Assembly: GCA_900755035.1 (NCBI GenBank)
Contig: CAAEEZ010000016.1
Span: forward strand, 172,873 to 236,872
DNA length: 64,000 nucleotides
Direction: 5' to 3'
From: Clostridia bacterium
GTDB lineage: Bacteria; Bacillota; Clostridia; Christensenellales; CAAEEZ01
Below, one piece after another: positions 1 through 64,000 of the stretch; the first letter of the stretch is position 1, and each line of letters begins with the position of its first letter. The notes below the pieces were generated by a model, which saw only the letters and a program-made list of their open reading frames with translations, had not been told where the DNA came from and did not search any database. The position numbers and the translations under genes are program-made.

Positions 1-139
1 TATTATAGCACAAAAAATTAAAAAACAATTCAAAAGATATCTAGTAAAGGAAAATATCGTTTTATTTTATTGCTAATTCGTGTTATAATGTTCTAAACGC
101 AAACGAAAAGCACTTAATTTATTTATTATAAGGATTATT

Positions 140-790
140 ATGAAAAAACTTTGTATATTTGATTTGGACGGCACGCTAACTAATACGTTGGACAATTTAG
201 CGTACGTAACGAACGAGGCACTTGGAAAATTTGACATCAAGCCAAGCCCAACGGAAATGTTTAAGTATTTTGCAGGCGACGGCGTAAAACAACTGATAAA
301 AAGGGCAATGGAATATCAAAACGCCGATATGACAAACTACGATGCTTGCCTAAATACCTATCTAGAAATGTTTGAAACCAAATGTTCGTATCTTGTAAAA
401 CCTTACGACGATATAGTAAACTTGCTTGGCGAATTAAAAAAGATGGGCGTTAAACTATCCGTTTACTCAAACAAACCGCACGAAATGGCAGTTAGCGTTG
501 TTGAAGAAATATTTGGTAAAGGCACTTTCGACGTAATTATCGGGCAAAGAGAAGGCCACGAAGTAAAGCCGTCTGCCGAGGGTGTGTTTGAAACTATGGA
601 AACGCTAGGGGTAAATGCTAAGGACGTACTTTACATAGGCGACACGAATACCGACGTAAAAACGGGCAAAAACGCAGGAGTTTTTACGATAGGCGTAACT
701 TGGGGTTTTAGAACGAAAGACGAACTTGAAAAGGAAGGAGCGGACGTAATTATAGATAATCCGCTACAAGTACTGAATTATTTAGATTAA
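140..790 (+). CDS. HAD-superfamily hydrolase (phosphoglycolate phosphatase / PpaX-like)
   Basis: 216 aa; nucleophile motif FDLDGTL, later YSNK and GDTNTD motifs typical of HAD subfamily IA phosphatases. Confidence 0.8.
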   Translation: MKKLCIFDLDGTLTNTLDNLAYVTNEALGKFDIKPSPTEMFKYFAGDGVKQLIKRAMEYQNADMTNYDACLNTYLEMFETKCSYLVKPYDDIVNLLGELKKMGVKLSVYSNKPHEMAVSVVEEIFGKGTFDVIIGQREGHEVKPSAEGVFETMETLGVNAKDVLYIGDTNTDVKTGKNAGVFTIGVTWGFRTKDELEKEGADVIIDNPLQVLNYLD

Positions 791-802
791 CAGGAGGCAG
801 TT

Positions 803-1225
803 ATGTTATTAGAAGATTTGAAAAAAGAAAAAGTAGTTTACATGAAGGAAAAGAACAAAGAGGCTGTAAACGCAATGAATGCACTTATCAACAAGGCAAT
901 GCTACTTACGATTGAAAAAAGAAAGGACGGTGGGGAACTTGCCGACGCCGACGTAGACGTACTATTACAAAAAACCGAAAAAGAACTTATCGAAGAGCAG
1001 GTTGCTTACAAAAATGCGGGCAGAGAGGACACCGTACAAAGTTTAGAGGTGCAACTAGAAACGATAAGAAAGTATTTGCCAAAACTACTTAGCGACGAAG
1101 AAATTAAGGAAGTAATTTTGTCGCTTAGCGATAGGTCTATGCCTACCGTTATGAAGCACTTTAAGGCTAACTATAACGGCAAGGTAGATATGAAAAGAGT
1201 AGGAATAGTGCTAAAACAAATATAG
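803..1225 (+). CDS. GatB/YqeY domain protein
   Basis: 140 aa; overall YqeY-like pattern (…RKYLPKLLSDEEIKEVI…, C-terminal …GKVDMKRVGIVLKQI). Confidence 0.7.
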   Translation: MLLEDLKKEKVVYMKEKNKEAVNAMNALINKAMLLTIEKRKDGGELADADVDVLLQKTEKELIEEQVAYKNAGREDTVQSLEVQLETIRKYLPKLLSDEEIKEVILSLSDRSMPTVMKHFKANYNGKVDMKRVGIVLKQI

Positions 1226-1249
1226 GATTATAGCAAGAAGGAGAGTAAA

Positions 1250-1621
1250 ATGGAAGTAGTGTATTCTAACCATGCACCCGAAGCAATAGGTCCGTATTCG
1301 CAAGCAATAAAAGTGGACGGCTACTTGTTTACGTCGGGACAAATTCCTATTAACCCCGTAACGGGCGACGTAATTATAGGCGATATTATAATGCAAACCG
1401 AGCAAGTATGCAGGAACTTAAAAGAGGTGCTATCGGCAGCAGGCATAGGCTTTGCTAACGTAATTAAAACCACTTGCTTTTTAAGTGATATGGCGGACTT
1501 TGCTAGGTTTAACGAAGTGTACGCAAAGTATTTCGTATCTAAGCCTGCAAGAAGTTGCGTAGCAGTAAAAAGTTTGCCGAAGGGCGTATTAGTAGAGGTA
1601 GAATTGATTGCTAAATTATAA
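1250..1621 (+). CDS. ridA: RidA/YjgF-family reactive intermediate deaminase
   Basis: 123 aa; APEAIGPYSQAI…GQIPINP…KTTCFL…PARSCVAV…LPKGVLVEVE is the classic YjgF/RidA signature. Confidence 0.85.
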   Translation: MEVVYSNHAPEAIGPYSQAIKVDGYLFTSGQIPINPVTGDVIIGDIIMQTEQVCRNLKEVLSAAGIGFANVIKTTCFLSDMADFARFNEVYAKYFVSKPARSCVAVKSLPKGVLVEVELIAKL

Positions 1622-1694
1622 CGCAAAACGGGGTTTATCCTCGTTTTTGTCGTTGTAAAAGCGTTATTTTGCAATTTTGGATAAAAGAGAGAGT

Positions 1695-2147
1695 ATGATA
1701 AAAGTTGCGTTTGTGTGCCACGGCAATATATGTAGGTCGCCGATGGCAGAAATGATTATGGCAAAAAAGATAAAGGACGAAGGGCTTACGGGCAAGGTCG
1801 CAGTTAGTTCGTTTGCTACCTCGACAGAGGAAATAGGCAGTGGAATCCATTACGGCACTAGGGCAGTATTGGGTAGGCACGCAGTACCTATCGTGCCACA
1901 CGTGGCAACCAGAATAACGAAAAACGATTACGACCAAATGGATTACGTCGTTTGTATGGACGAGAATAATTTACGTAATTTGCGTTATTTACTTGGTACA
2001 GCAGACAAAGCCACCTTGCTACTTTCCTACGTTGGCGAAAACGAAGAGGTGGACGACCCGTGGTATACGGGCGATTTTGAAAAAGCCTATTTTGATATAT
2101 CACGAGGGGTGGACGGGCTAATCAAAAGGATTAAGGAGCAATTATGA
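1695..2147 (+). CDS. Low-molecular-weight protein-tyrosine phosphatase
   Basis: P-loop VCHGNICRSP (C-X5-R-S) 5 aa from the ATG at 1695, DPWY near the C-terminus; the track start at 1677 (TTG) is less likely than the ATG at 1695. Confidence 0.85.
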   Translation: MIKVAFVCHGNICRSPMAEMIMAKKIKDEGLTGKVAVSSFATSTEEIGSGIHYGTRAVLGRHAVPIVPHVATRITKNDYDQMDYVVCMDENNLRNLRYLLGTADKATLLLSYVGENEEVDDPWYTGDFEKAYFDISRGVDGLIKRIKEQL

Positions 2148-2812
2148 TAAAAACGGTAATATTCGATATGGACGGAGTTTTGCTTGATACCGAAAGAATG
2201 ATGACGGAGTGTTCGCTGACTATTTGTAAAAAATTAGGGGTAGAAAACGCCGAGCAATTAGCATTAGAAAACGCTGGCGTTGCAGGCAGTGAAATACGAA
2301 AGAAAATGGGCGAAATTCTAGGTGGTGGATACAATGAAGGCAAAAGGTTTTACCAAAAATTCGGTGCGTTGTACGTAAAAAGGCTACTACTAGAAGGGAT
2401 ACCCGTAAAAGAAAATATCGAAGAAACGCTTAAATACTTAAAGGAACACGGCTATACTCTTGCCGTAGCATCTACGACCAAAACGCCACTTGTAAAACTG
2501 ATGTTATCTATTTGCGGGCTGAAAAAATATTTTGATAGTATAATGGGTGGTGATAAGGTAGAAAATAGGAAACCTGCCCCCGATATATACCTTAAAAGTA
2601 TTGAAAAAATAGGTAAAACGAGTGAGGAATGCTACGCCGTTGAAGATTCGCTAGTAGGGGCAAAAGCCTCGATAGACGCAGGAATAAAAACCATTATTAT
2701 TCCCGATTTACAAGAGCCGGACGAATATAATAAGAAAAACGCATATAAGATTTTCGATAGCGCAAAAGACCTATTAGAATTTTTCAAAAAGGAAAACGAA
2801 GAGCCTAATTAA
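2144..2812 (+). CDS. HAD-family hydrolase (beta-phosphoglucomutase-like subfamily)
   Basis: 222 aa; FDMDGVL nucleophile motif, ASTT, K-PAPD, EDS-G motifs; 4-nt overlap with upstream gene. Confidence 0.75.
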   Translation: MIKTVIFDMDGVLLDTERMMTECSLTICKKLGVENAEQLALENAGVAGSEIRKKMGEILGGGYNEGKRFYQKFGALYVKRLLLEGIPVKENIEETLKYLKEHGYTLAVASTTKTPLVKLMLSICGLKKYFDSIMGGDKVENRKPAPDIYLKSIEKIGKTSEECYAVEDSLVGAKASIDAGIKTIIIPDLQEPDEYNKKNAYKIFDSAKDLLEFFKKENEEPN

Positions 2813-2825
2813 AGGCTCTTTTTTA
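2800..2825 (+). terminator. Rho-independent terminator
   Basis: agagcct/aggctct stem followed by a T-run, overlapping the stop codon. Confidence 0.6.
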
Positions 2826-2995
2826 GTCGTTTTGTTATATTAAATATATTATTTTCCTTAAATATTACAATAAATAAAAAATTATCTTGATAAATCCAAA
2901 CGACGAAAAAGTTTTTCGTTATGTAATAAAAAAATTGTAAAAAGAGCATATTAAAAGATTTTTTTGTAAAAACTTTTATAAATATTGCTAATCGA

Positions 2996-3013
2996 TTGTT
3001 AATTAGTTGACAA
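2996..3013. promoter_or_regulatory. Rex-type operator (box 1), overlaps -35
   Basis: TTGTTAATTAGTTGACAA versus the clostridial Rex consensus TTGTTAANNNNTTAACAA (one arm mismatch). Confidence 0.55.
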
Positions 3014-3036
3014 TTAGCGTCAAAATGGTGTATAGT
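3007..3036 (+). promoter_or_regulatory. sigma-A type promoter of adhE
   Basis: TTGACA (3007-3012), 18-nt spacer, TATAGT (3031-3036), about 55 nt upstream of the adhE ATG. Confidence 0.6.
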
Positions 3037-3040
3037 GATA

Positions 3041-3058
3041 TTGTTAATTTTTTAACAG
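3041..3058. promoter_or_regulatory. Rex-type operator (box 2), just downstream of -10
   Basis: TTGTTAATTTTTTAACAG matches TTGTTAANNNNTTAACAA at 17 of 18 positions. Confidence 0.6.
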
Positions 3059-3092
3059 CAAAAAATAGACAATAATTTTTTAGGAGATATAT

Positions 3093-5690
3093 ATGAAAGA
3101 TTTTGTAGTGAACAACGAGGAAAGTTTGCAAGAAATGCTTAAAAGAGTTAGAGCGGCTCAAAAGAAGTTTGCTACCTACACGCAAGAACAGGTAGACAAA
3201 ATTTTCTACGAGGCTGCTATGGCTGCAAACAAGGCAAGAATACCGCTTGCTAAAATGGCTGTTGCTGAAACGGGCATGGGCGTAGTAGAAGATAAAGTTA
3301 TCAAAAATAACTACGCTGCAGAGTATATTTATAACGCATACAAAAACACCAAAACGTGCGGAGTGCTAGAAGAGGACGACGGATTTGGATATATGAAAAT
3401 AGCAGAGCCTATCGGCGTAATCGCTGCTGTTATCCCTACCACGAACCCAACTTCTACGGCAATATTTAAGGCTCTACTTGCCCTAAAAACCCGTAACGGT
3501 TTAATTTTCTCGCCACACCCAAGAGCAAAAAACTGCACGATAGCAGCAGGTAAACTTGTACTAGAAGCAGCAGTAAAAGCAGGTGCTCCTGAGGATATTA
3601 TCGGCTGGATAGACGAGCCAAGCGTTCCACTAAGCAACTTTATTATGAAAGAAGCAGACATAATACTTGCTACCGGTGGTCCTGGTATGGTTAAGGCTGC
3701 GTATAGTTCTGGAAAACCGGCAGTTGGTGTTGGCGCAGGTAATACCCCTGCAATAATCGACGCATCTGCAAATATCGAGCTTGCAGTAAACTCTATTTTG
3801 CTATCTAAGACGTTTGATAACGGTATGATTTGCGCATCAGAGCAATCTTGTATCGTAGACAAAAAGATATACGACAAAGTTAAAAAGGAATTTATCAAGA
3901 GAGGCGCATACTTCTTAAAGGACGACGAAATCGACAAAGTAAGAAAAACCATTTTGATAAACGGTGCGCTAAACGCAAAAATCGTTGGTCAATCTGCATA
4001 TAATATTGCAAAACTAGCAGGCGTTGAAGTTCCTGAAAGCGCAAAGGTTTTAATCGGCGAAGTTGAAAGCGTGGAAATCGAGGAAGAATTTGCACACGAG
4101 AAATTAAGCCCTGTTCTTGCAATGTACAAGAGCGAGAATTTTGACGATGCAGTTGCTAAGGCTGAAAAACTAATTGCAGACGGCGGATACGGACACACTT
4201 CTAGCGTATACCTAGACGAACATACCGAAGAAGAAAAATTACAAAAATTCTACGCTAGTATGAAAACTTGTAGAGTGCTTGTAAATACTCCTTCTTCTCA
4301 AGGTGGTATCGGCGATTTGTACAACTTCAAACTTGCTCCTAGCCTTACCCTTGGTTGTGGTTCTTGGGGCGGAAACAGCGTAAGCGAAAACGTTGGCGTA
4401 AAACATTTAATCAATATTAAGACTGTTGCTAAAAGGAGAGAAAATATGTTGTGGTTTAGAGCGCCTGAAAAAGTATACTTCAAGAGAGGTTCTTTGAAAG
4501 TTGCTTTGGACGAACTAAAAGCAGTTATGGGCAAAAAGAGAGCGTTTATCGTAACCGATAAATTCTTGTACGAAAACGGATATACCAAAAATATTACCGA
4601 CAAATTAGAGGAAATGGATATTGCTTACGAAGTATTTAGTAGCGTTACTCCTGACCCTACCTTAACTTGTGCAAAAGAAGGCGCAAAAATAATGACCGCA
4701 TTCAAGCCTGACGTAATCATCTCCGTTGGTGGTGGTTCTCCTATGGACGCAGGTAAAATTATGTGGGTAATGTACGAGCATCCTGAAATCGAGTTCGAAG
4801 ATTTGGCAATGAGATTTATGGATATTCGTAAGAGAGTATACACCTTCCCTAAGATGGGCGAAAAGGCATACTTTATTGCAATTCCTACGACCGCTGGTAC
4901 GGGTAGTGAAGTTACTCCGTTTGCCGTTATTACCGACGACAGCACGGGTACTAAATATCCACTTGCAGACTATCAACTAATGCCTAATATGGCTATTATC
5001 GATGCCGACCTTATGAGAAATATCCCAAGAGGACTAACTAGCGCATCTGGTATCGACGCATTGACCCACGCATTAGAGGCTATTGCAAGTATGATGGCTA
5101 CCGACTACACCGACGGCTTAGCATTAAAAGCAATCAAACTAATATTCGAATACTTGCCAAGAGCATACGAACTAGGCAAGGACGATATGGAAGCAAGAGA
5201 GAGAATGGCTAACGCTAGTACCTTAGCAGGTATGGCATTTGCAAACGCATTCTTAGGCGTATGTCACTCTATGGCTCACAAACTAGGCGCATACTTCCAT
5301 ATTCCTCACGGTGTTGCTAACGCTCTTATGATAGACGAAGTTATTCGTTTCAACGCTAGCGAAGCACCTGCTAAAATGGGTACTTTCCCTCAATACGCTT
5401 TCCCTAACTGCAAACGTCGTTATGCCGAGATTGCAGAGAACTTAGGATTAGGCGGAAAAACCGACGATGAAAAAATTGAGAAATTAATTGCTAAAATCGA
5501 CGAATTAAAGAGTATAATAAAATTACCAAGAACGATTCAAGAGTACGGCGTAGACGAAAAAGAGTTCTTGGAAAGACTTGACCAAATGACCGAAGACGCA
5601 TTCGACGACCAATGTACCGGCGCAAACCCTCGTTATCCACTAATGAAGGAAATTAAGCAAATGTACTTGAATGCTTACTACGGCAAATAA
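3093..5690 (+). CDS. adhE: Bifunctional acetaldehyde-CoA / alcohol dehydrogenase
   Basis: 865 aa; N-terminal ALDH domain (…FDNGMICASEQS…), C-terminal iron-ADH domain (…GGGSPMDAGK…, …HSMAHKLG…HGVANA…). Confidence 0.95.
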   Translation: MKDFVVNNEESLQEMLKRVRAAQKKFATYTQEQVDKIFYEAAMAANKARIPLAKMAVAETGMGVVEDKVIKNNYAAEYIYNAYKNTKTCGVLEEDDGFGYMKIAEPIGVIAAVIPTTNPTSTAIFKALLALKTRNGLIFSPHPRAKNCTIAAGKLVLEAAVKAGAPEDIIGWIDEPSVPLSNFIMKEADIILATGGPGMVKAAYSSGKPAVGVGAGNTPAIIDASANIELAVNSILLSKTFDNGMICASEQSCIVDKKIYDKVKKEFIKRGAYFLKDDEIDKVRKTILINGALNAKIVGQSAYNIAKLAGVEVPESAKVLIGEVESVEIEEEFAHEKLSPVLAMYKSENFDDAVAKAEKLIADGGYGHTSSVYLDEHTEEEKLQKFYASMKTCRVLVNTPSSQGGIGDLYNFKLAPSLTLGCGSWGGNSVSENVGVKHLINIKTVAKRRENMLWFRAPEKVYFKRGSLKVALDELKAVMGKKRAFIVTDKFLYENGYTKNITDKLEEMDIAYEVFSSVTPDPTLTCAKEGAKIMTAFKPDVIISVGGGSPMDAGKIMWVMYEHPEIEFEDLAMRFMDIRKRVYTFPKMGEKAYFIAIPTTAGTGSEVTPFAVITDDSTGTKYPLADYQLMPNMAIIDADLMRNIPRGLTSASGIDALTHALEAIASMMATDYTDGLALKAIKLIFEYLPRAYELGKDDMEARERMANASTLAGMAFANAFLGVCHSMAHKLGAYFHIPHGVANALMIDEVIRFNASEAPAKMGTFPQYAFPNCKRRYAEIAENLGLGGKTDDEKIEKLIAKIDELKSIIKLPRTIQEYGVDEKEFLERLDQMTEDAFDDQCTGANPRYPLMKEIKQMYLNAYYGK

Positions 5691-5699
5691 GGAGGAAAA

Positions 5700-6449
5700 A
5701 TGGAACTAAAAAACGTTATTGCTAAAAGAAGCAATAAAACTATCTACAAATCGGGAGAGAACTGCGTAAAGGTATTCTCCGAGGAATTCAAACATTCCGA
5801 CGTTCTTAACGAGGCGCTTAACCACGCAAGAGCCGTAGAAACGGGACTTCTTGTACCTCAAATCAAGGACGTAGGCGTAATAGAAGGCGAAAAGTGGGGT
5901 ATCGTAACCGAGTACGTAGAGGGCAAAACCTTATCTGCACTATTTAAGGAAAACCCTGACAAAATAGACGAGTATTTGGAAAAATTCGTGGATTTGCAAT
6001 TAGAAATCCACTCCAAAAAATCTCCGCTATTAAACAAACTTAAAGATAAGATGACTAGAAAAATCGACGAGACCACCTTCGACGCTACCACGAGATACGA
6101 ATTGAAAATGCGTCTTGACAGTATGCCAAAGCACGATAAAGTATGCCACGGAGATTTTACTCCTAGCAATATTATCGTTAGCGACAACGGTTGGTACGTA
6201 ATCGACTGGTCGCACGCAACGCAAGGAAACGCAAGTGCCGACGTTGCTAGAACCTACCTAATATTCAACCTTAACTACACCGAGGAAATTGCTAATAAAT
6301 ATCTAGATATTTTCTGCAAAAAGAGCGATACTGCAAAACAATACGTACAAAAATGGTTACCTATCGTAGCAGCAAGCCAATCGGTAAAGGGCAACAAGGA
6401 AGAAAGAGAATTCTTAGCAAAATGGGTAGACGTAGTAGAATACGAATAA
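5700..6449 (+). CDS. Phosphotransferase-family kinase (APH / choline-kinase fold)
   Basis: 249 aa; catalytic loop CHGDFTPSNIIV and IDWSHA motif; 9 nt downstream of adhE with a strong SD (aaggagg). Confidence 0.6.
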   Translation: MELKNVIAKRSNKTIYKSGENCVKVFSEEFKHSDVLNEALNHARAVETGLLVPQIKDVGVIEGEKWGIVTEYVEGKTLSALFKENPDKIDEYLEKFVDLQLEIHSKKSPLLNKLKDKMTRKIDETTFDATTRYELKMRLDSMPKHDKVCHGDFTPSNIIVSDNGWYVIDWSHATQGNASADVARTYLIFNLNYTEEIANKYLDIFCKKSDTAKQYVQKWLPIVAASQSVKGNKEEREFLAKWVDVVEYE

Positions 6450-6465
6450 AAACCAAAAATAAAAA

Positions 6466-6490
6466 AGTCCGCAATAGCGGGCTTTTTGTT
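6466..6490 (+). terminator. Rho-independent terminator
   Basis: agtccgc/gcgggct stem then T-run. Confidence 0.6.
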
Positions 6491-6538
6491 TTGCTAAAAT
6501 TTACTAAATAACGAAATATAACGAAACTGCTTATACGC

Positions 6539-6590
6539 ACGGTTAAAGAGAGTTTTTAGTTTAATATAAATCATAACGTAGAAAAAGTGT
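6539..6590. repeat. Intergenic repeat element, copy A
   Basis: Shares the exact 19-mer cggttaaagagagttttta plus downstream blocks (aatata, cataacgtag, gaagtgt) with 56049-56110. Confidence 0.6.
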
Positions 6591-6602
6591 TATAATTAAA
6601 AT

Positions 6603-7160
6603 ATGTTACGTGAACTTGAAAAGGAAATTAAAAATTGTACCAAGTGTAAACTGTGCAAAACTAGGACTAACGTCGTGGTTGGCGACGGTAATATGGGCGC
6701 AAAAATTATGCTGATAGGCGAAGGCCCTGGCGAAAACGAGGACTTGACGGGAGTGGCTTTCGTGGGTAAAGCAGGGCAACTATTAGACAAAATGTTGCTT
6801 AGCATAGGGCTAGATAGGAAAAGCGTGTATATTTGTAATATCGTAAAGTGTAGGCCACCTCAAAACCGCAACCCCGAAAAAGACGAAGTAACGGCGTGTA
6901 TGGACTACCTAAGAAAGCAATACCTAATTATGAAACCAAAAGCCGTGCTACTACTAGGCAGTATTGCTTGTAAAAACATACTAGGCGAAAACTTTTCGAT
7001 AATGCGTAGCCACGGTGTAGAGCAAATTAAAAAGGGAGTAATATTTATGCCCACTTTTCACCCGTCGGCACTACTTAGAAATCCCGACCTTAAAAAACTT
7101 GCTTGGCATGACCTTAAAAGGTTTAGAGAATTGCTTATTAAGGAGAATATAATTGAGTGA
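6603..7160 (+). CDS. Uracil-DNA glycosylase, family 4
   Basis: 185 aa; Cys cluster CTKCKLC, GEGPGENED active-site motif, HPSALLRNP C-terminal motif. Confidence 0.85.
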   Translation: MLRELEKEIKNCTKCKLCKTRTNVVVGDGNMGAKIMLIGEGPGENEDLTGVAFVGKAGQLLDKMLLSIGLDRKSVYICNIVKCRPPQNRNPEKDEVTACMDYLRKQYLIMKPKAVLLLGSIACKNILGENFSIMRSHGVEQIKKGVIFMPTFHPSALLRNPDLKKLAWHDLKRFRELLIKENIIE

Positions 7161-7653
7161 GTTAAGACACGTAGTGCATACGTTTTTGCCCGTAATTAGC
7201 GAAAACACCACCGTTTTACTACTTGGTAGCGTACCTAGCGTAAAATCTATGGAGCAAGGCTTTTATTATATGCATAAGCAAAATAGGTTTTGGAAAGTAA
7301 TGTCTTTACTACTTGGCGAGGACTTGTACAATAGCCCTATCGCAAATAGAATAGAAGTATTAAAAAGAGTAGGAATAGGCTTGTACGATGCGGTGGAAGA
7401 ATGTGATATACAGGGTAGTAGCGACAATAAAATATACAACGTTGTTCCAACAGACCTTGAAAAACTTATTAAGGGCACGAAGGTAAAGGCAATATTTTGC
7501 CTTGGAGATAAAAGTTACCTAATTGCAACTAGAAACAACGCAACGCTAAAAGGCATATTAAAAAAATTGCCGTCAACTAGCCCGGCCAACGCCAAAATGA
7601 GTTTGGAAAACCTCGTAAAAGAATTTCAAGTCGTTCTAGATTACTTAGAATAA
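7153..7653 (+). CDS. UDG-superfamily glycosylase (DNA-deoxyinosine / hypoxanthine glycosylase-like)
   Basis: 166 aa; LLLGSVPSVKS…YYMHKQNRFW… and C-terminal LPSTSPAN motif; 8-nt overlap with the family-4 UDG. Confidence 0.6.
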   Translation: MSELRHVVHTFLPVISENTTVLLLGSVPSVKSMEQGFYYMHKQNRFWKVMSLLLGEDLYNSPIANRIEVLKRVGIGLYDAVEECDIQGSSDNKIYNVVPTDLEKLIKGTKVKAIFCLGDKSYLIATRNNATLKGILKKLPSTSPANAKMSLENLVKEFQVVLDYLE

Positions 7654-7850
7654 AAAACGAATATCTAACAAGTATTTATAAAAAGCCGACGAAAGTCGGT
7701 TTTTTTATTTCTTAATTAACTAAAAAGATTAACGATTTTATAATATAAAAGTGGGCGTTAAAAATATTTTGCCTAAAATAATCGTGCTAATTAAATATAA
7801 AACGCACTAAACGTACAGTAAACACTAGTGGTTTAGAATTTAACGGCGTA

Positions 7851-8474
7851 TTACAATACGTAGAAAAATACGGCAAAGAAATGAAGAAGCGCACCCGATA
7901 AACAGCAAAAATGCCATATTGAGTGCATATATTCCTTATGTATTGCGTAGAAAATTAAACCTATCATATAGCAAGCGCCACCAGCGGCAAGAAGATATAC
8001 GCCATCTCCTATTGCTTGGTATAGTAGGTGTATTACGAAAATGCACATCCAACCTGTAATAATATAGCAAGTCATAGTAAGCGCGCGGAATTTTTTTACG
8101 TTGATTGCGTTGAAAATAATGGAAATAATCGATAACCCTATAACTACGCCCGTTAGAATATAGCCAAGTTCGTTTTGTAGTCCGCCCACTAAAAAGGCAA
8201 CGTTACACCCCACTATTGAAATATTTACGGATAAGTGGTCGAATTTTTGCGTTATTCGTCTTACCTTATCGTTTTTTGTGGAGTGGTAAATTGTAGATGC
8301 AAAATACATCTCTATAAGCGACAACCCGTAGATAACTGCGCTTGCAATCTTGTTAGGATTTCCGGTGTAGGACGCTTTTATAGTTAGCAAAATAAAGCCG
8401 ACTACGGCAAATATCGCTCCGACAAAATGTGATATTATATTTATTCTTTCTTCGTTTTTCGTATATATTGGCAT
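7851..8474 (-). CDS. Hemolysin III / PAQR family membrane protein
   Basis: 207 aa, seven hydrophobic segments, EERINIISH… N-terminus and STIYH / HxxxH-type motifs. Confidence 0.8.
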   Translation of the reverse strand: MPIYTKNEERINIISHFVGAIFAVVGFILLTIKASYTGNPNKIASAVIYGLSLIEMYFASTIYHSTKNDKVRRITQKFDHLSVNISIVGCNVAFLVGGLQNELGYILTGVVIGLSIISIIFNAINVKKFRALTMTCYIITGWMCIFVIHLLYQAIGDGVYLLAAGGACYMIGLIFYAIHKEYMHSIWHFCCLSGALLHFFAVFFYVL

Positions 8475-8755
8475 ATTTTTCCCCTAGGTATTTATTATAA
8501 CAAATTACCGCAAATAACCATATCAAAATACGGGCTAAAAGGCAAAAAAGATTGAAAATAGATAAAAAATATGCAAGAATTTGCAAAATGATATAAAAAA
8601 ACGAGATAAAATGGAAAAGGATAGAAAAAATTAAAAATTTTAATAGGCTTTTTTGAAAATATACGCAATATGTAATATATTAAACGCAGTCGCTATTGAC
8701 AATGACTAAAAGCAGGTTTATAATAAAGTCGGTCAAGTGGCTGATAGGAGAGGAT

Positions 8756-9952
8756 ATGATAAAGCATAATCTATGCGCAAAGTATAACGAATTGCAAAAA
8801 GAATTACACTTTACTAACTTTGCTATGTATGCTTGCTGTGACGGAATAGTTTACTACACGCACGATGGAAAATCCGCCGGTGAAAAGCCGATTGGCGAGT
8901 TGCAAACGAGTGGATTAAAAAATAAAATCGTAGTAAAGCAGTTTGGCAAGGCAAGGGCAAACGTAATAGTGTTTTTCTATTCTCAAAATATAGAAAAGTG
9001 TGCAAAACTTGGCGGTATTCCTACCGTGCTTGACGATTATACCGAGATGTTCGGTAAAAAGTTGAAAGTCGTAAAAAAAGACGACAAAAAGGTGCTTAGA
9101 GCGCTTAGCAAAGCAAAAAGCGTGATAGTGGACGGCAGTTATTGCGTTGCGCTAGCAAGGTCTATAGACGAAGCGGGTACGATGGCAAGAATTATCGACA
9201 AAAACGCTTTCGTTATAGGTAAGTGCGAAGGCGAGTACGTAAAAATAAACAAGATAGTTGCTAGGGGTATGAATATCGGCTACACGAGATATTACTCCAA
9301 AGGCAATCAAGACAGAGTGTGGGAGCGAGAAAAAACTCAGCCGATAAACACGCTAAAAGACGATAATATAGAAGTAGACGATATAAAAAATAGCGATAGG
9401 CGAATAGAAGCGTTAACGACTGCAAAAAAAGTGTATCAAGATAACTTCACGCAAGGCACTTGGGGCAACGTATCGGTAAGAATAGACGACAAAACGCTTT
9501 ACTGCACGCCAAAGGCAATAGGATACGGGCTACTAACCCCCGACGATATCGTAACTATGGATTTTAGGACGGTGGAGCAAGTAGCGGGAAGCACTCGTGC
9601 AACTAGCGAAAAAGGCATACATTGTCGTATTATGAACGAGAAAAAGGACGCAAACGTCGTAGTGCACGCTCACCCTACGTATAGTTCGGTATTTTGTGCA
9701 CAAAATAGAGTGTTAGAAGTGTCTAGCGAGGGAAGGGCGCTACTTGGCGACAAGGTGTATTGCTCAAAGCACGCAATACCTATGACCAAAAGACTATCGA
9801 ATAATACCGTGAACGCAATGAATAAAAAAGCAGTGTTTATGGGTAATCACGGCGTAGCCGTATACGGCGAAAGCATAGACGACGTATTTAACGTACTTAA
9901 TACGCTTGAAAAAGAAGCGAAAATGGCGCTAAGCCACAAAAAAAGACAGTAG
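8756..9952 (+). CDS. Class II aldolase/adducin-domain protein (tandem, N-terminal half degenerate)
   Basis: C-terminal half has TWGNVS…SEKGIH…VVHAHPTYS…GNHGVAVYG; start moved to the ATG at 8756, which follows aggagagg. Confidence 0.7.
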   Translation: MIKHNLCAKYNELQKELHFTNFAMYACCDGIVYYTHDGKSAGEKPIGELQTSGLKNKIVVKQFGKARANVIVFFYSQNIEKCAKLGGIPTVLDDYTEMFGKKLKVVKKDDKKVLRALSKAKSVIVDGSYCVALARSIDEAGTMARIIDKNAFVIGKCEGEYVKINKIVARGMNIGYTRYYSKGNQDRVWEREKTQPINTLKDDNIEVDDIKNSDRRIEALTTAKKVYQDNFTQGTWGNVSVRIDDKTLYCTPKAIGYGLLTPDDIVTMDFRTVEQVAGSTRATSEKGIHCRIMNEKKDANVVVHAHPTYSSVFCAQNRVLEVSSEGRALLGDKVYCSKHAIPMTKRLSNNTVNAMNKKAVFMGNHGVAVYGESIDDVFNVLNTLEKEAKMALSHKKRQ

Positions 9953-10114
9953 TTAATTTTGTCCAAAATTAATTCACTTATATACTCTCTCTTAAAAGCC
10001 TGCAAAACGCAGGCTTTTATCCTGTAATTTTTTGTTAAAAAAAGTAAAATACCCACAAAATAATTAGGTTTTTTTGTGGAAAAATGTTACAATACAGGTA
10101 TAGGAGAGAGTAAT

Positions 10115-10621
10115 ATGAAAGTTAAATTTGAAGTAGTAGAGGACGATATTCTAAATCAAGCAGAGTGGGCTGACGCTATTGTAAATTGCGCAAACGCAAT
10201 GATGATTCACGGTGGTGGAATTTGCGGTACTATCTTCGAAGCGGCAGGAAAAGAATTAGACAAAGAGTGCAAGGAATTTAGAGGAAGTAACGTATGCGAT
10301 GCAATCATTACGAAAGGATATAATATCCCTGCAAAAATCATACACGCAGTAGGTCCTAGATACGATAGCAGTAGCGATCAAAACAAAGAATTATTATTGA
10401 AAACTTATCAAAACGTAATTAAAACGGCAGAGAAAAACGGCATAGAGAGAATAGCAATTCCACTTATTTCTAGTGGCATCTACGCTTATCCGCTTCCACT
10501 TGCAGCAATCACGGCCGTGGAGTATTTGAAAGATTTAGAGTCGGACGTTGTAAAAGAAGTAAAATTAGTGTTGTATACCAGGGTATATTATTTGCTTTGC
10601 AGAGAATTAGCAACCAAATAA
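10115..10621 (+). CDS. Macro-domain protein (ADP-ribose binding/hydrolase)
   Basis: …DAIVNCANAMMIHGGGICG…IIHAVGP…IAIPLISSGIYAYP…; start at the ATG at 10115, which follows aggagag. Confidence 0.8.
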   Translation: MKVKFEVVEDDILNQAEWADAIVNCANAMMIHGGGICGTIFEAAGKELDKECKEFRGSNVCDAIITKGYNIPAKIIHAVGPRYDSSSDQNKELLLKTYQNVIKTAEKNGIERIAIPLISSGIYAYPLPLAAITAVEYLKDLESDVVKEVKLVLYTRVYYLLCRELATK

Positions 10622-10785
10622 ACTAAAAAGCGTTTAATAAGGAATTAACAATTAAAAACTTAAAGGACTAACGTTAATTAGCATAAGTGGTTTGTATGGA
10701 AGTTTGAAGCAAATTAGCCAAAGGACACGAAGCGAATTAAAAAAGTAAACGACTTTATAAAGTTAAAAATTATCATAACAAATAA

Positions 10786-10813
10786 AAAAGCCTCGCAAAA
10801 AGCGAGGTTTTTC
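10786..10813. terminator. Bidirectional terminator between convergent genes
   Basis: cctcgc/gcgagg stem flanked by an A-run and a T-run. Confidence 0.65.
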
Positions 10814-10862
10814 GTTATAATTCGATAGTTAAACCCTTAATTATGTCAAATAACCCTATTTG

Positions 10863-11255
10863 TTAATCAATTACGTTTTGTGGAAAATTATCGGTTTCTA
10901 ACGCCTTTAACATAATTTCTGCGCTCTTAATATTAGTGGCGAGTGGTATATTTTGTACGTCGCATAGTCTAAGCAAAGCAGATACGTCCGGTTCGTGTGG
11001 TTGAGCAGTAAGTGGATCACGCAAGAATATAATAAGGTCTAGTTTTCCTTCCGCTACCATAGAGCCTATTTGTTGGTCGCCACCAAGCGGACCACTTTTC
11101 ATACGGGTGATATTTAGCCCCGTTTCGCCCATAATTAGAGTACCCGTAGTGCCCGTTGCGTATAGTTCGTGTTTTGCTAAAATATCTTTATGTTTAATAG
11201 CAAGTTTTATAATACTGTCTTTCTTTTTATCGTGTGCGATTAAAGCAATTTTCAT
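10863..11255 (-). CDS. mgsA: Methylglyoxal synthase
   Basis: 130 aa; [12 protein letters not shown]…ATGTTG…[10 protein letters not shown]…IFLRDP…HEPD. Confidence 0.9.
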
Positions 11256-11425
11256 ATCTTTTATCTCCTTGGTTAAATTATATCAAATATAAATTCTCAT
11301 TGCAATGGTATTTTAGTCAATATTAGCCAAAATAAGTGGATAAAAAGTGAAATAATTTTCAAAAATGTTTATAAAAATCAATACTATTTCTTGTCTACGT
11401 TATTTAATTATAGTATAATAAGATT

Positions 11426-12217
11426 ATGGTTATTAAGAAAATATACTATAAAATATGCAAAGGGATTGCGAGAATTATATTTCCTAAAAGAAAAATGGCG
11501 TACGAAGTTATGCCGGAGGAAAACGACGCAAGTATATTCGTATGTAATCATTCGGGGGCAATAGGTCCGGTAAATATGACGCTTTATTTCGACCGTCCTG
11601 CTAGGCCTTGGATTGTTGATTATATATTTGATAAAGAGGTTGGTGCAAACTTCGTATTTCACGACTTCTTTTTCGCGCGTAGTAAAAAATGCAAATGGTT
11701 TTGGAGAGGTCTTGCTAAATTAGTGGTATTTTTCCTTCGCCCTATGTTAGAAATGCAAAATGCAATACACGTATTTAAGGCAAACGCAAAGGCAAGACAA
11801 ACTTTCGAAGAGAGTGTGGAGGCGTTAAAAAACGGCGATAACGTGATTATTTTCCCAGAGTGCCCGAACAAATTTTCAAAATATATATGCGAATTTTACG
11901 ACGGGTTCGTAATGGTGGGAAAGTATCTTTACGAACAAACGGGCAAAATAGTAAAGTTCTATCCCGTATACGTTCCGCCACAACTTAAAACGATAAACGT
12001 GGGCGAGCCGATTAGTTATAATCCAAACGTTTCGCCTAAGGAAAATAGACAAATTATATCTAATTATCTAAAAGAAAAGATTAACGAGATTGCTGAAAAC
12101 TTGCCAAAGCACAAACCTATTCCGTTCTTAACGGACGATTTTTACAACTACTACGGCGAGTTTATAGACAATATGGACGAGTATTGGCAATTCGTAAATC
12201 AAAAACATTCGGATTGA
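11426..12217 (+). CDS. Putative lysophospholipid (PlsC-like) acyltransferase
   Basis: 263 aa; CNHSGAIGP (H-x4 block) and IIFPECP block resemble the acyltransferase motifs; exact start uncertain. Confidence 0.5.
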   Translation: MVIKKIYYKICKGIARIIFPKRKMAYEVMPEENDASIFVCNHSGAIGPVNMTLYFDRPARPWIVDYIFDKEVGANFVFHDFFFARSKKCKWFWRGLAKLVVFFLRPMLEMQNAIHVFKANAKARQTFEESVEALKNGDNVIIFPECPNKFSKYICEFYDGFVMVGKYLYEQTGKIVKFYPVYVPPQLKTINVGEPISYNPNVSPKENRQIISNYLKEKINEIAENLPKHKPIPFLTDDFYNYYGEFIDNMDEYWQFVNQKHSD

Positions 12218-12235
12218 TTGTTGGGAGGATAGATT

Positions 12236-13390
12236 TTGGATAATATTCAACCAATTCTAGGCGCAATATTTACGGGCGTTCCCGTTGTGCTGTTAGCAGT
12301 GGCGATAGCACGTTATAATATATACAACAAACACAACGTACTTTTGCACGTGTTTGGCATACTTACTATTCTTGCGGGAGGCGTACTAACGGGCGAAAAA
12401 ATTTGCCAAATTATTACTCCGCAAGGCTTTTTAGGATATTCCGGTGGAATAATCTGTTTCAGTGCTTTTATAGCGCTTCTATTAGCGTACGCCGTTTCGG
12501 TAAACGTTTTTATGGAGATTCAATTAAAAGAGGATAATAGGCCTGCTATTTTAGGCACGGCTATTCTTGCTTTTGTAGGTTTCGTATTTTATGCGGTTAA
12601 TTCCATTTTCAACGTAATAGGTTACAACGTAGTCGTTGAGTATTGCGTATATATCGTAGTAATGCTATGCTCGATAGGCATTTACAGCGAGAAGAACAAA
12701 TTGCAAAAATATTGCAAGAAAAACAGCATAGAGTATAACGTATTAACTAGTAGAAAAAAGGACGATATCGAATATAACAAGTATTGGATTAGCGTAGAAC
12801 AAGCATTACAAAAACGTAGAGAATTAGTATTAAATAAAGCAACCTACAATAAGATAAAGGGCAATTTAACGAAAGGCGAAGTAAAACTAGACGAATTGCA
12901 AAAGGCAATCGACAATTTGTATAACGGCTTAACCAAGCGTGATATAAAGAAGATGCACAAGCAGGATAAGAAAAACCAAAAAGCCGAAGAAAAACAAGAA
13001 AAACTGAATAAGAAAGCAGAAAAGAAGCAAAGCAAGAAGGCTAATTCTACGGTTGACGAAAACGTACTTAGCGCTCAAACCGCTGAGCAACCTGAAAGCG
13101 TAATGGTAGAAGTGCCAACGTATAGCGAAAAGGAATTAGAGCAAATCGAAGATAGCGTTGCTACGGAGCAAGTAGATCAACTAAACGAAGATAAGACGAT
13201 TGAACTAAATAGTGAAAGTGAAAATAGTTTTGATATTACAATCGAACAACCGAGCGAAATAAATTACGATGAGATAGTTGTTACTAATACTAACGAAAAC
13301 ACTGAGATAGAGAAAGACGAAAAAGAAAGTGCGGTAACGGGCGTAGACGAGCAAAGTACCGAAAGCGAGGTGAACAATGCAAACGTGTAA
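12236..13390 (+). CDS. Membrane protein with K/E-rich and acidic C-terminal tail
   Basis: 384 aa; about five N-terminal TM segments, then a low-complexity charged tail; TTG start after gggagg. Confidence 0.5.
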   Translation: MDNIQPILGAIFTGVPVVLLAVAIARYNIYNKHNVLLHVFGILTILAGGVLTGEKICQIITPQGFLGYSGGIICFSAFIALLLAYAVSVNVFMEIQLKEDNRPAILGTAILAFVGFVFYAVNSIFNVIGYNVVVEYCVYIVVMLCSIGIYSEKNKLQKYCKKNSIEYNVLTSRKKDDIEYNKYWISVEQALQKRRELVLNKATYNKIKGNLTKGEVKLDELQKAIDNLYNGLTKRDIKKMHKQDKKNQKAEEKQEKLNKKAEKKQSKKANSTVDENVLSAQTAEQPESVMVEVPTYSEKELEQIEDSVATEQVDQLNEDKTIELNSESENSFDITIEQPSEINYDEIVVTNTNENTEIEKDEKESAVTGVDEQSTESEVNNANV

Positions 13391-14318
13391 ATATTGTTCA
13401 AAAGAATTCGAAGGAAAGTTTTGCCCGTATTGTGGAAGAAACGTTATAGACGGAAGCACTAATCCGTTAAACGACGAGATAGTAAAAGAAGATATAAGCG
13501 AAAAGGTAATACCGCCTATCCAAACCGATTTCGTAAAGGAAACCGAAAAAAGAGAAGAAACGGCGCAAATTGAAGAAAGCGCCCCTATCGTAGAAAACGG
13601 CGTGGAAGAACAAAACGTGGCTACCGAAAACGATATTATTAGCGATAAAGTAAATAGCGACGAGAGTGAAAACGACGGGGACGACGAGCCAAACGAGAAA
13701 AGCAAGAAAAAGGAAAAGCCCGTTTGGGTAATGAAAAACGGCGCAAAGATTACCGTTAGAAGTAGTTATAAAAAACGTGGGATATTAGCAGGCTTGTCAC
13801 TTATGGTAATGGTGATAGCAATCGTGGTAGTTGCGGGCATATTTATTGCTCCTAATTATTCGAAATATTGGCTAAACAGTTTTGATATAACCACGGCAAC
13901 GATAACGACTATGGAGCAACGCTTTGGACAAAGTATCGTTCAAGAAGAAAACTTCTACGTTTGGGCAAAAGATTGCAAAACGAAAGAGCAACTTGATAGT
14001 AAGATTAAAAACGAAAAGAACGTTGATATAATAGTGGTTACGGCAGATAACGGCAAGGTAAAAACCTTTGCATATCTAAAAACTCTTGGAGAGAAAAAAA
14101 TAAATACTATCAAATATTCAACCACAACGGTGTCTAGCAAGGAAGAACTAGACAATATAACGTTTGAGGCTACGTTTACGGACGGCAGTATTGCAAAAGC
14201 GTATATTGGTGGTTGCTCGGCAATGGATAATCAAATAAATTTTGAAAATAAAGGCGAGCAATTATATTATTTCAGCGATGAAATATATAACTATTCCGTA
14301 AAAATCAACGTTGTGTAA
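13377..14318 (+). CDS. Zinc-ribbon, single-pass membrane protein
   Basis: CKYC…CPYCG ribbon at the N-terminus, acidic linker, one TM (GLSLMVMVIAIVVVAGIFI), about 150-aa outer domain. Confidence 0.5.
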   Translation: MQTCKYCSKEFEGKFCPYCGRNVIDGSTNPLNDEIVKEDISEKVIPPIQTDFVKETEKREETAQIEESAPIVENGVEEQNVATENDIISDKVNSDESENDGDDEPNEKSKKKEKPVWVMKNGAKITVRSSYKKRGILAGLSLMVMVIAIVVVAGIFIAPNYSKYWLNSFDITTATITTMEQRFGQSIVQEENFYVWAKDCKTKEQLDSKIKNEKNVDIIVVTADNGKVKTFAYLKTLGEKKINTIKYSTTTVSSKEELDNITFEATFTDGSIAKAYIGGCSAMDNQINFENKGEQLYYFSDEIYNYSVKINVV

Positions 14319-14405
14319 TAAGACGAGGTTATTACTATGTAATAGCCTTTTTAATTAACATTTTTTGCACGGGTGTGCTACACTTACTAGGCTTGTGGAG
14401 GCATT

Positions 14406-14630
14406 ATGACGTTAGATAAATTGCAAGTAGGAAAAAGCGCAAGAATAACCAAAGTTGGTGGGGAAGGGGCACTTAGACTTAGGCTACTAGATATGGGGCT
14501 AATTCCAAGAACAGTGGTAACCGTAATAAAAAAAGCGCCGATGGGCGACCCTATCGAATTGTCGCTTAGAGGCTATCAATTATCAATTAGGTTAGAAAGC
14601 GCAAAAGATATAGAGGTGGACGAACTATGA
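14406..14630 (+). CDS. feoA: Ferrous iron transport protein A
   Basis: 74 aa SH3-like FeoA pattern (…RLRLLDMGLIPRTVV…), overlaps feoB by 4 nt. Confidence 0.85.
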   Translation: MTLDKLQVGKSARITKVGGEGALRLRLLDMGLIPRTVVTVIKKAPMGDPIELSLRGYQLSIRLESAKDIEVDEL

Positions 14631-16783
14631 AATACGCATTAGTAGGCAATCAAAACTGTGGAAAAACCACCTTGTTTAATCAACTTACGGGCTCGAATCA
14701 GCACGTAGGCAATTTTCCTGGTGTAACGGTGGATCAAAAGATAGGCGTTATTAAAAATATGAAGGATAGCACTATCGTGGATTTACCGGGCATATATTCC
14801 ATTAGGCCGTATTCTAGCGAAGAGATTGTAACTAGGGATTTTATATTAAAGCAAAAACCCGACGCAATACTTAATATCGTGGACGCTACGAATATTGAAA
14901 GGAATCTATACCTTACCTTGCAACTACTTGAAATGCGTTTACCTATGGTGATAGCGCTTAATATGATGGACGAGGTGGAAAATAACGGTGGTACTATCGA
15001 CGTTAAAAAACTAAGCGAGGAGATAGGCGTACCGGTCGTGCCGATAAGCGCAGCAAAAAAGCAAGGCTTAGACGACCTAACAAAAACGATGAGCGAAGTG
15101 GCTACCAAAAAGATATTGCCCGCAAAAATGGACTTTTGCTCGGGGGCAGTGCATCGTTCTATCCACTCGGTTTGCCATATTATAGAGGACCACGCCGAAG
15201 CGTGCTCAATGTCGCCTAGGTTCGTAACGTCTAGCGTTATTCAAGGCGACGAAGATATAGTGGCTGAGTTAAACCTTGACGAAAATGAAAAAGAACTAAT
15301 AGAGCACACCATAGTGCAAATGGAAAAGGAAATGGACCTAGACCGTAACGAAGCGCTTGCAGATATGCGTTATACGTTTATTGAAAAGGTCGTTTCAGAG
15401 GCGGTAAAGAAAAAGGCAACCAAAAACAAGGAGAGAATCCGTAGCGAAAAAATAGATAAAGTGCTAACTAACAAGTGGCTAGCAATACCAACCTTTATAG
15501 GTATAATGTTACTAATTTTCTATTTGTCGTTTGATTTAATAGGTGGTATTCTTACCGAACTTTTGGGCAAGGGAATAGACGAATTAGGCGTGCTTACGGG
15601 CAATGCAATGGCGTCGGCAGGTATCAACCCCGTTGTAACTAGCCTTGTGGTAAACGGTGTGTTTGCGGGCGTAGGTAGCGTGCTAAGTTTCTTGCCCGTA
15701 ATAGTAATATTATTCTTCTTCCTATCTATTTTAGAAGATACGGGCTATATGGCAAGGATTGCTTTCGTTATGGATAAACTGCTACGAAAGATAGGTTTGT
15801 CGGGAAGAAGTATCGTGCCTATGCTAATCGGTTTCGGCTGTTCAGTCCCTGCCGTTATGTCAACTAGAACGCTGTCTAGTAACAGAGATAGGAAAATGAC
15901 TATATTCCTTACTCCGTATATGAGTTGCTCGGCAAAGATACCTATCTATTCGGTATTTACTATGGCGTTTTTCCCAAAATATAGGGCGCTTGTAATGATG
16001 GGCTTGTATTTGCTTGGTATCGTAGTGGGCATACTTATATCGCTTATATTCAAAAAGACAGTATACAAAGGCAACCCGACGCCGTTTTTAATGGAATTAC
16101 CTAATTACCGTATGCCAAGCGTAAAAAGCGTACTACTACTAATGTGGGAAAAGGCAAAAGATTTTATAAAAAAGGCGTTTACCATTATATTCTTAGCATC
16201 GCTAGTTATTTGGTTCTTGCAAACCTTCGATTACAAATTCAACGTCGTAGAAAGTATCGACCAAAGTTTGCTGGGTATAATAGGTAAAGGGCTCGCTCCG
16301 ATATTCTATCCTCTTGGCATTACCGATTGGCGTGTTAGTACGTCGCTTATTGCGGGAATATCAGCCAAAGAAGCGGTCGTTAGTACGCTTGCCGTACTTA
16401 TGGGAACAAGCGTATCCGAACTAAGCGGAGTGCTAGCAACGGTATTTTCACCGCTTACGGCGTTTGCATTTTTGGTATTTACGTTATTGTATACGCCGTG
16501 TATTGCAGCCGTTACCACGATAGGTAAGGAGCTAGGTAGTAGGTGGTGGACGCTTGCCGTAATAGTATTCCAATGCGTAGTTGCTTGGGTGGTAAGTTTC
16601 GTTATTTATAGGCTTGGGCTTCTAATTCAAGGAGGCGGACTAAACGCAATAGACTACGTCGTTATATCTTTAATTATGGTGCTTGCAATAGTAGTTTTGG
16701 CATATATCTTGCATCAAAAGAAAAAGGGCGCAAACTTATGTTCAGGCGACTGCTCGTCTTGTAATAAATCGTGTAAAAAATAA
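14627..16783 (+). CDS. feoB: Ferrous iron transporter B
   Basis: 718 aa; G-domain GNQNCGKTT, DLPG, NMMD, then a polytopic membrane domain; Cys-rich tail. Confidence 0.95.
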   Translation: MKYALVGNQNCGKTTLFNQLTGSNQHVGNFPGVTVDQKIGVIKNMKDSTIVDLPGIYSIRPYSSEEIVTRDFILKQKPDAILNIVDATNIERNLYLTLQLLEMRLPMVIALNMMDEVENNGGTIDVKKLSEEIGVPVVPISAAKKQGLDDLTKTMSEVATKKILPAKMDFCSGAVHRSIHSVCHIIEDHAEACSMSPRFVTSSVIQGDEDIVAELNLDENEKELIEHTIVQMEKEMDLDRNEALADMRYTFIEKVVSEAVKKKATKNKERIRSEKIDKVLTNKWLAIPTFIGIMLLIFYLSFDLIGGILTELLGKGIDELGVLTGNAMASAGINPVVTSLVVNGVFAGVGSVLSFLPVIVILFFFLSILEDTGYMARIAFVMDKLLRKIGLSGRSIVPMLIGFGCSVPAVMSTRTLSSNRDRKMTIFLTPYMSCSAKIPIYSVFTMAFFPKYRALVMMGLYLLGIVVGILISLIFKKTVYKGNPTPFLMELPNYRMPSVKSVLLLMWEKAKDFIKKAFTIIFLASLVIWFLQTFDYKFNVVESIDQSLLGIIGKGLAPIFYPLGITDWRVSTSLIAGISAKEAVVSTLAVLMGTSVSELSGVLATVFSPLTAFAFLVFTLLYTPCIAAVTTIGKELGSRWWTLAVIVFQCVVAWVVSFVIYRLGLLIQGGGLNAIDYVVISLIMVLAIVVLAYILHQKKKGANLCSGDCSSCNKSCKK

Positions 16784-16808
16784 TTCGCTTTTATAAGCGA
16801 ATTTTTTT
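16782..16808 (+). terminator. Rho-independent terminator
   Basis: aattcgctt/aagcgaatt stem plus T7. Confidence 0.75.
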
Positions 16809-16930
16809 ATATTATCGTGATATAATACGAATAGGCTATAATAGATATAAAATTGATAATACGTAATAATCGCAAGTTTATATTGTAAAAACTAGTAATA
16901 AAGTTGCGATTATGTGGTAAAGAGGTAATT

Positions 16931-17752
16931 ATGAGTAAAATATACGAAAGGATAATCGAAATAGTAAACGTAATACGTACTAAAACGGACTTCGTGCCTG
17001 ACGTTGCCGTAGTACTTGGCTCCGGGTTAGGCGAATTTGGCGAAAAAATAGACGTTAAATGCACAGTTGACTACAAGGATTTACCAAACTTTCCCGTGTC
17101 TACGGTAAGCGGACACAAGGGTAGATTTTTGTTTGGCTACGTAGGAGATACCAAGGTGGTGTGTATGCAAGGTAGAGTGCATTATTACGAAGGATATTCT
17201 ATGCAGGACGTAGTACTTCCTATTAGAGTAATGAAAGTATTAGGCGCAGAAACTTTGCTTCTAACAAACGCAGCAGGCGGGATAAACGAAAGCTTTAAGG
17301 CGGGCGATTTAATGCAAATAACGGGGCATATATCCTCATTTGTTCCGTCCCCTATGATAGGCGAAACGCTAAGCGAATTTGCGCCTACTTTCCCTGATAT
17401 GAGCGAAGTGTACGATAAGGAATTAGTCAAAAAGATAAGCGAGATTGCTTGCAAAGTAGGTGTAACTTTGCGCCAAGGCGTATATCTTCAAACTACCGGT
17501 CCAAACTACGAAACGCCCGAGGAGATAAAGGCGTTTAGGGTGCTAGGCGCAGACGCCGTGGGTATGTCGACGACCGTTGAGGCAGTAGCGGCAGTTAGTA
17601 TGGGTATGAAAGTATGTGGAATAAGCCTAATAACGAATATGGCGGCTGGCGTATCAAAAACTAAACTGTCGCACGAAGAAGTAAAGGAGCAAGCAAACAA
17701 GTCTAGCGAGGAGTTTACAAGACTAGTAAGCGCAATACTTACTAATATATAA
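16931..17752 (+). CDS. Purine nucleoside phosphorylase (PNP/MTAP family, PunA-type)
   Basis: …VLGSGLG…STVSGHKGRF…MQGRVHYYEGY…NAAGG…GPNYETPEE…GADAVGMST…; start at the ATG at 16931, which follows agagg. Confidence 0.9.
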   Translation: MSKIYERIIEIVNVIRTKTDFVPDVAVVLGSGLGEFGEKIDVKCTVDYKDLPNFPVSTVSGHKGRFLFGYVGDTKVVCMQGRVHYYEGYSMQDVVLPIRVMKVLGAETLLLTNAAGGINESFKAGDLMQITGHISSFVPSPMIGETLSEFAPTFPDMSEVYDKELVKKISEIACKVGVTLRQGVYLQTTGPNYETPEEIKAFRVLGADAVGMSTTVEAVAAVSMGMKVCGISLITNMAAGVSKTKLSHEEVKEQANKSSEEFTRLVSAILTNI

Positions 17753-17910
17753 GTGAACGATGCTTAATCGCGTGCTCGTTAAATAGTTTTTAGCGTATTT
17801 AGGGTTTGAAGGGCGCTATTTAAGTTTAATGCACAAGGTAGACGGTTGGCGTTAATATATAGTTGTTTGTAATAGGCGTATTAGAAAACGGTACTTAGCG
17901 CCGAATTTGA

Positions 17911-17939
17911 TTTACAAGTATAATAAATGGTGCTATAAT
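17911..17939 (+). promoter_or_regulatory. sigma-A promoter with extended -10
   Basis: TTTACA, 17-nt spacer, TGcTATAAT. Confidence 0.6.
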
Positions 17940-17944
17940 AAATT

Positions 17945-18050
17945 TACAATTTGGGTAGGGGAAGAGCGGTGCAAGTCCGTCGCAACTATTATTGCCGTAT
18001 AGTCGGAATGCCTACGAGTACTGAATACGAGGACGAAATTATGCTATTAG
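17945..18050 (+). promoter_or_regulatory. Cobalamin (B12) riboswitch aptamer
   Basis: GGGAAgagcGGTGcAAgTCCgtcGCAACTat…GCCgtatAGTCgGAAtGCCtac reproduces the conserved cobalamin core and a B12-box-like AGTCGGAATGCC. Confidence 0.8.
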
Positions 18051-18051
18051 A

Positions 18052-18084
18052 AAATTGCGTTCTTGTGTAATGCAATTTTTTTAT
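18052..18084 (+). terminator. Riboswitch expression-platform terminator
   Basis: aaattgcgt/atgcaattt stem (one G-U) followed by a T-run. Confidence 0.65.
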
Positions 18085-18098
18085 TTTACGGGGAAATA

Positions 18099-18338
18099 AT
18101 GACGAAAGATGAGGCAATAACTTTACTTACTGAAAAATATGCAACACTTGGCAGACTGCCTAAGAAAAGCGATTTTACTGCTACGGAGATAAGCAGAATA
18201 AAAGCGAAGTTAGGGCCGTGGACAAGGGCGCTAGAACAAGCGAACTTAAAAGAAAAATCACCCTTGCACGAAGCGAAAGTCCAAAGAATAAAGCAAAAAA
18301 GAATACTAAATAAAGAGGTAAAAAATGAAGAGAACTAG
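18099..18338 (+). CDS. Small protein with a single homing-endonuclease-associated (HNH-repeat-like) motif
   Basis: 79 aa from the ATG at 18099; …LGRLPKKSDF…LGPWTRALEQANL resembles that repeat as I recall it; the track start at 18063 lies inside the terminator. Confidence 0.5.
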   Translation: MTKDEAITLLTEKYATLGRLPKKSDFTATEISRIKAKLGPWTRALEQANLKEKSPLHEAKVQRIKQKRILNKEVKNEEN

Positions 18339-19995
18339 CAAAATAATAACTGTAATATTAGTGGTTGCATTGTCTATAACGATGGTGTTTGGACTAACGG
18401 CTTGCGCAAACGATTCTACTAGTATTGTTACAAGACCTTCTGCAAATTTTAATTTTTTGGCGTGCAGTAGCGACAAAGTAGACAAAGTAACCATATATAC
18501 CGACGACTTTAATGACACGGCTAGCGTGTACGACGTGCTAAAAAAGGCTGAGTTGAAGTACGGGTTTGGCGCAGAGTTTGGCGAGTATGATATGCTAACT
18601 GCTGTAAAAAAGAGAGGTTTGATACCTAATACTTTGCAATACATTTGTATATATACCGACCAAAAGCCAAGCGATATGACATACGTAACTACTAGAAAGG
18701 TGGACGGCATTACCTATTATTCTGCTAGCGTTGGAATAAAAGACCTTAGATTAAAGCCTAGCGTAAACTATTTGTTTGCAATAGAGCAAAACGAATTTTT
18801 CGATAAGGGAATAGAAATAAGCCAAACGTTGCCTGGCATTGAAGAAGAAAAGTATTTAAGCGAGCCTGTTATAGACGGCGAATTCGTTTACGTAACGCTT
18901 GGCGATACGATTATGAAGTTAAGGGTAAACGGCGACAAGTTCGACGTAGTAAAAGAAGCGCAAATGAAAGGCTCTACCTACCACGGAATGAGTGCTCCTA
19001 TTATTGCTGGCGACAAAATAGTTACGGGCGTAAAAGGTGGTTTGCAAGCATTTGATAAGGACTTAAATTCGTTATGGTACTATAAAAACGAAAAGGGTGG
19101 CGACGTAACTTCTCCTATTACCTACGATATAGTAAACAAAGACGAATACGTTTACGTGGGGTTTGGAAACAACGAAGGTGCAAACGATTTTGTTTGTATT
19201 AACGTAAAAGATGAAAATCCGTCTTCTGTTGACGAATTAAAAAACGCCGAATGGAAATACGAAAAACAAGGTGGATATTATTATAACGGCGTAGTAATCG
19301 TAAAAGATTACGTTATTTTGCCGGGTACTCTTAACGGTGGAAACGCCATAGTATCGCTAAATAAAACTAGTGGCGAGTATATGGACGGAAAGGTAGTTGA
19401 CGGCGTAATAAAAAGTTCTATCGTTTATGAATACGAGCTTAACAGCGTTTTCTTTACTACCGAAAAAGGTACGTTGTATAGGATATATTTTAGCAAGGAA
19501 GAAGAAAGCGAAGGTAAATTTGGAGCAAACGTAAATTCCGTGCGCACGGCTAAGTTAAAGTACGAGTATACTACTTGTACGCCTGCTATTTACAAAAATA
19601 GATTGTACGTATCGTCAGGAAAACAATTTGACAACACTACGGGCGCAGCTATGCAAGTATTTAACGTGGATACTATGACGGAAATCTACGGCGTAGAAAC
19701 CGACGATCCAACTGTGTCTAAGCCGGTTGTAAGAATTACCGATAACGACGGCGTAGAAGAAATTTTTGTGTTCTTTACAAAAAATAGCGAACCGGGAGGA
19801 ATATATTATATCGTTGATACTTCGGTATCTAAGCAAGGGCATTATCACACCTTGTACGAGCCAGAGGGAAGTCAGCAAGACTATTGTATGAGTAATATTA
19901 TCTTTGATAAAAACGGAAAAATATATTACAAAAACGATAGCAATACGTTGTTCATGTATCATCTTGGAATAAATTGGATAGATAATAAATTCTAA
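18325..19995 (+). CDS. Surface lipoprotein: DUF4430-like N-domain plus PQQ-like beta-propeller
   Basis: Signal peptide with lipobox LTAC (Cys27); repeated …G-L-AFD…LW-Y… blade-like segments; first large gene of the B12-riboswitch operon. Confidence 0.6.
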   Translation: MKRTSKIITVILVVALSITMVFGLTACANDSTSIVTRPSANFNFLACSSDKVDKVTIYTDDFNDTASVYDVLKKAELKYGFGAEFGEYDMLTAVKKRGLIPNTLQYICIYTDQKPSDMTYVTTRKVDGITYYSASVGIKDLRLKPSVNYLFAIEQNEFFDKGIEISQTLPGIEEEKYLSEPVIDGEFVYVTLGDTIMKLRVNGDKFDVVKEAQMKGSTYHGMSAPIIAGDKIVTGVKGGLQAFDKDLNSLWYYKNEKGGDVTSPITYDIVNKDEYVYVGFGNNEGANDFVCINVKDENPSSVDELKNAEWKYEKQGGYYYNGVVIVKDYVILPGTLNGGNAIVSLNKTSGEYMDGKVVDGVIKSSIVYEYELNSVFFTTEKGTLYRIYFSKEEESEGKFGANVNSVRTAKLKYEYTTCTPAIYKNRLYVSSGKQFDNTTGAAMQVFNVDTMTEIYGVETDDPTVSKPVVRITDNDGVEEIFVFFTKNSEPGGIYYIVDTSVSKQGHYHTLYEPEGSQQDYCMSNIIFDKNGKIYYKNDSNTLFMYHLGINWIDNKF

Positions 19996-20525
19996 TGTTA
20001 AAAAAACGCGCAAAAGACTTAATAGTTATACTAATTATAGCAATCGTACTTACGGTTGCTATTCTTGCGTTAGACATTAAAAGCGTTGACGAATACTATA
20101 ACGAGCCGTTAGATAAAATTACCGATACGAGCAAAGTGGCGTATCTGTCTATCGATTGCAAGACGGTACTATCTAATATGGATAAACTAAAAGAGGAAGT
20201 AAAAGATTTTATCCCAAGTAACGGAGTGATTTTAGAAAAAAAGCCTTATGCCATAAAAAGTGGCGATACGGCGTTTACAATTTTGCAAAGGATAGCAAAG
20301 CATAATAAAATATCGCTATCGTATAGTGGAAATAATCAATTTAATTCTATTTACGTTGAAGGCATAAATCACTTGTTTGAAAAAGATTGTGGCGGAGAGT
20401 CCGGTTGGATAGTTCTAGTAAACGGAAAAATGCTGAAAATGGCAAGCGACAAGTACGTGCTTAAAGAGGGCGACTACGTAGAGTGGCGCTATTCGTGTGT
20501 GCTTGGCGACGTGGGGGTAGTATGA
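19995..20525 (+). CDS. DUF4430-domain protein (transcobalamin-like fold family), membrane anchored
   Basis: N-terminal TM; …GDTAFTILQRI…SGWIVLVNGKM…LKEGDYVEWRY matches the DUF4430 pattern. Confidence 0.7.
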   Translation: MLKKRAKDLIVILIIAIVLTVAILALDIKSVDEYYNEPLDKITDTSKVAYLSIDCKTVLSNMDKLKEEVKDFIPSNGVILEKKPYAIKSGDTAFTILQRIAKHNKISLSYSGNNQFNSIYVEGINHLFEKDCGGESGWIVLVNGKMLKMASDKYVLKEGDYVEWRYSCVLGDVGVV

Positions 20526-21403
20526 GAAAATTATATAATTATCATCCACTTTCAACGTTCGTGTATTTTTTCTGTACGATATGCTTAACTATGTTCACGT
20601 TTAATCCTATCATAATAGGAATATCATTGCTAGGTGCAATTTGCCTGAGTTTTGCATATTTCCCTGCAAAAACCGTATTAAAACGGTTGGTAACGGGGCT
20701 TTTAATTATCGCTATCCTAACGCTTATAAATCCGCTTATCGTACATAGGGGCGTAACGGAATTGTTATTTATCAACGGAAAACCTATCACATTAGAAGCG
20801 TTGTTATACGGGTTAAATGCGTCCGTAATGCTAGTAAGTATAGTTTGTTGGTTTGCCGTGTATAACGAAGCAATGAGTAGCGATAAATTTATATACTTGT
20901 TCAAAAAAACGATGCCGAAAATAGCGCTTATGATATCCTCTATTTTGGCTTTTATTCCAAAACTGAAAAGGCAATATCAAGATATCGAGGCAGGTCAAAT
21001 TGCGCTTGGCTACGAAAATGGCAACGGGTTTGTAGATAAAATAAAGAGCGGAATAAGAAGAACGCAAATTTTATTTACGTCAGCTATTGAAAACAGCGTG
21101 GAAACGGGGCAATCTATGGAGGCAAGGGGATACGGACAAAAAGGGAAAAGTGGCTTTGGCTTTTTTAGGTTTAAGCTGGGCGACGGAACGTTTTTAGCGT
21201 GGACGATAATAGTATTTACGGCAATAATCACTTTGCTCGGTTTAGGTATAGGGCGGTTTAGTTTTTACCCTACGCTTACGACTTTAACGGCAAGCGCAAA
21301 GGATATTGCGTTATACGTACTTTGCTTTTTAGGGCTATTTACGGGCATAACTATGGAAATTAAGGAGGAAATATTATGGCAGACGTACTTATCAAAAATT
21401 TAA
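20522..21403 (+). CDS. ecfT: ECF transporter T component (CbiQ/EcfT family)
   Basis: Polytopic protein with …EAMSSDKF… and …SAIENSVETGQSMEARGY (the conserved ARG-type coupling helix region); start at the ATG at 20522 overlaps the upstream stop. Confidence 0.75.
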   Translation: MRKLYNYHPLSTFVYFFCTICLTMFTFNPIIIGISLLGAICLSFAYFPAKTVLKRLVTGLLIIAILTLINPLIVHRGVTELLFINGKPITLEALLYGLNASVMLVSIVCWFAVYNEAMSSDKFIYLFKKTMPKIALMISSILAFIPKLKRQYQDIEAGQIALGYENGNGFVDKIKSGIRRTQILFTSAIENSVETGQSMEARGYGQKGKSGFGFFRFKLGDGTFLAWTIIVFTAIITLLGLGIGRFSFYPTLTTLTASAKDIALYVLCFLGLFTGITMEIKEEILWQTYLSKI

Positions 21404-23007
21404 GTTTTACCTATGCAGGCGAAGATAAGCACGCCTTAAAAAATATTGATATTGCCATTAAATCGGGCGAATTTATAGCCTTGGCAGGTATTAGTGGTTC
21501 GGGCAAAACTACGCTACTAAAACTACTAAAACCACAAATTGCCCCAAACGGAACGATAAACGGCGAAATACTGATAGGTGGCGTGCCTATTGAAAAAGTG
21601 AACACGGCTGTGGACGTAGGTTTCGTTATGCAAAATCCTGAAAATCAAATAGTTACGGATAAGGTATATAGAGAACTTGCGTTCGGGCTAGAAAATATTG
21701 GCGAAAAAACCGAAAAAATAAAAGTAAAGATTGCCGAAATTGCCGAATATTTTGGTATCAGCAGTTGGATAGAGGAAAAAACGTCGAATCTTAGTGGAGG
21801 ACAAAGACAACTGTTGAATTTGTCCGCCGTTATGGTAACCGACCCTAAAATACTTATTTTTGACGAAGCAACTAGCCAACTAGATCCCATCGTTGCTAGC
21901 GAGTTTTTGCGTGTGGTAAAAAGAATTAACGAAGAGTTTGGCGTAACGGTAATTATGGCGGAGCATAGGCTAAACGAACTTATCGGAATTGCCGATAGGC
22001 TAATCGTATTAGACGACGGAAAGAAGATAATAGACGCCGTGCCAAAAACTCTAAGCCCTAGCGAAATGAGTGGCGAATTTGTACAATCTATGCCGTTTAC
22101 GTTTAGGCTAGCCAAAAAACTAAATCTTGAAAAATGCCCGCTTACAGAGAAAGAAGCAAGAGAGTGCTTAAAAGAGATAGTAACTATGCCCGTAACCTAC
22201 CTGCCAAACAAGAAAGAGGAACGGGAAAAAGAGATTGCGCTAAGCGTGAAGAGTGCGTATTTTAGATACGACAAAAAGGGTAGCGACGTAATTAAGGATT
22301 TAAGGTTAGAGGTTAAAAAAGGGGAAGTTTACGCTTTGGTAGGTGGTAACGGCTCGGGCAAAACCACCTTGTTAAATTGTATCGTAGGTATTAAAGATTT
22401 TTATCACGGTAAAATAAAATACTTTGGTAGTAGTAAAAAGGAGTTTTTGTCAAAAAGGGCAGGCAATATCGCTATGCTTACCCAAAACCCCAAAACGCTG
22501 TTTATAAAAGATACCGTTAAAAAAGACCTAGAAGAGGTTGCAAAAATAGTAGGGAAAAGCAAAGACGAATTTGCGAATTTACTAGAAAAAACGATAGAAA
22601 CACTAGGTATTAAGCCACTTTTAGAAAAGCACCCTTACGATTTGTCGGGTGGCGAAACCGAAAAGGTTGCGCTAGCGAAAGTGCTACTAACTAGCCCGAA
22701 AATATTGCTGTTAGACGAGCCTACCAAGGGGCTTGACGGCTACTACAAATCTAAAATCGCTAGCATTATCAACGATTTGAAAGACGAAGACGTTACCGTT
22801 ATATTAGTAACTCACGACCAAGAGTTTGCCGCAATGGTGGCTGATAGAATAGGTATGCTGTTTAACGGCGAGATAGTAGGGGAAGATACGCCTAGAAACT
22901 TTTTTATAAATAGCAAATATTACACTACGTCTGCCGTAAAGGTGGCTAGGGGAATAGTGAATAACGCAGTTAGCGAAAATGAAATAGCAGAGGCAATAAA
23001 TGGATAA
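21376..23007 (+). CDS. ECF transporter fused tandem ATPase (EcfA-EcfA')
   Basis: 543 aa with two ABC cassettes: GISGSGKTT…LSGGQRQ…IFDEATS and GGNGSGKTT…LSGGETE…LLDEPT. Confidence 0.9.
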   Translation: MADVLIKNLSFTYAGEDKHALKNIDIAIKSGEFIALAGISGSGKTTLLKLLKPQIAPNGTINGEILIGGVPIEKVNTAVDVGFVMQNPENQIVTDKVYRELAFGLENIGEKTEKIKVKIAEIAEYFGISSWIEEKTSNLSGGQRQLLNLSAVMVTDPKILIFDEATSQLDPIVASEFLRVVKRINEEFGVTVIMAEHRLNELIGIADRLIVLDDGKKIIDAVPKTLSPSEMSGEFVQSMPFTFRLAKKLNLEKCPLTEKEARECLKEIVTMPVTYLPNKKEEREKEIALSVKSAYFRYDKKGSDVIKDLRLEVKKGEVYALVGGNGSGKTTLLNCIVGIKDFYHGKIKYFGSSKKEFLSKRAGNIAMLTQNPKTLFIKDTVKKDLEEVAKIVGKSKDEFANLLEKTIETLGIKPLLEKHPYDLSGGETEKVALAKVLLTSPKILLLDEPTKGLDGYYKSKIASIINDLKDEDVTVILVTHDQEFAAMVADRIGMLFNGEIVGEDTPRNFFINSKYYTTSAVKVARGIVNNAVSENEIAEAING

Positions 23008-23770
23008 AAAATTGCTAATAAGACGAATAATAAACGTTTTGGTGTACCTATTACTTATACCACTTACGCTTGTTCTTGGCGTAACGGTATTTAAGGATAG
23101 ACAGTACGTCGTAGTGTCGGTGGTGATTGCGTTTTTAGTTTTATTAGGTTTCTTTTTTAGTTACGACAGGAAAAAAACAACTTCAAAAGAGATAGCAATC
23201 GTAACCGTCATGGTGGCGTTCTCCGTTGTAGGCAGGCTTATTTTTGCCGCAGTGCCGTCCTTTAAGCCAATCAGCGCAATAGTGATTATTAGCGGTATAG
23301 CGCTTGGCTACGAAGCGGGCTTTATGGTGGGGGCGTTGTCGGCTTTTATCAGTAATTTTTATTTTGGGCAAGGTGCTTGGACTCCCTTTCAAATGGTCAG
23401 TTTTGGGCTAATTGGTTTGCTTTCTGGGTTATTATTTAGAAAAAACCGCAATATATGGCTTATTCTAATATACGGGGCGATAAGTGGCGTATTGTTTAGT
23501 TTAATTATGGACGTATGGACTGTAATTTCGGTTGATAACGCCTTTGTGCTCGAAAGATATTTTTCGGCGCTTACGGTGGGTTTACCGTATATGGCAATAT
23601 ATATAGTAAGCAACGTAGCTTTTTTGTCGTTACTTGCAAAACCTATGCTAAAACAACTCGACAGAATAAAAAAGAAGTACGGTATATTTGACGGTAGTAA
23701 GAATTATATAACCACAAATAACGCCACGAATAAAGACGTTAAATTAGAAGATAATAACGCAGAAAATTAG
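23000..23770 (+). CDS. ECF transporter S (substrate-capture) component, predicted cobalamin-specific by context
   Basis: 256 aa, about six TM segments, last gene of the riboswitch-controlled ECF cluster. Confidence 0.6.
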   Translation: MDKKLLIRRIINVLVYLLLIPLTLVLGVTVFKDRQYVVVSVVIAFLVLLGFFFSYDRKKTTSKEIAIVTVMVAFSVVGRLIFAAVPSFKPISAIVIISGIALGYEAGFMVGALSAFISNFYFGQGAWTPFQMVSFGLIGLLSGLLFRKNRNIWLILIYGAISGVLFSLIMDVWTVISVDNAFVLERYFSALTVGLPYMAIYIVSNVAFLSLLAKPMLKQLDRIKKKYGIFDGSKNYITTNNATNKDVKLEDNNAEN

Positions 23771-24002
23771 CAAAATGCGTTGTTTATATGCATATTTTGT
23801 TCGTTAAAACTCATATTTTGTTAAAATAATAAAAATAATGCATATTCTAAAAGCGAGCGAAAACACGTGTAAGCGAAAGCAATAATATTAAAATAAAATT
23901 AAATTATTTTTATTTTTTTTAGAAATTTTAAGCAAGGTATTGAAAAGTATTTTTTGTGTGTTACAATAGATTATGTTAAAAAATTAATTAGTTGAGGTAA
24001 TT

Positions 24003-25058
24003 ATGAGTTATCCTGATTATATTTCAAAAAAACGTATTCCCGTAGAAACGCCAAACGATTTGGTGGAAAACGGCGAAGCGCATTTTGGCACTTTTAAGGA
24101 TCCGTTCCCAAATATGAGTATGCTTGATATAAAAAAGCCTTGCGGTAAAATGCCAGGGTTTTTGAAAAAGTCAAGACTTACCGTATGGGAAGCTTTCGAA
24201 ATCAATATGGACGAAGGTACGTTAGTCAGCGCCGTATACAATATGAACGCACTTGGCTTTAACATTATGGTGTTTTACGACAAAGCCGAGGACAAGGTGT
24301 ACAGTTGGCAAAATTTTGCGCCTGGATTTAAGTGCAAGGTTGCTCCTACTTTAATAGATTCGGTAACCAGTCTTAAAACAAAAAGGGCAAATTTGGTTAT
24401 CGAGAACGATTTTGCAAACGGCAAATGCAAGGCGACGGGTAAGGCAGTAAATAGGAAGAGTGGCGAATTTGAGTTTTGTATGGAGGCAGAAAGGGTAAGC
24501 GATCCGTCGGTTGTGTCTATTCCGCTAGGTAAACCTAATCCACTATACTCCGAAAAGGATTTCTTTAAGGGTAAAGGTTATATTAAAATCAACGGTAAAA
24601 CCTACAAAAGTAACGAAAATACTACTTGTATCGTAGATGACCACAAAGGTTACTATCCGTTCCACGCGCACTACGATTGGCTTACTATGATGGGAAAAGT
24701 ACAAATTGACGGTGATTACAAGTATTTAGCAATTAACTTTACGCACAATCAATCAACAAGCGAGGACGACTACAACGAGAATTTGTTGTGGCTTGAAGGG
24801 GAAACGCATCCAATTCCGCCCGTTAAGTTTGAAAAAATAACGAAGAACAAGTGGAGAATTTACGACGAGCACAAGACGGTAGAAGTAATTTTTGATATGC
24901 GCCAAGACTTTAAGATGATGGTACATTTACTAGTAGTCGATATAAGTTATAGATTGCCGTTTGGTTACGTAAAAGGTTACGTAACGGATACTAACGGAAA
25001 GCGTTATTCAGTAAATGGAATGACGGGAATAGGTGAAGACAAGACTACAAGGATATAA
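24003..25058 (+). CDS. Conserved hypothetical protein (beta-rich; possibly DUF2804-like, not confidently recognised)
   Basis: 351-aa ORF with its own promoter-like TTGAAA…TGtTACAAT and SD; family assignment is a weak recollection. Confidence 0.45.
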   Translation: MSYPDYISKKRIPVETPNDLVENGEAHFGTFKDPFPNMSMLDIKKPCGKMPGFLKKSRLTVWEAFEINMDEGTLVSAVYNMNALGFNIMVFYDKAEDKVYSWQNFAPGFKCKVAPTLIDSVTSLKTKRANLVIENDFANGKCKATGKAVNRKSGEFEFCMEAERVSDPSVVSIPLGKPNPLYSEKDFFKGKGYIKINGKTYKSNENTTCIVDDHKGYYPFHAHYDWLTMMGKVQIDGDYKYLAINFTHNQSTSEDDYNENLLWLEGETHPIPPVKFEKITKNKWRIYDEHKTVEVIFDMRQDFKMMVHLLVVDISYRLPFGYVKGYVTDTNGKRYSVNGMTGIGEDKTTRI

Positions 25059-25268
25059 TATCGTTTGTAAAAAAGAGAAAAAATTGTAGAATTTTAACGA
25101 AAAAAAGGAAAAATAAGGGAAAATGGGATAAAAATAGCCGTTTTCTCTTTTTTTACCGAAATATTAGACAAAAAACAAAAAGTGTGTACAAATAAATATG
25201 GACTAGAAAAAAATTAAATGTTATAATTAATTAACGACATTAATTAATGCGACCAAGGAGGACTTAAA

Positions 25269-26378
25269 ATGGTAAAGAAAAAGAAAGATATTAGGGAGGT
25301 AAGACGAAGCAATAAATCGCAAATTTTGTGGCATTTATATAATTACGGCCCACTGTCTAGGTTAGAGCTTGCAAAATTGTGTCATCTTACCACGCCGTCT
25401 ATAACTCAACTTATGCATGACTTACTTTTGCAAGACGAAGTTGTCGAAATAGGCTCTATACAAAGGAATGCAACGGGAAGAAAAGAAATACTCGTAGACT
25501 TAAATCCAAACAAGAATATAGCGCTTGGCGTAAATATCGAAACGGACTATACTTATTTTAGCGTAGCAAACGTGAAGGAAGTGTTCAAAATAGAAAAATT
25601 CGTTACAGCCGACTTAAAACTTAACGAAAATCTGGACGCGCTAGACGAAAAAATTGCGGAACTTATTAGCGAGTTCCCTAGCATAAATCAAATATGCGTT
25701 GCGTCGGTTGGAAAGGTTGAGGACGGCGTAATAGTTATTAGTTACGGCGAAATGCCCGTAAATTTGGATATGCAAGCGCATCTTACCGAAAAGTTTGGCT
25801 TGAAAATTTTGGTAATGAGTAGCGTAAAGGCGCAAGCGTTATCTTTATACAGAGCAGGCAACGAAAACTACTTGTACGTAAGCCACTCGCCTGAACTAAG
25901 CTCGGCAATGATTATAAAGGGTGAAGTAATAAGGGGCAACGACAAGGTAACCGGCGACCTAGGACACATTATCATAAATATGAACGGCAGACAATGTAAA
26001 TGTGGCAAACCGGGTTGTCTAAACACCTACGTAAGCGACGAGGCAATCGAGGAAAGATATTTTGAAAAAACGGGTAACAAACTAACCGTAAACGAAATAT
26101 ACGCACTATACAAAAAAGACGAGGCTGCAACCGAACTACTAAATACGGTAATAAAATATTTGGCAGTAATTATTGCCGACGTAAACGAACTATTAAATCC
26201 TGAAAAGGTGTACGTGGCAGGTGGAATATTCTCGTGCGACGATGTATACGAACACGGTTGGGAAGTTTTAAGAGAGTGTAATTTTGGTATTACGGCTGAA
26301 AGAATTACCGATACCGAAAACCTAAAAGCAACTGCGCCTGCTAAGTATATGATTTGTAAATCGATACTAGAAGTATAA
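25269..26378 (+). CDS. ROK-family transcriptional regulator
   Basis: N-terminal wHTH (…LSRLELAKLCHLTTPSITQLM…) and ROK zinc motif GHI…CKCGKPGCLNTY. Confidence 0.85.
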   Translation: MVKKKKDIREVRRSNKSQILWHLYNYGPLSRLELAKLCHLTTPSITQLMHDLLLQDEVVEIGSIQRNATGRKEILVDLNPNKNIALGVNIETDYTYFSVANVKEVFKIEKFVTADLKLNENLDALDEKIAELISEFPSINQICVASVGKVEDGVIVISYGEMPVNLDMQAHLTEKFGLKILVMSSVKAQALSLYRAGNENYLYVSHSPELSSAMIIKGEVIRGNDKVTGDLGHIIINMNGRQCKCGKPGCLNTYVSDEAIEERYFEKTGNKLTVNEIYALYKKDEAATELLNTVIKYLAVIIADVNELLNPEKVYVAGGIFSCDDVYEHGWEVLRECNFGITAERITDTENLKATAPAKYMICKSILEV

Positions 26379-26527
26379 TAAAAGTCATAAATAAATATTG
26401 TAAAAAGCGAATTTGTTAAAAATAGATAAAATATGAGTTATTCTATTTTAACAATCGCTTTTTATATGTTATTATATTATATGTAATAGTTCGTATTACA
26501 AAAGTTCGTTGAAAGAGAGAGGAGATT

Positions 26528-28303
26528 ATGGGAGAGCAAAATCAAAAAGAAAAAGTGCCTTTCAAAGTTAAGGTAAAAAATGGTGCGCTTGCCGTAAAAG
26601 GTATGTGGAAAACTCCGCCAAAGGGAAGATTTCTAAACCTAAAAGAGATGTTATCGTTTGGTGGTTTTGCGCTTGGTAATAGTATGATGCTTAGCGCAAT
26701 CAACTACGTAGCAACTGCATCGTACTTACCTATGTTTTACGAGATTGACGCAATACACGCTTACATTATTATTGCGCTTGCAACGTTTATCAATATGATA
26801 ATATTGCCGTTTATAGGTAACTTAATCGAGAGATTAAATACCAAAATCGGTAGATACAAGCCTGTTATTTTGGGTGCGTTGCCTATCTACGTAATATTTA
26901 TGATGCTAACTATGTGGATTCCGCAGTTAGAAAAAGAGGCAGACCGTATTATTTACGCTTACTTAACTTGTACGCCTGGACTAGTGCTTGCAAACTTTGT
27001 AAACAATATGTACCAAAATATGCCTACCGTTATCACGCCAAACAACCAAGAAAGAGCGGATATCATGACGCCTATCGGTCTTATCGTAGGTTTTGCACCT
27101 ACCGTGCTTAATATCGTTGCAGGCCCTGTAAGAGCGGCATTCCCTAAGGGACAACAATATATGGCAATGCGTATAATCGGTGCAGTTAGTGCAGTACTTG
27201 GCGTAATTTGCATTTTGTTTATCCTAAAAGTAAAAGAAAGAATATACGAAATAGATAAGACTAATAATAGTAATGAAAAAGAAGAAAAAGTTACTATGAT
27301 AGAGGCTCTTAAAATGCTGAGCAAAAACAAACCTGCAATTATTTTCTGTATTGCGCTTGTGCTTGGTTCGCTTAGGGGCTTTACCGATCAATTCAGGTGG
27401 CTAATTATTCAATTTAGATTTGACGAGCACGTACAAACGGCAGTGCAAATTTCGGGCTTGCCACAAACGATTATCGGTTTTGCGTCTACGGTAGCAATGT
27501 TGTTATTGCCTATTATTACTAGAAAGATGAACAAGCGAACGGCAATTATATTGTTTACTTTTACAAGCGTGTTACCATACGTAATACTAGGAAGTATAGG
27601 TTACCAAAATATTCCGGTTGGAACGCCATCGTTAATAGTTTTAACTATATTGTTCTTTATCGCTTGCTTGAACCCTATTTATCTGCTAATTCCTATTATG
27701 CTAGGCGAACTTGCAGATTATCAGCAATGGAAGACGGGAAAGAGATTAGACGGACACTTGCAAAACCTACTATTTATCGTACCGGGACTTAGCATGAACC
27801 TACTAATGATTGCATCGTACTATTTGCAAAAACAAGTTGGTTTCGAGCAAAAAGATTACATAGAGATTATGCAGGACTATACGGCTGTACAACAAGCAAC
27901 GGCATGCGAGTGGTTTAACATAGTTACTATAATATCGGCAGTTAGCGGTGCTTTGATGATAATAGTTATGTTGTTCTATCCACTTTCAAGAAAGAAACAT
28001 CAACAAATCGTAGAGGAGTTGAAGGCAAGGTCGGTAATAACTAACGATGGAGCAGTTGCTGCTAGCGTAGAAGTTAGCCAAGAATTGACGGGCGAGCCAA
28101 GCGAAATAGACGAGGTTGTTTTTGAAGAGGCTGAAAAAGAAATGGAGAAAGCCGAAAGCGAAAACGAAACGGTTGACGAAACTGCGGTAGATGAAAGCGA
28201 AAACGTTAAGGAAAGCGAAGAAGCCGACGAAACTAGCGAAGTTTTAGAAGAAGAAAAGTCTAGCGAAGAAGTAGACGAGGCTAGTAACGAAACGAAAGAA
28301 TAA
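26528..28303 (+). CDS. GPH-family glycoside/cation symporter (MFS) with long acidic tail
   Basis: 591 aa, 12 TM-like segments, GPH-like N-terminal loop (…RLNTKIGRYKP…); last about 90 aa are an E/S/D-rich tail. Confidence 0.75.
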   Translation: MGEQNQKEKVPFKVKVKNGALAVKGMWKTPPKGRFLNLKEMLSFGGFALGNSMMLSAINYVATASYLPMFYEIDAIHAYIIIALATFINMIILPFIGNLIERLNTKIGRYKPVILGALPIYVIFMMLTMWIPQLEKEADRIIYAYLTCTPGLVLANFVNNMYQNMPTVITPNNQERADIMTPIGLIVGFAPTVLNIVAGPVRAAFPKGQQYMAMRIIGAVSAVLGVICILFILKVKERIYEIDKTNNSNEKEEKVTMIEALKMLSKNKPAIIFCIALVLGSLRGFTDQFRWLIIQFRFDEHVQTAVQISGLPQTIIGFASTVAMLLLPIITRKMNKRTAIILFTFTSVLPYVILGSIGYQNIPVGTPSLIVLTILFFIACLNPIYLLIPIMLGELADYQQWKTGKRLDGHLQNLLFIVPGLSMNLLMIASYYLQKQVGFEQKDYIEIMQDYTAVQQATACEWFNIVTIISAVSGALMIIVMLFYPLSRKKHQQIVEELKARSVITNDGAVAASVEVSQELTGEPSEIDEVVFEEAEKEMEKAESENETVDETAVDESENVKESEEADETSEVLEEEKSSEEVDEASNETKE

Positions 28304-28328
28304 CGTTTGAAACTATAACGATAAGCAT

Positions 28329-28359
28329 AAAGGAGCAATTATAAGTTGCTCCTTTTTTG
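28329..28359 (+). terminator. Rho-independent terminator
   Basis: aggagcaa/ttgctcct stem plus T6. Confidence 0.7.
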
Positions 28360-28479
28360 TTTTGAAATTTTCATAAAATTATTAAAAAAATACAAAAATA
28401 TATTCGAAGTACGGGCGTTATTTGGGCGTTATTATTGAAATCTATATAAATATAGTATATTATTTGAAAAGAGGGTATT

Positions 28480-29148
28480 ATGGCAAAGAATATTTTACAA
28501 GAGCCGTCCAAAAATTTTAACGATACGATAGCGTTATTTGCAAGTGGAATCGAAGGTTTTTTCGACGGACAAATAGCAAAAGAAACGATATACGTAAAAG
28601 GTGGCACTAAAAACTTAAACGGCGACGTTATGCTTGCCGAGATTAAAATTGCGACGAAACTTAAACAGTCTAGCGATTATTATAGGGAATACGACGAGGA
28701 AAATTCCACGCACTTAGTGCGCCAAACAAACGTATGTAAGGATAGTTTCGTTAGTGGCAAAAACTTTATCGGGCATAAAACCACCTTTAAGGAAAAACAA
28801 AGCGTGGAGATAAGGTTAGAGCCAAACGATAAAGCAATTTACGGTGGGGATAAACATTGTATCGCAGCCGTGATAAAACACCTAGGCGTTGGAGTAGGGC
28901 TTTCGATAAATACCGACGGCGTGCCTACATATAAAAAGAATAAAATCAAGATAGACGGTGCAAGCAAGGTGGAAATATTTATCAAGGTAACTACGGGGCT
29001 TAACCCGATAAGTCAAAAAAGAGAAACCGACGAAAATAGACTGCTTGAAAATTTGCGTGGACAAATGTATTTAATGGAGTCCGAACTTTTCGACGTATTA
29101 AAAATGAAACACTTAATGGATATAGATAAACTGAAAATTATGGAGTAA
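28480..29148 (+). CDS. Hypothetical protein
   Basis: 222-aa ORF, tightly followed by the M20 gene; no motif recognised. Confidence 0.45.
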   Translation: MAKNILQEPSKNFNDTIALFASGIEGFFDGQIAKETIYVKGGTKNLNGDVMLAEIKIATKLKQSSDYYREYDEENSTHLVRQTNVCKDSFVSGKNFIGHKTTFKEKQSVEIRLEPNDKAIYGGDKHCIAAVIKHLGVGVGLSINTDGVPTYKKNKIKIDGASKVEIFIKVTTGLNPISQKRETDENRLLENLRGQMYLMESELFDVLKMKHLMDIDKLKIME

Positions 29149-29151
29149 GAG

Positions 29152-30557
29152 ATGTTATTAACTAGGGCAATACTTGCAAAAAACAAAAGAACGACGAAGG
29201 ATTTACCAAACGTAAACGTGGACGAAACTACGCTAAACGAATACGTAAGAAAACTAAGAAGAATGTTGGAGTGCAAAACCGTTTTTGACGTAAATAATTA
29301 CGACGACAGGGAGTTTGCTAAGTTTAGAGAAGTATTAAAGCAGGAATTTCCAAACGTGAACGAAAAATGCACGCTAACGCTATTTGGTAGTGGCTGTATC
29401 GTGTACAAATTAGCGGGTAAAAACGCAACGAAAAATATAATGCTGATGAGTCATCACGACGTGGTTGCAGCAAGCGATAATTGGACGTACGACCCGTTCG
29501 GCGCAGAAATTCACGACGGGAAAATATACGCGCGTGGCGCAATAGATACCAAAACGCCGTTGTTTGGCGAATTACAAGCCTTGGAAGAACTTATTGGCGA
29601 AGGCTACGAATTCCCCGTAAACGTGTATATCGCATCTTCAAACAACGAAGAAATTTGCGGGGACGGAATAGTAAAGGCTGTAAAGTATTTTGAGGAAAAC
29701 GGCATATACTTCGACTTCGTTATCGACGAAGGCGGAGCAATAATAGAAGGTATGATGCCCGGGGTAAAAGGCTACTCGGCTATGGTTGCCGTTCACGAAA
29801 AGGGTAGGCATACCTTTAAGTTAACTGCAAAAAAGGACGTAGCAATGGACGGCGGACACTCGGGACTAACTTGTAAAAGCGACAACCCTATCGTTAGAAT
29901 GAGCGAGTTTATTGCCGAGATAGAAAAGGTTAAGTGGAAGGTAAAATGTACGACGAAGTACGCCAAACGTTTATAGCGTCAGCCCCGTATATGAGCCTTC
30001 AGTATAGATATTTGTTTTATAATATCGACTTTTTCAAGGGCTTACTACTTAAAATTATGCCAAAGTTTAGCCCGACGGTATCGGCAATGTTAGGTAACAG
30101 CGTGTCGTTTACAAATATAAACGGCAACGGAATCTATAATATGGTGCAAACCAAAGAAGTAACGGCAACGGCGTTTTTTAGGTGCGTAAGAGAAGAGGAC
30201 CTGTACGAAGAGGTGGCAAAGTTTACCGAAATTGCCAAGAAGTATAATATTACGGTAGAGGCGGATATAAAGGACTTTTGTCAGCCTGCAAGTTACAAAA
30301 ACGAGCAGTACGCTTTAATAGAAAAAACGGTTAGTGAAATTTTCCCTAGCGTGAACGTTGCGCCGTTCTTACTTACGGCAGGTAGCGACGCTAGAAGGTT
30401 TACTACGGTAGCAAAAAATATTTATCGATTTGCTCCGCTTGTCGTAACGAGCGAGCAATTTAAGACCATTCACCAAGACGACGAAAATATCAGCGCAAAC
30501 AACGTTGGCGAAGTGGTATGTTTTTACAAAAGATTACTAAAATCTTACGAGGCGTAA
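29152..30557 (+). pseudogene. M20/M25/M40-family metallopeptidase/deacylase, split by an apparent 1-nt frameshift
   Basis: ORF 29152-29976 carries MSHHDVV…RGAIDTK… (M20 metal-binding motifs). ORF 29934-30557, in frame -1, carries the M20 C-terminus. The shift must lie in 29934-29976, where an A4 run sits at 29943-29946. Confidence 0.7.
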
Positions 30558-30558
30558 T

Positions 30559-32133
30559 ATGGCTAAAATTAACGTAATACCAAAACCACAACAAATAGAA
30601 GAAAGAGAAGGCACGTTTTCCTTTGACAAAAAAATCACCGTATCGGGTGATTATACCGACAACTTAAAATTAGCAGTAACCAATCTATTGTTGCCTTTTG
30701 CGGGCAAAGAAGTAGAGTTTTTGAAATGGGGCGGAATAATCGATTTTGTAACGGCTAATATAGTAGACGAAGGATACGTATTAGATATCGACGAAAAAAT
30801 CAAGATATCGGCAGGTAGCGAAGCAGGTTTTTACTATGCGCTGCAAACGCTAAAACAACTACTGCAAGAAAACCCCGACGAACTGCCAAAACTGAAAATA
30901 GACGACTATCCAAGGTTTAGTTACCGTAGTTTTATGCTAGACGTAGCAAGATATTATTATCCCGTAACCGATATTAAAAAATTGATAGACGTAATCGCTA
31001 TGCTTAAACTTAACTATTTGCATTTGCATCTAACAGAGGACCAAGGTTGGAGGGTGCAAATAGACCGTTATCCGCTACTTACCGAAAAGGGTAGCAAGCG
31101 TAGCCATACTAATTTTAACAACAAACCGCACGAAGGCTTTTACACAAAGCAGGATATAAAGGAAATAGTGGATTATGCAAGGCAAAAATACGTAAAAGTA
31201 GTGCCGGAAATAGATATGCCTGGGCATATGGTGTCTGCTATCAGTTGCTACAAACACTTAGGTTGTTTCGATAGGGAAATAGAGGTTGCAACCCATTGGG
31301 GCGTAAAACACGATATACTTTGCGCAGGCAAAAACAGTACTATGGAATTTGTAAAGGGCGTACTTGACGAGATATTCGAAATGTTCCCGGACGGCTACGT
31401 ACACATAGGTGGCGACGAAGCAGTTAAAACTAGGTGGAACTTATGTCCTAATTGCAAAAAGAAGATGGACGAACTTGGGGTGGATGCAAACGGCTTGCAA
31501 AGTTATTTTATGAACGAAGTAGCCTCTTACGTAAAGGAAAACGGCAAAACGGCAATAGTATGGAACGAGGAAAAACCCGACGAAATATTGTCAAGGGACG
31601 TAATTTGGAATTACTATATGTTTGGAAAAGAGCAGGAAGAAGCGATGGTTAGCGAAGTAAATGCGGGCAGAAAAATGATAAACGTACAAAGCGACGCATA
31701 TTATTTTGATTTGCCTTACCACGACGTACCACTAAGAAGGACTTACGAAACCGAGCCGATATTAAAGGGAATAACTAAGCCTGAGAACGTACTAGGCGTA
31801 GAGGGTGATTTGTGGACGGAGTACGTAAAGAATATGACGGTTGCCGTTAAAAAGAGTTTTCCAAGAACCTTTGCAATGGCAGAAACTGCGTGGACAAACG
31901 CCGAAAACAAAGATTACGACGACTTCTTAACTAGGTTAAAACCTGCTGAGGATATAGTTAGGGAAATAACCAAAGTAAAACCAACCAGCGTGAAAAAGGC
32001 AACGCCAAACAAGGCAAAGGCTTTAATGCAAAAGATTTGGTTTGAAAAAAGACAGCTTACTTGGGAAGGTATAAAAATACTAAGAGAAAATGCAAAGATA
32101 GAAAAAATGGTAAAAAAGGGGAAAAAGGTATAA
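30559..32133 (+). CDS. GH20 beta-N-acetylhexosaminidase
   Basis: …RSFMLDVARYY…LHLHLTEDQGWR…EIDMPGH…HIGGDE… (catalytic D-E pair). Confidence 0.9.
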   Translation: MAKINVIPKPQQIEEREGTFSFDKKITVSGDYTDNLKLAVTNLLLPFAGKEVEFLKWGGIIDFVTANIVDEGYVLDIDEKIKISAGSEAGFYYALQTLKQLLQENPDELPKLKIDDYPRFSYRSFMLDVARYYYPVTDIKKLIDVIAMLKLNYLHLHLTEDQGWRVQIDRYPLLTEKGSKRSHTNFNNKPHEGFYTKQDIKEIVDYARQKYVKVVPEIDMPGHMVSAISCYKHLGCFDREIEVATHWGVKHDILCAGKNSTMEFVKGVLDEIFEMFPDGYVHIGGDEAVKTRWNLCPNCKKKMDELGVDANGLQSYFMNEVASYVKENGKTAIVWNEEKPDEILSRDVIWNYYMFGKEQEEAMVSEVNAGRKMINVQSDAYYFDLPYHDVPLRRTYETEPILKGITKPENVLGVEGDLWTEYVKNMTVAVKKSFPRTFAMAETAWTNAENKDYDDFLTRLKPAEDIVREITKVKPTSVKKATPNKAKALMQKIWFEKRQLTWEGIKILRENAKIEKMVKKGKKV

Positions 32134-32856
32134 ATGGGAAAAAGTGAGGAAAAACAAGAAAAAGTAAGCGTATTCAAAACTTTGCAGAGGTTAGGATATA
32201 TCGTATTTAATATGCTGTACGTATCGGCTTTCGTAGCCTATTCGGCAATCAGCATTTATTCGAAAAATCAAACGATAGCGTGGCTTCCGTACGTAATTAT
32301 CGCAATGAGCGTAATTTACTTTATATCCTTTGTGGTTACGCTACTTGTAGGTAATAAGCGAGAAGTAAAAGCAAACGTAAAAAACTACAAAAGTTCCTTA
32401 AAAATATTCAAAAAGTTATTAAAATTGTCGAACTTAGCGCTATCCGTAATGATGATTACGAATACGGTATTATACGATAAGGACAGTTTGTTTTCGTTCG
32501 TTTTAGCGGCAGTATCCTTGCCGTTAGTAGTACTACAAATCGTTACAGAGATTGTGAAAATGGTAAAACGACGCAAGAAAATGAAAATCAAACAAGAAAA
32601 AGAGGATCTAAAAAACGATTACGTTAGCGACGTGAAGGAAATTGCAACGACTGCCTTTACTCAAACGGAAGAAAACGAGGAAGTTAAGAGAGAAAAGATA
32701 GTACAAAAAGGGAAAATCAATACGGAAGAAGTAAAAAATAGAATTAAAGAAGCCGACCAAAAAATAAACGCCGTAGCAGGTGGCGTGGAAAAGTTGCAAC
32801 AACGAACGAAACAGTACAGCGACGACAAGAAAAACGTAGGCAAGAAAAAGAAATAG
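32134..32856 (+). CDS. Membrane protein with K/E-rich tail
   Basis: 240 aa, four TM-like segments then a charged low-complexity tail; directly abuts the GH20 stop. Confidence 0.45.
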   Translation: MGKSEEKQEKVSVFKTLQRLGYIVFNMLYVSAFVAYSAISIYSKNQTIAWLPYVIIAMSVIYFISFVVTLLVGNKREVKANVKNYKSSLKIFKKLLKLSNLALSVMMITNTVLYDKDSLFSFVLAAVSLPLVVLQIVTEIVKMVKRRKKMKIKQEKEDLKNDYVSDVKEIATTAFTQTEENEEVKREKIVQKGKINTEEVKNRIKEADQKINAVAGGVEKLQQRTKQYSDDKKNVGKKKK

Positions 32857-32924
32857 AAAATAGCGAACGATTATGTGTTCGCTGTTGTAGTTTATAGGAG
32901 AATAAATAGTGCTTAATATAAGAT

Positions 32925-33353
32925 ATGCAACAAAAAAACGACGTAGATAGGTGGCTTATACTAGATAAACATATAAGTAAAGACGTGCTTTTTAATAAGA
33001 TTGAACGAAAGGAAGCGTACGTGTTAACGGAAAACGAAGTGGTGATAGGGGTGCTAAGATATGGTTTGTTTTGGTATAGCGTGCCGTTTTGCAATATGCT
33101 GTACGTAGACGAGAATTACCAAAAAAACGGATACGGAACATGGCTTGTTAAACGGTTTGAAAAGGATATGAAGAAGTTTGGTTACGACGTAGTACTTACA
33201 TCTACAAGGGTGGACGAAACGGCTCAATTTTTTTATAGGAAATTGGGGTATAAAGATTGTGGCGGTTTGCTATTTGAAACTACTAAAGAAAAGCAACCTA
33301 CGGAGTTGTTCTTGATAAAAGAACTTAAAACGGATATAGGTGATTATGGATAA
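32925..33353 (+). CDS. GNAT-family N-acetyltransferase
   Basis: 142 aa; …YQKNGYGTWLVKRFE… (acetyl-CoA Q/R-x-x-G-x-G/A motif). Confidence 0.75.
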   Translation: MQQKNDVDRWLILDKHISKDVLFNKIERKEAYVLTENEVVIGVLRYGLFWYSVPFCNMLYVDENYQKNGYGTWLVKRFEKDMKKFGYDVVLTSTRVDETAQFFYRKLGYKDCGGLLFETTKEKQPTELFLIKELKTDIGDYG

Positions 33354-35760
33354 ACTAAAATCGAAACTGATAAATATAATAAACGTGATAAACGACAAAA
33401 GCGTAGCGCAAAAATCTAGTAACGTAATGGGCGAGAAAAAGCCGTTTGGCAATATGCCTGCTTTAACTAGGCAGGTGGCAACGGAAGGCGCAGTGTTACT
33501 AGAAAACGACGGGGTATTGCCACTTAAAAATAGCGATAAAGTAGCGCTACTTGGCAGGTGTCAAATAAACTACTTTTACGTAGGCTACGGCAGTGGCGGG
33601 GACGTCAATCCGCCGTATTTGGTAAACGTTAAAGACGGTATGCAAAATCACGGGATAAATTTAGATAAAAATATCCTTGACTATTACGAGAAATGGACAA
33701 AGAAAAACAAGGTGGTAAAAGGAGCGTGGGGGTTGTGGCCAACTTGCTACGACGAAGCGCCGTTACCAAGCGACCTAATTGACGAAGCGACAAAAACCTG
33801 CAACGTATGCGTAGTGGTGATAGGTAGGGCGGCAGGCGAAGACAGGGACAACGAACTAGCCAAGGGTAGTTATTACCTAACCGACGAAGAAAGGGCTATG
33901 CTTAGCCAAGCCGAAAAGTTCAATAAGACCGTAGTAATAGTAAATAGTGGCAATATTATAGATTTAAGTTGGGTAAAAGAATATCACGTATCTGCTTTGC
34001 TGTACGTATGGCAAGGGGGTAGCGAAAGTGGAAACGCAATAGCCGATTTGTTATGTGGAAACGTCAGCCCGTCGGGGCGTCTTACCGATACGATAGCCTA
34101 TAATTACGAAGATTATCCAAGTAGCAAGAATTTTGGAGGTAAGGAGTTTAACGTTTATAAGGAAGATATTTTCGTTGGATACAAATATTTCGAAACTTTC
34201 AACAAAAATGCCGTACTTTATCCGTTTGGTTACGGGCTAAGTTATGGCATGTTTGATTTTAAGGACGTGGAGTTTAGTTTTATAGAAAACGAAGTAACCG
34301 TTAGGTGTAAAATTAAAAACGTAGGTAACGTTAAGGCAAAAGAAGTGGCGCAACTTTACCTATCTGCTCCACAAGGTAAACTAGGCAAGGCAACTAGGGA
34401 ATTAGTCGCTTTTTGTAAAACAACCGAGTTAGAGGCAGGCGAAGAAGAAAGCGTAGTACTTACGGCAAATTACGATGCTTTTGCTTCTTTTGACGACGTG
34501 GGAGCAGTTTGCAAAAACGCTTTCGTTTTGGAAAAGGGCAGGTACGAATTTTATTTAGGCAAGGACGTACGCTCGGCAGTTTTGGTTGGTAATTTCGATC
34601 TGAAAGACGACGTAATTTTGGGAAAGGTAACGGGCATTTCTGCCGTAAACGAAGAGTTTGAAAGAGTGGTCGCAGTTGAAAAGGACGGTGAATTACGCTT
34701 AGATTACGCCACCGTAAAAGCCGAAGAAAACACCCTAAAACAAAGAATTTTGGCAAATATACCTAAATTTACGGGCAAAGGTGGCAATTACAAGTGGCAA
34801 AACGTGGTAAACGGCGAGTGCAGTATAGACGATTTTATATCGGGCTTGTCATTGGACGAACTAGAAGCCTTGACAAGAGGTCAGGGCAAAATGGACAGCG
34901 AATACGGAGTGAAAGGCAACGCAGGAGCGTTTGGGGGTATTACTAAAAAACTAAGAGAAAAAGGCGTACCTGCCGTAATTACAACGGACGGACCTAGTGG
35001 AATAAGGGTAAGTTATTATACCACTTTAATGCCGTGTGGTACGGCTATTGCGTGCAGTTTTAACGAAAAACTTGTCGAGCAACTTGGTGAAGAAACGGGT
35101 AAGGAAATGAGATTTAGGACTGCGGACGTACTACTTGCCCCAGGAATGAATATCCACAGAAACCCTTTGTGCGGTAGAAATTTCGAGTATTTTTCCGAAG
35201 ATTCTTTTTTAACGGGCAAAATCGCAGCGGCACAAATTCGTGGCATACAGAAAAGTGGGTTAAGTGCTTGCCCTAAACATTTTGCTTGCAATAATCAGGA
35301 GCAATATAGGACAACGAATAATTCAGTAGTATCGCAAAGGGCGCTAAGGGAAACGTATCTAAAAGGTTTTCAAATAGCCGTAAAAGAAGGGAAGCCTAAC
35401 GTAATTATGACTAGTTACAACAAAATAAACGGGGTGTGGAGCCACTATAATTACGACCTTGCTACCGAGGTACTTCGCAACGAGTGGGGTTTTGACGGCG
35501 TGGTAATTACGGATTGGTGGATGAGAAAAGCGTCTAGTCCGGAGTTTCCTACCGTTAAGGATAATGCCTACCGTGTAAGGTCGGGCGTGGACGTACTTAT
35601 GCCGGGTGGAATAAAACGCCTAGAAAAAAGTTACAAGTCCGACGGTACGTTGCTAAGCGGCGTAGATACCCCTAACGGTATATGCAAGGAAGAAATTATT
35701 CGGTCGGCAAAGGCAGTGCTTTCGCTAATATTAAAATTACAAAAGCCTAGTGTAGATTAG
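33346..35760 (+). CDS. GH3 glycosidase with permuted domain order (C-domain, Fn3-like, then catalytic N-domain)
   Basis: …VLLENDGVLPL… and FGYGLSYG (GH3 C-domain) come first; KHFACNNQE and GFDGVVITDWW (nucleophile Asp) are at the C-terminus. Confidence 0.85.
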   Translation: MDKLKSKLINIINVINDKSVAQKSSNVMGEKKPFGNMPALTRQVATEGAVLLENDGVLPLKNSDKVALLGRCQINYFYVGYGSGGDVNPPYLVNVKDGMQNHGINLDKNILDYYEKWTKKNKVVKGAWGLWPTCYDEAPLPSDLIDEATKTCNVCVVVIGRAAGEDRDNELAKGSYYLTDEERAMLSQAEKFNKTVVIVNSGNIIDLSWVKEYHVSALLYVWQGGSESGNAIADLLCGNVSPSGRLTDTIAYNYEDYPSSKNFGGKEFNVYKEDIFVGYKYFETFNKNAVLYPFGYGLSYGMFDFKDVEFSFIENEVTVRCKIKNVGNVKAKEVAQLYLSAPQGKLGKATRELVAFCKTTELEAGEEESVVLTANYDAFASFDDVGAVCKNAFVLEKGRYEFYLGKDVRSAVLVGNFDLKDDVILGKVTGISAVNEEFERVVAVEKDGELRLDYATVKAEENTLKQRILANIPKFTGKGGNYKWQNVVNGECSIDDFISGLSLDELEALTRGQGKMDSEYGVKGNAGAFGGITKKLREKGVPAVITTDGPSGIRVSYYTTLMPCGTAIACSFNEKLVEQLGEETGKEMRFRTADVLLAPGMNIHRNPLCGRNFEYFSEDSFLTGKIAAAQIRGIQKSGLSACPKHFACNNQEQYRTTNNSVVSQRALRETYLKGFQIAVKEGKPNVIMTSYNKINGVWSHYNYDLATEVLRNEWGFDGVVITDWWMRKASSPEFPTVKDNAYRVRSGVDVLMPGGIKRLEKSYKSDGTLLSGVDTPNGICKEEIIRSAKAVLSLILKLQKPSVD

Positions 35761-35871
35761 GCTTTCAATAGGTTTTTTTAGATACGATATTTGTAATTAA
35801 ACAGGCATATAATTAGTAATAATAGGTAAATAATTTTTCAGTAAAAAACAATAAAATTAGAAAAAAGTTTT

Positions 35872-35897
35872 AGGCGAGCGTATGCTCGCTTTTTTTG
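35872..35897 (+). terminator. Rho-independent terminator (end of core chromosome block)
   Basis: gcgagc/gctcgc stem plus T7. Confidence 0.7.
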
Positions 35898-36060
35898 TTT
35901 ATAGCGTTTAAGGTTGCGTATATTGACAATATCGTTGCATGCCTACCTATAATATGATATAATTATGATCATCTAATATTCTATATAAAATCGGTGAGGT
36001 TGTAAAAGGCCTTAAATGTAGAAATTCTATTTGTACATTAAACTCAAAGGAGCACGAATT

Positions 36061-37977
36061 GTGGAAAGACTAAATGATATACTTGTAAATCTATTAAAAA
36101 CGGATAGCCGTTATTTTACGGACGAAGGCGAACTTCTTAAAAATGCCGTTTATGAAGACGCTATGAAAATGGAAACTTCGCTTATAAAATTATTGCTTTC
36201 AGATGATACCTGCAAAGCACGTTTCTTTACGGAAGTTGACGGCGTTTTAGTATTTGATAAAGTCGGCTTTGGCTGGGTAATCAATAATCGTCAGTTTTTA
36301 CCGGATTCATTCACACGCTATAAGAATAAAATTGGACTTGTCGATAATAACGGCGAGTTTCTTTCGTCATCGGATAATGTTGTTTTAGCATTTCCGTACA
36401 AAGATTGCGTTTTAGAGTTTGACAGTACGGATGAAAATGAGAAGCGTACTGAAATTTTTTATAACGAAACATTATGCCACGACGATATAGATCATTTATT
36501 CAATAGAAAAGTATTTTCCAACGCACAACGACACACGAAAACAGGTATAGAAAACATAACAACCTTTAATGATGAGAATCTTGTAATTAAGGGTAATAAT
36601 TTACTTTCTTTATATTCTTTGCTCGATAAATACGCTGGAAAAATAAAGTGTATGTATTGGGATATACTTTATAACACGGAAAACGACCAAGTTCCCTACA
36701 ATGATAGTTTTAAGCACTCATCTTGGCTGACTATGATGAAAAATCGTTTAGAAGTAGCTAAAAAACTATTGCGCACCGACGGTGTTATTTGTTTGCAATG
36801 CGATGATAACGAAATGGCTTATTTGAAAGTCTTATGTGATGAACTTTTCGGTAGGGAAGCATTTATCAATTGTATTTGTATTAAATCTTCCGAAGCGAGT
36901 GGCACAAAAATGGCACACGTTGAAAAAAAATTTCCTAAAATAAAAGATTATTTGCTTGTGTATAAGTCAAATCCTTCTGCTTTAATCCATATTAAACCTA
37001 TTAAAGTTGACAATACTGAAAATATATATGATTTTATTGAATATGCAAAATATTATACTAAAATTATTACAAATCCAAACGCTCCTGTAAATCAGTGGAA
37101 TATTGTTTCCATAAAAGATTATATAAAAAACGAGAAATTGAGCATAAATGTCAATAACGATATTGAATTAACAAAATTCAAATTGGATAATGCAGATAGA
37201 ATAGTGTATAGAACAAATAATAAGTCTTTTAGTAAATATCATTTTAATACAGCAACTGAAGAAATTATTTCGCCAAACGGTATTCGCTATATTTGGTGGG
37301 AAGGAAAGCAAATGCTGTTTTTGTCAGAATATACAAGTACATATCTGTGTGATATTTGGAGTGATATTAGTACAATAAATCTAAACAAAGAAGGAAATGT
37401 CCAACTTCCAAATGGTAAAAAACCCGAATCGTTATTAAGACGTATCATATATGCATTTACCAATGAAAATGATTACGTTTTAGATGCATACTTTGGTACA
37501 GGAACAACGGGTGCAGTTGCATTAAAAATGAATAGAAAGTTTATTGGTTTAGAGCAACTTAATTCTCATTACGAAAAATGCAAACACCGTTTAACAGAAG
37601 TCATAAACGGCGATACTTCGGGAATCTCAAGCGAAGTAAATTGGCAAGGTGGTGGCTCGTTTGTTTCGGTTGAATTAAAAACGCTTAATCAAGTTTTTGT
37701 GGAAGCAATACAATCGGCAGCAAACGATGAGCAACTTGCAAGCGTTTGGGCTAAAATGCGTGAAAGTGGTTTTATTAGCAGTTACGTAAATCCGAAAGAT
37801 ATAAATACCGAAGCTGAAGATTTTAACACCCTTTCTTTTGACGATAAAAAAAGACTGTTCCTTGCTATTTTGGATAAAAATATGCTTTACGTAAACTATT
37901 GTGATATCGACGACGAAACCTACGATATATCAGAAGCAGATAAGGCATTCACAAACAGTTTCTATAAGGAGTCGTAA
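36061..37977 (+). CDS. mod: Type III R-M methyltransferase (Mod), beta-class, atypical motif IV
   Basis: Motif I LDAYFGTGTTG near the C-terminus; the motif IV position reads WDILYNT instead of IDPPYNT; GTG start at 36061 lies 8 nt after aaggag. Confidence 0.75.
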   Translation: MERLNDILVNLLKTDSRYFTDEGELLKNAVYEDAMKMETSLIKLLLSDDTCKARFFTEVDGVLVFDKVGFGWVINNRQFLPDSFTRYKNKIGLVDNNGEFLSSSDNVVLAFPYKDCVLEFDSTDENEKRTEIFYNETLCHDDIDHLFNRKVFSNAQRHTKTGIENITTFNDENLVIKGNNLLSLYSLLDKYAGKIKCMYWDILYNTENDQVPYNDSFKHSSWLTMMKNRLEVAKKLLRTDGVICLQCDDNEMAYLKVLCDELFGREAFINCICIKSSEASGTKMAHVEKKFPKIKDYLLVYKSNPSALIHIKPIKVDNTENIYDFIEYAKYYTKIITNPNAPVNQWNIVSIKDYIKNEKLSINVNNDIELTKFKLDNADRIVYRTNNKSFSKYHFNTATEEIISPNGIRYIWWEGKQMLFLSEYTSTYLCDIWSDISTINLNKEGNVQLPNGKKPESLLRRIIYAFTNENDYVLDAYFGTGTTGAVALKMNRKFIGLEQLNSHYEKCKHRLTEVINGDTSGISSEVNWQGGGSFVSVELKTLNQVFVEAIQSAANDEQLASVWAKMRESGFISSYVNPKDINTEAEDFNTLSFDDKKRLFLAILDKNMLYVNYCDIDDETYDISEADKAFTNSFYKES

Positions 37978-37979
37978 TT

Positions 37980-40565
37980 ATGCCGTTCCTTTTTGAAAAA
38001 ATTGACACATTAAAGGAAGTTGGCATTTATAGCGAACTTCCAACGTATATAAAAGAAAATCTAAATCCTGCATTTGAGTTGCGCCCTTATCAAGAATCGG
38101 CGTTTTGTAATTATATTACATACTTTGAAAATCCGAAAATACGACAAAAACCAACGCAAACGTTATTTCATATGGCAACGGGTAGTGGTAAAACGCTTAT
38201 TATGGCAGGGCTTATGCTTTATCTTTACAAACAAGGCTATCGTAATTTCCTTTTCTTTGTAAATTTAAGTAATATTGTACGCAAAACGAAAGAAAATTTC
38301 CTTGTGCAAACGTCGTCTAAATATCTTTTTGCTGAAAATTTAATTATCGACGGCGAACGCATTAAGATTAAAGAAGTTAGCAATTTTCAAAATACCGATG
38401 AAAATGCTATAAATATTTGCTTTACTACCATTCAAGGTTTACACTCGGATATGTGGGCTGTTAAAGAAAATAGTATTTCCTTTGACGATTTTAAGGATAA
38501 AAAAGTCGTTCTTATATCTGATGAAGCCCACCATTTAAGCGCAAGTACGAAAAAGCAAGAAAAAGAAGAACAAGAAAATAATAAGCATTGGGAATATACT
38601 GTTGGTCGTATTTTTGGTGCTAACACTGACAACGTTCTTTTAGAGTTTACCGCTACTTGCGACGTTAAAAATGTTGATATTTTAGCAAAGTATAAAAATA
38701 AGATTATTTTTGATTATCCGTTAGCGAGGTTTAGAGAAGATTTATATTCCAAAGAAATTAAAACGTTGCGTACGGATAGCCCCGTTTTTGAGAGGTCTTT
38801 ACAAGCCGTTTTATTAAGTCAATATCGCTTGAAAGAATTTCAAGATAACCGCCTTAACATAAAGCCCATTATTCTTTTTAAGTCGCATTTAATTAAAGAA
38901 AATGCGGATAATATGGCAAATTTTATAAAGAATATTTCTACACTTACGGGCGCAAAAATACAAGAAGTTTTTGATATGATACGTGGACAAGCACCCGTTA
39001 TGCAAGAAGCCTACGAATATTTTATAAATAATGGTATTTCTTTTGAACAATTAGCGCAAGAGATTAAAGACGATTTTTCGGCTTCGCATTGTATTTCAGC
39101 TAATGACGATAAAGAAGTCGAAAAAAATCAATTGCTTTTGAACTCTCTTGAAGATAAAAACAATCCGTATCGTGCCGTATTTGCTGTTGATAAATTAAAT
39201 GAAGGTTGGGATGTTCTTAACCTTTTCGATATTGTTCGTCTATACGAAACCCGTGATGGTAAAAACGGCAAGCCGGGCGCAGGTACGATTTCAGAAGCAC
39301 AACTTATAGGGCGTGGTGCAAGATATTGTCCTTTTAAGATTGATGATGAGCAACCTAAATATCAACGCAAATATGATAACGACGTTGATAATCAACTTCG
39401 TATTTGTGAAACGCTTTATTATCATTGTTGGAATGAGCCGAGATATATAAGTGAATTACATACTGCTTTACGCGAAGTTGGACTTGATCTTGATGGTATC
39501 GTTACTAAAAGATATAAATTAAAGGACTCATTCAAAGCTGACGATTTATATCGTACAGGCTACGTATTTACGAATGAAAGAGTATTAAAAAGCCGTAACG
39601 ACGTACACGAACTTTTGCCGTCCGTAAGAGATAAAATATATGAAGTGGTGATAGCCGTTGGTAAAGGTGGCGAAGACATTGTTTTAGAAGAAGTTTCTAC
39701 CGATATAAGTGTAAAAACTTATCAATATCTTACAACGTTTAAGGAAATTGCTTCTATAAATTATTCTACCGTAAACCGAGCATTAAGACAGTTTGACGTG
39801 TTTAAATTTAACACCTTAAAATCATACTTCCCGAACGTAAAATCTACTTATGATTTTGTAACCGATAGCAATTATTTAGGCGACATTAAAATAAAAATTA
39901 CGTCGAAGCACCAAATACCACAGATGAGCATTATTTATAAGGCTTGCGTAAACGTTCTTTCTAAAATTGCTTCAAAGGTGTCTGCTATTGAAGAAGTTTG
40001 GGAAGGTACGACAGAATTTAAGGCGCACTATATAAGCGAATTTATTAAAGATAAGAGTGTAAACTATACGCCGATTGCAGGCGGTAAAGGAACGTCGCAA
40101 AACGATGCTTCCGTTGGTGCAAATCGTTTAGATTTGTCAGTTGAAGATTGGTTTGTATTTAACGATAACTACGGAACGTCCGAAGAAAAAGCCTTTGTGC
40201 GTTATTTCAAGGATTATGTTGATACCTTGCGAAGTAAGTACGATAAAATATATTTGCTTCGTAATGAACGTCAAATACACCTATATTCGTTTGAAGGTGG
40301 TGAACGCTTTGAGCCTGACTATATCTTATATTTATGCAAAAATCGCACCGATTCGGTTGAACAACTTATTGTTTTCGTTGAGCCGAAAGGTACACACTTA
40401 ATTGATTCGGATAAATGGAAAGAAGATTTCTTACTAGAACTTAAAGGCAAGTCAATTCCTACAATTACGTTTGCCGATGATAATAAATATAAAATATGGG
40501 GTTTTCACTTTTTTAATACAGAACGTAGAAGCATTGAATTTACTGCGGATATGGAAACATTATAA
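37980..40565 (+). CDS. res: Type III restriction enzyme Res subunit (SF2 helicase plus PD-(D/E)xK nuclease)
   Basis: Walker A MATGSGKT, DEAH box SDEAHH, C-terminal EPDY…VEPKG nuclease motif. Confidence 0.85.
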   Translation: MPFLFEKIDTLKEVGIYSELPTYIKENLNPAFELRPYQESAFCNYITYFENPKIRQKPTQTLFHMATGSGKTLIMAGLMLYLYKQGYRNFLFFVNLSNIVRKTKENFLVQTSSKYLFAENLIIDGERIKIKEVSNFQNTDENAINICFTTIQGLHSDMWAVKENSISFDDFKDKKVVLISDEAHHLSASTKKQEKEEQENNKHWEYTVGRIFGANTDNVLLEFTATCDVKNVDILAKYKNKIIFDYPLARFREDLYSKEIKTLRTDSPVFERSLQAVLLSQYRLKEFQDNRLNIKPIILFKSHLIKENADNMANFIKNISTLTGAKIQEVFDMIRGQAPVMQEAYEYFINNGISFEQLAQEIKDDFSASHCISANDDKEVEKNQLLLNSLEDKNNPYRAVFAVDKLNEGWDVLNLFDIVRLYETRDGKNGKPGAGTISEAQLIGRGARYCPFKIDDEQPKYQRKYDNDVDNQLRICETLYYHCWNEPRYISELHTALREVGLDLDGIVTKRYKLKDSFKADDLYRTGYVFTNERVLKSRNDVHELLPSVRDKIYEVVIAVGKGGEDIVLEEVSTDISVKTYQYLTTFKEIASINYSTVNRALRQFDVFKFNTLKSYFPNVKSTYDFVTDSNYLGDIKIKITSKHQIPQMSIIYKACVNVLSKIASKVSAIEEVWEGTTEFKAHYISEFIKDKSVNYTPIAGGKGTSQNDASVGANRLDLSVEDWFVFNDNYGTSEEKAFVRYFKDYVDTLRSKYDKIYLLRNERQIHLYSFEGGERFEPDYILYLCKNRTDSVEQLIVFVEPKGTHLIDSDKWKEDFLLELKGKSIPTITFADDNKYKIWGFHFFNTERRSIEFTADMETL

Positions 40566-40569
40566 AGTA

Positions 40570-40595
40570 AAAAGGCGAGAATTTTTCGCCTTTTA
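40570..40595 (+). terminator. Rho-independent terminator after res
   Basis: aaggcga/tcgcctt stem plus T-run. Confidence 0.7.
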
Positions 40596-40642
40596 TCATT
40601 GAAATTTTGACTATTTTAACTTAACGATTAAATCTAAATAAT

Positions 40643-42160
40643 CTATTGTAAAAAAACAAAACGCACTCCTAAATATTTGGAAGTGCGTTTTATCTTTGGT
40701 GCCCCAAGGCATTTCAAATCCGAACCAGACGGGGTGCAGTTGAGTTCCGAAAGGAATACTGTTTTTGTTCCGTCCTTGTAGTTGAAGGTAAAGGTTATCT
40801 TATCATCGTAAAGGTATATTGCATTGATAAATCCATCGATTAGCCTTTGTTTACCTTCTTTTGTTGAAATATTCAACTTTTTAAATTTCTCTATTCCAAA
40901 GCGTATTTGCTCTTTCGTAAGAAAGGGTTTTTTAATTTGTTCTTGAACGATAGTTAAATCAAGTTGGTTCTTTTCTTTTTCAAGTTCCGCAAGTCTATCT
41001 TTCGTTGAGTCGAAGATAATCCCTTGCTCAATCGCTGTAATTATGTTTTTAATACGATTTTCAACGTCTTCTAATTGTAAACGCAATCTCGGTAAGCGCG
41101 GATTTTCTTCGCCCTGTAAATCGAAAATCCTATCCACAAGATAATCAATCACGGCTTCGTCGTGAAGAAGCTCCATTGCCTTTTGAACGGCTAAATCTTC
41201 AATCCACAACTTACGTACCGTTTTCTTATCGCAAGTATGCTTTTTAGCGTTTACGCATTTGTAATAGCGGTGGACTTCCTTTTTTCTTCCCGTTCCTGCT
41301 TCACCAACCATAAGCGCGCCACATTTACCGCAGAACAATTTTGTAGTTAAAAGATAATCATCTTCCGCTTTATGACGGGCGGGTGCGTGTTTATTTTGCG
41401 CCATACGACGTTGAACACGCTCAAATAAGTCTTTGCTAACGATAGCAGGCACGGCATCGGGAATTACAATGTCATTATATCTAAATTCGCCTATATACTT
41501 GCGGTTGGTAAGCATATATTGAACGATATTATAAGACATTTTCTTGCCAAGTCTTGTCGTTATTCCTTTTGCATTGAAATGGTTTACAATATCTTTGATA
41601 AGGTAGCCGTCGGCATACATTGTAAAGGCTTCCACAACGATAGGAGCAAGTGTTTGGGCAATAGCGTGTTTTTGTTCTTCGTCTATGTAGTAACCAAAAG
41701 GAATTTGTCCGCCGTTTACTTTCGCTTTTAATGCATTTTCTTTGAGCCCACGCTTAACCTTAACGGAAAGTTCAGCCGAGTAGTATTCCGCCATACCTTC
41801 AAGCATTGATTCAAGAATAATTCCTTCAGGACCTTCGCTAATGTTTTCCTTTGCCGAAACTACTTTAACGCCGTTCTTTTTAAGGATATGTTTGTAATTG
41901 GCAGAATCGTATCTATCACGAGAAAAACGGTCTAATTTCCAAACGATAATCATATTAAAGCAGTGCTTATAACTATCTTTAATCATACGTTGAAAATCGG
42001 GACGATTATCCGAAGTAGCCGTCATCGCACGGTCTATATAGTTTGCAACGACGTCCACACCGATTTTATTCGCAAATTCCAAACACTCACGAAGTTGACC
42101 TTCAATAGATTCTTCACGTTGACTATCCGAAGAATATCGCGCATATATAACTGCTTTCAT
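40643..42160 (-). CDS. Large serine recombinase
   Basis: 505 aa; N-terminal resolvase domain AVIYARYSSDSQ (catalytic Ser), recombinase domain, Cys-rich zinc-ribbon (CGKCG…YYKC…C). The last codons run through a hairpin/T-run at 40650-40691. Confidence 0.9.
   Translation of the reverse strand: MKAVIYARYSSDSQREESIEGQLRECLEFANKIGVDVVANYIDRAMTATSDNRPDFQRMIKDSYKHCFNMIIVWKLDRFSRDRYDSANYKHILKKNGVKVVSAKENISEGPEGIILESMLEGMAEYYSAELSVKVKRGLKENALKAKVNGGQIPFGYYIDEEQKHAIAQTLAPIVVEAFTMYADGYLIKDIVNHFNAKGITTRLGKKMSYNIVQYMLTNRKYIGEFRYNDIVIPDAVPAIVSKDLFERVQRRMAQNKHAPARHKAEDDYLLTTKLFCGKCGALMVGEAGTGRKKEVHRYYKCVNAKKHTCDKKTVRKLWIEDLAVQKAMELLHDEAVIDYLVDRIFDLQGEENPRLPRLRLQLEDVENRIKNIITAIEQGIIFDSTKDRLAELEKEKNQLDLTIVQEQIKKPFLTKEQIRFGIEKFKKLNISTKEGKQRLIDGFINAIYLYDDKITFTFNYKDGTKTVFLSELNCTPSGSDLKCLGAPKIKRTSKYLGVRFVFLQ
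40716..40727. repeat. Direct repeat copy L (aaatccgaacca)
   Basis: Exact 12-mer also present at 55108-55119, where it is the left arm of the hairpin downstream of tRNA-Leu. Confidence 0.5.
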
Positions 42161-43254
42161 TCAGTTTTCTCCTTTATTTTATATTTTACACTTAAATAAT
42201 TAGTAAAATTTTTATGCTCATTTAAGTTGTATTCGGCTTGTAATCGTTCATATACATTTCCTTTCATTATGTCATCAAAGGATATGCCCGCCATAGTTGT
42301 TTTTCCTGTAATCTCTTTTACTTTTTTATCTTTTTTAAGCACTTGTTTCAAAGTTTCAGAACAATAAAAATCTTCTGAATACAAGAAAATCAAATAGTTG
42401 ATTACAGATAATTTATCTTCGCGAGATAAGGCTTTGAACCCTTTATAAAACTTTCTATACCTTTTCTCATTATTGTCAATAAAAAGCATTATCGCCGTTT
42501 TATTTTTCAATGGAAAAACACAAATATATAAGTCTTTCATATGATAATTAGGGTCTTTATTATAAATGTCATTTACGATATTTCCGTCAAAATCAACATA
42601 TAAAGCAATTTGCCCTTGAAAAGCAATTGGAACGGTATAATCAAGTAAATCATAGTAAATTAAATAATATCCGTCATTGTAATTGCTTTTGATTTGTTTT
42701 TTTGCTTTGTTAAAATCCATTAAAAAATCTTTCAAATCAAGCGAATTGACTTCATTCATTTGCGTAAAGCGCGGAGCATCTTTAATTGCTTGCATCAATT
42801 TATATTGTTCTATTTCTACCTTTCGTTTATATATATATTTCAAATTGGATTTTAATGCAATAGCCGCTAAAATACTATGTGAAGGTGTAGCATTGTACAC
42901 GTCAGGATTTTCATATTCTTGAAAGATAGTATTATCACAATCTTTACAAATAATATGAAACGTCCCTGCATTGCCAACACCGCTATCTTCTTTCAGATAA
43001 AACGGAAACTCTATAATGCTATTTACCGTTAAGACCATTCCATCGCTATCTATGTTATGTAAACAAAAAGCGGGGATATTATGAGAGTTGCAAAATGATG
43101 TTACGGATTTTCCACAATACAGACAAGTAGTTCCTTTTGCATTATCACGGGCTTGTTTTATAAGCCTTGACATCTGTTTGTTTACTTCAATAGCATTACC
43201 ATTAAAATTTTTTGATATCCATTCGCTTGTTTTAGCTAAATTGTGTAATTCCAT
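42157..43254 (-). CDS. DUF4238-like protein with N-terminal CxxC…CxxC element
   Basis: 365 aa; CLYCGK…SHNIPAFCLHNI resembles the DUF4238 HY(V/I)PxFYLxNF signature; second pair CKDC; 4-nt overlap (ATGA) with the recombinase gene. Confidence 0.45.
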   Translation of the reverse strand: MELHNLAKTSEWISKNFNGNAIEVNKQMSRLIKQARDNAKGTTCLYCGKSVTSFCNSHNIPAFCLHNIDSDGMVLTVNSIIEFPFYLKEDSGVGNAGTFHIICKDCDNTIFQEYENPDVYNATPSHSILAAIALKSNLKYIYKRKVEIEQYKLMQAIKDAPRFTQMNEVNSLDLKDFLMDFNKAKKQIKSNYNDGYYLIYYDLLDYTVPIAFQGQIALYVDFDGNIVNDIYNKDPNYHMKDLYICVFPLKNKTAIMLFIDNNEKRYRKFYKGFKALSREDKLSVINYLIFLYSEDFYCSETLKQVLKKDKKVKEITGKTTMAGISFDDIMKGNVYERLQAEYNLNEHKNFTNYLSVKYKIKEKTE

Positions 43255-43270
43255 ATTATTTATCTCAAAT

Positions 43271-44020
43271 CTATATTGTTAAACTATACTTGTTGTATAA
43301 TTCGATGAATTGGTCTAAAAATTTACATACCAAATCTCTATCTAAAGCAGTTGATAAAGTTTCCTCGTTTCCTTCAGCATTTTTACTCCAATTATATGAG
43401 CCGTGCATTACATAATCAAAATCTATAATACAAAATTTGTTATGCATCCTATTTTTTCCCCACATTGGAACAGTGATAGTGTCAAATTTCTCTTCTAATT
43501 CAGGCAATCTCCATTTGTTAGATTCTTCGTCTGATGTTATAATTCGCACATTAACACCTGCATCTTTTTTTAATTCAAGTTCACGGATAATATCTTTATC
43601 AGTTATCCACGCAACTGCCGCCCAAATTATATATTTAGCACCTCTTATACCTTGAATAATTGTGTCTTTAATTTCATTAAAATCTACATCATATTCTTTA
43701 TAATCCCAATTTTCGGTTTCTATTGGCTTAGGCTTAATTTGTAATTCGCCAAAGGCATATTGCTCGCTTTCAATATATATGTCTTCAGCTAATCCGTTTA
43801 ATTGATTTTTATATTCTTTTGCATTCTTCAACATAGGGATGGGTACGCGCAAAGCAATATTTTCCCAAAATTGATAACTTTTTTTCGTGAAGTATGATGT
43901 TTTTTCAAAAGTGATAATAGAATTACGAAGGATAGTTAAAATTTCATCTTTATTAGGAAAATCCTCATATTTTACATACTCAATCATAGTTTTCAAGAAT
44001 TGCTTTTCATTGACTATCAT
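43271..44020 (-). CDS. PLD-superfamily (single HKD, Nuc-like) putative nuclease
   Basis: 249 aa; HNKFCIIDFDYVMHGSYNWSKNA matches H-x-K-x4-D-x6-GS-x-N; unassigned N-terminal domain of about 110 aa. Confidence 0.75.
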   Translation of the reverse strand: MIVNEKQFLKTMIEYVKYEDFPNKDEILTILRNSIITFEKTSYFTKKSYQFWENIALRVPIPMLKNAKEYKNQLNGLAEDIYIESEQYAFGELQIKPKPIETENWDYKEYDVDFNEIKDTIIQGIRGAKYIIWAAVAWITDKDIIRELELKKDAGVNVRIITSDEESNKWRLPELEEKFDTITVPMWGKNRMHNKFCIIDFDYVMHGSYNWSKNAEGNEETLSTALDRDLVCKFLDQFIELYNKYSLTI

Positions 44021-44376
44021 TACTTTTGTTCCTCCAACATTTTCTTTAAGGTTTCTTTGAGTTTTGCGTGTGCGTTAGTGCTTGGGTCAAAACACATCTC
44101 GATAAAGTCTTGCATACGGTCAGAATTTTCTAATTTAGGTTGTCCGTAAAGTTTACCTTCGGGGTTGTCCGTTCTACCGAGAAGATAATCCGCCGATACG
44201 TCAAAGTAATCGGCAATCTTAACAAGTACGGGGTAGGACGGCATAATAGAGCCAAGCTCGTAACGAGCGAGAACGGGTTGTTTTACGTCGCCAAGTGCCG
44301 TAGCAAGTTTTGCTTGTGATAACTTTGCTTTTTCTCTTAATGACTTTATTCTATATCCAATAATGTTTTCTTGCAT
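44020..44376 (-). CDS. XRE-family HTH transcriptional regulator
   Basis: 118 aa; …IKSLREKAKLSQAKLATALG…YELG… HTH_3 pattern; its stop codon overlaps the PLD gene start by 1 nt. Confidence 0.8.
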   Translation of the reverse strand: MQENIIGYRIKSLREKAKLSQAKLATALGDVKQPVLARYELGSIMPSYPVLVKIADYFDVSADYLLGRTDNPEGKLYGQPKLENSDRMQDFIEMCFDPSTNAHAKLKETLKKMLEEQK

Positions 44377-44403
44377 ATATACCTCTTGTTATTTTGTTCT
44401 TTA

Positions 44404-45414
44404 CTAACAGTATTTTCGTAAATCTTCTTCTTTTGCACCATAAACTTGTTTTGTTGACGCATTAAATAGTTTTTCATTGTAAGCATCAATAATAGCCGCA
44501 TCTCTAATTATAGTGGTCGTGTTTTCTTTTATGGAATTCTTACAGATAATTGAAAGTTGGGGGGTTATCGGATAAAATAATTCAAAATTATTTATAGTTT
44601 CTCCAATATTATTATAATCAGCGTAAAGATTAATTAATGGAAAATCGCTCGTTATGAAATTTTGCGTTGTTTCATTTTTTATTAAATCTATATAAAAATT
44701 ATTTTTACAAAAGGCAGAAGCTAATATTTGAGTATTAACAACCATCATTAAAGGAAACATTGCTAAAGTGGTATTTTTTAAGCACGAATCTTCAAATTTT
44801 TCAACAGTTTGCTTTATCGAATTCAAAATATTATCCTTACTTCTCCATGTTCTAAGCATTTGAGCTGCAATAAACTCAAAAAAATCATATCTTAAATCTT
44901 CGCCATTATATGTAGAAAGTGTTAAGTTATATAACGCTTTAATTTCCATATCAGAAAAAAGGCATTCATTTGAAAATAGATTATTAAGCATATTAAATTT
45001 TAAAAAATCTGAAAATTGTTCCAATACTGTTGGTCCTTCAAATGGAAATTCTCCTTTATATAATTTATTTAAAAATTTAATGCCATTATTTTCTATAGGA
45101 CATACAAAATTATTTTCGATAAAATCTTTTTGAAATATATCTGAAGCATCTGTTATTTTACTTTTGACTCCAATCAGTTTTTGATTATTCAGCCACTTAT
45201 CAAAATATTGAGTTACTGCCTTTTTATCGCTCTCGTTTATCATGCTAATATCATAACTATATTTTTGGACACCAACATTTTCAAGTGATACATTTTTTAT
45301 AATTTTATTTTCAGCTTTGTAATAACAAACAATATTTCCATTGCTAGAATCTAAATTATCTGTCCAAGGCGATAAATACTTTCTCCAAACTAAGTGTTGT
45401 CGTATTGTTGACAT
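44404..45414 (-). CDS. DUF4238-family protein
   Basis: 336 aa; N-terminal QHLVWRKYLSPW and later FITSDFPL resemble the DUF4238 signature blocks. Confidence 0.5.
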   Translation of the reverse strand: MSTIRQHLVWRKYLSPWTDNLDSSNGNIVCYYKAENKIIKNVSLENVGVQKYSYDISMINESDKKAVTQYFDKWLNNQKLIGVKSKITDASDIFQKDFIENNFVCPIENNGIKFLNKLYKGEFPFEGPTVLEQFSDFLKFNMLNNLFSNECLFSDMEIKALYNLTLSTYNGEDLRYDFFEFIAAQMLRTWRSKDNILNSIKQTVEKFEDSCLKNTTLAMFPLMMVVNTQILASAFCKNNFYIDLIKNETTQNFITSDFPLINLYADYNNIGETINNFELFYPITPQLSIICKNSIKENTTTIIRDAAIIDAYNEKLFNASTKQVYGAKEEDLRKYC

Positions 45415-45458
45415 TTCGCACCTCCATATTTTTTAGATGTTAATTACCATCTTACATT

Positions 45459-45487
45459 ATTATAACCGAAAAGTTTTTAAATGTCAA
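45459..45487 (-). promoter_or_regulatory. Consensus sigma-A promoter for the DUF4238-XRE-PLD operon
   Basis: Minus strand reads TTGACA, 17-nt spacer, TATAAT, about 40 nt upstream of the ATG at 45414. Confidence 0.7.
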
Positions 45488-45519
45488 TACGATATAGGTA
45501 TATTTATAAAAAATAGATA

Positions 45520-45551
45520 TTAAAAACGGCAGATACTTTAATCTACCGTTT
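45520..45551 (-). terminator. Rho-independent terminator ending the Hsp70-like operon
   Basis: Minus strand aacggtaga/tctgccgtt stem (one G-U) followed by TTTTT, 10 nt after the stop. Confidence 0.65.
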
Positions 45552-45560
45552 CAATAAGAT

Positions 45561-47390
45561 TTATTTCCAATTTTTATCTTTGTAAGGAGTATCTTCTACA
45601 CCTTTATCATTGAGTTTTTTAACCATACGGTCTAATGTACCTTTCCACATTTTCTTAAACCATTTTGTTTTACCAAACCATTTTACAAGTGTAGGACTAA
45701 TCGCGTAATATAATTTGATAAAGGCACGACCATACCAAGTAGAGCCAAGAGTGTCATCACGGAAGCGACGTAACGTCCATACTTGCGGGCAATCATATGA
45801 GCCATAAACGCAAGTAGCAACATAACATCCACCACAACAATCGGAAGAACTAGAAGAATAACTTCTTGGATAAGAGTAGGAAGAACGTGATGCTGCTTTA
45901 TTTTTTGCATCTTCGAGTGTATCAGGATACGTTCTATGTGAACCACGTACAGCATCGCATTTTTCCATATAGGTTTTTGCGGTGTAAGAGTTAGCAGTCA
46001 ATAATTTATAAACTTCATCGAAGGTCTTAATGATTTCGCTTTGTAAAATCGTAAGTGCATAATATTTTAGAATATAATTTTTTAGCTCGTCTTGTCTTTT
46101 TTCTATAACGTATATTCCAAGTGCACCCATATTTGAAATGCTTGCGAGTTCTCGATTAAGATTTTCAAATAAGTTTTCAGTTACATTATCAAAACGGGTT
46201 AATGCGATAAGCAAATTAGTAAATAACGTGCGGTAATTTTTTAAACGTTCGGATTTGTAGAGTAAGCGCGTTAAATCATATAAATTTTGAGATACAGACG
46301 TTCCTTTTTTTATCGCAAGAATGCGTTCTCGGTAATAATTGTACCATTCTTCGCCGTTTTTTATTAAGGCGGAAAGTATTTCAAGTATTTCAATGTGTTC
46401 GCATTCGATATCGTTATCTTTAATATAGTCAATAACGCTCGAAACTGAACTCATTTTACTTAGCTCGTAATAAGTGTTTTTTTCAATGTTATCAAATAAT
46501 ATATAAGTAAAACACAGATTTATAAATACGGTACATAAGTGTTCAGCATCTTCGGGATGAAGTTTTTCTAAAAGTTTTGAAAAATTTGCAAAGAATAATG
46601 TGCCGTTTTCATCCACATTATTGGCTAATTGATTACAAAAAGCCTTATATGAATAATAGAACTCTTTATTTTTGAACAAAGAATTGTTTAATCCACAAAC
46701 AAACTCAATACTTGAAGTAAATAAACTTTCATCTTCCAATCTTGATGAAATCGAATCAAGAGAAGTAGCAATAGCATCGGCAAAAGCAGTAACAAATCTT
46801 TTTTTGAGAGAAGTATCCGTTGTCGCACTCAAAACCCTATAAGTCGCATTAACAGTTTTACTATTTAAGCCGTTTACAGACGAATTGATTTCATTTTCTA
46901 TCTCTAACCACAAAGATTCACAGAACGCAGAAAAGATTTCGCCGTTGGCATCCACTTTTGCATAGGTTAAATCTTTTTTCAGTAGCGCAGGAGTCACTAT
47001 CACACTTACAAGTTCATCAAAAACTTTACCGCTTATCTTCAATTTAGATATAGCATAATCAAAATTACGCACCAAATTAATTAATGCAGCTAGTTTCTTT
47101 CGGGAAGAAACTGATGAAGTTATTTCAGTATCAAATACGCTTTCTAATTGTTCAACAGATTTTCTATCTTGAACGTATTTTTCTACTGTATAGAAATCGA
47201 TATCTATGTAAGTCGAAAAAAGTTCTTCAACAAATAATTTTGCATCGCTATTTATTGTTTGAATATGAACCGGCAACTCTTTTCTCAATTCAGGACGAGT
47301 TTGAAATAACTTCATTAACTCGCCTTTTGATAACGATGATGATAACTTAAACTTCTCGAAAAGAGTTTCTCTTTTGAATTGTACTTCCAT
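45561..47390 (-). CDS. 609-aa helical protein with Ser-rich linker and Cys-rich C-terminal module (operon gene 3)
   Basis: No catalytic motif seen; the C-terminal 93 aa read DCCGGCYVATCVYGSYDCPQVWTLRRFRD…GRAFIKLYYAISPTLV… followed by a basic amphipathic tail. Confidence 0.6.
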   Translation of the reverse strand: MEVQFKRETLFEKFKLSSSLSKGELMKLFQTRPELRKELPVHIQTINSDAKLFVEELFSTYIDIDFYTVEKYVQDRKSVEQLESVFDTEITSSVSSRKKLAALINLVRNFDYAISKLKISGKVFDELVSVIVTPALLKKDLTYAKVDANGEIFSAFCESLWLEIENEINSSVNGLNSKTVNATYRVLSATTDTSLKKRFVTAFADAIATSLDSISSRLEDESLFTSSIEFVCGLNNSLFKNKEFYYSYKAFCNQLANNVDENGTLFFANFSKLLEKLHPEDAEHLCTVFINLCFTYILFDNIEKNTYYELSKMSSVSSVIDYIKDNDIECEHIEILEILSALIKNGEEWYNYYRERILAIKKGTSVSQNLYDLTRLLYKSERLKNYRTLFTNLLIALTRFDNVTENLFENLNRELASISNMGALGIYVIEKRQDELKNYILKYYALTILQSEIIKTFDEVYKLLTANSYTAKTYMEKCDAVRGSHRTYPDTLEDAKNKAASRSSYSYPRSYSSSSSDCCGGCYVATCVYGSYDCPQVWTLRRFRDDTLGSTWYGRAFIKLYYAISPTLVKWFGKTKWFKKMWKGTLDRMVKKLNDKGVEDTPYKDKNWK

Positions 47391-48247
47391 TATTTCTCTT
47401 TAACTTCCTTTTTATTGGGGTGTACGTTTATAGTAATTTTTGCTCTTTGGATAATAAGGCTATGATAACGTATTTCCGGTTGAAAAACTTTTACAACTTG
47501 ACCATTGGGTTTCTTTTTATCCTCGATTGTATCCACGGCACCAAAAACTTTCTTTTCTTCATCTGTTAAATCATTATAATTTAACCCTAAATAGTTAGGG
47601 ATATTCATTTCGTTTCTTAATAAAAACTCAATAAATATCTTCTCGTAGAAAAATTTTATTTGTTCAAATATCGGACTTTTATTCTTTTGCTGTTGCACTT
47701 TACAATAAATGTCATATATTTGGTTCGCAAAATCTTTTAATTGTGCGGTTATTTTAATTCTTTCTTCTTGTTTTGCATTTGCTAATTTTTCAACAGAAGG
47801 AAGAAAAGTATTCCCCTCAAATACTATTTTTCTAGAAAAATCTTTTAACGAAATACTTTCAGGCGAATCAATTAATTTTACTGTCCATCTATCACTATTT
47901 TCTTGAAGATAATTTTCTGCTTTAACATTAAAATCTTCGTCTTTTAAAAGAAATAAAATATATAAACGCAAATGTTGAGCATCTACGTCTTTAGGATAAT
48001 ATTCCAAAAACGATATTATTTTTTCATAAGCAGTTACAACTTTGTTTTCCTCTAATAATGTAATGGCCTCATTGTAATTGTTAAAGCGTGAAAAATAAAC
48101 GCTTTCAAATTCCTTTAATGAATAACGGCAATATTTACATTCCGTAGAATTTATGTTGTTATCCGTCCCACATAATGGACATTTATATAGCGTATAGTCG
48201 TTTTTTCGACTAATTGCTTGCGCAGAAAAATATTCAAACTGTCCCAT
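47390..48247 (-). CDS. Zinc-ribbon / helical-repeat protein with GrpE-like C-terminal domain (operon gene 2)
   Basis: 285 aa; CPLCG…CKYC ribbon; C-terminus …PNGQVVKVFQPEIRYHSLIIQRAKITI parallels the GrpE beta-domain (…V-x-QKGY-x-L-x-x-R-x-I-R-x-A-x-V-x-V); its stop overlaps the start of gene 3 (45561-47390) by 1 nt and the gene 1 stop overlaps its own start by 1 nt. Confidence 0.55.
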   Translation of the reverse strand: MGQFEYFSAQAISRKNDYTLYKCPLCGTDNNINSTECKYCRYSLKEFESVYFSRFNNYNEAITLLEENKVVTAYEKIISFLEYYPKDVDAQHLRLYILFLLKDEDFNVKAENYLQENSDRWTVKLIDSPESISLKDFSRKIVFEGNTFLPSVEKLANAKQEERIKITAQLKDFANQIYDIYCKVQQQKNKSPIFEQIKFFYEKIFIEFLLRNEMNIPNYLGLNYNDLTDEEKKVFGAVDTIEDKKKPNGQVVKVFQPEIRYHSLIIQRAKITINVHPNKKEVKEK

Positions 48248-51201
48248 TAGTCTTTGCTCACTCTTCCTTGGAATTTCTTAACTTTATCGCTAATTTCTTT
48301 AATGCCCGTTTGTTCAAGCAACATCATAAGACGTCTTGATTTTTGGATTGCGCGTTCAGCGATATCGTTATATTCGTCGTCCGTTTTTTCTTCAATATTC
48401 TTTATATCTAACGAGTTAAGGAATATAGTTACGTTTTCTATTTCTTGAGAAATAGAATTACGCAAAGAGTAATCGCTTAAAGTAGGAAGAATGCCTTGTG
48501 CATCAGTTATCAAATCGTAAATATGTTTCAAGCATATTGCCATCCAAGTTTTAGGATTTGATTTTATGTTCAAGATAGCTTTCATTCCTAACATATCTTG
48601 ATATCTTTCTTCAGCTTGTTTATAATCTTTTCTACTTAAAGCTCTTTTACCAAAGAACGCGTCGTCTTCAATTTTTGATATGTTAATATCGTCTTGTTGC
48701 GAAGCTAAATCTTTTAATTCTCGTTCTAACTCATCAAAATCTTCTTCAGTTAAGTCGCTAATACTGCTTGGAAGTTCACGAACAAGTGTCTCATACTTAT
48801 TAAGCGCATCCGTATAGTGGTTTTTATCGGAGTTAGCAACGGCTTCATTGAGCTCACGAGTGATATTTTCTTGCCTTGCAACAAATTCGGCTTTTGCTTC
48901 ACCGCGAACGTTTTCAATTTTATCGTAGAATTTTTCTTCAATATCCATAAGGGTGGAGTCATCTATATCTTTTGTTTCTGCATAAACGACTTTACCCTTA
49001 ATTTCTTTATTATTAAGCAATACTTTTAAGGTAACTTTTCCTAATACGTCAATTTCGGTGTTTACAGTTACTCGACTACCGAGTGGAGTATTTTCAGGCA
49101 CGTCTATAATAAGACTATAAATTTCACGATAACCTTCTTTAACGGGGAGAATAATTTGTTCTCGGCTATATTCGTTAATTTTAAAGTTGTGGCTTGCCGA
49201 ACAAGGGAGCGCCTCACCTTTATTTACTAACGGATAATCTTCCGTTTCTTGTCTTTCCAAGTCAACAATTTCTATACGGATGGTTTCGTTTTGGACAGGA
49301 GTAGGCGCAATTAAATTATTTTTTTCTACCGACTCCGTTAAGTTTGCTACCGTATTATTTCCAAAATAGAATTTATATTCTAATTTTTCATACACACCAT
49401 CAATGTCGGCAGAGAAGGTTCCGTCGCCTTGAACCGTTGCTTTAACTTCTTTTTCGTTAGAAATTAATCCAACTGTGTCAACTTGTCCTTTAATAAGTTT
49501 GCCCGATATGTTCATTGTTCCGTCAAACATATAAGGAGCATTGATTTCAACCACAATACCATTTTCCGTATCTTCAAATTTCATAGATTGAGTAGCGGCA
49601 ACGATACCTGCACCGTATCCAACTGCCAAGTCGGGGTCTGCTATAATCAACTCTTTAATCATTCCGCTATCAACAAATTTTTCTTTAACAGCGTTGCGAA
49701 CGTAAGGGATATGGCTTGAGCCACCAACCATTAAAACTCCCGTAATTTCAGAAAGTTGTCTGCCGCTTGCAACAAAAGCATCCAATGCTTTTTGGCATTC
49801 GTTAAAACTGTCAATTACGATTTTATCACGGATAAGTTCTTCAAATTTTGCTCTTGAAAAGTCTTCAATAATAAGGTCAACACCCGAATTGTCTTTGAAC
49901 ACATCGTAATAACTAATAGTATAGGTATCGTTTTGCGAAAGATTTTTCTTAACATTTTCAGCGGCAAGGAGAAGTGCATTATATTTATGTAAATCTTCTT
50001 TTTTAGTTAAATCTAAATCAATATCATATCCCAAATCGTTATTAAGAACATCAATAAAGTAGCGAGCGAGAAGATTATCGAAGTTATCTCCTCCCAAAAA
50101 GTTGTTGCCGGCAGTAGCCAAAACAACGGGTATGTTTTCTATTTTTTCGATAATAGAAACGTCAAACGTGCCACCGCCTAAATCGTAAACCATAAATACA
50201 CCGCTATTCACGTTGTTTTTAACGGTGTAATTTATAGCCGCTGCAGTCGGTTCTTCCAAAAGCATTAAAACTTCTAAACCTGCAAGTTCGCCCGCTTTGC
50301 GTGTAGCATCTTTTTGAGCGATAGAGAAGTAAGCGGGCACGGTAATAACGATTCTATCATACACAACATTTTCAGCTTTTTCCACTTGCTTGTTAAGTAT
50401 TTCCGCACAATATCTTACGATTTCGGCAGAGATTTCTTCAGGAGAATAGTTTTGACCATTCAAAACGGCGGGTTCTTCTTTACCCATCATTCTTTTGATT
50501 GAACGAATTTTTTCAATATGCGGATTGTTTTTAGGCGCAACACCCACTATAAATTTATCGCCTTTCTTAGCGACTAACGACGGAATCGTTTTAAGTTTTC
50601 CGTCTTCGGGACAAAAACTTGCACCGTTAATAAAAACTGAAGGTGTACTGTTTGTTGTTCCTAAATCAAGACCGAACGTTTTGTGAATAATCATTTTATT
50701 TATCTCCTTGTTTTGTTCTTCTAATGGTTTGTTTACTGCGGTATTTATTGCGACGGCTTTACTTTCACAACTTTCACCGATAATTTCTTCAATTTTAGTT
50801 ATAATTAGTTCATCATCATTATTTGGATAACTGCCGTAATTATAATGGGCTTTGTCATCCCAGCTACATAAAGCAATTTGATTTTGTCCTATTGTATATT
50901 CTGCGGTGAAATAATAATTTTGTTCTTTTACTAAAATTATTATATAGGCGCAGTCTGTAATAGAGATAGGCATAGTGGACGTCGTAAATCTATATTTTAG
51001 GGCGTTTAGATTTCCTACCTTAATAAATTCAATTTTATATGAAACAAAATCTGATAGATGCGCTTTTTCAATGGCGGTATCAATAATTTGCGTTGCACCA
51101 AAATTGTTTTTACCTTCGATAATACGGCTTAATAAATCTGAATCATAATTCAACACCATATTTCTTAATAATATGTGTTGAAAATTGTAATAGGCTCTCA
51201 T
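48247..51201 (-). CDS. Hsp70/DnaK-superfamily ATPase with unassigned 169-aa N-terminal domain (operon gene 1)
   Basis: 984 aa; GLDLGTTNS, VITVPAYFS, VYDLGGGTFDVS, MVGGSSHIPY motifs, then a beta-rich SBD-like region and a long helical C-terminus. Confidence 0.85.
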   Translation of the reverse strand: MRAYYNFQHILLRNMVLNYDSDLLSRIIEGKNNFGATQIIDTAIEKAHLSDFVSYKIEFIKVGNLNALKYRFTTSTMPISITDCAYIIILVKEQNYYFTAEYTIGQNQIALCSWDDKAHYNYGSYPNNDDELIITKIEEIIGESCESKAVAINTAVNKPLEEQNKEINKMIIHKTFGLDLGTTNSTPSVFINGASFCPEDGKLKTIPSLVAKKGDKFIVGVAPKNNPHIEKIRSIKRMMGKEEPAVLNGQNYSPEEISAEIVRYCAEILNKQVEKAENVVYDRIVITVPAYFSIAQKDATRKAGELAGLEVLMLLEEPTAAAINYTVKNNVNSGVFMVYDLGGGTFDVSIIEKIENIPVVLATAGNNFLGGDNFDNLLARYFIDVLNNDLGYDIDLDLTKKEDLHKYNALLLAAENVKKNLSQNDTYTISYYDVFKDNSGVDLIIEDFSRAKFEELIRDKIVIDSFNECQKALDAFVASGRQLSEITGVLMVGGSSHIPYVRNAVKEKFVDSGMIKELIIADPDLAVGYGAGIVAATQSMKFEDTENGIVVEINAPYMFDGTMNISGKLIKGQVDTVGLISNEKEVKATVQGDGTFSADIDGVYEKLEYKFYFGNNTVANLTESVEKNNLIAPTPVQNETIRIEIVDLERQETEDYPLVNKGEALPCSASHNFKINEYSREQIILPVKEGYREIYSLIIDVPENTPLGSRVTVNTEIDVLGKVTLKVLLNNKEIKGKVVYAETKDIDDSTLMDIEEKFYDKIENVRGEAKAEFVARQENITRELNEAVANSDKNHYTDALNKYETLVRELPSSISDLTEEDFDELERELKDLASQQDDINISKIEDDAFFGKRALSRKDYKQAEERYQDMLGMKAILNIKSNPKTWMAICLKHIYDLITDAQGILPTLSDYSLRNSISQEIENVTIFLNSLDIKNIEEKTDDEYNDIAERAIQKSRRLMMLLEQTGIKEISDKVKKFQGRVSKD

Positions 51202-51242
51202 TTGTTGTAATCTCCTGAAATTTTTCCTTTTGTTTTTACATT

Positions 51243-51254
51243 GAATTATCTAAT
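51243..51254. repeat. Inverted repeat, left arm (gaattatctaat)
   Basis: Perfect reverse complement of 51422-51433. Confidence 0.6.
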
Positions 51255-51267
51255 ACGTGTACTATAG

Positions 51268-51293
51268 AAAGATCTTTTACATCTATAGATGTA
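51268..51293. promoter_or_regulatory. Adjacent perfect palindromes (operator-like)
   Basis: AAAGATCTTT (51268-51277) is immediately followed by TACATCTATAGATGTA (51278-51293). Confidence 0.4.
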
Positions 51294-51319
51294 TCTAATG
51301 TACGCCTATATGTTTTCGA

Positions 51320-51348
51320 TTGACTAAATCGTAAAAAAGATGTATAAT
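51320..51348 (+). promoter_or_regulatory. Near-consensus sigma-A promoter inside the IR-flanked segment, facing away from the Hsp70-like operon
   Basis: TTGACT (51320-51325), 17-nt spacer, TATAAT (51343-51348) on the plus strand. Confidence 0.55.
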
Positions 51349-51421
51349 ATTATCAGTATTTTTCAAGAAAAAAAGGATTTTGACAATTTTTATCGTATAT
51401 TAAATATAGAGAAGTTCATAG

Positions 51422-51433
51422 ATTAGATAATTC
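51422..51433. repeat. Inverted repeat, right arm (attagataattc)
   Basis: Reverse complement of 51243-51254. Confidence 0.6.
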
Positions 51434-51439
51434 TATGTA

Positions 51440-51470
51440 GAAAAAGTGGCGAGCACGAAACTCGCCACTT
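51440..51470. terminator. Terminator hairpin after the tyrosine recombinase gene (potentially bidirectional)
   Basis: agtggcgag/ctcgccact stem flanked by A5 on one side and T4 on the other. Confidence 0.65.
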
Positions 51471-51479
51471 TTACCATTT

Positions 51480-52391
51480 TTAGAACAAAAACTTACCAAC
51501 GCGGTTCATCATTTCCGTCTTGTGTTCAAGCATAGAGTGAGCGTAGCGTTTTAAGGTTATCGTAGGGTTTTTGTGCCCTAAAATTTCCGATAGCGTTTTA
51601 ATATCCATTCCGCACTCTAAAGCGCGCGTTGCAAACGTATGACGAAGAGAGTGAAAGCCTTTATGCGGTAATTTCAAACGTTTTAATAATAGTTCGAAAC
51701 TCTTTTGATAAGAGCGAACCTGCGCACCATGTACGCGTTCACTACAAACAACGTAGTTTCCGCTTGACGATTTCTTATACTCTCTTAATCGTGAAAGCAG
51801 TTGCTTGGGTAAAGGAATAACACGTTCTGAAAAGTCCGTTTTTGGCGTGTCTATAACCTTAACGTATTTACCGTTTTCCCAACTATCGTGGCAAGATTTA
51901 GAAACAGTTATAATACCTTTTTGTAAATCTACGTCATCCCACGTAAGAGATAGAAGTTCGCCAATACGTAAGCCCGTGTAAAGACAAAGTACCACGCCGA
52001 ACAATTTATTTTTCTTCTTTTCAAAGATATATTGCTCGATTTTTCGTTGCTCTTCTTTAGAAAAACAATCAACTTGCTTTTCACGCTGTTTAGGACGCAC
52101 AATAGCCATTGTAAACTCTTTGTCCGTTACGCCAAGTAATACTGCTCGGCGCAAAGAAGATTTAAGCACGGATATAATGCCGTTTACGGTGTTTGCAGAT
52201 AGACCTTTTTCAGATAAATCCACAGTAAAACGTTGCAAAACGGTTGCCGTTAAATCGTTAAGTTCAAACTCTCCAAGCGCGGGGAGTATATGTAGTTCTA
52301 TTTGCCTTTTATATTTCTTGTACGTTCTAATTTTCGTAGTGGGCTTGACGTACAAAGCAAGCCACTCGTTTAACCAATTTTTATATTTCAA
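51480..52391 (-). CDS. Tyrosine site-specific recombinase (phage-integrase family)
   Basis: 303 aa; core-binding SAM-like N-domain, catalytic Arg (TGLRIGEL), HSLRHTF, LGH, RYAH(S) Tyr; TTG start after ggagg. Confidence 0.9.
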   Translation of the reverse strand: MKYKNWLNEWLALYVKPTTKIRTYKKYKRQIELHILPALGEFELNDLTATVLQRFTVDLSEKGLSANTVNGIISVLKSSLRRAVLLGVTDKEFTMAIVRPKQREKQVDCFSKEEQRKIEQYIFEKKKNKLFGVVLCLYTGLRIGELLSLTWDDVDLQKGIITVSKSCHDSWENGKYVKVIDTPKTDFSERVIPLPKQLLSRLREYKKSSSGNYVVCSERVHGAQVRSYQKSFELLLKRLKLPHKGFHSLRHTFATRALECGMDIKTLSEILGHKNPTITLKRYAHSMLEHKTEMMNRVGKFLF

Positions 52392-52556
52392 TAGTTTACC
52401 TCCGTTTGTGTTTTGCCGTCCCCGTTATAGGGGAACGGCTTAATTATTTTTAACCGTTTTTTTATTTCGGGATACGAAAACGGTCAAAACCCGTCCGCCG
52501 TTCCTTTTTACATTTTACTATTTTCTTTACCTTAATCGGCGGTTATCTCTATGTAA

Positions 52557-52742
52557 TCAACGAGATTCTTTATTTTGTTTTTTATTAAGTTGTAATTTGT
52601 GCCTTTCGGCTTTCCACGCTTCAAACTCCTCTTGCACTTTTCCGTCCTCAAAAAGTTTTTGTATCGCGGGAAGTAATGCTCTTGCGAGCGAGTCAATTTC
52701 ATAGTCCGGTATTCCCGTGGTGTTCTTGCGCTTTCTCGGCAT
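52557..52742 (-). CDS. Small basic mobile-element protein (function unknown, possibly a recombination directionality or accessory factor)
   Basis: 61 aa, MPRKRKNTTGIPDYEIDSLARALLP…; sits between the relaxase and recombinase genes. Confidence 0.5.
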   Translation of the reverse strand: MPRKRKNTTGIPDYEIDSLARALLPAIQKLFEDGKVQEEFEAWKAERHKLQLNKKQNKESR

Positions 52743-52769
52743 CCTCTATAGCGTTTTCCTCCTTCTCGT

Positions 52770-53930
52770 TTATTTGCTCCAAGTATATTCGGAGCGATTT
52801 TCTTTTGTTTGTTCCGTTTGTTCTTGCCGCTTTTCTTTTTCGATTTCCTGCTCGATCTCCCTTAATCGATTACGCGACAGGAGAACGGGCGCGGCGAAAA
52901 GGTCTATGAACGATTGCATTGCCGACGTCGCTTTGAAGAACGTTCTTGCATACGCTTCCGGCTCGTGTTGCCTGACCGCGAGCATAGCGTTCTTGGCAAC
53001 TTCCACTTTCCTCTCAAATCCTTTTGCCTTTTGACATTCTTTGAATAAGTCTCCGTTATCTTTGGCGAGTACTGCGTTCTCGTTTTCAAGCCGCTTGTTC
53101 TCAATGGTCAGAGCGATTACTTGTTCTTTCAATCCTCTTTTGCCGTGGGCAACGTCGCCGTTCTTGGCTTCTTCTAACGCTTGACTGTAATCCGCTTCTT
53201 TGTCTCGCTCAGCAATGATTCTGTCCCTTTCCTTGCGCGCTTGCTCCGTCTGTCGGATCGTCCTGTCAAGATATTCTCTTGCCGTAGCGTTGGCTTCTTT
53301 TAAGTCCTCGTTTTCGGCTCGCGCATCGTCGGTGGCTTGCTTTACGACTTTGTGATAGGTTTTCGGATCGACATGCTTGGCTGTGCTTCCGACTTTACCC
53401 CGTGACAAATTCCACTTCTTACCGACTTCTTCATATACGGCGGTTTGCAATTCCGCTAATTTCCCGTCAAAGTAGTATTTAGCACTCAATCGGTTGTCGG
53501 GGGTGATCGGTACGAAGTTGATATGCAGGTGCGGCGTTGTTTCGTCCTTGTGGACAACGGCGGAGATGATGTTTTCTTCGCCGTATCTCTTCTTGACGAA
53601 GTTCACGCAGTCGGCAAAGAAAGCACGTTCGACTTCCAACGGCATACTGTCGAAGAAATCTTTGTCCGACGTCATCACGAACGATACCATCTTGATCGCG
53701 TCGTCTTTGACTTTCCGTTTCACGCCTGCTTGCCTGATCCGTTGGTTGATAAACTCCGCATAGCCTTTTTCGGGCGGTGGGATCATGTGATAGTTATTCT
53801 TTGTGCGGCTCGTGTCAATCGTTTCCTTTCCGATGCGGACGTAGCCCTCTTGACGTTCGTTCTCCAAAGCGACTTTTACAATATCGCCTTGCGGATATTT
53901 TTTCATGTTCAGCACGATATAAGATATAAT
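52770..53930 (-). CDS. MobV-family (Pre/Mob) relaxase
   Basis: VVHKDETTPHLHINFVPI is the HxDE…PHxH motif. The N-terminus (I)ISYIVLNMKKY parallels MobV MSYxVxRxxK. An AGGAGG sits 5-8 nt upstream of ATT/ATA codons at 53930/53927, so a non-ATG start is likely; the alternative ATG is at 53906. Confidence 0.8.
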   Translation of the reverse strand: MISYIVLNMKKYPQGDIVKVALENERQEGYVRIGKETIDTSRTKNNYHMIPPPEKGYAEFINQRIRQAGVKRKVKDDAIKMVSFVMTSDKDFFDSMPLEVERAFFADCVNFVKKRYGEENIISAVVHKDETTPHLHINFVPITPDNRLSAKYYFDGKLAELQTAVYEEVGKKWNLSRGKVGSTAKHVDPKTYHKVVKQATDDARAENEDLKEANATAREYLDRTIRQTEQARKERDRIIAERDKEADYSQALEEAKNGDVAHGKRGLKEQVIALTIENKRLENENAVLAKDNGDLFKECQKAKGFERKVEVAKNAMLAVRQHEPEAYARTFFKATSAMQSFIDLFAAPVLLSRNRLREIEQEIEKEKRQEQTEQTKENRSEYTWSK

Positions 53931-53963
53931 GGTTTCCTCCTGTAAATTTCGTTTTTTTGTTGC

Positions 53964-54072
53964 GCGAAATAGGTGTGTAGAAACAGTCATCCCGACTTTG
54001 TTCGGTGGACAAAAAGCCTCGCAGAGCCTACGACCAAACAACGTTTGGTGTAGTAGGCTACACCTATTTCGC
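53964..54072. promoter_or_regulatory. Candidate oriT region (13-bp inverted repeat with GTGTGT)
   Basis: gcgaaataggtgt (53964-53976) and acacctatttcgc (54060-54072) are perfect complements. GTGTGT lies next to the left arm, just upstream of the relaxase start. Confidence 0.4.
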
Positions 54073-54230
54073 TTCATCTCGTTTTGCTTGCAATTTGCTT
54101 TCCAAATAGGTCATTTTGCAATCACTTCCACAAGCGTTTAACGACCGCTTGCAAGTCATCCTACAATCATATCAATCACCGTCCTTGTTATATTTGTCCC
54201 TTCACGTAAAAGGGCTGTTTTCCACAGACA

Positions 54231-54262
54231 ACAAAAAATGCCGCTGAATATAGAGCGGCATT
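54231..54262 (-). terminator. Rho-independent terminator
   Basis: atgccgct/agcggcat stem, T6 on the minus strand. Confidence 0.65.
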
Positions 54263-54398
54263 CATACGATAAAAAAGGAAGTCCTATCACAGAAATTCCT
54301 TATTTACAAATATTCAGTTGTGAATGGGGAGAGATTGTTTTACCCTACATAATATAGCCATAACGGCGTTAAAAAATCGTACCCCCTGTAAAAATGAC

Positions 54399-54986
54399 CT
54401 AATTTTCTCCGAAAAGCGCCTTTAACAAGCGCAGTTCAAGCGTTTCTTCTTGGGTTCGTTTCAGAAGTTTGTGCTGTTCCTTTTTGCGCTTTCGCGCCTC
54501 TTTGCGTCTCAGGCGTTTTCGTTCTTTTCTCGCTTCCATTGCTTGCTGATGCAATTTTTCAAGGTTATCTTCTGCTTTCAGAATAAGTTTACGGACGGCT
54601 CCTTCGGTAACGCCCATCTCATCGGCAATACGGACTTTTTTCATATTCAAATACTTGAACATAAAATACGCTTGCGCTTGGCGCGGAGTCAGTTTTGCTT
54701 CTAATCTACGTTGCTGACGGTCGAGCCTTTCTTGCTCCAAGCGTTCGTTCTCTGCATCACGCTCGGCTTCTTCCTGTTTCTCCCAAATCACTTCAATATC
54801 CTCATCTGGATCGGGGAAGTCAAAGCCGTCTTCCAACATTTTACTCAAAGAAACCTGCCGCCGTGTTTCTTTGCGATTGACTTTTTTCTCGTATTTTTCT
54901 ATTTCCGCAAAAACTTCGGCAACGTCATCTTCGACTTCGATATTTTCTATATGCCCATCGGCAAATTCGTAAGTAATTGTTTTCAT
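54399..54986 (-). CDS. Sigma-70 region-4-like HTH protein of the mobilisation module
   Basis: …LTPRQAQAYFMFKYLNMKKVRIADEMGVTEGAVRKLILKA…; the ATG at 54986 lies 7 nt after a -10 box, so the mRNA is probably leaderless. Confidence 0.65.
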   Translation of the reverse strand: MKTITYEFADGHIENIEVEDDVAEVFAEIEKYEKKVNRKETRRQVSLSKMLEDGFDFPDPDEDIEVIWEKQEEAERDAENERLEQERLDRQQRRLEAKLTPRQAQAYFMFKYLNMKKVRIADEMGVTEGAVRKLILKAEDNLEKLHQQAMEARKERKRLRRKEARKRKKEQHKLLKRTQEETLELRLLKALFGEN

Positions 54987-54992
54987 AGTTGT

Positions 54993-55021
54993 ATTATACC
55001 ACAAAAGTGTGCAAATTTCAA
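54993..55021 (-). promoter_or_regulatory. Strong sigma-A promoter (extended -10) giving a probable leaderless transcript
   Basis: Minus strand TTGAAA, 17-nt spacer ending in TGg, TATAAT, then acaactATG. Confidence 0.6.
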
Positions 55022-55107
55022 TCCTTAATGCCGATAAACACGCAAAAACGAAAAAAGCGACGGAACGTGAATCCCGCCGCTCTTTGTGCTTATTTTAGTA
55101 TAAAAGT

Positions 55108-55119
55108 AAATCCGAACCA
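55108..55119. repeat. Direct repeat copy R (aaatccgaacca)
   Basis: Identical to 40716-40727. Confidence 0.5.
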
Positions 55120-55150
55120 CTCACTCGTAACGAATACTTGGTTCGGATTA
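55108..55150 (-). terminator. Hairpin downstream of tRNA-Leu
   Basis: aatccgaacca / tggttcggatt 11-bp stem with a 19-nt loop; only a short T-run follows on the minus strand. Confidence 0.4.
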
Positions 55151-55158
55151 TACTGACT

Positions 55159-55244
55159 TGGTGCGGATAACAGGACTTGAACCTGCACGACCTAGGGTCA
55201 TAAGATCCTGAATCTTACGCGTCTGCCTATTCCGCCATATCCGC
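55159..55244 (-). tRNA. tRNA-Leu (anticodon CAG)
   Basis: 86 nt; acceptor GCGGATA/TATCCGC, anticodon loop TTCAGGA, long variable arm (class II), T-loop GGTTCAAGTCC, encoded CCA. Confidence 0.9.
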
Positions 55245-55385
55245 ATAGCAGAATAATTTTATAATAGCATTAGGTTATTTGTCAAGGGAATACTATGGTT
55301 GGGGCGAAGGTGCGTTTGAAATAAAAGTTGGCGTAAGACGTTGCTAAACTTTGGTATTCGTGGTATTTTGTTATAAGGTGAGGAT

Positions 55386-56047
55386 ATGAATTGGTATGAA
55401 ATTGCGTTAATTGTTTTGGTAGTGTTAGTTGCGATAGTTGTTGTGGCGCTTGGCTTGACGGCTAAGGAAAGAAAGCGTAAAAAAGAGATTGCGAAAGCGA
55501 AAATGGAAAGTGGCAGTAAAGGGGAAGAAGTTACTGCCGACGTGTTGCAGGCGCTACAAGGCAAAAACTATTTGCTTAACGGATTGATAATAGAGTATTT
55601 GCCCGGAAAAACTAGCGAGATGGACCACGTTTTGGTTCGCAGGAACGGAGTATTTTGTATAGAAACGAAAGCGTGGGGTGGAAGGATTACGGGGAGTGAT
55701 AAGGACGAGTTTTGGCTAAGGCAAAGGGGCGGAAGTTTTGAAAAAATGAAAAACCCGTTAGTGCAGAACGCAGGACACGTGAGAACTCTTAAAAGGGTGC
55801 TTGGCGAACAAAATATAAAGTGCAAGATAGTACCCGTAATAGTGTTTGGAAAAATAATGCGGGTAGCGTGGACTGTGGAAACGTTGTAAACCTAAGAGAT
55901 TTAGATAGGTGGATAGCCGGGTACGACGACGGGACGTGCTACTCAAAACGCAAAATGAAAAAAATATATAAAACGTTAAAAAAGGCGTCGGGAAAAGTTA
56001 GCCACGCAAGGCACGTGAAAAATGTAAGGCGTAACGATAAAAAATAG
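55386..56047 (+). pseudogene. NERD-domain protein, split by an apparent 1-nt frameshift at an A5 run
   Basis: N-terminal TM plus NERD core (…MDHVLVRRNGVFCIETKAW…). The reading frame continues naturally (…IVFGK|NNAGSVDCGNVVNLRDLDRWI…) in the -1 frame after the A-run at 55850-55854. Confidence 0.65.
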
Positions 56048-56048
56048 G

Positions 56049-56110
56049 GCGGTTAAAGAGAGTTTTTATTTTGTAATATAGGCGTAAAGCATAAACGTAG
56101 TAATGAAGTG
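56049..56110. repeat. Intergenic repeat element, copy B
   Basis: cggttaaagagagttttta is identical to 6540-6558, followed by similar blocks. Confidence 0.6.
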
Positions 56111-56121
56111 TAAAAGTAAAT

Positions 56122-56150
56122 GAAAACGCTACTAAACAGTAGCGTTTTTG
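56122..56150. terminator. Bidirectional terminator between convergent genes
   Basis: aacgctact/agtagcgtt stem with A/T runs on both sides. Confidence 0.7.
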
Positions 56151-56197
56151 AATTATACGGTATATTGTTTTGTATAAATATTCGGTTTGCGGATAGG

Positions 56198-57865
56198 TTA
56201 AAGCGTTTCGATTTTCGGTTCGATTTTTTGCGATCCCGTTGGGTTAAGTACGCTGTAACCTACGTTGATTAAGTGGTCGGCAATTCTTTCAAGCCCTGAT
56301 ATAGTCGAGAAGAAGTAAGCGCCTACTTCCACTTGACAATCACCCGTAGCCAGCCTATTAAAGTGCGAAGCGGTATAATCTTTTTTCATTAAGTCCACTT
56401 TTTTTTCTAATTCGGTAAGGCGCGCTAGTTTAGTCGTGTTGCGAGTGGTGAATACGTTTAACGCTATGTCGAACATCTCGGTGGTTTTCTCCACCATATT
56501 TTTTATTTCGTTTTGTGCCGTTTCAGAGAATTGCAAGCCTGCTTCTTTCATTTGAGCGCCTATCTCGTAGAAGTTTTCGGCGTGGTCGCCCAGCCTTTCT
56601 ACGTCGTTAATTACGTGGAAGAATCCTGCCACTCTGGTTTCTTCGCTAGCTTCAAGGTTTGGCGAAAGTTTAATTAAGTATTTGGTGATAGCGTTGTTAG
56701 AAAAGTCGATATTTTCTTCGGTTTTTAGTATTTCGTCCTTTTTGGAATCGTCTTGCGAGGTTAGCACAACGTAGGATTTTTCTAGGTTTTGCTTGCTAAG
56801 CGACGCCATATATTCAATTTCTTTCTGGACTTGCATCAAAGCGATAGCAGGGGTGGAAAGTAGTAGCTCGTCGATAAATTTTAGTTTTGGAGCATCCTTG
56901 TCTTTTGCCTTTACTTTTTTGTCTTTTATAACGAACGTTGCGAATTTAACCAAATATTTTATAAAAGGCAATAATAAGATTGTAGTTGTTACGTTGAATA
57001 TTACGTGGAACCAAGCAATTTGCATTTGCGTGTTGGATATGCCTGCAAGCGCATTTACGATAGGTTTTGTAAATATCCATAGAATTATGGTAAAAATTAT
57101 CGTACCTATTACGTTAAACATTAGGTGGATAAACGCAGTACGCTTAGCGTTGGTGCTTGCGCCAATCGATGCAAGTATAGCAGTTATGCACGTACCAATG
57201 TTAGAGCCTAGTACTATAAACAGCGCGTTTTCAACGGGGATAACGCCTTGACCAACCATAATGATTATTAGTCCCGTTGCCGCCGAAGAACTTTGAATTA
57301 GAGCTGTAAACAGCGCGCCTACTAGTATAAGTAATAGAGGGAAATTGATTGATGCTAATAAATCTTCGAAAAAGTTTTTTATTTCAGCATTGTTGAATGC
57401 CCCACTCATAGCGTCTAGTCCAACGAATAGTAGTCCAAGTCCACACAGTGTAGAGCCTATGATTTTTACTTTTTCTTTTTTAATAAAAGTCATCATAACG
57501 CCTATAAAGGCAAGGACAGATGCGTATAACGATACGTCGAAAGCAGAAAGTGAAACGATAAGTCCGGTAACGGTTGTGCCTATGTTTGCTCCCATAATTA
57601 TTGCAGTTGCTTGCATAAGCGTCATAATGCCTGCGTTTACAAAGCCGATTACCATTACGCTAGTTGCCGACGAACTTTGTATTATTGCGGTAACTGCCAT
57701 ACCTACGCCAACGCCTGCAAAACGGTTGTTGCTTAGTTTTCCTAGCAGTTTTTTCATACCGCCACCGGCGCTACGCTCCAAGCCGTCGCTCATCATATTC
57801 ATACCGGCAATAAATACGCCACAACCGGCAAGTAACGTCAAAATACTAAAAACAATATTATTCAT
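56198..57865 (-). CDS. Na/Pi-cotransporter family protein with PhoU-like C-terminal domain
   Basis: 555 aa; duplicated QSSSAT / QSSSAA motifs in the membrane domain, cytosolic PhoU-like helical repeats (…ERLGDHAEN…, …ERIADHLIN…). Confidence 0.85.
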   Translation of the reverse strand: MNNIVFSILTLLAGCGVFIAGMNMMSDGLERSAGGGMKKLLGKLSNNRFAGVGVGMAVTAIIQSSSATSVMVIGFVNAGIMTLMQATAIIMGANIGTTVTGLIVSLSAFDVSLYASVLAFIGVMMTFIKKEKVKIIGSTLCGLGLLFVGLDAMSGAFNNAEIKNFFEDLLASINFPLLLILVGALFTALIQSSSAATGLIIIMVGQGVIPVENALFIVLGSNIGTCITAILASIGASTNAKRTAFIHLMFNVIGTIIFTIILWIFTKPIVNALAGISNTQMQIAWFHVIFNVTTTILLLPFIKYLVKFATFVIKDKKVKAKDKDAPKLKFIDELLLSTPAIALMQVQKEIEYMASLSKQNLEKSYVVLTSQDDSKKDEILKTEENIDFSNNAITKYLIKLSPNLEASEETRVAGFFHVINDVERLGDHAENFYEIGAQMKEAGLQFSETAQNEIKNMVEKTTEMFDIALNVFTTRNTTKLARLTELEKKVDLMKKDYTASHFNRLATGDCQVEVGAYFFSTISGLERIADHLINVGYSVLNPTGSQKIEPKIETL

Positions 57866-58492
57866 AACCTCTTAAATTCCTTATTTTTTATCGTAAGTAT
57901 AACAAAAGAAATGTAAAGAAAAGGTAAAATTTTGCGTATTTTGCAAAATCTTCGTATTTAATTTGTAAAATATTCGTTTGGTAAAACGATGTTGAATTGC
58001 TAAAACAAATACGGAAAATAATATTAAATTAAAATTAAATATTAAAAATAGTATCATAAATGATACAACTACGTGTTGACATTAAAAAATCTAAGGTGTT
58101 TAATTTAATAAACGCAATTAATAAATTGACAAACAAGATATAGTTGATATATAATAAACCCGAACAAATACATAATACATAAACTTACTGTTACGTTTAG
58201 GGGTAATAAGTATGCTAAATATGAATTGTTTCGAAAAAAAATATAAAATAGACGTAACAAAATAGAAAATAAATACAAAATAACGTGAAATTAATAAAAA
58301 TATAAATTTTGTAAAAAATACAAAAATTTGAAATTGGCACAAAAAAATAGAGAACATTGTTTACAATAGTTTACTCGCGCGATTATATAGTGATATTATA
58401 AATAATAATAAAACATCAAAATTATGAAATGTTAATTTAATATTGCTAAATCACCGTGTGAGTGAAAGATAAATAAAATAGGTGATGATAAA

Positions 58493-61400
58493 ATGGTAAA
58501 ACGAAAAATGAAAACGAAAAATGTTAAAAATAAAAATGTGTTGGCTATTGTTGCAATCATAACGATAATGCTACTTACTTTCGTCGCGTGCGATTCGCCA
58601 CAAACGACCGAACCAAATTTTCAACAATTCGAGATTAAATTTTACTTAAATGAAAGCGACGAAACGCCTTATGCTACGCTAAAAGTAGACAAAAAGGATT
58701 TTGATTTTGAGTCATATTTACCAGCTGAACCATCAAAACCTAGTACGGAGGCAGGACGATATGAATTTTTGGGTTGGTTTTATAGTGATGGAAGTATTTT
58801 TGATTTTAACAAAATCGCTAAAAATGAAGACGTTAACGTATATGCCAAATTTAGTTTTGTAAAGAATAGTTTCACGGTTATGTTCCAAGATGATGATGGA
58901 ACGCCTATAAAAGTTAACGGCAAGACGACGCAGGAAGTAAATTACGGGGATGCCGCAATAGAGCCTAAGAAACCGACGAAGGAAGGCTACACATTTGCGG
59001 GGTGGGACAAAGATTTTACAAACATAACTGAAAACGTAACTATAAAAGCGACCTATACGGTGAACGAGTATACGATTACTTACAAGTCGCTAGGCGAAGT
59101 GATATCTACTAGCAAGGCGCAGTTTGGCGCATCTATTAGCGATACAACGCCTGAGATTTCAGAAAAAGGGCTAACTTTCGTAGGCTTTTTTGACGAAAAC
59201 GGCGAGCAAAAAACTAATATGCAGGCAAGGGATATTACGCTGGTTGCGAAATGGAAAATTCAAGAAATAAGCAAAATAGAATTAACGCAAAACGTAGACA
59301 GGGTCGTTTACGGAGATGCTTTGCCTGAGTATACGTTGAAGTTCGAAAAGGTTAAAAATTCTAAAATTACCTACAAGGTAGAGTGGCTAATAAACGGAGA
59401 AAAGGTAGAGGGCGAAGGAAATACTTTCGTTCCGCAAAATAAAAACGCGGGCAAATACGACGTTAAAGCGAAGATTATTGCGTCCGTAGAGGGGCTAGAA
59501 AGTGTGGGGGCGTATTCAAGTTCGCTTGCTTATTACGTAAATAAAGCAACGCTTACCATAAACGTAAGTTCTGCAACGATTATCTACGGCGACGATTTAC
59601 CGAGGTTTACTTATACAATAGAAGGTTATAAGTACGGCGAGAACGAAAGCGTACTTGCAGGGGCGTTTAGCGTAAAAACCGATTATAAAAAAGGCCTGGG
59701 CGTAGGCAATTATATAGTAAATGGCGAAGGATTACTTGCTAGCAACTACGAGTTAAGGTACAATAGCGCAACGCTTACGGTAAACAAAAAACCACTTGAC
59801 GTAACGATAGATTCCCAAAGCGTAACGTATGGCGACGATTTAGCAGATATTACATACGTAGTAAACGGGCTTATTGACGGAGATAGCAAGCAGGAATTAG
59901 GGGTAGCAGAGTTTGAAACCGAGTATAAACGTTACGACGGCGTAGGTACGTACTCGTTAAAGTTCAAACAAGGCTTTGCTTTTAACGGTGCAAAAGCGGT
60001 AAACTGTGAAATTACTCTAAAAAACGGTATCGTTACAGTTGAAAAGCGTGAAGTAGAAGTAACTATAAACAAGGTAGGTAATATTGAGTATTTAGGCGAA
60101 AAACCTATGTTTAGCATATCGTCAAACGGTCTAGTTAGCGGCGATACGATTAGTAATTTGGGCGTAGTGGAAATTACCACCGATTACACGCCAGGCGCTG
60201 ACGTTGGCGAGTACGAAGTCGTAGCAACGTTTACCAAGGAAGGTAATAATTACAAGCCGATAGTAAAGAGTAACGAAAGATTTAGCGTACTACCAAAGAG
60301 CGTTAATTTTACGGGTAGTGCAGAAAAGGATAACGAAACCGATACGACGTTGTGGTCTGGCGATATGGCAAGTTACGTAAAATTACCGAGTGGATACGTA
60401 ATTGACGGAACTTTGCAAATATACACGAACGAAACGGGTGAATACACCGTAAAAGGCTCGCTAACCGATAAATTTACGGCAAATTACGTAATTAAAAAGG
60501 ACGGCGTAGATAAAACGAAAAACTTTAATATCGTTTATGATTTTAAGTTGTCGATAGGTAAACTTATCAGTGTGAAAGTAGACGCTTTCGTTGGTGATTA
60601 CGACGGACAATCACACGGCAGTGAAGTAGTAGTTACGGCAGACGGTATGCAAAACGTAATTGTAGAGTACAGCGAAGACAACGCTAAGTGGCAAGAAACT
60701 TCGCCGATGTACGTGGATTCGGGCGAGTACTTAGTATATTATAGGCTACTGCAAGACGGCAAAGTGATTCAAACGAATAGTTACAAGATAGTAATAAATA
60801 AAATAAGCAATACGATTAGTTTTTCGGCTGACGAATATACTTATAACGGCAAGGAGCAAACGATTTCGGGCAACGTCGTAGCAAACGAAAACCCTATCGT
60901 TAGGTACGAAAACAACAAGTTTACCGACGTACCAACGAGTGGCAAAACGACTATTACCGTAATAGTAGAGGAAACGAAAAACTACAAGCAAACGGTCAAG
61001 AATTTTGAAGTAAAAATTAACAAGGCAAACTACGACAATTTGGTTTTGGATACGTTCGAGGTGTTCGTTGAGCCAAACAAGACGCTTAAAGATAGCAAAG
61101 CGCCAAAATTCGTTACCTTTGTAGACGACTCTTACGTTCCCGTTCTTGGCGAGCAACAAGTAAGCGTAGTATACCTTGACGACGAAATGAACTATAATCC
61201 ACTTACTACAACGCTTACGGTTGTGGGCAAAAAAACTCAAATAGAAATAGTTTCCGGCGACTACGAAATAAATTACGGCGAACAGTTAACGGTGGAAGTA
61301 ACGTACAAAAAAGACGGCGAATCGTTTAATTACGACGGACTAAGCGTTGCGCCTAGCAGAACTACTTTCGACGTAGGTAGTACGTATATAGTTACGCTTA

Positions 61401-62908
61401 ACCTTAAAGAGAACGATTATTACGACGCTACCGAGAAAGAAGTGGTGGTAAAAGTTAAGTCGGTAAGTTACAACGGCGTGCTATACACCATAGAAAACGC
61501 ACTAAAATTAAATACTGCAAAAACAGGCACTGCAACCGTAAACGACTATTTAATAATCACGGCAAATACGTCTTTTGCAACTAGCGAAGTTAAGGCAAAA
61601 CGCCCAGACGTATATTTTGGAGAACAATATTATACTTTGTCTGAGAACGAGTATTTGCTAGTACCGTTTAGTTCGGCGCACGAAATTAAAGCAGATATTG
61701 TAGAACAAGCAATAGCAGGAACGTCAAAAAATTCTGCTTACGTAACTTTAACTTTGCCTAGTGGAACAAGCGTTGAAAGTTACGGACATATATTAGTAAA
61801 TGCTGTTAGAGCAGGTGGCGCAGGTGTGTCGGGTAATCCAAGTGGAAATAAGTACGGTGCAATTCAAATACGTGACAACGCAACGCTAACCATAAACGGC
61901 GGAGTATTTGAAACGCTGGGTTTTGTCCATGGTCAAGGAAAGGTTGTTGTAAAAAGTGGAAACGTGTATGAAACGATGAGTTTGCTTAATTTTAAGGGTG
62001 GCTCTGTAACGTTCAAGATATATAAGGATATTTTCCCGGTAAATCAGTTTACATTATCAAACATTATGGTTGATATGGAGATTTGCCAAGGTGTAAATTA
62101 TTTTGCAAAAGCATATATATATGCTCGTATGGAAGTCCAAAGCGACGTAAAATTCATTGGATCAACAAAAGAAGAGTTTATCCAATTAAAAAGTGGAAAA
62201 ATTATTAAAACGTTTGACGAAACCATGGGAAAAATGACGCTTAATATGTATGGTAATATTCAATTAAACGATATGGCTATAAGTATGCCAGGAATATTCG
62301 GCCAGATAGAAGTAAGTACTAATGGTAAACAAGTTCCGTTGTCTGGTTACGTAGATATCGTTGCAAAGACGGGTAGTATAATAGATATCGGCGTAGGTAT
62401 AAAACTGTTGCCAGGTGCTGAGTTTACTATTGAAAAAGGAGCAACCGTAAACCTAAATAAAGGTGGAAATCTATTTGTATATTCTAATGATGAAAATATG
62501 AAGTTAGATAAATCGAGTAACCCTAAAAATACGCCGATTTTCGAAGGATTCCAAGACGGTCAGTGGCAATATCCTGTAACAAGCCAAGATGCATGGTTTA
62601 ACAATATAACAGTAACCTTCACAAGCAAGACACCTGCCGTTATTATTGTGGAAGGAACGCTTAACGTAAAAAGTGGTTCTGCTATTGCAGGTACGTTAAC
62701 TGCAAAGGAAGGCGGAAACGTAATAGTTGAGGACGGAGCAAATTTAACGCATAGCATAAAGGAAGATTTTACGCTTTCTAGTGGGCTTGGAACGACGAAA
62801 AACTTCTTTACTTCGACAAGCAGTGCAAGTGGCTTGATAGGTGGCGTACTTACAAAATTTGAAGTAGGCACGTATACGGGAACAAAAGAAGGCTGGGTAA
62901 AAGGATAA
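58493..62908 (+). CDS. 1471-aa surface lipoprotein: InlB-B/Flg_new repeats, MBG-type repeats, C-terminal beta-helix-like domain
   Basis: Lipobox TFVAC (Cys33); three …GYxFxGW… repeats; four …YGDxLP…Y… MBG-like repeats; G/N/V-rich C-terminal 450 aa. Confidence 0.8.
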   Translation: MVKRKMKTKNVKNKNVLAIVAIITIMLLTFVACDSPQTTEPNFQQFEIKFYLNESDETPYATLKVDKKDFDFESYLPAEPSKPSTEAGRYEFLGWFYSDGSIFDFNKIAKNEDVNVYAKFSFVKNSFTVMFQDDDGTPIKVNGKTTQEVNYGDAAIEPKKPTKEGYTFAGWDKDFTNITENVTIKATYTVNEYTITYKSLGEVISTSKAQFGASISDTTPEISEKGLTFVGFFDENGEQKTNMQARDITLVAKWKIQEISKIELTQNVDRVVYGDALPEYTLKFEKVKNSKITYKVEWLINGEKVEGEGNTFVPQNKNAGKYDVKAKIIASVEGLESVGAYSSSLAYYVNKATLTINVSSATIIYGDDLPRFTYTIEGYKYGENESVLAGAFSVKTDYKKGLGVGNYIVNGEGLLASNYELRYNSATLTVNKKPLDVTIDSQSVTYGDDLADITYVVNGLIDGDSKQELGVAEFETEYKRYDGVGTYSLKFKQGFAFNGAKAVNCEITLKNGIVTVEKREVEVTINKVGNIEYLGEKPMFSISSNGLVSGDTISNLGVVEITTDYTPGADVGEYEVVATFTKEGNNYKPIVKSNERFSVLPKSVNFTGSAEKDNETDTTLWSGDMASYVKLPSGYVIDGTLQIYTNETGEYTVKGSLTDKFTANYVIKKDGVDKTKNFNIVYDFKLSIGKLISVKVDAFVGDYDGQSHGSEVVVTADGMQNVIVEYSEDNAKWQETSPMYVDSGEYLVYYRLLQDGKVIQTNSYKIVINKISNTISFSADEYTYNGKEQTISGNVVANENPIVRYENNKFTDVPTSGKTTITVIVEETKNYKQTVKNFEVKINKANYDNLVLDTFEVFVEPNKTLKDSKAPKFVTFVDDSYVPVLGEQQVSVVYLDDEMNYNPLTTTLTVVGKKTQIEIVSGDYEINYGEQLTVEVTYKKDGESFNYDGLSVAPSRTTFDVGSTYIVTLNLKENDYYDATEKEVVVKVKSVSYNGVLYTIENALKLNTAKTGTATVNDYLIITANTSFATSEVKAKRPDVYFGEQYYTLSENEYLLVPFSSAHEIKADIVEQAIAGTSKNSAYVTLTLPSGTSVESYGHILVNAVRAGGAGVSGNPSGNKYGAIQIRDNATLTINGGVFETLGFVHGQGKVVVKSGNVYETMSLLNFKGGSVTFKIYKDIFPVNQFTLSNIMVDMEICQGVNYFAKAYIYARMEVQSDVKFIGSTKEEFIQLKSGKIIKTFDETMGKMTLNMYGNIQLNDMAISMPGIFGQIEVSTNGKQVPLSGYVDIVAKTGSIIDIGVGIKLLPGAEFTIEKGATVNLNKGGNLFVYSNDENMKLDKSSNPKNTPIFEGFQDGQWQYPVTSQDAWFNNITVTFTSKTPAVIIVEGTLNVKSGSAIAGTLTAKEGGNVIVEDGANLTHSIKEDFTLSSGLGTTKNFFTSTSSASGLIGGVLTKFEVGTYTGTKEGWVKG
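59267..60292 (+). repeat. Four tandem MBG-like domain repeats (protein level) inside the lipoprotein gene
   Basis: Recurrent V(V/T/I)YGD(A/D)LP…Y…G…D…LG…Y…V blocks about 80-90 aa apart. Confidence 0.6.
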
Positions 62909-62909
62909 T

Positions 62910-63626
62910 ATGGAAGTATTAAAGGTAGAAGAACTAAAAAAGAGATATTCTAAAAAGTCGGATCTTGTAGTAAAAGGCGTGTCTTTATCCTGTGGCGAAG
63001 GGGAAATAGTAGGCTTGCTTGGGCATAACGGCGCAGGCAAATCTACCGTGATTAAATGTATAGAAGGCGTATTGCCGTTTGAATCGGGCAGTATATCTAT
63101 ACTAGGCAAGGATATAAAGAAAGACCCCGTAAACGCAAAAAAGAATATGGGATTCGTTACCGATAATCACGCCGTATTTACGGCTATGACGGGCGTGGAA
63201 TACATAAATTTTTTGGCGGATATATACGGTATGTCTACCGAGGATAGAAAGGCAAGACTAAGTAAATTGCAAGAGGTATTTAGGCTTGGCGACCCGATAT
63301 ATAACCTAATATCTTCTTACTCGCACGGAATGAAACAAAAAATATCTATGATTGGCTCGCTAATACATCAACCTAAATTATGGATACTTGACGAGCCTAT
63401 GCTAGGCTTAGACCCTATTGCTATGAACGCCGTTATTGATTATATGAGAGATTACGCAAGCCAGGGCAACGGCATAGTATTTTCGTCGCACAATCTAAGT
63501 ACCGTACAAAAGTTGTGTGATAGGGTAGTGATAATAAAAAAAGGTACGGTAGTGTTGAACATAAATCTGGCTGATGCAGAAAAAGAAGGAAAGAATATAG
63601 AGGAAATATTCTTAAATGAATACTAA
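62910..63626 (+). CDS. ABC transporter ATP-binding protein
   Basis: GHNGAGKST, YSHGMKQK (signature-like), WILDEP; starts 1 nt after the lipoprotein stop. Confidence 0.9.
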   Translation: MEVLKVEELKKRYSKKSDLVVKGVSLSCGEGEIVGLLGHNGAGKSTVIKCIEGVLPFESGSISILGKDIKKDPVNAKKNMGFVTDNHAVFTAMTGVEYINFLADIYGMSTEDRKARLSKLQEVFRLGDPIYNLISSYSHGMKQKISMIGSLIHQPKLWILDEPMLGLDPIAMNAVIDYMRDYASQGNGIVFSSHNLSTVQKLCDRVVIIKKGTVVLNINLADAEKEGKNIEEIFLNEY

Positions 63627-64000
63627 GAGAGAAAAAATTAAGCTGAATTTAAGGCTGATTAAAGTACTACTGAAAAAGCAAGGCACGGAGTTTTGTAACA
63701 AGGTGAAATCCCAAAAAAACGACGTGCTTGGTATTTTATTAAAAATTTTAATCTTTGCTGGTTTTATTGCGGTATTTGCTAGCGTTTTTAATAGGTTCAG
63801 CGACGTATATCTAAACGTAAAACTTTTCGGCAAAACTGATTACGGGCAAAGGGCGCACGAAATGCTGACTATTTTGTACGGCGTTATTTTCGTTATTATG
63901 ATTGTTAGCGGGGTAGTGCAAATTGACAAATCGCTGTTTAGGGGCGACGAAAATTTGCTATATTCGGCTATGCCTATACCCGATATTAGTTTGTATTTTT
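63616..64000 (+). CDS. Putative ABC transporter permease (partial, runs off the window)
   Basis: The ATG at 63616 overlaps the ATPase gene by 11 nt. The frame stays open to the window end and encodes hydrophobic segments (ILLKILIFAGFIAVFASVF, LTILYGVIFVIMIVSGVV). It is missing from the ORF track because it has no stop. Confidence 0.6.
   Translation, partial: MNTKREKIKLNLRLIKVLLKKQGTEFCNKVKSQKNDVLGILLKILIFAGFIAVFASVFNRFSDVYLNVKLFGKTDYGQRAHEMLTILYGVIFVIMIVSGVVQIDKSLFRGDENLLYSAMPIPDISLYF

Follow-up and report, generated by a model that had tools for sequence, protein, structure and literature searches.

How might a Gram-positive bacterium capture vitamin B12 at its surface? This is the question raised by the locus described here. 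Cobamide competition shapes gut communities, and surface capture machinery has been detailed only for the Bacteroidota; ECF transporters are generally described as independent of extracytoplasmic binding proteins. According to a 2026 review, extracellular capture in the Gram-positive Firmicutes "remains entirely uncharacterized" (PMC13616437). In the window, by which we mean the whole stretch of 64,000 nucleotides of Clostridia DNA that was analysed, a gene encoding a 556-aa lipoprotein with a predicted transcobalamin-beta-like domain and an eight-bladed propeller (18325..19995) lies just upstream of the genes of an ECF importer. A preliminary description of this DNA had proposed that the protein scavenges corrinoids with high affinity, as a convergent analogue of the Bacteroides lipoprotein BtuG. 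The analysis reported below, which combined ORF reading, alignments, structural models and profiles, partly supports this interpretation: the parts that could be tested came out in its favor, and high-affinity corrinoid binding is a role that we infer.

A lipoprotein gene in a riboswitch-controlled operon

The ORF extends from ATG to stop over exactly the positions given in the preliminary description, 18325-19995 of the + strand (as do all features given below, it reads in the forward direction), and an AGAGG is found 8-12 nt 5' of the ATG. The N-terminus of the encoded protein, MKRTSKIITVILVVALSITMVFGLTAC, combines a positive start, a hydrophobic core and a lipobox L-T-A-C. Read as a pattern, the signal is laid out as the basic segment MKRTSK, the hydrophobic segment IITVILVVALSITMVFG and the lipobox LTAC, the latter fitting [LVI][ASTVI][GAS]C; residues 1-27 (18325..18405) would thus form a type II signal peptide with Cys27 as the lipidation site. 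Both Cys27 and Ala26 are unchanged in 7/7 family members. The protein is therefore a predicted signal peptidase II substrate with an extracytoplasmic location.

The lipoprotein gene is the second of six genes whose stop and start codons overlap or abut. The third gene (19995..20525), whose first codon overlaps the propeller gene's stop codon, encodes a membrane-anchored DUF4430 (transcobalamin-beta-like) protein of 176 aa (PF14478, 4.7e-15, residues 90-167) with an N-terminal hydrophobic anchor and no lipobox, a feature also found in four orthologues. It is followed by genes encoding an EcfT-type transmembrane component of the CbiQ family (20522..21403; PF02361, 1.5e-9), a fused EcfA-EcfA' ATPase with two ABC domains (21376..23007; ABC_tran twice, TIGR04520 at 2.7e-104) and a CbrT-like ECF S component predicted to be cobamide-specific (23000..23770; PF07155 and PF12822), which bears out the claim that the lipoprotein gene is located upstream of an ECF importer. 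The first gene of the operon, absent from the preliminary description, is a small ORF (18099..18338) encoding a cytoplasmic protein of 79 aa with an HNH_repeat (PF18780, 2.5e-9). It is located between the riboswitch and the lipoprotein gene, with a 14-nt overlap with the latter, and is kept at the equivalent position in loci L001-L006 and in 13 more distant loci; searches of PDB and PHROG with this ORF gave no match.

Cobalamin riboswitches act on the synthesis and transport of B12, on cobalt transport and on isozymes that do not need B12. An AdoCbl-II (cobalamin clan) aptamer, RF01689, was found at 17942..18021 at 38.7 bits, above the gathering score of 36.5 (E 1.2e-5), and the same element occurs at the equivalent position in the syntenic loci L001, L002, L004 and L005 with 44.8-47.4 bits, in agreement with the B12 riboswitch control claimed earlier. 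Three nucleotides before the aptamer ends a sigma-70-type promoter-like site (17911..17939; TTTACA-17 nt-TATAAT with a TG extension), identified by consensus match only, which fits 11/12 consensus positions and is the best such site within 17700-24100. On the other side, a hairpin followed by a U-run (18025..18090) is a candidate expression platform (terminator): the MFE fold gives an 11+4 bp hairpin at 18025-18068, then TTTTTTTATTTT. The terminator scan did not flag the hairpin at 18025-18068, because its stem is GC-poor and the spacing unusual. Promoter, riboswitch and six genes form a single regulated unit.

The importer is predicted to be dedicated to cobamides

When searched against PDB sequences, the S component matched 6fnp_A best (E 8.6e-9). 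This chain of 182 aa, labelled "Membrane protein", is taken here to belong to the ECF-CbrT structure of L. delbrueckii. CbrT is an experimentally proven B12 S component that binds and imports both cobalamin and cobinamide (PMC5997447). The locus holds what would be expected of a cobamide importer, namely a CbrT-homologous S component, EcfT (PF02361), ABC_tran twice, TIGR04520 and RF01689. A dedicated ECF cobamide importer composed of a CbrT-type S component, EcfT and a duplicated ATPase is therefore predicted from these sequence matches. Cobalt transport was also considered and was rejected, since the S component is CbrT-like and CbiM/CbiN are absent.

The N-terminal domain is predicted to adopt the transcobalamin beta-domain fold

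The preliminary description had likened the N-terminal segment of the lipoprotein to the neighboring DUF4430 protein and ascribed to it a transcobalamin-like fold. The latter claim agrees well with the predicted structure. The AlphaFold model of the domain alone (approximately residues 38-168; 18436..18828) has a pLDDT of 85.6 and a pTM of 0.79, and contains two strands, a helix, a hairpin (E56-58, E64-67) and further strands. When it was compared with PDB using Foldseek, the 17 best matches (E 7e-4 to 5e-3) were all of transcobalamin type: transcobalamin, haptocorrin, the isolated transcobalamin beta domain (5no0 and 5np4, the latter crystallised with cyanocobalamin) and 3u7z, the R. gnavus DUF4430 protein. 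The target-normalised TM against isolated domains was 0.6-0.75. The hairpin that follows the helix in the model is the mark of the transcobalamin-like beta-grasp clade (PMC1796856).

The likeness to the neighboring protein is supported in part, by the predicted fold and by a weak profile match. In hhalign, the domain matched a trimmed 135-sequence DUF4430 profile with a score of 26.7 (P 3.8e-4), a weak match to be set against 21 controls, of which the 20 column shuffles did not exceed 14.7 and the reversed query scored 15.5. Direct comparisons did not bear the likeness out: BLASTP found no similarity between the 556-aa protein and the neighboring DUF4430 protein, and the profile-profile comparison of the domain with four orthologues of this neighbor gave a probability of 0.08%. 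PDB sequence searches with the profile of the domain and with the DUF4430 neighbors returned chance-level matches only, and the domain was matched neither by Pfam PF14478 nor by a local DUF4430 HMM. Scores against the first- and second-type DUF4430 genes of typical clusters were both ~23, near the controls, and favored neither type as the origin of the domain. A match to the untrimmed DUF4430 alignment at E 1e-25 was discarded as an artefact, reversed and shuffled queries having scored nearly as high. Taken with the model, these results point to a predicted divergent SLBB/DUF4430-like beta-grasp with the fold of the transcobalamin beta domain. Because the domain is too divergent for Pfam's DUF4430 model, it could have lost binding, for which BtuK2, a paralogue that does not bind, offers a precedent.

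The C-terminal domain is predicted to be an eight-bladed propeller

The C-terminal ~375 residues (approximately residues 175-548; 18847..19968) are predicted to form an eight-bladed PQQ/BamB/YxaL-like propeller. The full-length AlphaFold model, with pLDDT mostly 80-92 in this region, has seven four-stranded blades and a split eighth, and the blade count is supported by both this strand pattern and the TM to eight-bladed proteins. Foldseek placed Cake8, BamB, YxaL (7dxn) and tetrathionate hydrolase at the top, with a target-normalised TM of 0.77 for the eight-bladed Cake8 and of 0.71-0.73 for YxaL, and a search of PDB sequences with the family profile (61 matches at E up to 10) gave YxaL at 6e-15 and BamB at 4e-13. 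The 556-aa protein itself has no match in Pfam, NCBIfam or PHROGs, PF13360 being missed even at E up to 10. The PQQ-like propeller, which the preliminary description had also named, is thus assigned through the relatives (109 of the 110 members scanned hit PF13360 at E <=0.01), the family profile and the AlphaFold model. Several residues that are >90% conserved in stand-alone relatives are lost in this protein: D361, R363, Q260, W281, Y462 and Q464. Motifs GDxRS and GYPQ of the family are likewise lost, and its conserved residues include W251, W310, Y428, N487, D498 and Y534-S539.

Convergence with BtuG, as had been proposed, is possible and fits the data. BtuG (BT1954, 3DSM) is seven-bladed whereas the PQQ/BamB-like propeller found here has eight blades, and no BtuG chain was found among the PDB sequence matches (61 at E up to 10) nor in the best 50 of the 1843 fold matches. 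Twenty-nine of the 110 scanned family members, mostly stand-alone relatives, cross-match Pfam DUF5074 (PF16819), a family of propellers reported to be co-located with B12 loci of Bacteroidota (PMC13398666).

Propeller relatives are recurrently linked to cobalamin riboswitches, DUF4430 proteins and ECF genes

To the preliminary description, the proposal would have fallen if homologues elsewhere were not associated with B12 riboswitches. The relatives do show the association. Of 80 genome loci with propeller relatives, from different species and mostly from gut and rumen Clostridia, 54 contain cobalamin-clan elements according to an iterated nhmmer screen, each on the strand of the propeller gene; in 51 loci the element is upstream of this gene, mostly 8-480 nt away. 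Among stand-alone propellers the proportion is 35/38, and short variants scoring below threshold were seen upstream of such propellers. Rfam spot checks confirmed 7/7 positives (38-112 bits) and 7/7 negatives of this screen. Both the classic RF00174 and RF01689 classes occur among these loci, hence the link is not one inherited leader. The third of the loci that have no cobalamin riboswitch mostly encode giant multidomain proteins, from Blautia, Ruminococcus and Eubacterium.

DUF4430 is present in 66 of the 80 loci, and same-strand ECF components are found in 52 (T), 51 (AA') and 48 (S). In the subset of 46 loci with at least 4 kb of sequence on both sides of the propeller gene, 44 have DUF4430, 37 ECF genes and 33 a riboswitch element. 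No other partner accompanies the ECF genes as constantly as the propeller, which is usually encoded directly 5' of EcfT with overlapping codons. The association can extend to fusion, a DUF4430-like domain being located within the same polypeptide in 50 of 153 relatives (mostly the best matches of the exhaustive search); the DUF4430-propeller fusion was confirmed by Pfam in P0028 and P0011. Of the 76 relatives with an N-terminus covered by the contig, 74 have an N-terminal hydrophobic, signal-peptide-like stretch. At most loci, it is the DUF4430 proteins that bear a lipobox or hydrophobic helix, whereas the propeller shows a standard signal peptide without an anchor. Many relatives also bear SLH, Cadherin-like, Big_2 or dockerin modules. 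The whole family comprises ~1800 propeller clusters at 50% identity. Hence, in many Clostridia, a propeller family is recurrently linked to or fused with DUF4430 and linked to the ECF module and cobalamin riboswitches.

Proposed role of the lipoprotein

We consider that the lipoprotein is probably an extracytoplasmic, lipid-anchored accessory subunit of the dedicated ECF cobamide importer, and it is a good candidate for the Gram-positive surface B12-capture step. In the model that we propose, low intracellular cobalamin would allow the riboswitch to permit expression of the six-gene operon. The lipoprotein would then be located at the outside of the cytoplasmic membrane, next to the anchored DUF4430 protein, and the two would trap extracellular corrinoids and deliver them to the S component for ATP-powered import. 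Binding of corrinoids, their transfer to the S component and direct contact among the parts are the inferred steps of this model. The corrinoid contact surface would most likely be the N-terminal transcobalamin-beta-like domain, with the propeller possibly serving as an additional binding face or as a docking platform. A more specific version, which we put forward tentatively, is that the propeller and the DUF4430/SLBB domains together form an extracytoplasmic corrinoid clamp that docks on the S component, with the propeller replacing the alpha-toroid in a sort of "split transcobalamin".

The propeller could instead be a scaffold only, a BamB-like platform that binds no corrinoid itself and holds, assembles or stabilises DUF4430 proteins at the ECF transporter, with the DUF4430 domains doing the capture. 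Its nearest solved relatives are indeed BamB, a scaffold lipoprotein, and YxaL; since most propellers are unanchored and the DUF4430 proteins anchored, a propeller would stay on the cell by binding the latter, and the frequent DUF4430 fusions are equally explained by physical association. We nevertheless find this rather unlikely, as it leaves unexplained why a propeller specifically is kept in nearly every cluster, BtuG and BtuK1 bind B12 through the propeller face (PMC13616437), and the 556-aa protein has its own transcobalamin-like domain, so that at least that part may bind. A tether, in which the propeller would bind peptidoglycan or surface polysaccharide and so fix transcobalamin-like domains to the surface, accords with the reading of SLBB-fused propeller, Ig, FIVAR and fasciclin domains as surface tethers (PMC1796856) and with the SLH, Cadherin-like, Big_2 or dockerin modules of many relatives. 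The 556-aa protein is already lipid-anchored and therefore needs no tether, however, the giant relatives have separate dedicated anchors (SLH, dockerin), and a propeller that is the most constant ECF-gene partner, usually placed directly before EcfT, fits a tether poorly; we give this explanation very little credence.

Hardly more probable is a processing enzyme that would free corrinoids from host or microbial carriers, or remove or exchange the axial ligand before import. BtuG can take B12 from intrinsic factor (PMC6143338), and the superfamily matches include eight-bladed enzymes such as tetrathionate hydrolase and PQQ dehydrogenases. The protein matched no enzyme family at that family's threshold, however, no conserved catalytic motif was identified, and several family-conserved polar residues are lost in it. 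Moreover, Clostridia of this kind are not known as PQQ producers. The operon might finally import a different substrate, haem or a cobamide precursor, its B12 regulation being indirect. In L. sakei, lsa1836-1840, encoding an ECF transporter with separate transcobalamin alpha-like and beta-like proteins, has been linked to haem uptake (bioRxiv 10.1101/864751), cobinamide is also carried by CbrT (PMC5997447), and one third of the relatives' loci are without a cobalamin riboswitch. This is highly improbable given the riboswitch at the locus itself and in all five syntenic relatives, its presence with 35/38 stand-alone relatives, and an S component that is CbrT-like and not CbiM-like.

The accessory capture subunit that we favor belongs to a conserved riboswitch-linked module, in which we include the dedicated ECF importer of CbrT type, the propeller and between one and three transcobalamin-like proteins. 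Many gut and rumen Clostridia have this module, which gives concrete proteins for purification and deletion. If the accessory proteins were necessary, they would make an exception to the picture of ECF transporters working without extracytoplasmic binding proteins, and the B12 binders would gain a third propeller family next to BtuG and BtuK. If the clamp were correct, there would be a widespread class of ECF importers relying on dedicated extracytoplasmic capture proteins, a Gram-positive counterpart of the Bacteroides BtuG/H/J/K relay.

Comparison with known systems

BamB and YxaL, the nearest solved structures and sequences (target-normalised TM ~0.7, profile E 1e-13 to 1e-15), are not known as small-molecule binders. 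BamB is a lipoprotein like the protein described here. BamB, however, takes part in outer-membrane protein assembly and YxaL is a secreted Bacillus protein, and neither has a B12 context. With the beta domain of transcobalamin, intrinsic factor and haptocorrin, and with bacterial DUF4430/SLBB, the N-terminal domain shares the predicted fold, down to the hairpin that follows the helix. The protein lacks the alpha-toroid that partners the beta domain in transcobalamin, and has the propeller after its N-terminal domain instead.

The importer has a homologous S component, EcfT and duplicated ATPase in common with ECF-CbrT of Lactobacillus delbrueckii (6FNP) and with predicted CbrTUV systems, and from its sequence the substrate is predicted to be B12 as well. 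ECF-CbrT has no extracytoplasmic partner and uses the shared general ECF module, whereas the operon described here encodes a dedicated module together with two or three extracytoplasmic proteins. Lactobacillus sakei Lsa1836-1840 is an ECF operon whose extracellular transcobalamin-like subunits are proposed substrate scavengers; unlike the present operon, it has an alpha-toroid-like protein, no propeller and a haem link, with no riboswitch mentioned (bioRxiv 10.1101/864751).

The general idea is older. In Burroughs et al. (2007), B12 scavenging was already predicted for extracellular transcobalamin-like proteins whose genes accompany CbiO/CbiQ; these SLBB proteins come from operons of the type found here, and the role predicted for them, Gram-positive B12 scavenging, is likewise shared (PMC1796856). 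One beta-propeller fusion is listed there, the Clostridium protein gi 28210494, with the propeller considered as one of several surface tethers; a dedicated propeller family and its linkage to riboswitches were not recognised.

Among the surface propeller lipoproteins of Bacteroides that bind B12, namely BtuG, BtuK1 and BtuGH (PMC13616437), the BtuGH protein of B. thetaiotaomicron (BT1490) has the same overall layout as the protein described here, with a small B12-binding domain N-terminal to the propeller in one lipoprotein. Its small domain is BtuH-type and not transcobalamin-like, and the propellers of BtuGH and BtuK1 are seven-bladed and belong to outer-membrane proteins. BtuK1 is a second, unrelated B12-binding propeller lipoprotein in Bacteroides thetaiotaomicron (PMC13616437). 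BtuG itself has been reported only in Bacteroidetes (PMC6143338), where it caps the outer-membrane TonB-dependent BtuB; here, in a single-membrane cell, the transporter is of the ECF type, no TonB-dependent receptor was found in the operon, and the relatives' loci are mostly from Clostridia. BtuG is a very high-affinity binder of cobalamin and cobinamide, a property that the protein described here may share. BtuG (3DSM, 8BMZ) combines a lipid anchor with a beta-propeller, and its gene lies in a B12 transport operon controlled by a cobalamin riboswitch; all three features are predicted for this locus too. The role proposed for BtuG, extracellular capture followed by hand-off to the transporter, is also the one that we propose for this lipoprotein.

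Organization of the operon

The ORF at 18325-19995 (plus strand) is genuine and encodes 556 aa, with a Shine-Dalgarno-like AGAGG upstream of its ATG. Residues 1-27 of the product, MKRTSKIITVILVVALSITMVFGLTAC, make up a type II signal peptide of typical form, and Cys27 is invariant across the family. Upstream lie a strong consensus match to a promoter (17911-17939, plus strand), an AdoCbl-II riboswitch detected with Rfam (17942-18021, plus strand), a hairpin with a U-run, and a 79-aa ORF with an HNH_repeat (PF18780) and no signal peptide (18099-18338, plus strand). The lipoprotein gene is directly followed by a gene for a 176-aa DUF4430 (PF14478) protein with an N-terminal membrane anchor and then by genes for EcfT, a fused EcfAA' and an ECF S component, with overlapping or abutting stop and start codons throughout. 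The ORF, lipobox, upstream riboswitch and downstream ECF importer of the preliminary description were therefore all confirmed. The closest solved relative of the S component is PDB chain 6fnp_A (E 8.6e-9), which we take to be CbrT of Lactobacillus delbrueckii. Binding and import of cobalamin and cobinamide have been shown for this CbrT (PMC5997447).

Four fetched contigs carry the identical gene order and riboswitch, their relatives being 31-40% identical to the window protein, and the genes are present in a fifth (L003; the riboswitch scan covered the other four). As the flanking genes PNP, DUF2804 and ROK are also common to them, these contigs belong to a single lineage and do not count as independent evidence.

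HNH_repeat ORFs of 70-100 aa without signal peptide also occur elsewhere (L013 9545-9775, L015 6645-6923, L030 993-1268 and others); in the window's lineage, as in 13 loci more distant from it, one separates the propeller gene from its cobalamin riboswitch. PDB and PHROG searches with this ORF gave no match. Further along the window, 36031-52000 and 55162-55244 probably form a mobile or defence island, with a Type III restriction-modification pair (36031-40565), a large serine recombinase (40643-42160, minus strand), a 984-aa Hsp70-like ORF (48247-51201, minus strand), GC down to 0.31-0.35, coding strand switches and a tRNA nearby. The 1471-aa ORF at 58493-62908 carries MBG and Listeria-Bacteroides repeat domains, pointing to a large surface protein, and is unrelated to the lipoprotein finding.

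A predicted propeller joined to a divergent transcobalamin-like domain

Resemblance to the window protein over its whole length was seen in only six of 5.8 billion protein clusters, and an exhaustive profile search added two full-length relatives (P0007 and P0008); the full architecture is thus rare. The lipobox is essentially limited to the window's subfamily and locus L046, most relatives having ordinary signal peptides.

A full-length AlphaFold model built on a seven-sequence alignment had a mean pLDDT of 76.8, reaching 80-92 across residues about 175-548, and its strand pattern comprised seven four-stranded blades and a split eighth. The top Foldseek matches in the PDB were eight-bladed PQQ-type propellers (designed Cake8, BamB, YxaL, tetrathionate hydrolase and quinoprotein dehydrogenases), and the family profile matched the PDB sequences of YxaL and BamB at 1e-13 to 1e-15. 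No Pfam model passed in a scan of the window protein itself; its relatives pass PQQ_2 (PF13360). The PQQ-like multi-blade propeller proposed from the sequence is supported by the model and by the family.

Modelled alone, N-terminal residues 28-168 gave a pLDDT of 85.6, and the 17 best PDB matches were transcobalamin, haptocorrin, the isolated transcobalamin beta domain and the DUF4430 protein 3u7z of Ruminococcus gnavus. The model contains a hairpin after the helix, the hallmark of the transcobalamin-like SLBB clade (Burroughs et al., PMC1796856). BLASTP found no similarity between this domain and the DUF4430 neighbour, and none was found with four orthologues of the neighbour. The domain scored 26.7 against a broad DUF4430 profile (21 controls scored at most 15.5), which weakly suggests a DUF4430-like sequence. 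The resemblance to DUF4430 claimed earlier thus holds for the modelled fold and not for recognisable sequence.

The propeller family and its riboswitches

A search with the propeller domain alone, over 1.84 billion cluster representatives, yielded 1819 relatives at E<1e-3; many of these are parts of secreted proteins of 1000-3500 aa. Among 153 listed proteins, mostly best hits of the exhaustive search, 50 contain a DUF4430-like domain in the same polypeptide (local HMM); Pfam confirmed the fusion in P0028 and P0011, alongside SLH, Cadherin-like and Big_2 modules. Taking one genome per species gave 80 loci. Gut or rumen Clostridia account for most of them (Acutalibacteraceae, Oscillospiraceae, Ruminococcaceae, Lachnospiraceae, Christensenellales and Eubacteriaceae), and four records go under other names: Bacteroidaceae (twice), Coriobacteriales and Hallerella. 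Local HMM annotation, spot-checked with Pfam, placed a DUF4430 domain in 66/80 loci and, on the same strand, ECF T in 52, AA' in 51 and a CbrT-like S component in 48. Where at least 4 kb was available on both sides (n=46), DUF4430 was found in 44 and ECF genes in 37. The commonest order was riboswitch, sometimes an HNH_repeat ORF, ~440-aa propeller, EcfT, EcfAA', S, DUF4430, DUF4430, the anchors belonging to the DUF4430 proteins.

In 6 of the first 17 loci, a cobalamin-clan riboswitch immediately upstream passed the Rfam gathering threshold. Seven more loci of this batch were re-scanned in E-value mode: one (L039) reached the threshold, and the other six fell short of it with matches that agree in place and strand, five to RF01689 (AdoCbl-II; 27-36 bits) and one to RF00174 (the classic class; 23.6 bits). 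The preliminary description had tied the protein to B12 riboswitches, and most loci of its homologues share that link: an iterated nhmmer screen found elements in 54/80 loci, every hit on the gene's strand, and upstream of the propeller gene in 51. Rfam control batches confirmed 7/7 positives (38-112 bits) and 7/7 negatives. By architecture, elements accompanied 35/38 stand-alone propellers and 18/37 large multidomain proteins. Since classic and AdoCbl-II classes both occur, the association does not descend from one inherited leader.

Several variations were observed. Short (~90 nt) cobalamin-clan elements upstream of stand-alone propellers (L009 1507-1596, L016 4931-5023, L017 3389-3478, L020 4000-4090, L027 3264-3359) score 27-36 bits against RF01689, a little below the gathering threshold of that model (36.5). 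Many loci have such an element in this position and on this strand, and these elements may belong to a subclass of AdoCbl-II riboswitches that the model captures poorly. In L058, another cobalamin riboswitch of a different class (RF01482, 54.2 bits; 4554-4692, minus strand) lies ~3.5 kb upstream of the propeller operon and on the opposite strand, presumably controlling a divergent B12-related gene. The two DUF4430 proteins of typical clusters differ in layout: the first is a lipoprotein whose linker is long and rich in Ser, Thr, Lys and Glu, and the second combines a signal peptide with a hydrophobic helix at its C-terminus. Some loci have an extra ~360-aa lipoprotein with no Pfam match between riboswitch and propeller gene, which by eye looks like a further divergent DUF4430-like protein. 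Examples of these DUF4430 proteins and extra lipoproteins lie at L013 14326-15039 and 15113-15907, L073 3042-4376 and L053 8727-9845. By local HMM only, the duplicated ECF ATPase is seemingly fused to the S component in a single 880-940-aa ORF in several loci (L057 16587-19289, L058 17549-20374, L062 16640-19342, L067 17622-20267, L072 13807-16506), and a second EcfT-like gene follows the S component in L028, L046, L048, L049, L052, L071 and L079. Blautia/Ruminococcus loci without riboswitch contain ~450-aa ORFs with a C-terminal DUF4430 adjoining giant propeller proteins (L011 5318-6691, L032 5092-6453, L038 7095-8456, L050 6181-7524). In length and layout these ORFs are as one would expect for complete transcobalamin-like proteins, with a putative alpha part plus the beta part.

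Proposed role

Four lines of evidence assign the propeller family to surface acquisition of cobamides: control by cobalamin riboswitches, an extracytoplasmic location, transcobalamin-like domains as constant and often fused companions, and a dedicated ECF module of the CbrT type. Within this family, the window protein is a lipid-anchored variant with its own very divergent transcobalamin-like domain. It is probably an accessory subunit that serves the importer in capture and hand-off, with putative corrinoid contact by the N-terminal domain, a propeller face or both. The surface corrinoid capture suggested earlier is supported in part: its context strongly so, and corrinoid binding is what we infer from that context.

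The extreme divergence of the N-terminal domain counts against direct binding by the window protein, as does its loss of several residues that are >90% conserved in stand-alone relatives. The main rival, a propeller serving as pure scaffold, has a modest chance of being correct. We regard a processing enzyme as improbable, and a cell-wall tether, as suggested in 2007, as slightly more so. A different importer substrate, such as haem, is suggested by a L. sakei operon with transcobalamin-like subunits (bioRxiv 10.1101/864751) and seems just as improbable as the tether. An accessory role in capture and hand-off is the reading that we prefer.

Comparison with known systems

In function, BtuG, BtuK1 and BtuGH, surface lipoproteins of Bacteroides, come closest. 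BtuG has seven blades and caps BtuB (PMC6143338), with B12 bound on one propeller face; BtuK1 is a second propeller family binding B12, and BtuGH carries a small B12-binding domain at the N-terminus of its propeller (PMC13616437). Membership of the window protein in BtuG is unsupported, as blade number and partner both differ, and BtuG is absent among the PDB sequence and fold matches listed.

DUF5074 (PF16819) cross-hit 29/110 scanned family members at E up to 0.01 (best 7.7e-9). These were mostly stand-alone, about a quarter of such relatives matching (P0179, P0224, P0255, P0266 and 25 others in the family alignment A5); the four named scored 28.9-34.5 bits individually (gathering score 27.2). 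In B12 transport loci of Bacteroidota, DUF5074 propellers are reportedly encoded together with BtuB and BtuJ (PMC13398666). The PQQ_2 matches are far stronger and propeller families often cross-hit, so that the DUF5074 match is a lead only, which might reflect remote kinship with BtuG or ordinary propeller cross-matching.

Relatives are publicly annotated as 'hypothetical' or 'PQQ-binding-like beta-propeller repeat protein', and our literature search found no account of the propeller family or its linkage. In 2007, bacterial transcobalamin-like proteins encoded with CbiO/CbiQ genes were predicted to scavenge B12, and one propeller fusion was noted (PMC1796856). Riboswitch-controlled surface accessory proteins of B12 transporters are a known kind, to which the window protein would add a different fold family, in a different envelope and with a different transporter class.

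Follow-up and report, generated by a model that had tools for sequence, protein, structure and literature searches.

The five tightly packed genes examined here probably form an XRE–recombinase operon that serves a Tn4451-like mobilisable element as a cargo hotspot and holds three stand-alone genes. In this reading, an integrative mobilisable element in a gut Clostridia (Christensenellaceae-like) genome would have its regulator–recombinase operon here; the locus was analysed within a stretch of 64,000 nucleotides, hereafter called the window. The modules occurred independently elsewhere and were swapped between near-identical elements; in the window they share one promoter, with no internal terminator between them.

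Organization of the operon

The following features were assigned to the operon and its borders.

45524-45551, minus strand: intrinsic terminator hairpin closing the upstream Hsp70-like/CFI-box operon (inverted repeat AAACGGCAGAT/ATCTACCGTTT, then a T-run)
45459-45487, minus strand: P_xre, predicted promoter of the XRE–recombinase operon with sigma-70 consensus elements, read directly
44394-45439, minus strand: DUF4238 cassette within the leader that separates P_xre from the XRE ribosome-binding site; homology to locus L103 breaks exactly here
45414-44404, minus strand: g1, DUF4238 coding sequence, 336 aa (Pfam PF14022)
44376-44020, minus strand: g2, XRE-family HTH protein, 118 aa (Pfam HTH_3, E 4.5e-15)
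44020-43271, minus strand: g3, single-HKD PLD nuclease-like protein, 249 aa (PLDc_2, residues 121-240, E 5.6e-18)
43254-42157, minus strand: g4, 365 aa, second cargo gene in the inner slot, member of a large unannotated family
42160-40643, minus strand: g5, large serine recombinase (LSR), 505 aa (Resolvase, Recombinase and Zn_ribbon_recom)
40690-40700, no strand assigned: right end of the element, within the 3' part of the recombinase ORF, from sibling divergence
40570-40594, minus strand: terminator-like hairpin 3' of the recombinase gene (nine-pair stem and T-run)

The five minus-strand genes (45414-40643) were separated by intergenic gaps of 27, -1, 16 and -4 nt. The start of g3, preceded by GGAGG, overlapped the stop of the XRE gene (TAATG), and the start of g5 overlapped the stop of g4 (ATGA). 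P_xre consisted of TTGACA (45487-45482), a 17-nt spacer and TATAAT (45464-45459), with a GGAGG ribosome-binding site downstream, and was the sole 12/12 consensus match within 40.4-45.7 kb. It is not a chance match, because it was kept nearly base for base in five sibling elements. The 29-mer was located 29-30 nt ahead of the XRE ATG in L001, L102, L103 and L104; in the window and L097 it stood 44 nt ahead of the ATG of DUF4238. The terminator and P_xre likewise stood directly ahead of XRE in the former four loci and ahead of DUF4238 in the latter two, and the hairpin at 45524-45551 was also present in L103, L102 and L097. From this arrangement, P_xre is best assigned to the XRE–recombinase operon itself. 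The hairpin at 40594-40570 was the only good terminator downstream of the five genes, and an Rfam scan of 36-58 kb detected tRNA-Leu only.

These results bear out most of the initial annotation. Its ORFs, packing and gaps matched exactly, and each of its peptide motifs (FITSDFPL, HNKFCIID, GSYNWSKN, CLYCGK and CKDC) was found in the ORFs. Its perfect TTGACA-17-TATAAT promoter proved to be unique in the region and conserved in siblings, and the co-transcription with a large serine recombinase that it had proposed agreed with the shared promoter and the absence of an internal terminator. The domain assignments of g1 (DUF4238-like), g2 (XRE HTH), g3 (Nuc-like PLD with an unassigned N-domain) and g5 (large serine recombinase) were also upheld by the profile matches given here; the assignment of g4 was not, as described below.

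The XRE–recombinase pair as the conserved core

The recombinase g5 matched the Pfam families Resolvase (7.9e-30), Recombinase (4.3e-19) and Zn_ribbon_recom (5.3e-11), as well as the phrog_95 integrase (E 2e-117). The XRE protein carried a conserved C-terminal tail, ..F.E.CFDPS..A.AKLK..L. Its RstR-like and CapH-like matches (CapH-like, 3e-10) were under the family cut-offs, and its weak similarities to the HTH antitoxins MqsA, PezA and HipB were all far under theirs.

Among 80 metagenome loci found with XRE, an LSR start lay downstream on the same strand in 68. The two genes directly abutted in 55 of these 68 (gap of -4 to +25 nt), and in the other 13 the space was filled by 81-2995 nt of mostly unrelated genes, many of which had an established or candidate role in defence (canonical DUF4238, SIR2, PDC-S06, PDC-S22, PDC-S31 and Thg1-like). 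Judged by this gene order, XRE is conserved as a partner to the recombinase, not to the PLD protein, and it is presumed to be the operon regulator.

Extent of the mobile element

The window, L103, L104 and L002 were identical up to ...GGGGCACCA and then diverged completely. As blastn homology stopped at 40690-40697, the right end was placed at approximately 40697. The type III R-M genes (36031-40565) had been considered as a part of the element, but they lie outside it, because sibling homology ends at approximately 40697 and the sibling flanks differ from there. On the other side, the following were identified.

45561-54077, minus strand: rest of the element (Pfam and NCBIfam)
45561-51201, minus strand: module of an Hsp70-NBD protein (984 aa), a 285-aa protein and a 609-aa CFI-box protein (Pfam/NCBIfam)
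51480-52391, minus strand: tyrosine integrase (Pfam/NCBIfam)
52770-54077, minus strand: Mob_Pre relaxase (E 2e-45)

In this direction, away from the right end, the homology to L103 continued to the end of the L103 contig.

Exchange of cargo between near-identical elements

To compare gene neighborhoods, 197 related loci were fetched, using each anchor gene in turn and flanks of 5-10 kb; many of the contigs were short. The initial annotation had proposed that the PLD and two DUF4238 paralogues under an XRE regulator might constitute one novel system. The survey spoke against this, as g1 was accompanied by g3 or g4 in none of the 197 loci, and g3 and g4 occurred together only in L001, a 94%-identical sibling. 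The alternative that it had offered, namely that the genes are cargo of the element, agreed with the siblings, which carried other genes in the same positions. Siblings with XRE proteins of 97-99% and recombinases of 95-96% amino acid identity had different genes there. L103, which was 91% identical in nucleotides over 45440-53415 (8 kb), encoded an XRE of 99% and a recombinase of 96% amino acid identity, yet lacked g1, g3 and g4; the recombinases of L103 and L104 were 95-96% identical to g5. L097 combined a g1 of 91% and an XRE of 97% amino acid identity with other inner cargo, and was the one other locus to have the DUF4238 cassette in the P_xre–XRE leader. The slot between XRE and the recombinase was occupied as follows.

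L001: PLD and g4
L003: g4 only
L089: PLD only
L097: Thg1-like protein and two unknowns
L102 and L104: Thg1-like protein, membrane protein and canonical DUF4238 (PF14022, 3e-36)
L103: Thg1-like protein and SIR2_2
L116, L120 and L175: KilA-N, PADLOC PDC-S22 (6e-131)
L126: PDC-S31
L144: AAA_13, PDC-S06 (1e-114)

The cargo junctions were examined for conserved linkers or repeats of an integron-like mechanism, and none were found.

Properties of the three cargo proteins

The g1 protein matched PF14022 with an E value of 1.4e-18 and 67.7 bits (cut-off, 27), and PF14022 was detected in all 26 of its homologue clusters. The alignment of g1 relatives, viral-contig relatives (18-24% identity) and one canonical member showed that g1 has the invariant residues of DUF4238, H7, Q185, R188, D257, P259, N262, P282 and N313. 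The g1 relatives were stand-alone genes in islands. When compared with canonical DUF4238, g1 had QHLVWRKYL in place of HYVPxFYL and belonged to a small divergent branch of only 26 clusters; a local jackhmmer search of all fetched loci, seeded with canonical DUF4238, failed to recover g1, and canonical DUF4238 gave no match to the viral contigs. PDB sequence-profile searches with the DUF4238 alignment and with that of g4 returned nothing meaningful.

The g3 protein has a single copy of the motif HxK(x)4D(x)6GSxN. Across 35 homologues, H193, K195, D200, G207, N210 and S212 were invariant and S208 was present in at least 90%. The N-terminal domain (approximately residues 1-115), of unassigned type, was also conserved, with many residues invariant in the same homologues. 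The nearest solved relatives by sequence were NucT (6ehi, 4.6e-6), Zucchini/MitoPLD and Nuc (1byr). The family of PLD proteins with this N-domain comprised more than 400 clusters. In Tn916-like ICEs, homologues of 61-67% identity immediately preceded ardA and were not accompanied by XRE, g1 or g4, and those of 58-68% identity had no XRE neighbor in ICEs and other islands. The position between the Rep_trans relaxase gene and the anti-restriction gene ardA was fixed in three independent Tn916-like ICE backgrounds, and in the ICE L081 a SieB-like exclusion gene flanked the PLD gene. With regard to the location beside ardA, an anti-defence or establishment role fits as well as defence.

The g4 protein belongs to a large Zn-ribbon family that lacks annotation. 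Its cysteine cluster (C44, C47, C55, C103 and C106) is invariant, and H58, N67 and D107 are near-invariant. No family match was obtained in Pfam, NCBIfam, PADLOC or PHROG. None of its 265 homologue clusters contained a Pfam domain, and the family comprised at least 1,173 clusters (50% identity, E<=1e-3). The AlphaFold model (pLDDT 94.6) showed no fold match in PDB and BFVD. When a profile from the g4 alignment was searched against 1.84 billion representatives, the top 150 were clear family members only, with no bridge to another family. The designation of g4 as a second, divergent DUF4238 paralogue in the initial annotation had a short N-terminal motif as its only basis and was not borne out by sequence comparison: PF14022 matched 0 of 21 g4-family members at E<=1, BLASTP between g1 and g4 gave an E value of 0.11, hhalign probabilities were 0.1% and 2.6%, and the D-x-P..N and Q..R motifs were missing. 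One UniRef name reads 'HNH endonuclease' and the Cys/His/Asn/Asp pattern is suggestive; HNH models matched 0 of 21 members, and an HNH/His-Me assignment stays a lead only.

The g4 family was a stand-alone gene across 80 genome loci, being counted alone in 73 of its loci. These lone loci had large intergenic gaps, with integrases, TnpV and some Gabija genes nearby. Recombinases were commoner than defence genes among the nearest neighbors (n=150), with 10 Phage_integrase and 5 Resolvase against 3 GajA. A tblastn search of a phage collection with g4 gave no match, and the plasmid matches were all labelled 'hypothetical protein'.

Discussion

In the explanation that we favor, a cargo hotspot in a regulator–recombinase operon, the ancestral unit would run from P_xre through XRE to the recombinase, with both genes translationally coupled, and would offer two insertion points, the P_xre–XRE leader and the XRE–recombinase gap. 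In the window, the leader would have received a DUF4238 gene, of a type shown to work alone against phage, and the inner slot two unrelated stand-alone genes, PLD with its own N-domain and then g4. If XRE represses P_xre, autoregulation being assumed, the cargo and the recombinase would therefore be expressed together. PLD may be a homodimeric nuclease that attacks foreign DNA, its N-domain giving target or signal specificity, and g4 may be a further single-gene effector; each cargo gene alone would protect the host and thereby the element. Defence roles are suggested for PLD and g4 by the other cargo with which they are associated and by the HKD motif, which is of the nuclease type. It is possible, though doubtful, that the XRE–LSR operon is a dedicated, precisely loaded cargo site and that the g4 and PLD-with-N-domain families are new stand-alone immune or anti-element effectors. 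If this were true, defence genes would be co-transcribed with the recombinase, and immunity and element excision would thus share one switching signal.

The single promoter, the lack of an internal terminator, the overlapping or closely spaced genes and the retention of XRE–PLD–g4–recombinase as a block in L001 could be read as the marks of one multi-gene defence or addiction system, in which DUF4238, XRE, PLD and g4 depend on each other; the TAATG and ATGA overlaps and the tight coupling would also fit genes working together. Such a system is, however, extremely improbable, as the co-occurrence is confined to the window and L001 among the 197 loci, different cargo accompanies the same DUF4238 and XRE in L097, the core is shared by L103, L102 and L104 without PLD or g4, L089 has PLD without g1 or g4, L003 has g4 without PLD, and each gene family mostly occurs alone. 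It is also very unlikely that XRE, as antitoxin or repressor, and PLD, as nuclease toxin, form a toxin–antitoxin-like addiction pair stabilizing the element. The XRE family abuts the recombinase without PLD in 55 loci, the PLD homologues of 58-68% identity in ICEs and islands lack an XRE neighbor, and the conserved two-gene co-occurrence of type II toxin–antitoxin pairs was not seen for XRE and PLD, against which stand the overlap of the XRE stop with the PLD start, their adjacency in L001 and L089-L091, and the weak resemblance of XRE to MqsA, PezA and HipB, far under cut-offs.

We consider it highly improbable that g4 and/or PLD, instead of being cargo, assist the serine recombinase as accessory factors for directionality or target choice. 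The g4 stop does overlap the recombinase start, g4 adjoins the recombinase in L001-L003, 14 of 80 g4 loci have a serine recombinase no more than five genes away, and the most frequent neighbors of g4 are integrases; nevertheless, approximately 66 of the 80 loci lack a nearby serine recombinase, the gap is empty in most XRE–recombinase pairs, and siblings fill the same position with SIR2, DUF4238, AAA_13 or KilA-N. PLD, and possibly g4, might instead serve the element against the host in anti-defence, entry or establishment, as in conjugative leading regions. The fixed place of PLD between relaxase gene and ardA in the three ICEs, the plasmid-borne nature of the archetypal Nuc nuclease (pKM101) and the mobilisable nature of the element (Mob_Pre) are consistent with this role, but it is unlikely in view of the mostly defence-type replacements of PLD in the XRE–recombinase slot and of the SieB-like exclusion gene beside PLD in L081.

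The tempting four-gene system thus gives way to a testable and more useful picture, a regulator–recombinase landing pad for single-gene modules. The XRE–recombinase pair, widespread in gut Clostridia, probably acts as such a landing pad for accessory modules, and natural swap controls exist because near-identical elements bear different cargo. Defence hotspots are a proven route to immune gene discovery, and the candidates without assigned function here are g4, the PLD-N nuclease, the recurrent Thg1-like protein and the partners of unknown family. The analysis also situates a DUF4238 gene in a Firmicute element whose promoter is defined.

Comparison with known systems

The g3 protein resembles the Nuc/NucT/Zucchini clade, which supplies its closest solved structures, in its lone HxK(x)4D(x)6GSxN motif; like Nuc of pKM101, it is carried by a mobile element. 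Nuc and NucT have a signal peptide (secreted/periplasmic), whereas g3 has none and begins with the conserved non-hydrophobic domain of approximately 115 residues. Its similarity to the defence PLDs DrmC, DpdK and MkoC is only at the domain level (E 1e-8 to 1e-6). CapH/CapP defence pairs an XRE repressor with the CapP metallopeptidase, and this operon has no peptidase gene. By its PF14022 match, invariant residues and stand-alone relatives, g1 appears similar to the DUF4238 single-gene anti-phage system (Rousset et al. 2022), in which a single protein from a P2 hotspot conferred strong T7 resistance; DUF4238 activity is known for this E. coli P2-hotspot member only (PMC9122126).

Tn4451/Tn4453 are integrative mobilisable elements with the TnpX large resolvase and the TnpZ Mob/Pre relaxase (review PMC5704250). 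Judged by domain content, the element of the window is similar in its LSR at the element end, Mob_Pre relaxase and Clostridia host, and the TnpV genes frequent beside g4 relatives also recall Tn4451/Tn4453. It differs in that the window yielded no TnpV, TnpY or TnpW, the recombinase gene has an XRE gene ahead of it, the element also encodes a tyrosine integrase, and the cargo is not antibiotic resistance. The locus is also comparable to the P2/P4 hotspots, where the DUF4238 single-gene system was first validated (PMC9122126), and to the SCC/SCCmec cassettes, which Ccr large serine recombinases mobilise (PMC11470126), as core genes flank a site exchanging unrelated, mostly small defence systems between near-identical elements. 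As in SCC/SCCmec, the recombinase is distantly CcrB-like (NCBIfam, 8.5e-40, far under the cut-off). Unlike both, the locus belongs to another element family, with an XRE–recombinase pair and a Mob_Pre relaxase in gut Clostridia, and its cargo is located within the recombinase operon, in the leader and the regulator–recombinase gap, where translational coupling is kept.

Layout and promoter of the operon

A check of the open reading frames gave the five minus-strand genes with the same lengths and spacing (27, -1, 16 and -4 nt) as the initial annotation, and all the peptide motifs quoted there were located in the ORF products. The genes and signals were as follows.

45524-45551: terminator hairpin of the upstream operon, read from the sequence
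45487-45482 and 45464-45459, minus strand: promoter P_xre, TTGACA and TATAAT with a 17-nt spacer, sequence read directly
45414-44404, minus strand: g1, DUF4238 protein of 336 aa
44376-44020, minus strand: g2, XRE protein
44020-43271, minus strand: g3, PLD protein
43254-42157, minus strand: g4
42160-40643, minus strand: g5, large serine recombinase
40594-40570: terminator after the five genes, the sole convincing one there

The genes were coupled behind one conserved promoter with no internal terminator. P_xre, followed by a GGAGG ribosome-binding site, was the single 12/12 match to the consensus within 40.4-45.7 kb. Direct reading of the junctions found TAATG as the overlap of the XRE stop and PLD start with GGAGG upstream, the 16-nt spacer before g4, and ATGA as the overlap of the g4 stop and recombinase start with AAGGAG upstream. 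As only one convincing terminator lay 3' of the five genes, a single shared transcript of ~4.9 kb is plausible.

The terminator-plus-promoter block 5' of g1 was found as the same sequence directly 5' of the XRE gene in the sibling elements L103, L102 and L001. The distance from the promoter 29-mer to the XRE ATG was 29-30 nt in L001, L102, L103 and L104, and that to the DUF4238 ATG was 44 nt in the window and in the related locus L097. The position of the block in the siblings indicates that a DUF4238 cassette (about 44394-45439) was inserted into the operon leader. What had been taken for the consensus promoter of a five-gene operon is, judged from these sequences, the promoter of the XRE–recombinase pair.

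Distribution of the genes and exchange of cargo

The initial annotation proposed that g1 to g4 constitute one novel defence or addiction module, or alternatively cargo of the element. Loci were fetched through each gene in turn, giving 197 in total, and the single-system reading was not borne out by this survey: g1 occurred with g3 or g4 at none of the 197 loci, and g3 and g4 occurred together only in L001, from a Christensenellaceae MAG that shares 94% identity with the window. Homologues of g4 were present at 80 genome loci, in Clostridia, Bacilli and a small number of Proteobacteria; among these loci a PLD gene was near g4 only in L001 and a recombinase directly adjoined it only in L001-L003. 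Outside these three, g4 stood by itself between wide intergenic spaces, and the commonest of its 150 nearest neighbours were tyrosine integrases (10), resolvases (5), TnpV (4), plasmid Rep (3) and Gabija GajA (3). The cargo alternative held, in agreement with the sibling elements, where the same slot was differently filled; each cargo family was distributed independently, with swapping between near-identical elements.

The assignments of g2 as an XRE HTH protein (HTH_3, E 4.5e-15; RstR- and CapH-like matches were below cut-offs only) and of g5 as a large serine recombinase (Resolvase, Recombinase and Zn_ribbon_recom domains) both held. A metagenome scan with the XRE-protein alignment returned 80 loci, 68 of which had a recombinase start downstream of XRE on the same strand. 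The two genes abutted (gap -4 to +25 nt) in 55 of the 68 loci and were separated by an insert of 81-2995 nt in 13. The inserts were unrelated genes.

Contents of the XRE–recombinase slot in sibling elements
L102/L104: Thg1-like protein, membrane protein and canonical DUF4238 (3e-36)
L103: Thg1-like protein and SIR2_2 (ThsA/LmuA-like)
L108: Thg1-like protein alone
L116/L120/L175: KilA-N, PADLOC candidate PDC-S22 (6e-131)
L126: PDC-S31/DUF2971-like
L144: AAA_13, PDC-S06 (1e-114)
L163: small membrane protein

L103 shared 91% nt identity with the window across 45440-53415, and its XRE protein and recombinase were 99% and 96% identical (aa), while g1, g3 and g4 were missing. L097 possessed g1 (91% aa) and XRE (97% aa), followed by a Thg1-like gene, two unknowns and the recombinase. 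The cargo fitted tightly: it started on the XRE stop or just a few bases away and extended to the recombinase start, and no shared linker or repeat was found at the cargo junctions. The simplest explanation would be that cargo is exchanged through homologous recombination between the core genes on either side.

The Thg1-like protein (tRNA-His guanylyltransferase fold, 215-240 aa) was encoded by the first gene 3' of XRE in five siblings, alone or with differing partners (SIR2, DUF4238, unknowns), and gave no PADLOC match.

Thg1-like genes (Pfam Thg1, E 3e-14)
L097:5363-6079
L102:8370-9092
L103:8371-9087
L104:1860-2582
L108:8515-9162

Another locus, L139, had two convergent XRE–serine-recombinase pairs back to back (L139:8001-11648), which suggests tandem or nested elements.

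Cargo proteins

The DUF4238 assignment of g1 was substantiated by PF14022 (E 1.4e-18, 67.7 bits against a cut-off of 27). Its homologues formed only 26 clusters, and the relatives stood alone, beside DUF2971 and methylase genes, beside an AAA_21 ATPase gene, or near a recombinase. The AlphaFold model (pLDDT 88.2) had no PDB match.

The proposal that g4 is a second DUF4238 paralogue gained no support. BLASTP of g1 against g4 gave E 0.11, none of 21 g4-family members matched PF14022 at E<=1, and hhalign of the g4 family gave 0.1% probability against the g1 subfamily and 2.6% against a broader DUF4238 alignment, composed of the g1 relatives, six distant viral-contig relatives and the canonical member from a sibling element. 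The sole stretch that hhalign aligned, in register, was the N-terminal motif spotted in the initial annotation, SHNIPAFCLHNI versus QHLVWRKYLSPW, and the DUF4238 invariants Q..R and D.P..N were absent from g4. The AlphaFold models of g4 (pLDDT 94.6, no PDB match) and g1 were both confident and resembled each other in the order of their elements. A distant link to DUF4238 may exist. As no test supported paralogy, g4, for which Pfam, NCBIfam, PADLOC and PHROGs gave no family, is best assigned to a large family that lacks annotation (265 clusters at 90% identity and 1,173 at 50% identity, E<=1e-3) and has an invariant Cys cluster (C44, C47, C55, C103 and C106). Relatives of 33-42% identity were found on plasmids, including Lactococcus lactis p14B4 (L196), a Paraclostridium bifermentans plasmid (L197) and several dairy Lactococcus plasmids, every one annotated 'hypothetical protein'.

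The PLD assignment of g3 was confirmed by PLDc_2 over residues 121-240 (E 5.6e-18), the nearest solved structures being NucT, Zucchini/MitoPLD and Nuc. Among 35 homologues of 58-76% identity, H193, K195, D200, G207, N210 and S212 were invariant and S208 nearly so, and the N-terminal domain was also strongly conserved. The homologues formed 429 clusters. In three independent Tn916-like ICE backgrounds, the family with this N-domain had a fixed site, with the Rep_trans relaxase gene on one side and ardA anti-restriction genes on the other (L081-L084, L092-L096 and L190-L191, from Clostridium and gut metagenomes). Other homologues were found in a Bacillus thuringiensis island that also has HNH and OLD-like genes, in L192 with small ORFs to one side, the gene for a 1,178-aa protein to the other and a recombinase near, and in the order XRE–PLD–recombinase without g1 or g4 (L089). 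Because of the fixed place beside ardA in ICEs, the PLD protein may act in either direction of conflict, in host defence or in service to the element.

The mobile element and its surroundings

36031-40565, plus strand: complete type III restriction-modification pair (Mod 648 aa, Res 861 aa), abutting the right end of the element
45561-51201, minus strand: genes for a 984-aa protein (Hsp70 nucleotide-binding domain), a 285-aa Zn-ribbon protein and a 609-aa protein (CFI-box-CTERM domain at its end)
51480-52391, same strand as the operon: tyrosine integrase
52770-54077, same strand as the operon: Mob_Pre relaxase
54399-55004, same strand as the operon: sigma-70 region-4 protein, near tRNA-Leu
55386-55889, plus strand: NERD-domain gene, adjoining tRNA-Leu(CAG) at 55159-55244

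The window, L103, L104 and L002 had the same sequence as far as ...GGGGCACCA (about 40697) and diverged completely beyond it, indicating that the element ends there and that the type III genes lie outside. This point falls within the recombinase ORF, in its last ~17 codons, which differed among the four; since the ORF crosses the element end (40643-40700), these codons come from flanking DNA.

The three genes at 45561-51201 formed an operon with its own terminator, separate from the five-gene operon. It was conserved at 85-99% (aa) in L103, had no meaningful PADLOC match (one Cas2 match, E 0.015), and may represent a further cargo system that the element carries. A sequence of ~225 nt (52540-52764), which lies between the genes for the Mob_Pre relaxase and the tyrosine integrase, showed 72-75% identity to a sequence located 2-3 kb upstream of XRE in L003, L108, L109, L113, L115 and L123; it had no Rfam match and may be the relaxase's oriT. 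Siblings carried other defence-like genes upstream of the operon promoter, namely a dCTP-deaminase-like/TIR-like fusion (L001:2663-3592), and a 1,246-aa NACHT-like NTPase with a 425-aa protein similar to pAgo-associated domains (L002:4698-9994).

Proposed mechanism and comparison with known systems

We propose that the XRE protein represses P_xre and would thereby determine how strongly cargo and recombinase alike are expressed. The DUF4238 protein would act alone, as does the E. coli P2-hotspot DUF4238 protein against T7 (PMC9122126). The PLD protein may dimerise to form the usual two-HKD active site and cut nucleic acid, with its N-domain giving specificity or control, and g4 could likewise be an effector that works as a single gene, its zinc site being structural or catalytic.

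The locus is of moderate interest: the hotspot is well delimited, several of its passengers are unassigned, and it offers natural controls. Its nearest known counterparts are the P2/P4 defence hotspots (PMC9122126) and the staphylococcal defence cassettes that Ccr large serine recombinases mobilise (PMC11470126). In contrast to these, the element in the window belongs to a different family and holds its cargo inside the recombinase operon; its terminal large serine recombinase and Mob_Pre relaxase, in Clostridia, recall the Tn4451/3 integrative mobilisable elements (PMC5704250). The locus is a new instance of such a hotspot in another family of elements rather than a novel type of system.

Follow-up and report, generated by a model that had tools for sequence, protein, structure and literature searches.

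Three minus-strand open reading frames encoding proteins of 984, 285 and 609 aa (genes 1, 2 and 3) form a triad in the window, by which we mean the whole 64,000-nucleotide stretch that was analyzed (Table 1). A preliminary description, made from the sequence alone, had placed all three frames exactly, and its account of how they are joined also holds: at both junctions the stop and start codons overlap by one nucleotide in the sequence TAATG. The terminator that it assigned to the operon is a stable hairpin followed by a T-run, with none of 200 shuffled sequences equally stable, and a promoter for the next gene beyond it matches the consensus at 12 of 12 positions. The region is indeed AT-rich (30–35% GC versus 37–41% in the flanks), and the neighbors are, as had been said, a Type III R-M system, a PLD nuclease and recombinases. 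An invertible segment between the tyrosine recombinase and gene 1 had been overlooked.

Table 1. Features of the triad locus (window coordinates)
Feature	Position	Strand	Basis and remarks
HTH_3 regulator, backbone gene conserved beside the triad in related elements	44020..44376	-	Pfam
Intrinsic terminator of the triad operon	45520..45551	-	Hairpin, dG -16.4 kcal/mol, z = -6.05
Gene 3, 609-aa partner	45561..47390	-	N-terminal motif, alpha-solenoid, Ser-rich linker, CFI-box C-terminal domain; alignment A2
Gene 3, CFI-box-CTERM domain, residues 522–590	45621..45827	-	NCBIfam NF041770
Gene 3, N-terminal motif of ~60 aa	47211..47390	-	LFEKF..L..SK.EL..LFQT.P..RK[ED]LP....KLF.EELF
Gene 2, 285-aa co-chaperone-like protein	47390..48247	-	ORF; rare family; AF2 mean pLDDT 64
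Gene 2, GrpE-like region	47411..47797	-	Long helix 151–185, more helices, C-terminal beta domain 237–273
Gene 2, zinc ribbon (residues 22–39) and TPR-like helical block (56–126)	47870..48193	-	Invariant Cys, AF2, Foldseek
Gene 1, 984-aa non-canonical Hsp70	48247..51201	-	ORF, Pfam HSP70, PDB match, family alignment A4
Gene 1, C-terminal helical region	48250..48966	-	Ends in conserved tail F-x-G-R-V-S-K-D-COOH
Gene 1, substrate-binding beta domain, ~residues 630–745	48967..49314	-	Sequence reading, P0064 Pfam extent, A4
Gene 1, Hsp70 nucleotide-binding domain, residues 174–543	49573..50682	-	Pfam, PDB, invariant columns
Gene 1, N-terminal domain, residues 1–169	50695..51201	-	No Pfam match; variable or absent in A4
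Promoter inverton	51233..51443	.	31-nt inverted-repeat arms 51233–51263 and 51413–51443
Near-consensus sigma-70-type promoter, TTGACT-17-TATAAT	51320..51348	+	11/12 match, inside inverton
Terminator hairpin of the recombinase gene	51442–51472	.	Own hairpin
Small Xer-like tyrosine recombinase, presumed invertase	51480..52391	-	Pfam Phage_integrase + SAM_3

The product of gene 1 begins with an N-domain, followed by the nucleotide-binding domain and a linker; next come an inserted beta module and a substrate-binding beta domain, and a helical tail and then a conserved C-terminal tail close the protein. Pfam HSP70 (PF00012) covers the nucleotide-binding domain with an E-value of 6.9e-65 (219.8 bits against a cutoff of 20.6). 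Against the PDB, this domain aligned with its counterpart in DnaK (2e-52), and it is closest to DnaK. The Hsp70 motifs that had been read as intact (DLGTTNS, VITVPAYF, DLGGGTFDVS and GGS) are invariant across the relatives in alignment A4, as are all of the catalytic residues D178, K235, E316, D339, T344 and D346. We rejected assignment as a DnaK equivalog (TIGR02350 / NF001413; 225.6 bits against a cutoff of 822.55) and as HscA (TIGR01991; 211.5 bits against 708.55); the matches to these models are confined to the nucleotide-binding domain. A DnaK-like interdomain linker, IVVEINAPY, is followed by the inserted beta-rich module (~residues 553–625) and then by the substrate-binding beta block. 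This block is conserved in alignment A4, and the Pfam HSP70 match of P0064, a close homologue, spans it, reaching profile position 482 of 599. The tail [FY]xG[RL][VIL]SK[DAG] is present in P0062–P0109 and missing from the distant P0110–P0120. The 169-aa N-domain, which the preliminary description could not assign, has no Pfam match here either. Relatives carry unrelated N-extensions, likewise lacking Pfam matches (P0064, P0071, P0074), or none (821-aa forms). As judged by these comparisons, gene 1 belongs to the Hsp70 superfamily, has a substrate-binding domain and should be ATPase-competent.

Gene 2 had been described as a CxxC...CxxC zinc ribbon, helical repeats and a C-terminus resembling the beta domain of GrpE. 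The four cysteines are invariant in 22 sequences, and the helical repeats form a block (AF2 pLDDT ~90) for which Foldseek returned TPR domains only, such as 1na3 (TMt 0.70), Hip and CHIP. The C-terminus is also supported as GrpE-like, by profile–profile comparison with controls, though the Pfam match is below threshold. Using hhalign, the gene-2 family aligned to a 12-sequence GrpE profile over 71 columns with a probability of 73%, an E-value of 3e-5 and a score of 43.1; the reversed control scored 15.3 and 40 column shuffles 14.5 or less. The alignment pairs residues 201–279 with residues 127–197 of E. coli GrpE, and the similarity is limited to ~75 residues. Pfam GrpE (PF01025) gave gene 2 only 13.1 bits against a gathering threshold of 25.8 (E 0.08, residues 232–273), and it is sub-threshold in several other family members (best E 0.003). 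The AF2 model places a long helix (151–185), further helices and four strands (237–273) in the C-terminus, a secondary structure compatible with GrpE but predicted at low pLDDT (36–55). With this low-confidence C-terminus, a Foldseek search of the PDB recovered no GrpE, and neither did an HMM search of the PDB. At the distant locus L007, the counterparts of the two gene-2 halves are encoded by different genes on either side of the Hsp70, and a 152-aa gene there corresponds to the zinc-ribbon/TPR half (hhalign probability 95%, E 1.8e-8). At the archaeal locus L009, a Pfam-GrpE gene adjoins paralogous long Hsp70s. These observations point to gene 2 being a zinc ribbon and TPR-like domain fused to a putative GrpE-like C-terminal domain.

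The preliminary outline of gene 3 (all-helical, with a linker rich in Ser and a C-terminal module rich in Cys) holds: the AF2 model (pLDDT 79) has helices over residues 1–500, the linker is present, and the module corresponds to a curated NCBIfam domain, CFI-box-CTERM (NF041770; 74.6 bits versus a cutoff of 40, 4e-21, full 69-position profile). We found no significant PDB or viral fold match for the model, and no recognizable toxic or enzymatic effector domain in the protein. The best-conserved part of the family is the N-terminal motif, in which F, Q, P, R, K, L, P and ELF are invariant. For example, gene 3 and its homologue at L001 are 46% identical over residues 2–62, and the remainder is barely alignable. 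This motif is a candidate docking site for the Hsp70 or gene 2. It gives no sign of being a J domain (hhalign against an 8-sequence J-domain profile, probability 1.7%, E 0.03), and the sole HP[DE] in gene 3 is not conserved in family alignment A2. Since Pfam DnaJ matched none of the three proteins even at E-values up to 5, the earlier statement that the operon contains no J domain also stands. The C-terminal end of gene 3 is exchanged among homologues. In some, the CFI-box is swapped for three transmembrane helices and an extracellular Flg_new domain; in others, a zinc ribbon with a transmembrane tail anchor, or TPRs with a transmembrane helix, take its place. A hydropathy scan found transmembrane helices in the partners of L001, L003, L004, L020 and L007. 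The CFI-box ending occurs in gene 3 of the window and of L017, both of which lack transmembrane helices and signal peptides. Our preferred reading of gene 3 is that of a membrane-directed partner, a putatively cytoplasmic alpha-solenoid with a swappable membrane-anchoring or membrane-associated C-terminal module. Elsewhere in the window (58493–62908), the host encodes other Flg_new surface proteins.

The triad occurs as a conserved unit in several Clostridia and Bacillota assemblies and was found only in Bacillota. Gene order, translational coupling and strict co-occurrence with genes 2 and 3 hold in relatives down to 43% Hsp70 identity and 26% gene-2 identity. We are confident that the three genes constitute a conserved operon for an Hsp70, an NEF-like protein and a membrane partner. 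The family is patchy in distribution, and that of gene 2 is rare, with 37 cluster representatives in 1.84 billion proteins. Its members are also mosaic: identity is 85% for gene 1 but 99% for genes 2 and 3 in L039, and 91, 68 and 45% for genes 1, 2 and 3 in L012. Domain swapping affects both protein ends, the N-terminus of gene 1 and the C-terminus of gene 3.

The segment between the recombinase and gene 1, roughly 180 bp long, is bounded by inverted repeats with the crossover core GAATTATCTAAT/ATTAGATAATTC. The promoter inside it, assigned by its match to the consensus, points away from the triad in the window (the putative OFF orientation), and the same promoter is turned toward gene 1 in L046 and L012. 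With identical flanks, the segment lies opposite to its orientation here in L012, L046, L051 and L054, and has the window orientation in L039, L044, L045, L047–L050, L055 and L056. Both orientations occur among contigs with identical Hsp70s in four sub-families: six as in the window and two inverted in the P0027 set, two versus one in the P0057 set, L004/L005 opposite to L006 in the P0062 set, and L017/L018 opposite to L019 in the P0064 set. Analogous inverted repeats are present in L004, L017 and L020, inversions are seen in L004/L006, L017/L019 and L020, and the crossover is clean and within the repeat core. Because both orientations occur with identical flanks and a promoter lies inside, we identify the segment as a promoter inverton, and transcription of the triad is very probably under the control of this predicted switch. 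The recombinase is Xer-like, scores under every NCBIfam cutoff, and is found directly upstream, in the same orientation, at all loci of the close family. From this adjacency it is presumed to be the invertase; it would thus be tied to the triad via the inverton rather than being mere island furniture. Phase variation in turn suggests that expression of the triad is costly.

The wider context is not that of a housekeeping hrcA-grpE-dnaK-dnaJ locus, as the preliminary description had recognized, but of a mobile element with defense cargo. Along the element, a MobV relaxase is followed by the Xer-like recombinase, the inverton, the triad, the HTH gene and a large serine recombinase, and the HTH_3 gene lies directly past gene 3 in L039, L013, L041, L044, L047–L049 and L054–L056. 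The triad is a conserved part of the backbone in this family of small mobilizable integrative elements, with the PLD nuclease and DUF4238 genes as variable cargo. Adjacent slots hold the PLD nuclease in the window and Thg1-like and SIR2 (ThsA/LmuA-like) genes in L039. Type III / IIG R-M systems lie near triad loci, in L001 an IetA-like AAA ATPase is encoded directly upstream of the triad, and a CHAT protease, kinases and a STAND-like ATPase adjoin distant relatives; this neighborhood evidence comes from about a dozen loci. Because the triad is rare and patchy, mosaic, swapped at its end domains, phase-variable and adjacent to changing defense cargo, a role in defense or conflict (anti-phage or anti-mobile-element defense or exclusion) is plausible, if just short of probable.

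The triad stays constant while the defense cargo varies around it, so that a role in maintenance or transfer of the element fits this pattern equally well. The triad would then provide a backbone function, such as establishment, maintenance, entry exclusion or the chaperoning of transfer or membrane proteins during mobilization, rather than host defense. In all relatives of the element it is retained with the Xer-like recombinase on one side and the HTH / serine recombinase on the other while the cargo changes, it adjoins T4SS coupling proteins and relaxases in L003, L004 and L005, and the extracellular Flg_new domains of partner variants could mediate surface exclusion. Yet the triads of L001 and L002 have no recombinase or transfer genes beside them, and L005 has lost gene 3 with the remaining triad intact. 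Moreover, a function essential for transfer would not be expected under the control of an ON/OFF promoter, and in most of the contigs sampled this promoter is OFF. We consider this explanation unlikely.

Surface structures are classic targets of invertible promoters, and the triad may instead be a phase-variable envelope or surface module. The Hsp70/NEF pair would aid insertion, folding or turnover of gene 3, whose exposure would be varied against phages or immunity. The promoter switch itself speaks for this possibility, as do the gene-3 homologues with three transmembrane helices, extracellular Ser-rich linkers and Listeria-Bacteroides repeat domains, together with the Flg_new surface proteins that the host encodes elsewhere in the window. 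It is harder to reconcile with gene 3 of the window and of L017, which lacks a transmembrane helix and a signal peptide and has a CFI-box end compatible with the cytoplasm, or with the conserved, cytoplasmic solenoid that makes up the bulk of every partner. There is also no precedent for a dedicated 984-aa Hsp70 with an NEF serving one surface protein, and we hold this explanation to be improbable. An addiction or toxin-antitoxin-chaperone-like module, in which gene 3 would be a latent membrane toxin restrained by Hsp70/NEF and would stabilize the element, accords with the tight translational coupling, the location on a mobile element and the existence of chaperone-dependent antitoxin systems (TAC; bioRxiv 10.1101/2024.02.24.581848). 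It is nevertheless very improbable: a promoter that can switch OFF the whole operon conflicts with post-segregational killing, searches of the triad for toxin and antitoxin domains (Pfam, PADLOC, NCBIfam) were empty, and gene 3 is large and chiefly a conserved solenoid. Finally, although its nucleotide-binding domain is nearest to DnaK and plasmid-borne dnaK-grpE-dnaJ sets exist, it is scarcely credible that the triad is no more than an additional stress chaperone for protein folding in general (horizontally acquired DnaK and GrpE paralogues with gene 3 as an unrelated passenger), given equivalog scores far under the cutoffs, the absence of a J protein, the order, coupling and co-occurrence with genes 2 and 3 that are kept across 43%-identity relatives, the additional domains and special conserved tail of gene 1, and control by the inverton.

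We return to the conflict reading, according to which the locus is a self-contained, phase-variable Hsp70 machine of a gut-bacterial mobile element and most likely a conflict module; we regard the case for it as evenly balanced. In such a machine, gene 2 would serve as the dedicated nucleotide-exchange factor for the gene-1 Hsp70, and its TPR domain may dock on the Hsp70 C-terminal tail (...G-R/L-V-S-K-D/A) in the way that eukaryotic TPR co-chaperones dock on EEVD. The Hsp70 would bind or remodel membrane-tethered gene 3 via the N-terminal motif of the latter, and ATP-driven cycling would hold gene 3 in, or free it from, an inactive state at the membrane. The contacts between TPR domain and tail and between Hsp70 and gene 3 are pure conjecture. 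We surmise that the Hsp70 may sense a perturbation, for example foreign or unfolded proteins, and that the response would be carried out or passed on by the membrane partner. Specificity or effector function would reside at the two variable ends of the system, in the N-domain of gene 1 and the C-terminal module of gene 3.

A review of prokaryotic Hsp70s distinguishes the types DnaK, HscA and HscC (PMC8215388). The triad looks like an undescribed, rare and coherent additional type of bacterial Hsp70 system, with a function that we infer. It would be marked by a J-less membrane partner, an exchange factor of its own in fused form, and the pairing of a conserved C-terminal Hsp70 tail with a TPR-like domain (EEVD-TPR-like in bacteria). 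Tentatively, it may constitute a fourth prokaryotic Hsp70 class and act as a phase-variable immune or exclusion switch carried by mobile elements, in which chaperone cycling provides sensing or thresholding and the membrane partner the output. Should the predicted mechanism be true, a chaperone-based module would join the conflict systems of mobile elements, and it would have to be asked what drives and targets the Hsp70 cycle in the absence of a J protein. The inverton provides natural locked-ON and locked-OFF alleles, and the ON/OFF ratio would be readable in gut metagenomes and could be correlated with exposure to phages or plasmids.

The preliminary description knew of no described system built on these three genes. 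This holds for the exact architecture: no paper on the triad was found in the literature searched, the HMMs of PADLOC-DB v2 matched zero families for genes 1–3, for the relative P0077 and for the L003 partner, and the distant relative P0113 gave one weak match (PDC-M61B, E 1.8e-5). The statement does not extend to Hsp70 and GrpE in conflict systems generally and is limited to this particular architecture, because conflict associations of Hsp70 and GrpE with other partners have already been described (PMC7159879, PMC11090510). In the GAP1-N2 GTPase systems (Kaur, Burroughs, Iyer and Aravind 2020), predicted conflict operons of Firmicutes and Actinobacteria recruit HSP70 and GrpE, sometimes with TPR- or DnaJ-fused partners, and are defined by a GAP1-N2 TRAFAC GTPase and FNIII-repeat proteins (PMC7159879). 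The triad shares the pairing of Hsp70 and GrpE in a predicted conflict setting; we rejected it as a member, as neither the triad nor its neighbors gave a GTPase or FNIII Pfam match. The CnuD protein of type III CoCoNuT systems, a predicted defense component, resembles gene 1 in joining an Hsp70-like nucleotide-/substrate-binding unit to a helical region, in that case HEAT-like repeats. The Walker-like motifs of CnuD are degenerate, and the protein is associated with McrB/McrC (DUF2357) and HEPN genes (PMC11090510), whereas the ATPase motifs of gene 1 are intact and McrB-like GTPase, McrC DUF2357 and HEPN domains are not nearby, and this assignment was also rejected.

Among cellular chaperones, E. 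coli HscC is a specialized, non-essential Hsp70 encoded with the membrane-anchored DjlB/DjlC, and membrane clients have been proposed for it (PMC8215388). The triad likewise combines a specialized Hsp70 with a dedicated, putatively membrane-anchored partner. HscC, however, has 550–580 aa, deletions in the nucleotide-binding domain, no NEF and partners with bona fide J domains (PMC8215388); the 984-aa Hsp70, the GrpE-like partner and the lack of a detectable J domain in gene 3 led us to reject this identity for the triad. The Hsp70 of the triad is like that of the DnaK-GrpE-DnaJ machine in its nucleotide-binding domain, where no catalytic residue is missing, in its hydrophobic interdomain linker and in its substrate-binding beta domain, and its partner has a GrpE-like C-terminal helix and beta domain. 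The triad differs in the length of gene 1, its extra N-domain, inserted beta module, long helical C-terminus and special conserved tail. It also lacks a J-domain protein, and its genes are ordered differently and lie in a mobile, phase-variable setting. The switch is similar to gut-bacterial promoter invertons and fimS-type switches in being a short repeat-bounded promoter segment beside a small tyrosine recombinase and in occurring in both orientations in natural populations. It differs in that the recombinase is Xer-like and under all curated family cutoffs, and our literature search found no inverton that regulates an Hsp70 machine. By analogy only, and with a motif of its own (G-[RL]-[VIL]-S-K-[DAG] instead of EEVD), the triad finally recalls the eukaryotic Hsp70s and their TPR co-chaperones Hop, CHIP and Hip: in both, a conserved C-terminal Hsp70 motif co-occurs with a TPR-like domain.

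The three genes of the triad lie on the minus strand at exactly the positions, and with exactly the lengths, that the preliminary description had assigned to them (see the table below). Translational coupling is also confirmed: both junctions read TAATG, with an overlap of one base between the stop codon and the next start codon. Gene 1 has the ribosome-binding site AGGAGA. The terminator that had been proposed for this operon is a hairpin with a T-run 3' of gene 3 (45520-45551, -16.4 kcal/mol, z = -6.05), and none of 200 shuffled sequences folded as stably. Since this terminator is directly followed by a perfect promoter for the next gene (TTGACA-17-TATAAT), we assign the triad to a transcription unit of its own. 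The AT-rich composition of the region and the flanking Type III R-M system, PLD nuclease and recombinases were all found as described.

Positions of the triad, its promoter inverton and the neighbouring features in the window
Feature	Position	Strand	Remarks
Type III R-M	36031-40565		
Large serine recombinase	40643-42160		
Slot with PLD nuclease and 365-aa ORF	42157-44020		variable
PLD nuclease	43271-44020		
HTH gene	44020-44376		
DUF4238 gene	44404-45414		in variable slot
Gene 3	45561-47390	minus	ORF, 609 aa
Gene 2	47390-48247	minus	ORF, 285 aa
Gene 1	48247-51201	minus	ORF, 984 aa
Inverton	51233-51443		31-nt inverted repeats, arms 51233-51263 and 51413-51443
Inverton promoter	51320-51348	+	near-consensus TTGACT-17-TATAAT
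Xer-like tyrosine recombinase	51480-52391		
MobV relaxase	52770-54077		
tRNA-Leu(CAG)	55159-55244		
NERD-domain gene	55386-55889		
Core Na/Pi cotransporter gene	56198-57865		

Residues 174-543 of the gene 1 product match the Pfam HSP70 family (6.9e-65), and the models for DnaK and HscA match over this range only. Both models score far under their curated equivalog cutoffs (225 vs 822 bits for DnaK). The nucleotide-binding domain aligns to solved DnaK nucleotide-binding domains (2e-52), and the catalytic and phosphate-binding residues are all invariant when gene 1 is aligned to relatives that are 43-75% identical. C-terminal to this domain follow a hydrophobic, DnaK-like linker (IVVEINAPY; cf. 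VLLLDVTPL), an inserted beta-rich module and a segment patterned like the Hsp70 substrate-binding beta domain. The Pfam match of the homologue P0064 runs across this last segment, up to profile position 482 of 599. The final 240 residues are helical and end in the tail [FY]xG[RL][VIL]SK[DAG]-COOH, which is kept in every triad-type relative (P0062-P0109) and is absent from more distant long Hsp70s. The N-terminal 169 residues, which had been left without assignment, found no family match in Pfam either; relatives carry unrelated extensions in their place or lack them (821-aa forms). Among PHROGs, the triad is matched through the Hsp70 nucleotide-binding domain alone, via a family of unknown function.

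Gene 2 had been described as a zinc-ribbon protein with a GrpE-like C-terminus. The four cysteines of the zinc ribbon are the sole invariant columns across 22 sequences of this family. The family is very small: among 1.84 billion representatives its profile had 37 hits, of which about 25 are full-length. AlphaFold models the protein at a mean pLDDT of 64. Residues 56-126 form a TPR-like block of high confidence (pLDDT ~90); the model also has a zinc ribbon, a 35-residue helix, more helices and a low-confidence four-stranded C-terminal sheet. Foldseek against the PDB returned TPR domains only, and no significant score; Hip, CHIP and RPAP3, which are Hsp70/Hsp90 co-chaperones, are among the proteins whose TPR domains were hit.

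The likeness to GrpE also stands, but it is significant only in a profile-profile comparison with a real GrpE alignment. The Pfam GrpE match of gene 2 is sub-threshold (E = 0.08; 0.003 for the best family member), HMM searches of PDB sequences with gene 2 gave zinc ribbons and TPR only and no GrpE, and the family profile search recovered no bona fide GrpE among 1.84 billion proteins. Comparison with the single E. coli GrpE sequence by hhalign was non-significant, yet fell in the same register. When the 22-sequence family was aligned to 12 GrpE sequences (E. coli, ten diverse plasmid/chromid copies and an archaeal locus), hhalign reported a score of 43.1 (probability 73%, E = 3e-5) and paired residues 201-279 of gene 2 with residues 127-197 of E. 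coli GrpE, which comprise the last bundle helix and the beta domain. The controls scored 15.3 (reversed alignment) and no more than 14.5 (40 shuffles of the columns in the C-terminal region). Independent support comes from the distant locus L007 (Hsp70 33% identical), where gene 2 is split into two genes that flank the Hsp70 gene. A 152-aa zinc ribbon and TPR protein from this locus matches gene 2 (probability 95%, E = 1.8e-8), and a 258-aa protein shows weak likeness to the gene 2 C-terminus (E = 0.002) and to GrpE (E = 0.006). These comparisons support the prediction that gene 2 carries a GrpE-like C-terminal domain. The archaeal locus L009 contains a gene with a weak Pfam GrpE match, followed by two long Hsp70 paralogues. 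Both distant loci (L007:7238-13383 and L009:4755-14238) have a split gene 2, with the GrpE-like gene upstream and the zinc ribbon and TPR gene downstream of the Hsp70 gene or genes. The terminal partners of these distant Hsp70s differ, one being a two-transmembrane 688-aa protein, whereas the other set comprises a 462-aa protein and a CHAT-FGE-sulfatase protein.

The all-helical product of gene 3 with its Cys-rich C-terminal module can now be specified. Residues 1-500 are confidently modelled as an alpha-solenoid (pLDDT 79), for which neither the PDB nor viral models offered a significant relative, and the C-terminal module is a CFI-box-CTERM domain (NF041770, 74.6 bits vs a cutoff of 40), a name for which we found no mention in the literature. 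Homologues retain the solenoid and swap the C-terminal end. Some (P0139-P0144 and those of loci L004 and L020) end in three transmembrane helices, a Ser-rich linker and a Listeria-Bacteroides repeat domain; others end in a zinc ribbon with a tail-anchor transmembrane helix (L001), in a TPR with a transmembrane helix (L003) or, in the partner at L007, in two transmembrane helices. The feature that all these proteins are predicted to share is a membrane-tethered cytoplasmic solenoid, and the CFI-box, by analogy, probably serves for membrane association. This domain also terminates unrelated small proteins on conjugative proteobacterial plasmids (L052:4821-5745; L053:1559-2140). One of them adjoins a PD-(D/E)XK nuclease near recT/ssb; another is a cold-shock-domain fusion whose neighbour is a Lar anti-restriction gene.

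The gene 3 family is best conserved over its first ~60 residues, with 46% identity where the remainder barely aligns. By eye, this motif resembles helices I-III of a J-domain with RK[ED]LP in the place of HPD. The profile comparison was negative (hhalign against an 8-sequence profile: probability 1.7%, E = 0.03, 27 columns), in agreement with the earlier statement that no J-domain occurs in the operon. Just outside the island, at 58493-62908, lies a gene for a 1471-aa predicted surface protein with Flg_new and MBG repeats; repeats of the Flg_new type also occur, extracellularly, in some gene 3 homologues. At L005:4841-7938, gene 3 is absent and a T4SS coupling-protein gene directly follows gene 2, which indicates that the partner can be lost.

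The triad also recurs outside this genome. MAGs assigned to Christensenellales, Lachnospiraceae, further Clostridia and unclassified Bacillota share its gene order, as do assemblies from the human gut, the rumen and digesters. Comparison across these loci establishes a conserved operon for a predicted ATPase-competent Hsp70, a zinc-ribbon/TPR protein with a GrpE-like domain and a membrane-directed solenoid partner. The operon is rare: a search of 185,579 species representatives turned up only five loci, and a DNA-pattern scan of metagenomes returned two true loci and three chance matches. With tblastn, gene 2 matched none of the 50,697 phage and 72,556 plasmid records, the gene 3 N-terminal motif was not found in IMG/VR, and gene 3 matches plasmids via the CFI-box only. 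Relative to the window, the related locus L039 is 85% identical in gene 1 and 99% identical in genes 2 and 3, and the corresponding values for L012 are 91, 68 and 45%. This mosaic identity within the operon, seen in L039, L012 and L041, points to recombination between gene 1 and genes 2/3.

DNA comparison with related loci reveals a shared backbone of MobV, a 61-aa ORF, the Xer-like recombinase, the inverton, the triad, the HTH gene and the serine recombinase, adjoined by two variable slots. The DUF4238 gene that fills one slot is present in the window only and is absent, for instance, from L039. The PLD nuclease and 365-aa ORF are replaced in L039 (9136-11225) by a Thg1-like protein and a SIR2 protein that matches the ThsA and LmuA models, and their slot is empty in L013 and L041. 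Because the triad is conserved between relatives while the adjacent slots vary, we assign it to the backbone of this defence-carrying element and not to its variable cargo. The island is bordered on the right by the tRNA-Leu(CAG) and NERD-domain genes, which adjoin the Na/Pi cotransporter gene and mark a likely integration site. At L001:6709-7989, and also at L002, 11 nt separate the Hsp70 gene from the end of an upstream gene for an IetA-like AAA ATPase (PADLOC IetA, 6e-36), and this ATPase together with the 821-aa-type triad may form a four-gene variant. At L003-L005 the triad stands beside T4SS coupling proteins or relaxases. The long Hsp70 of L007 is accompanied by kinases and a STAND/ClpB-like ATPase, with JAB and ThiF genes near, and those of L009 by a CHAT protease.

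In every close-family locus the Xer-like tyrosine recombinase (~300 aa) is encoded directly upstream of the triad on the same strand. In the window the inverton lies between this recombinase gene and gene 1, and its promoter points away from the triad (OFF); weaker promoter-like sites facing the triad are also present. We scored orientation among contigs that encode an identical Hsp70 protein, within each of four sets, and found both orientations in all four sub-families. The window orientation occurs in L044, L045 and L047-L050 of the P0027 set and the inverted one in L046 and L051; the corresponding contigs are L055 and L056 against L054 (P0057 set), L004 and L005 against L006 (P0062 set, 75% identity), and L017 and L018 against L019 (P0064 set, 58% identity). 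Outside the repeats L044 and L046 do not differ, and they cross over cleanly in the core GAATTATCTAAT/ATTAGATAATTC; the inverted form (L046) has the promoter turned towards gene 1. The same inversion is seen in the P0062 and P0064 sets, whose repeat sequences are different, and L020 has perfect 20-nt repeats at the corresponding position. At the level of sequence, this segment is a promoter inverton. In L012 it is flipped relative to both flanks. This contig (L012:1300-1570, JAAYHP010000636.1), in ON orientation, has a 117-bp deletion corresponding to window positions 51445-51561. Because the deletion removes the recombinase C-terminus with the catalytic Tyr and the outer inverted repeat, along with the recombinase terminator, L012 looks like a locked-ON allele, or else a MAG assembly artefact. 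The upstream ends of contigs L048, L049, L051 and L056 lie 218-424 nt from gene 1 and coincide with the inverton or fall shortly past it; these ends fit the behaviour of assemblers at regions of mixed orientation, although this is suggestive only. The genomic comparisons establish that the triad is carried by a mobile element and placed under predicted phase-variable promoter control.

How might the three proteins work together? We infer that gene 2 acts as a nucleotide-exchange factor, with its TPR domain docking on the conserved Hsp70 tail. The Hsp70 would act on the N-terminal motif of gene 3, and the variable ends would provide specificity or output. The biological role of such a machine may be conflict, that is, defence or exclusion. 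The main alternative is a function that serves the mobile element itself, for which the backbone position of the triad argues. A phase-variable surface role ranks second, and a housekeeping chaperone role is very unlikely. From DnaK, HscA and HscC the triad differs by curated scores or architecture. It is not one of the HSP70/GrpE conflict systems of Kaur et al. 2020, which are GTPase-centred, and it belongs neither with CoCoNuT CnuD nor with the EACC1-protease-DnaK fusions. The triad had no PADLOC match and we found no description of it in the literature, so the earlier remark that no described system is known for it still applies to this particular architecture. Judged by its sequences, it would nevertheless work like an Hsp70/NEF machine and is therefore not categorically new; we file it within this known kind.
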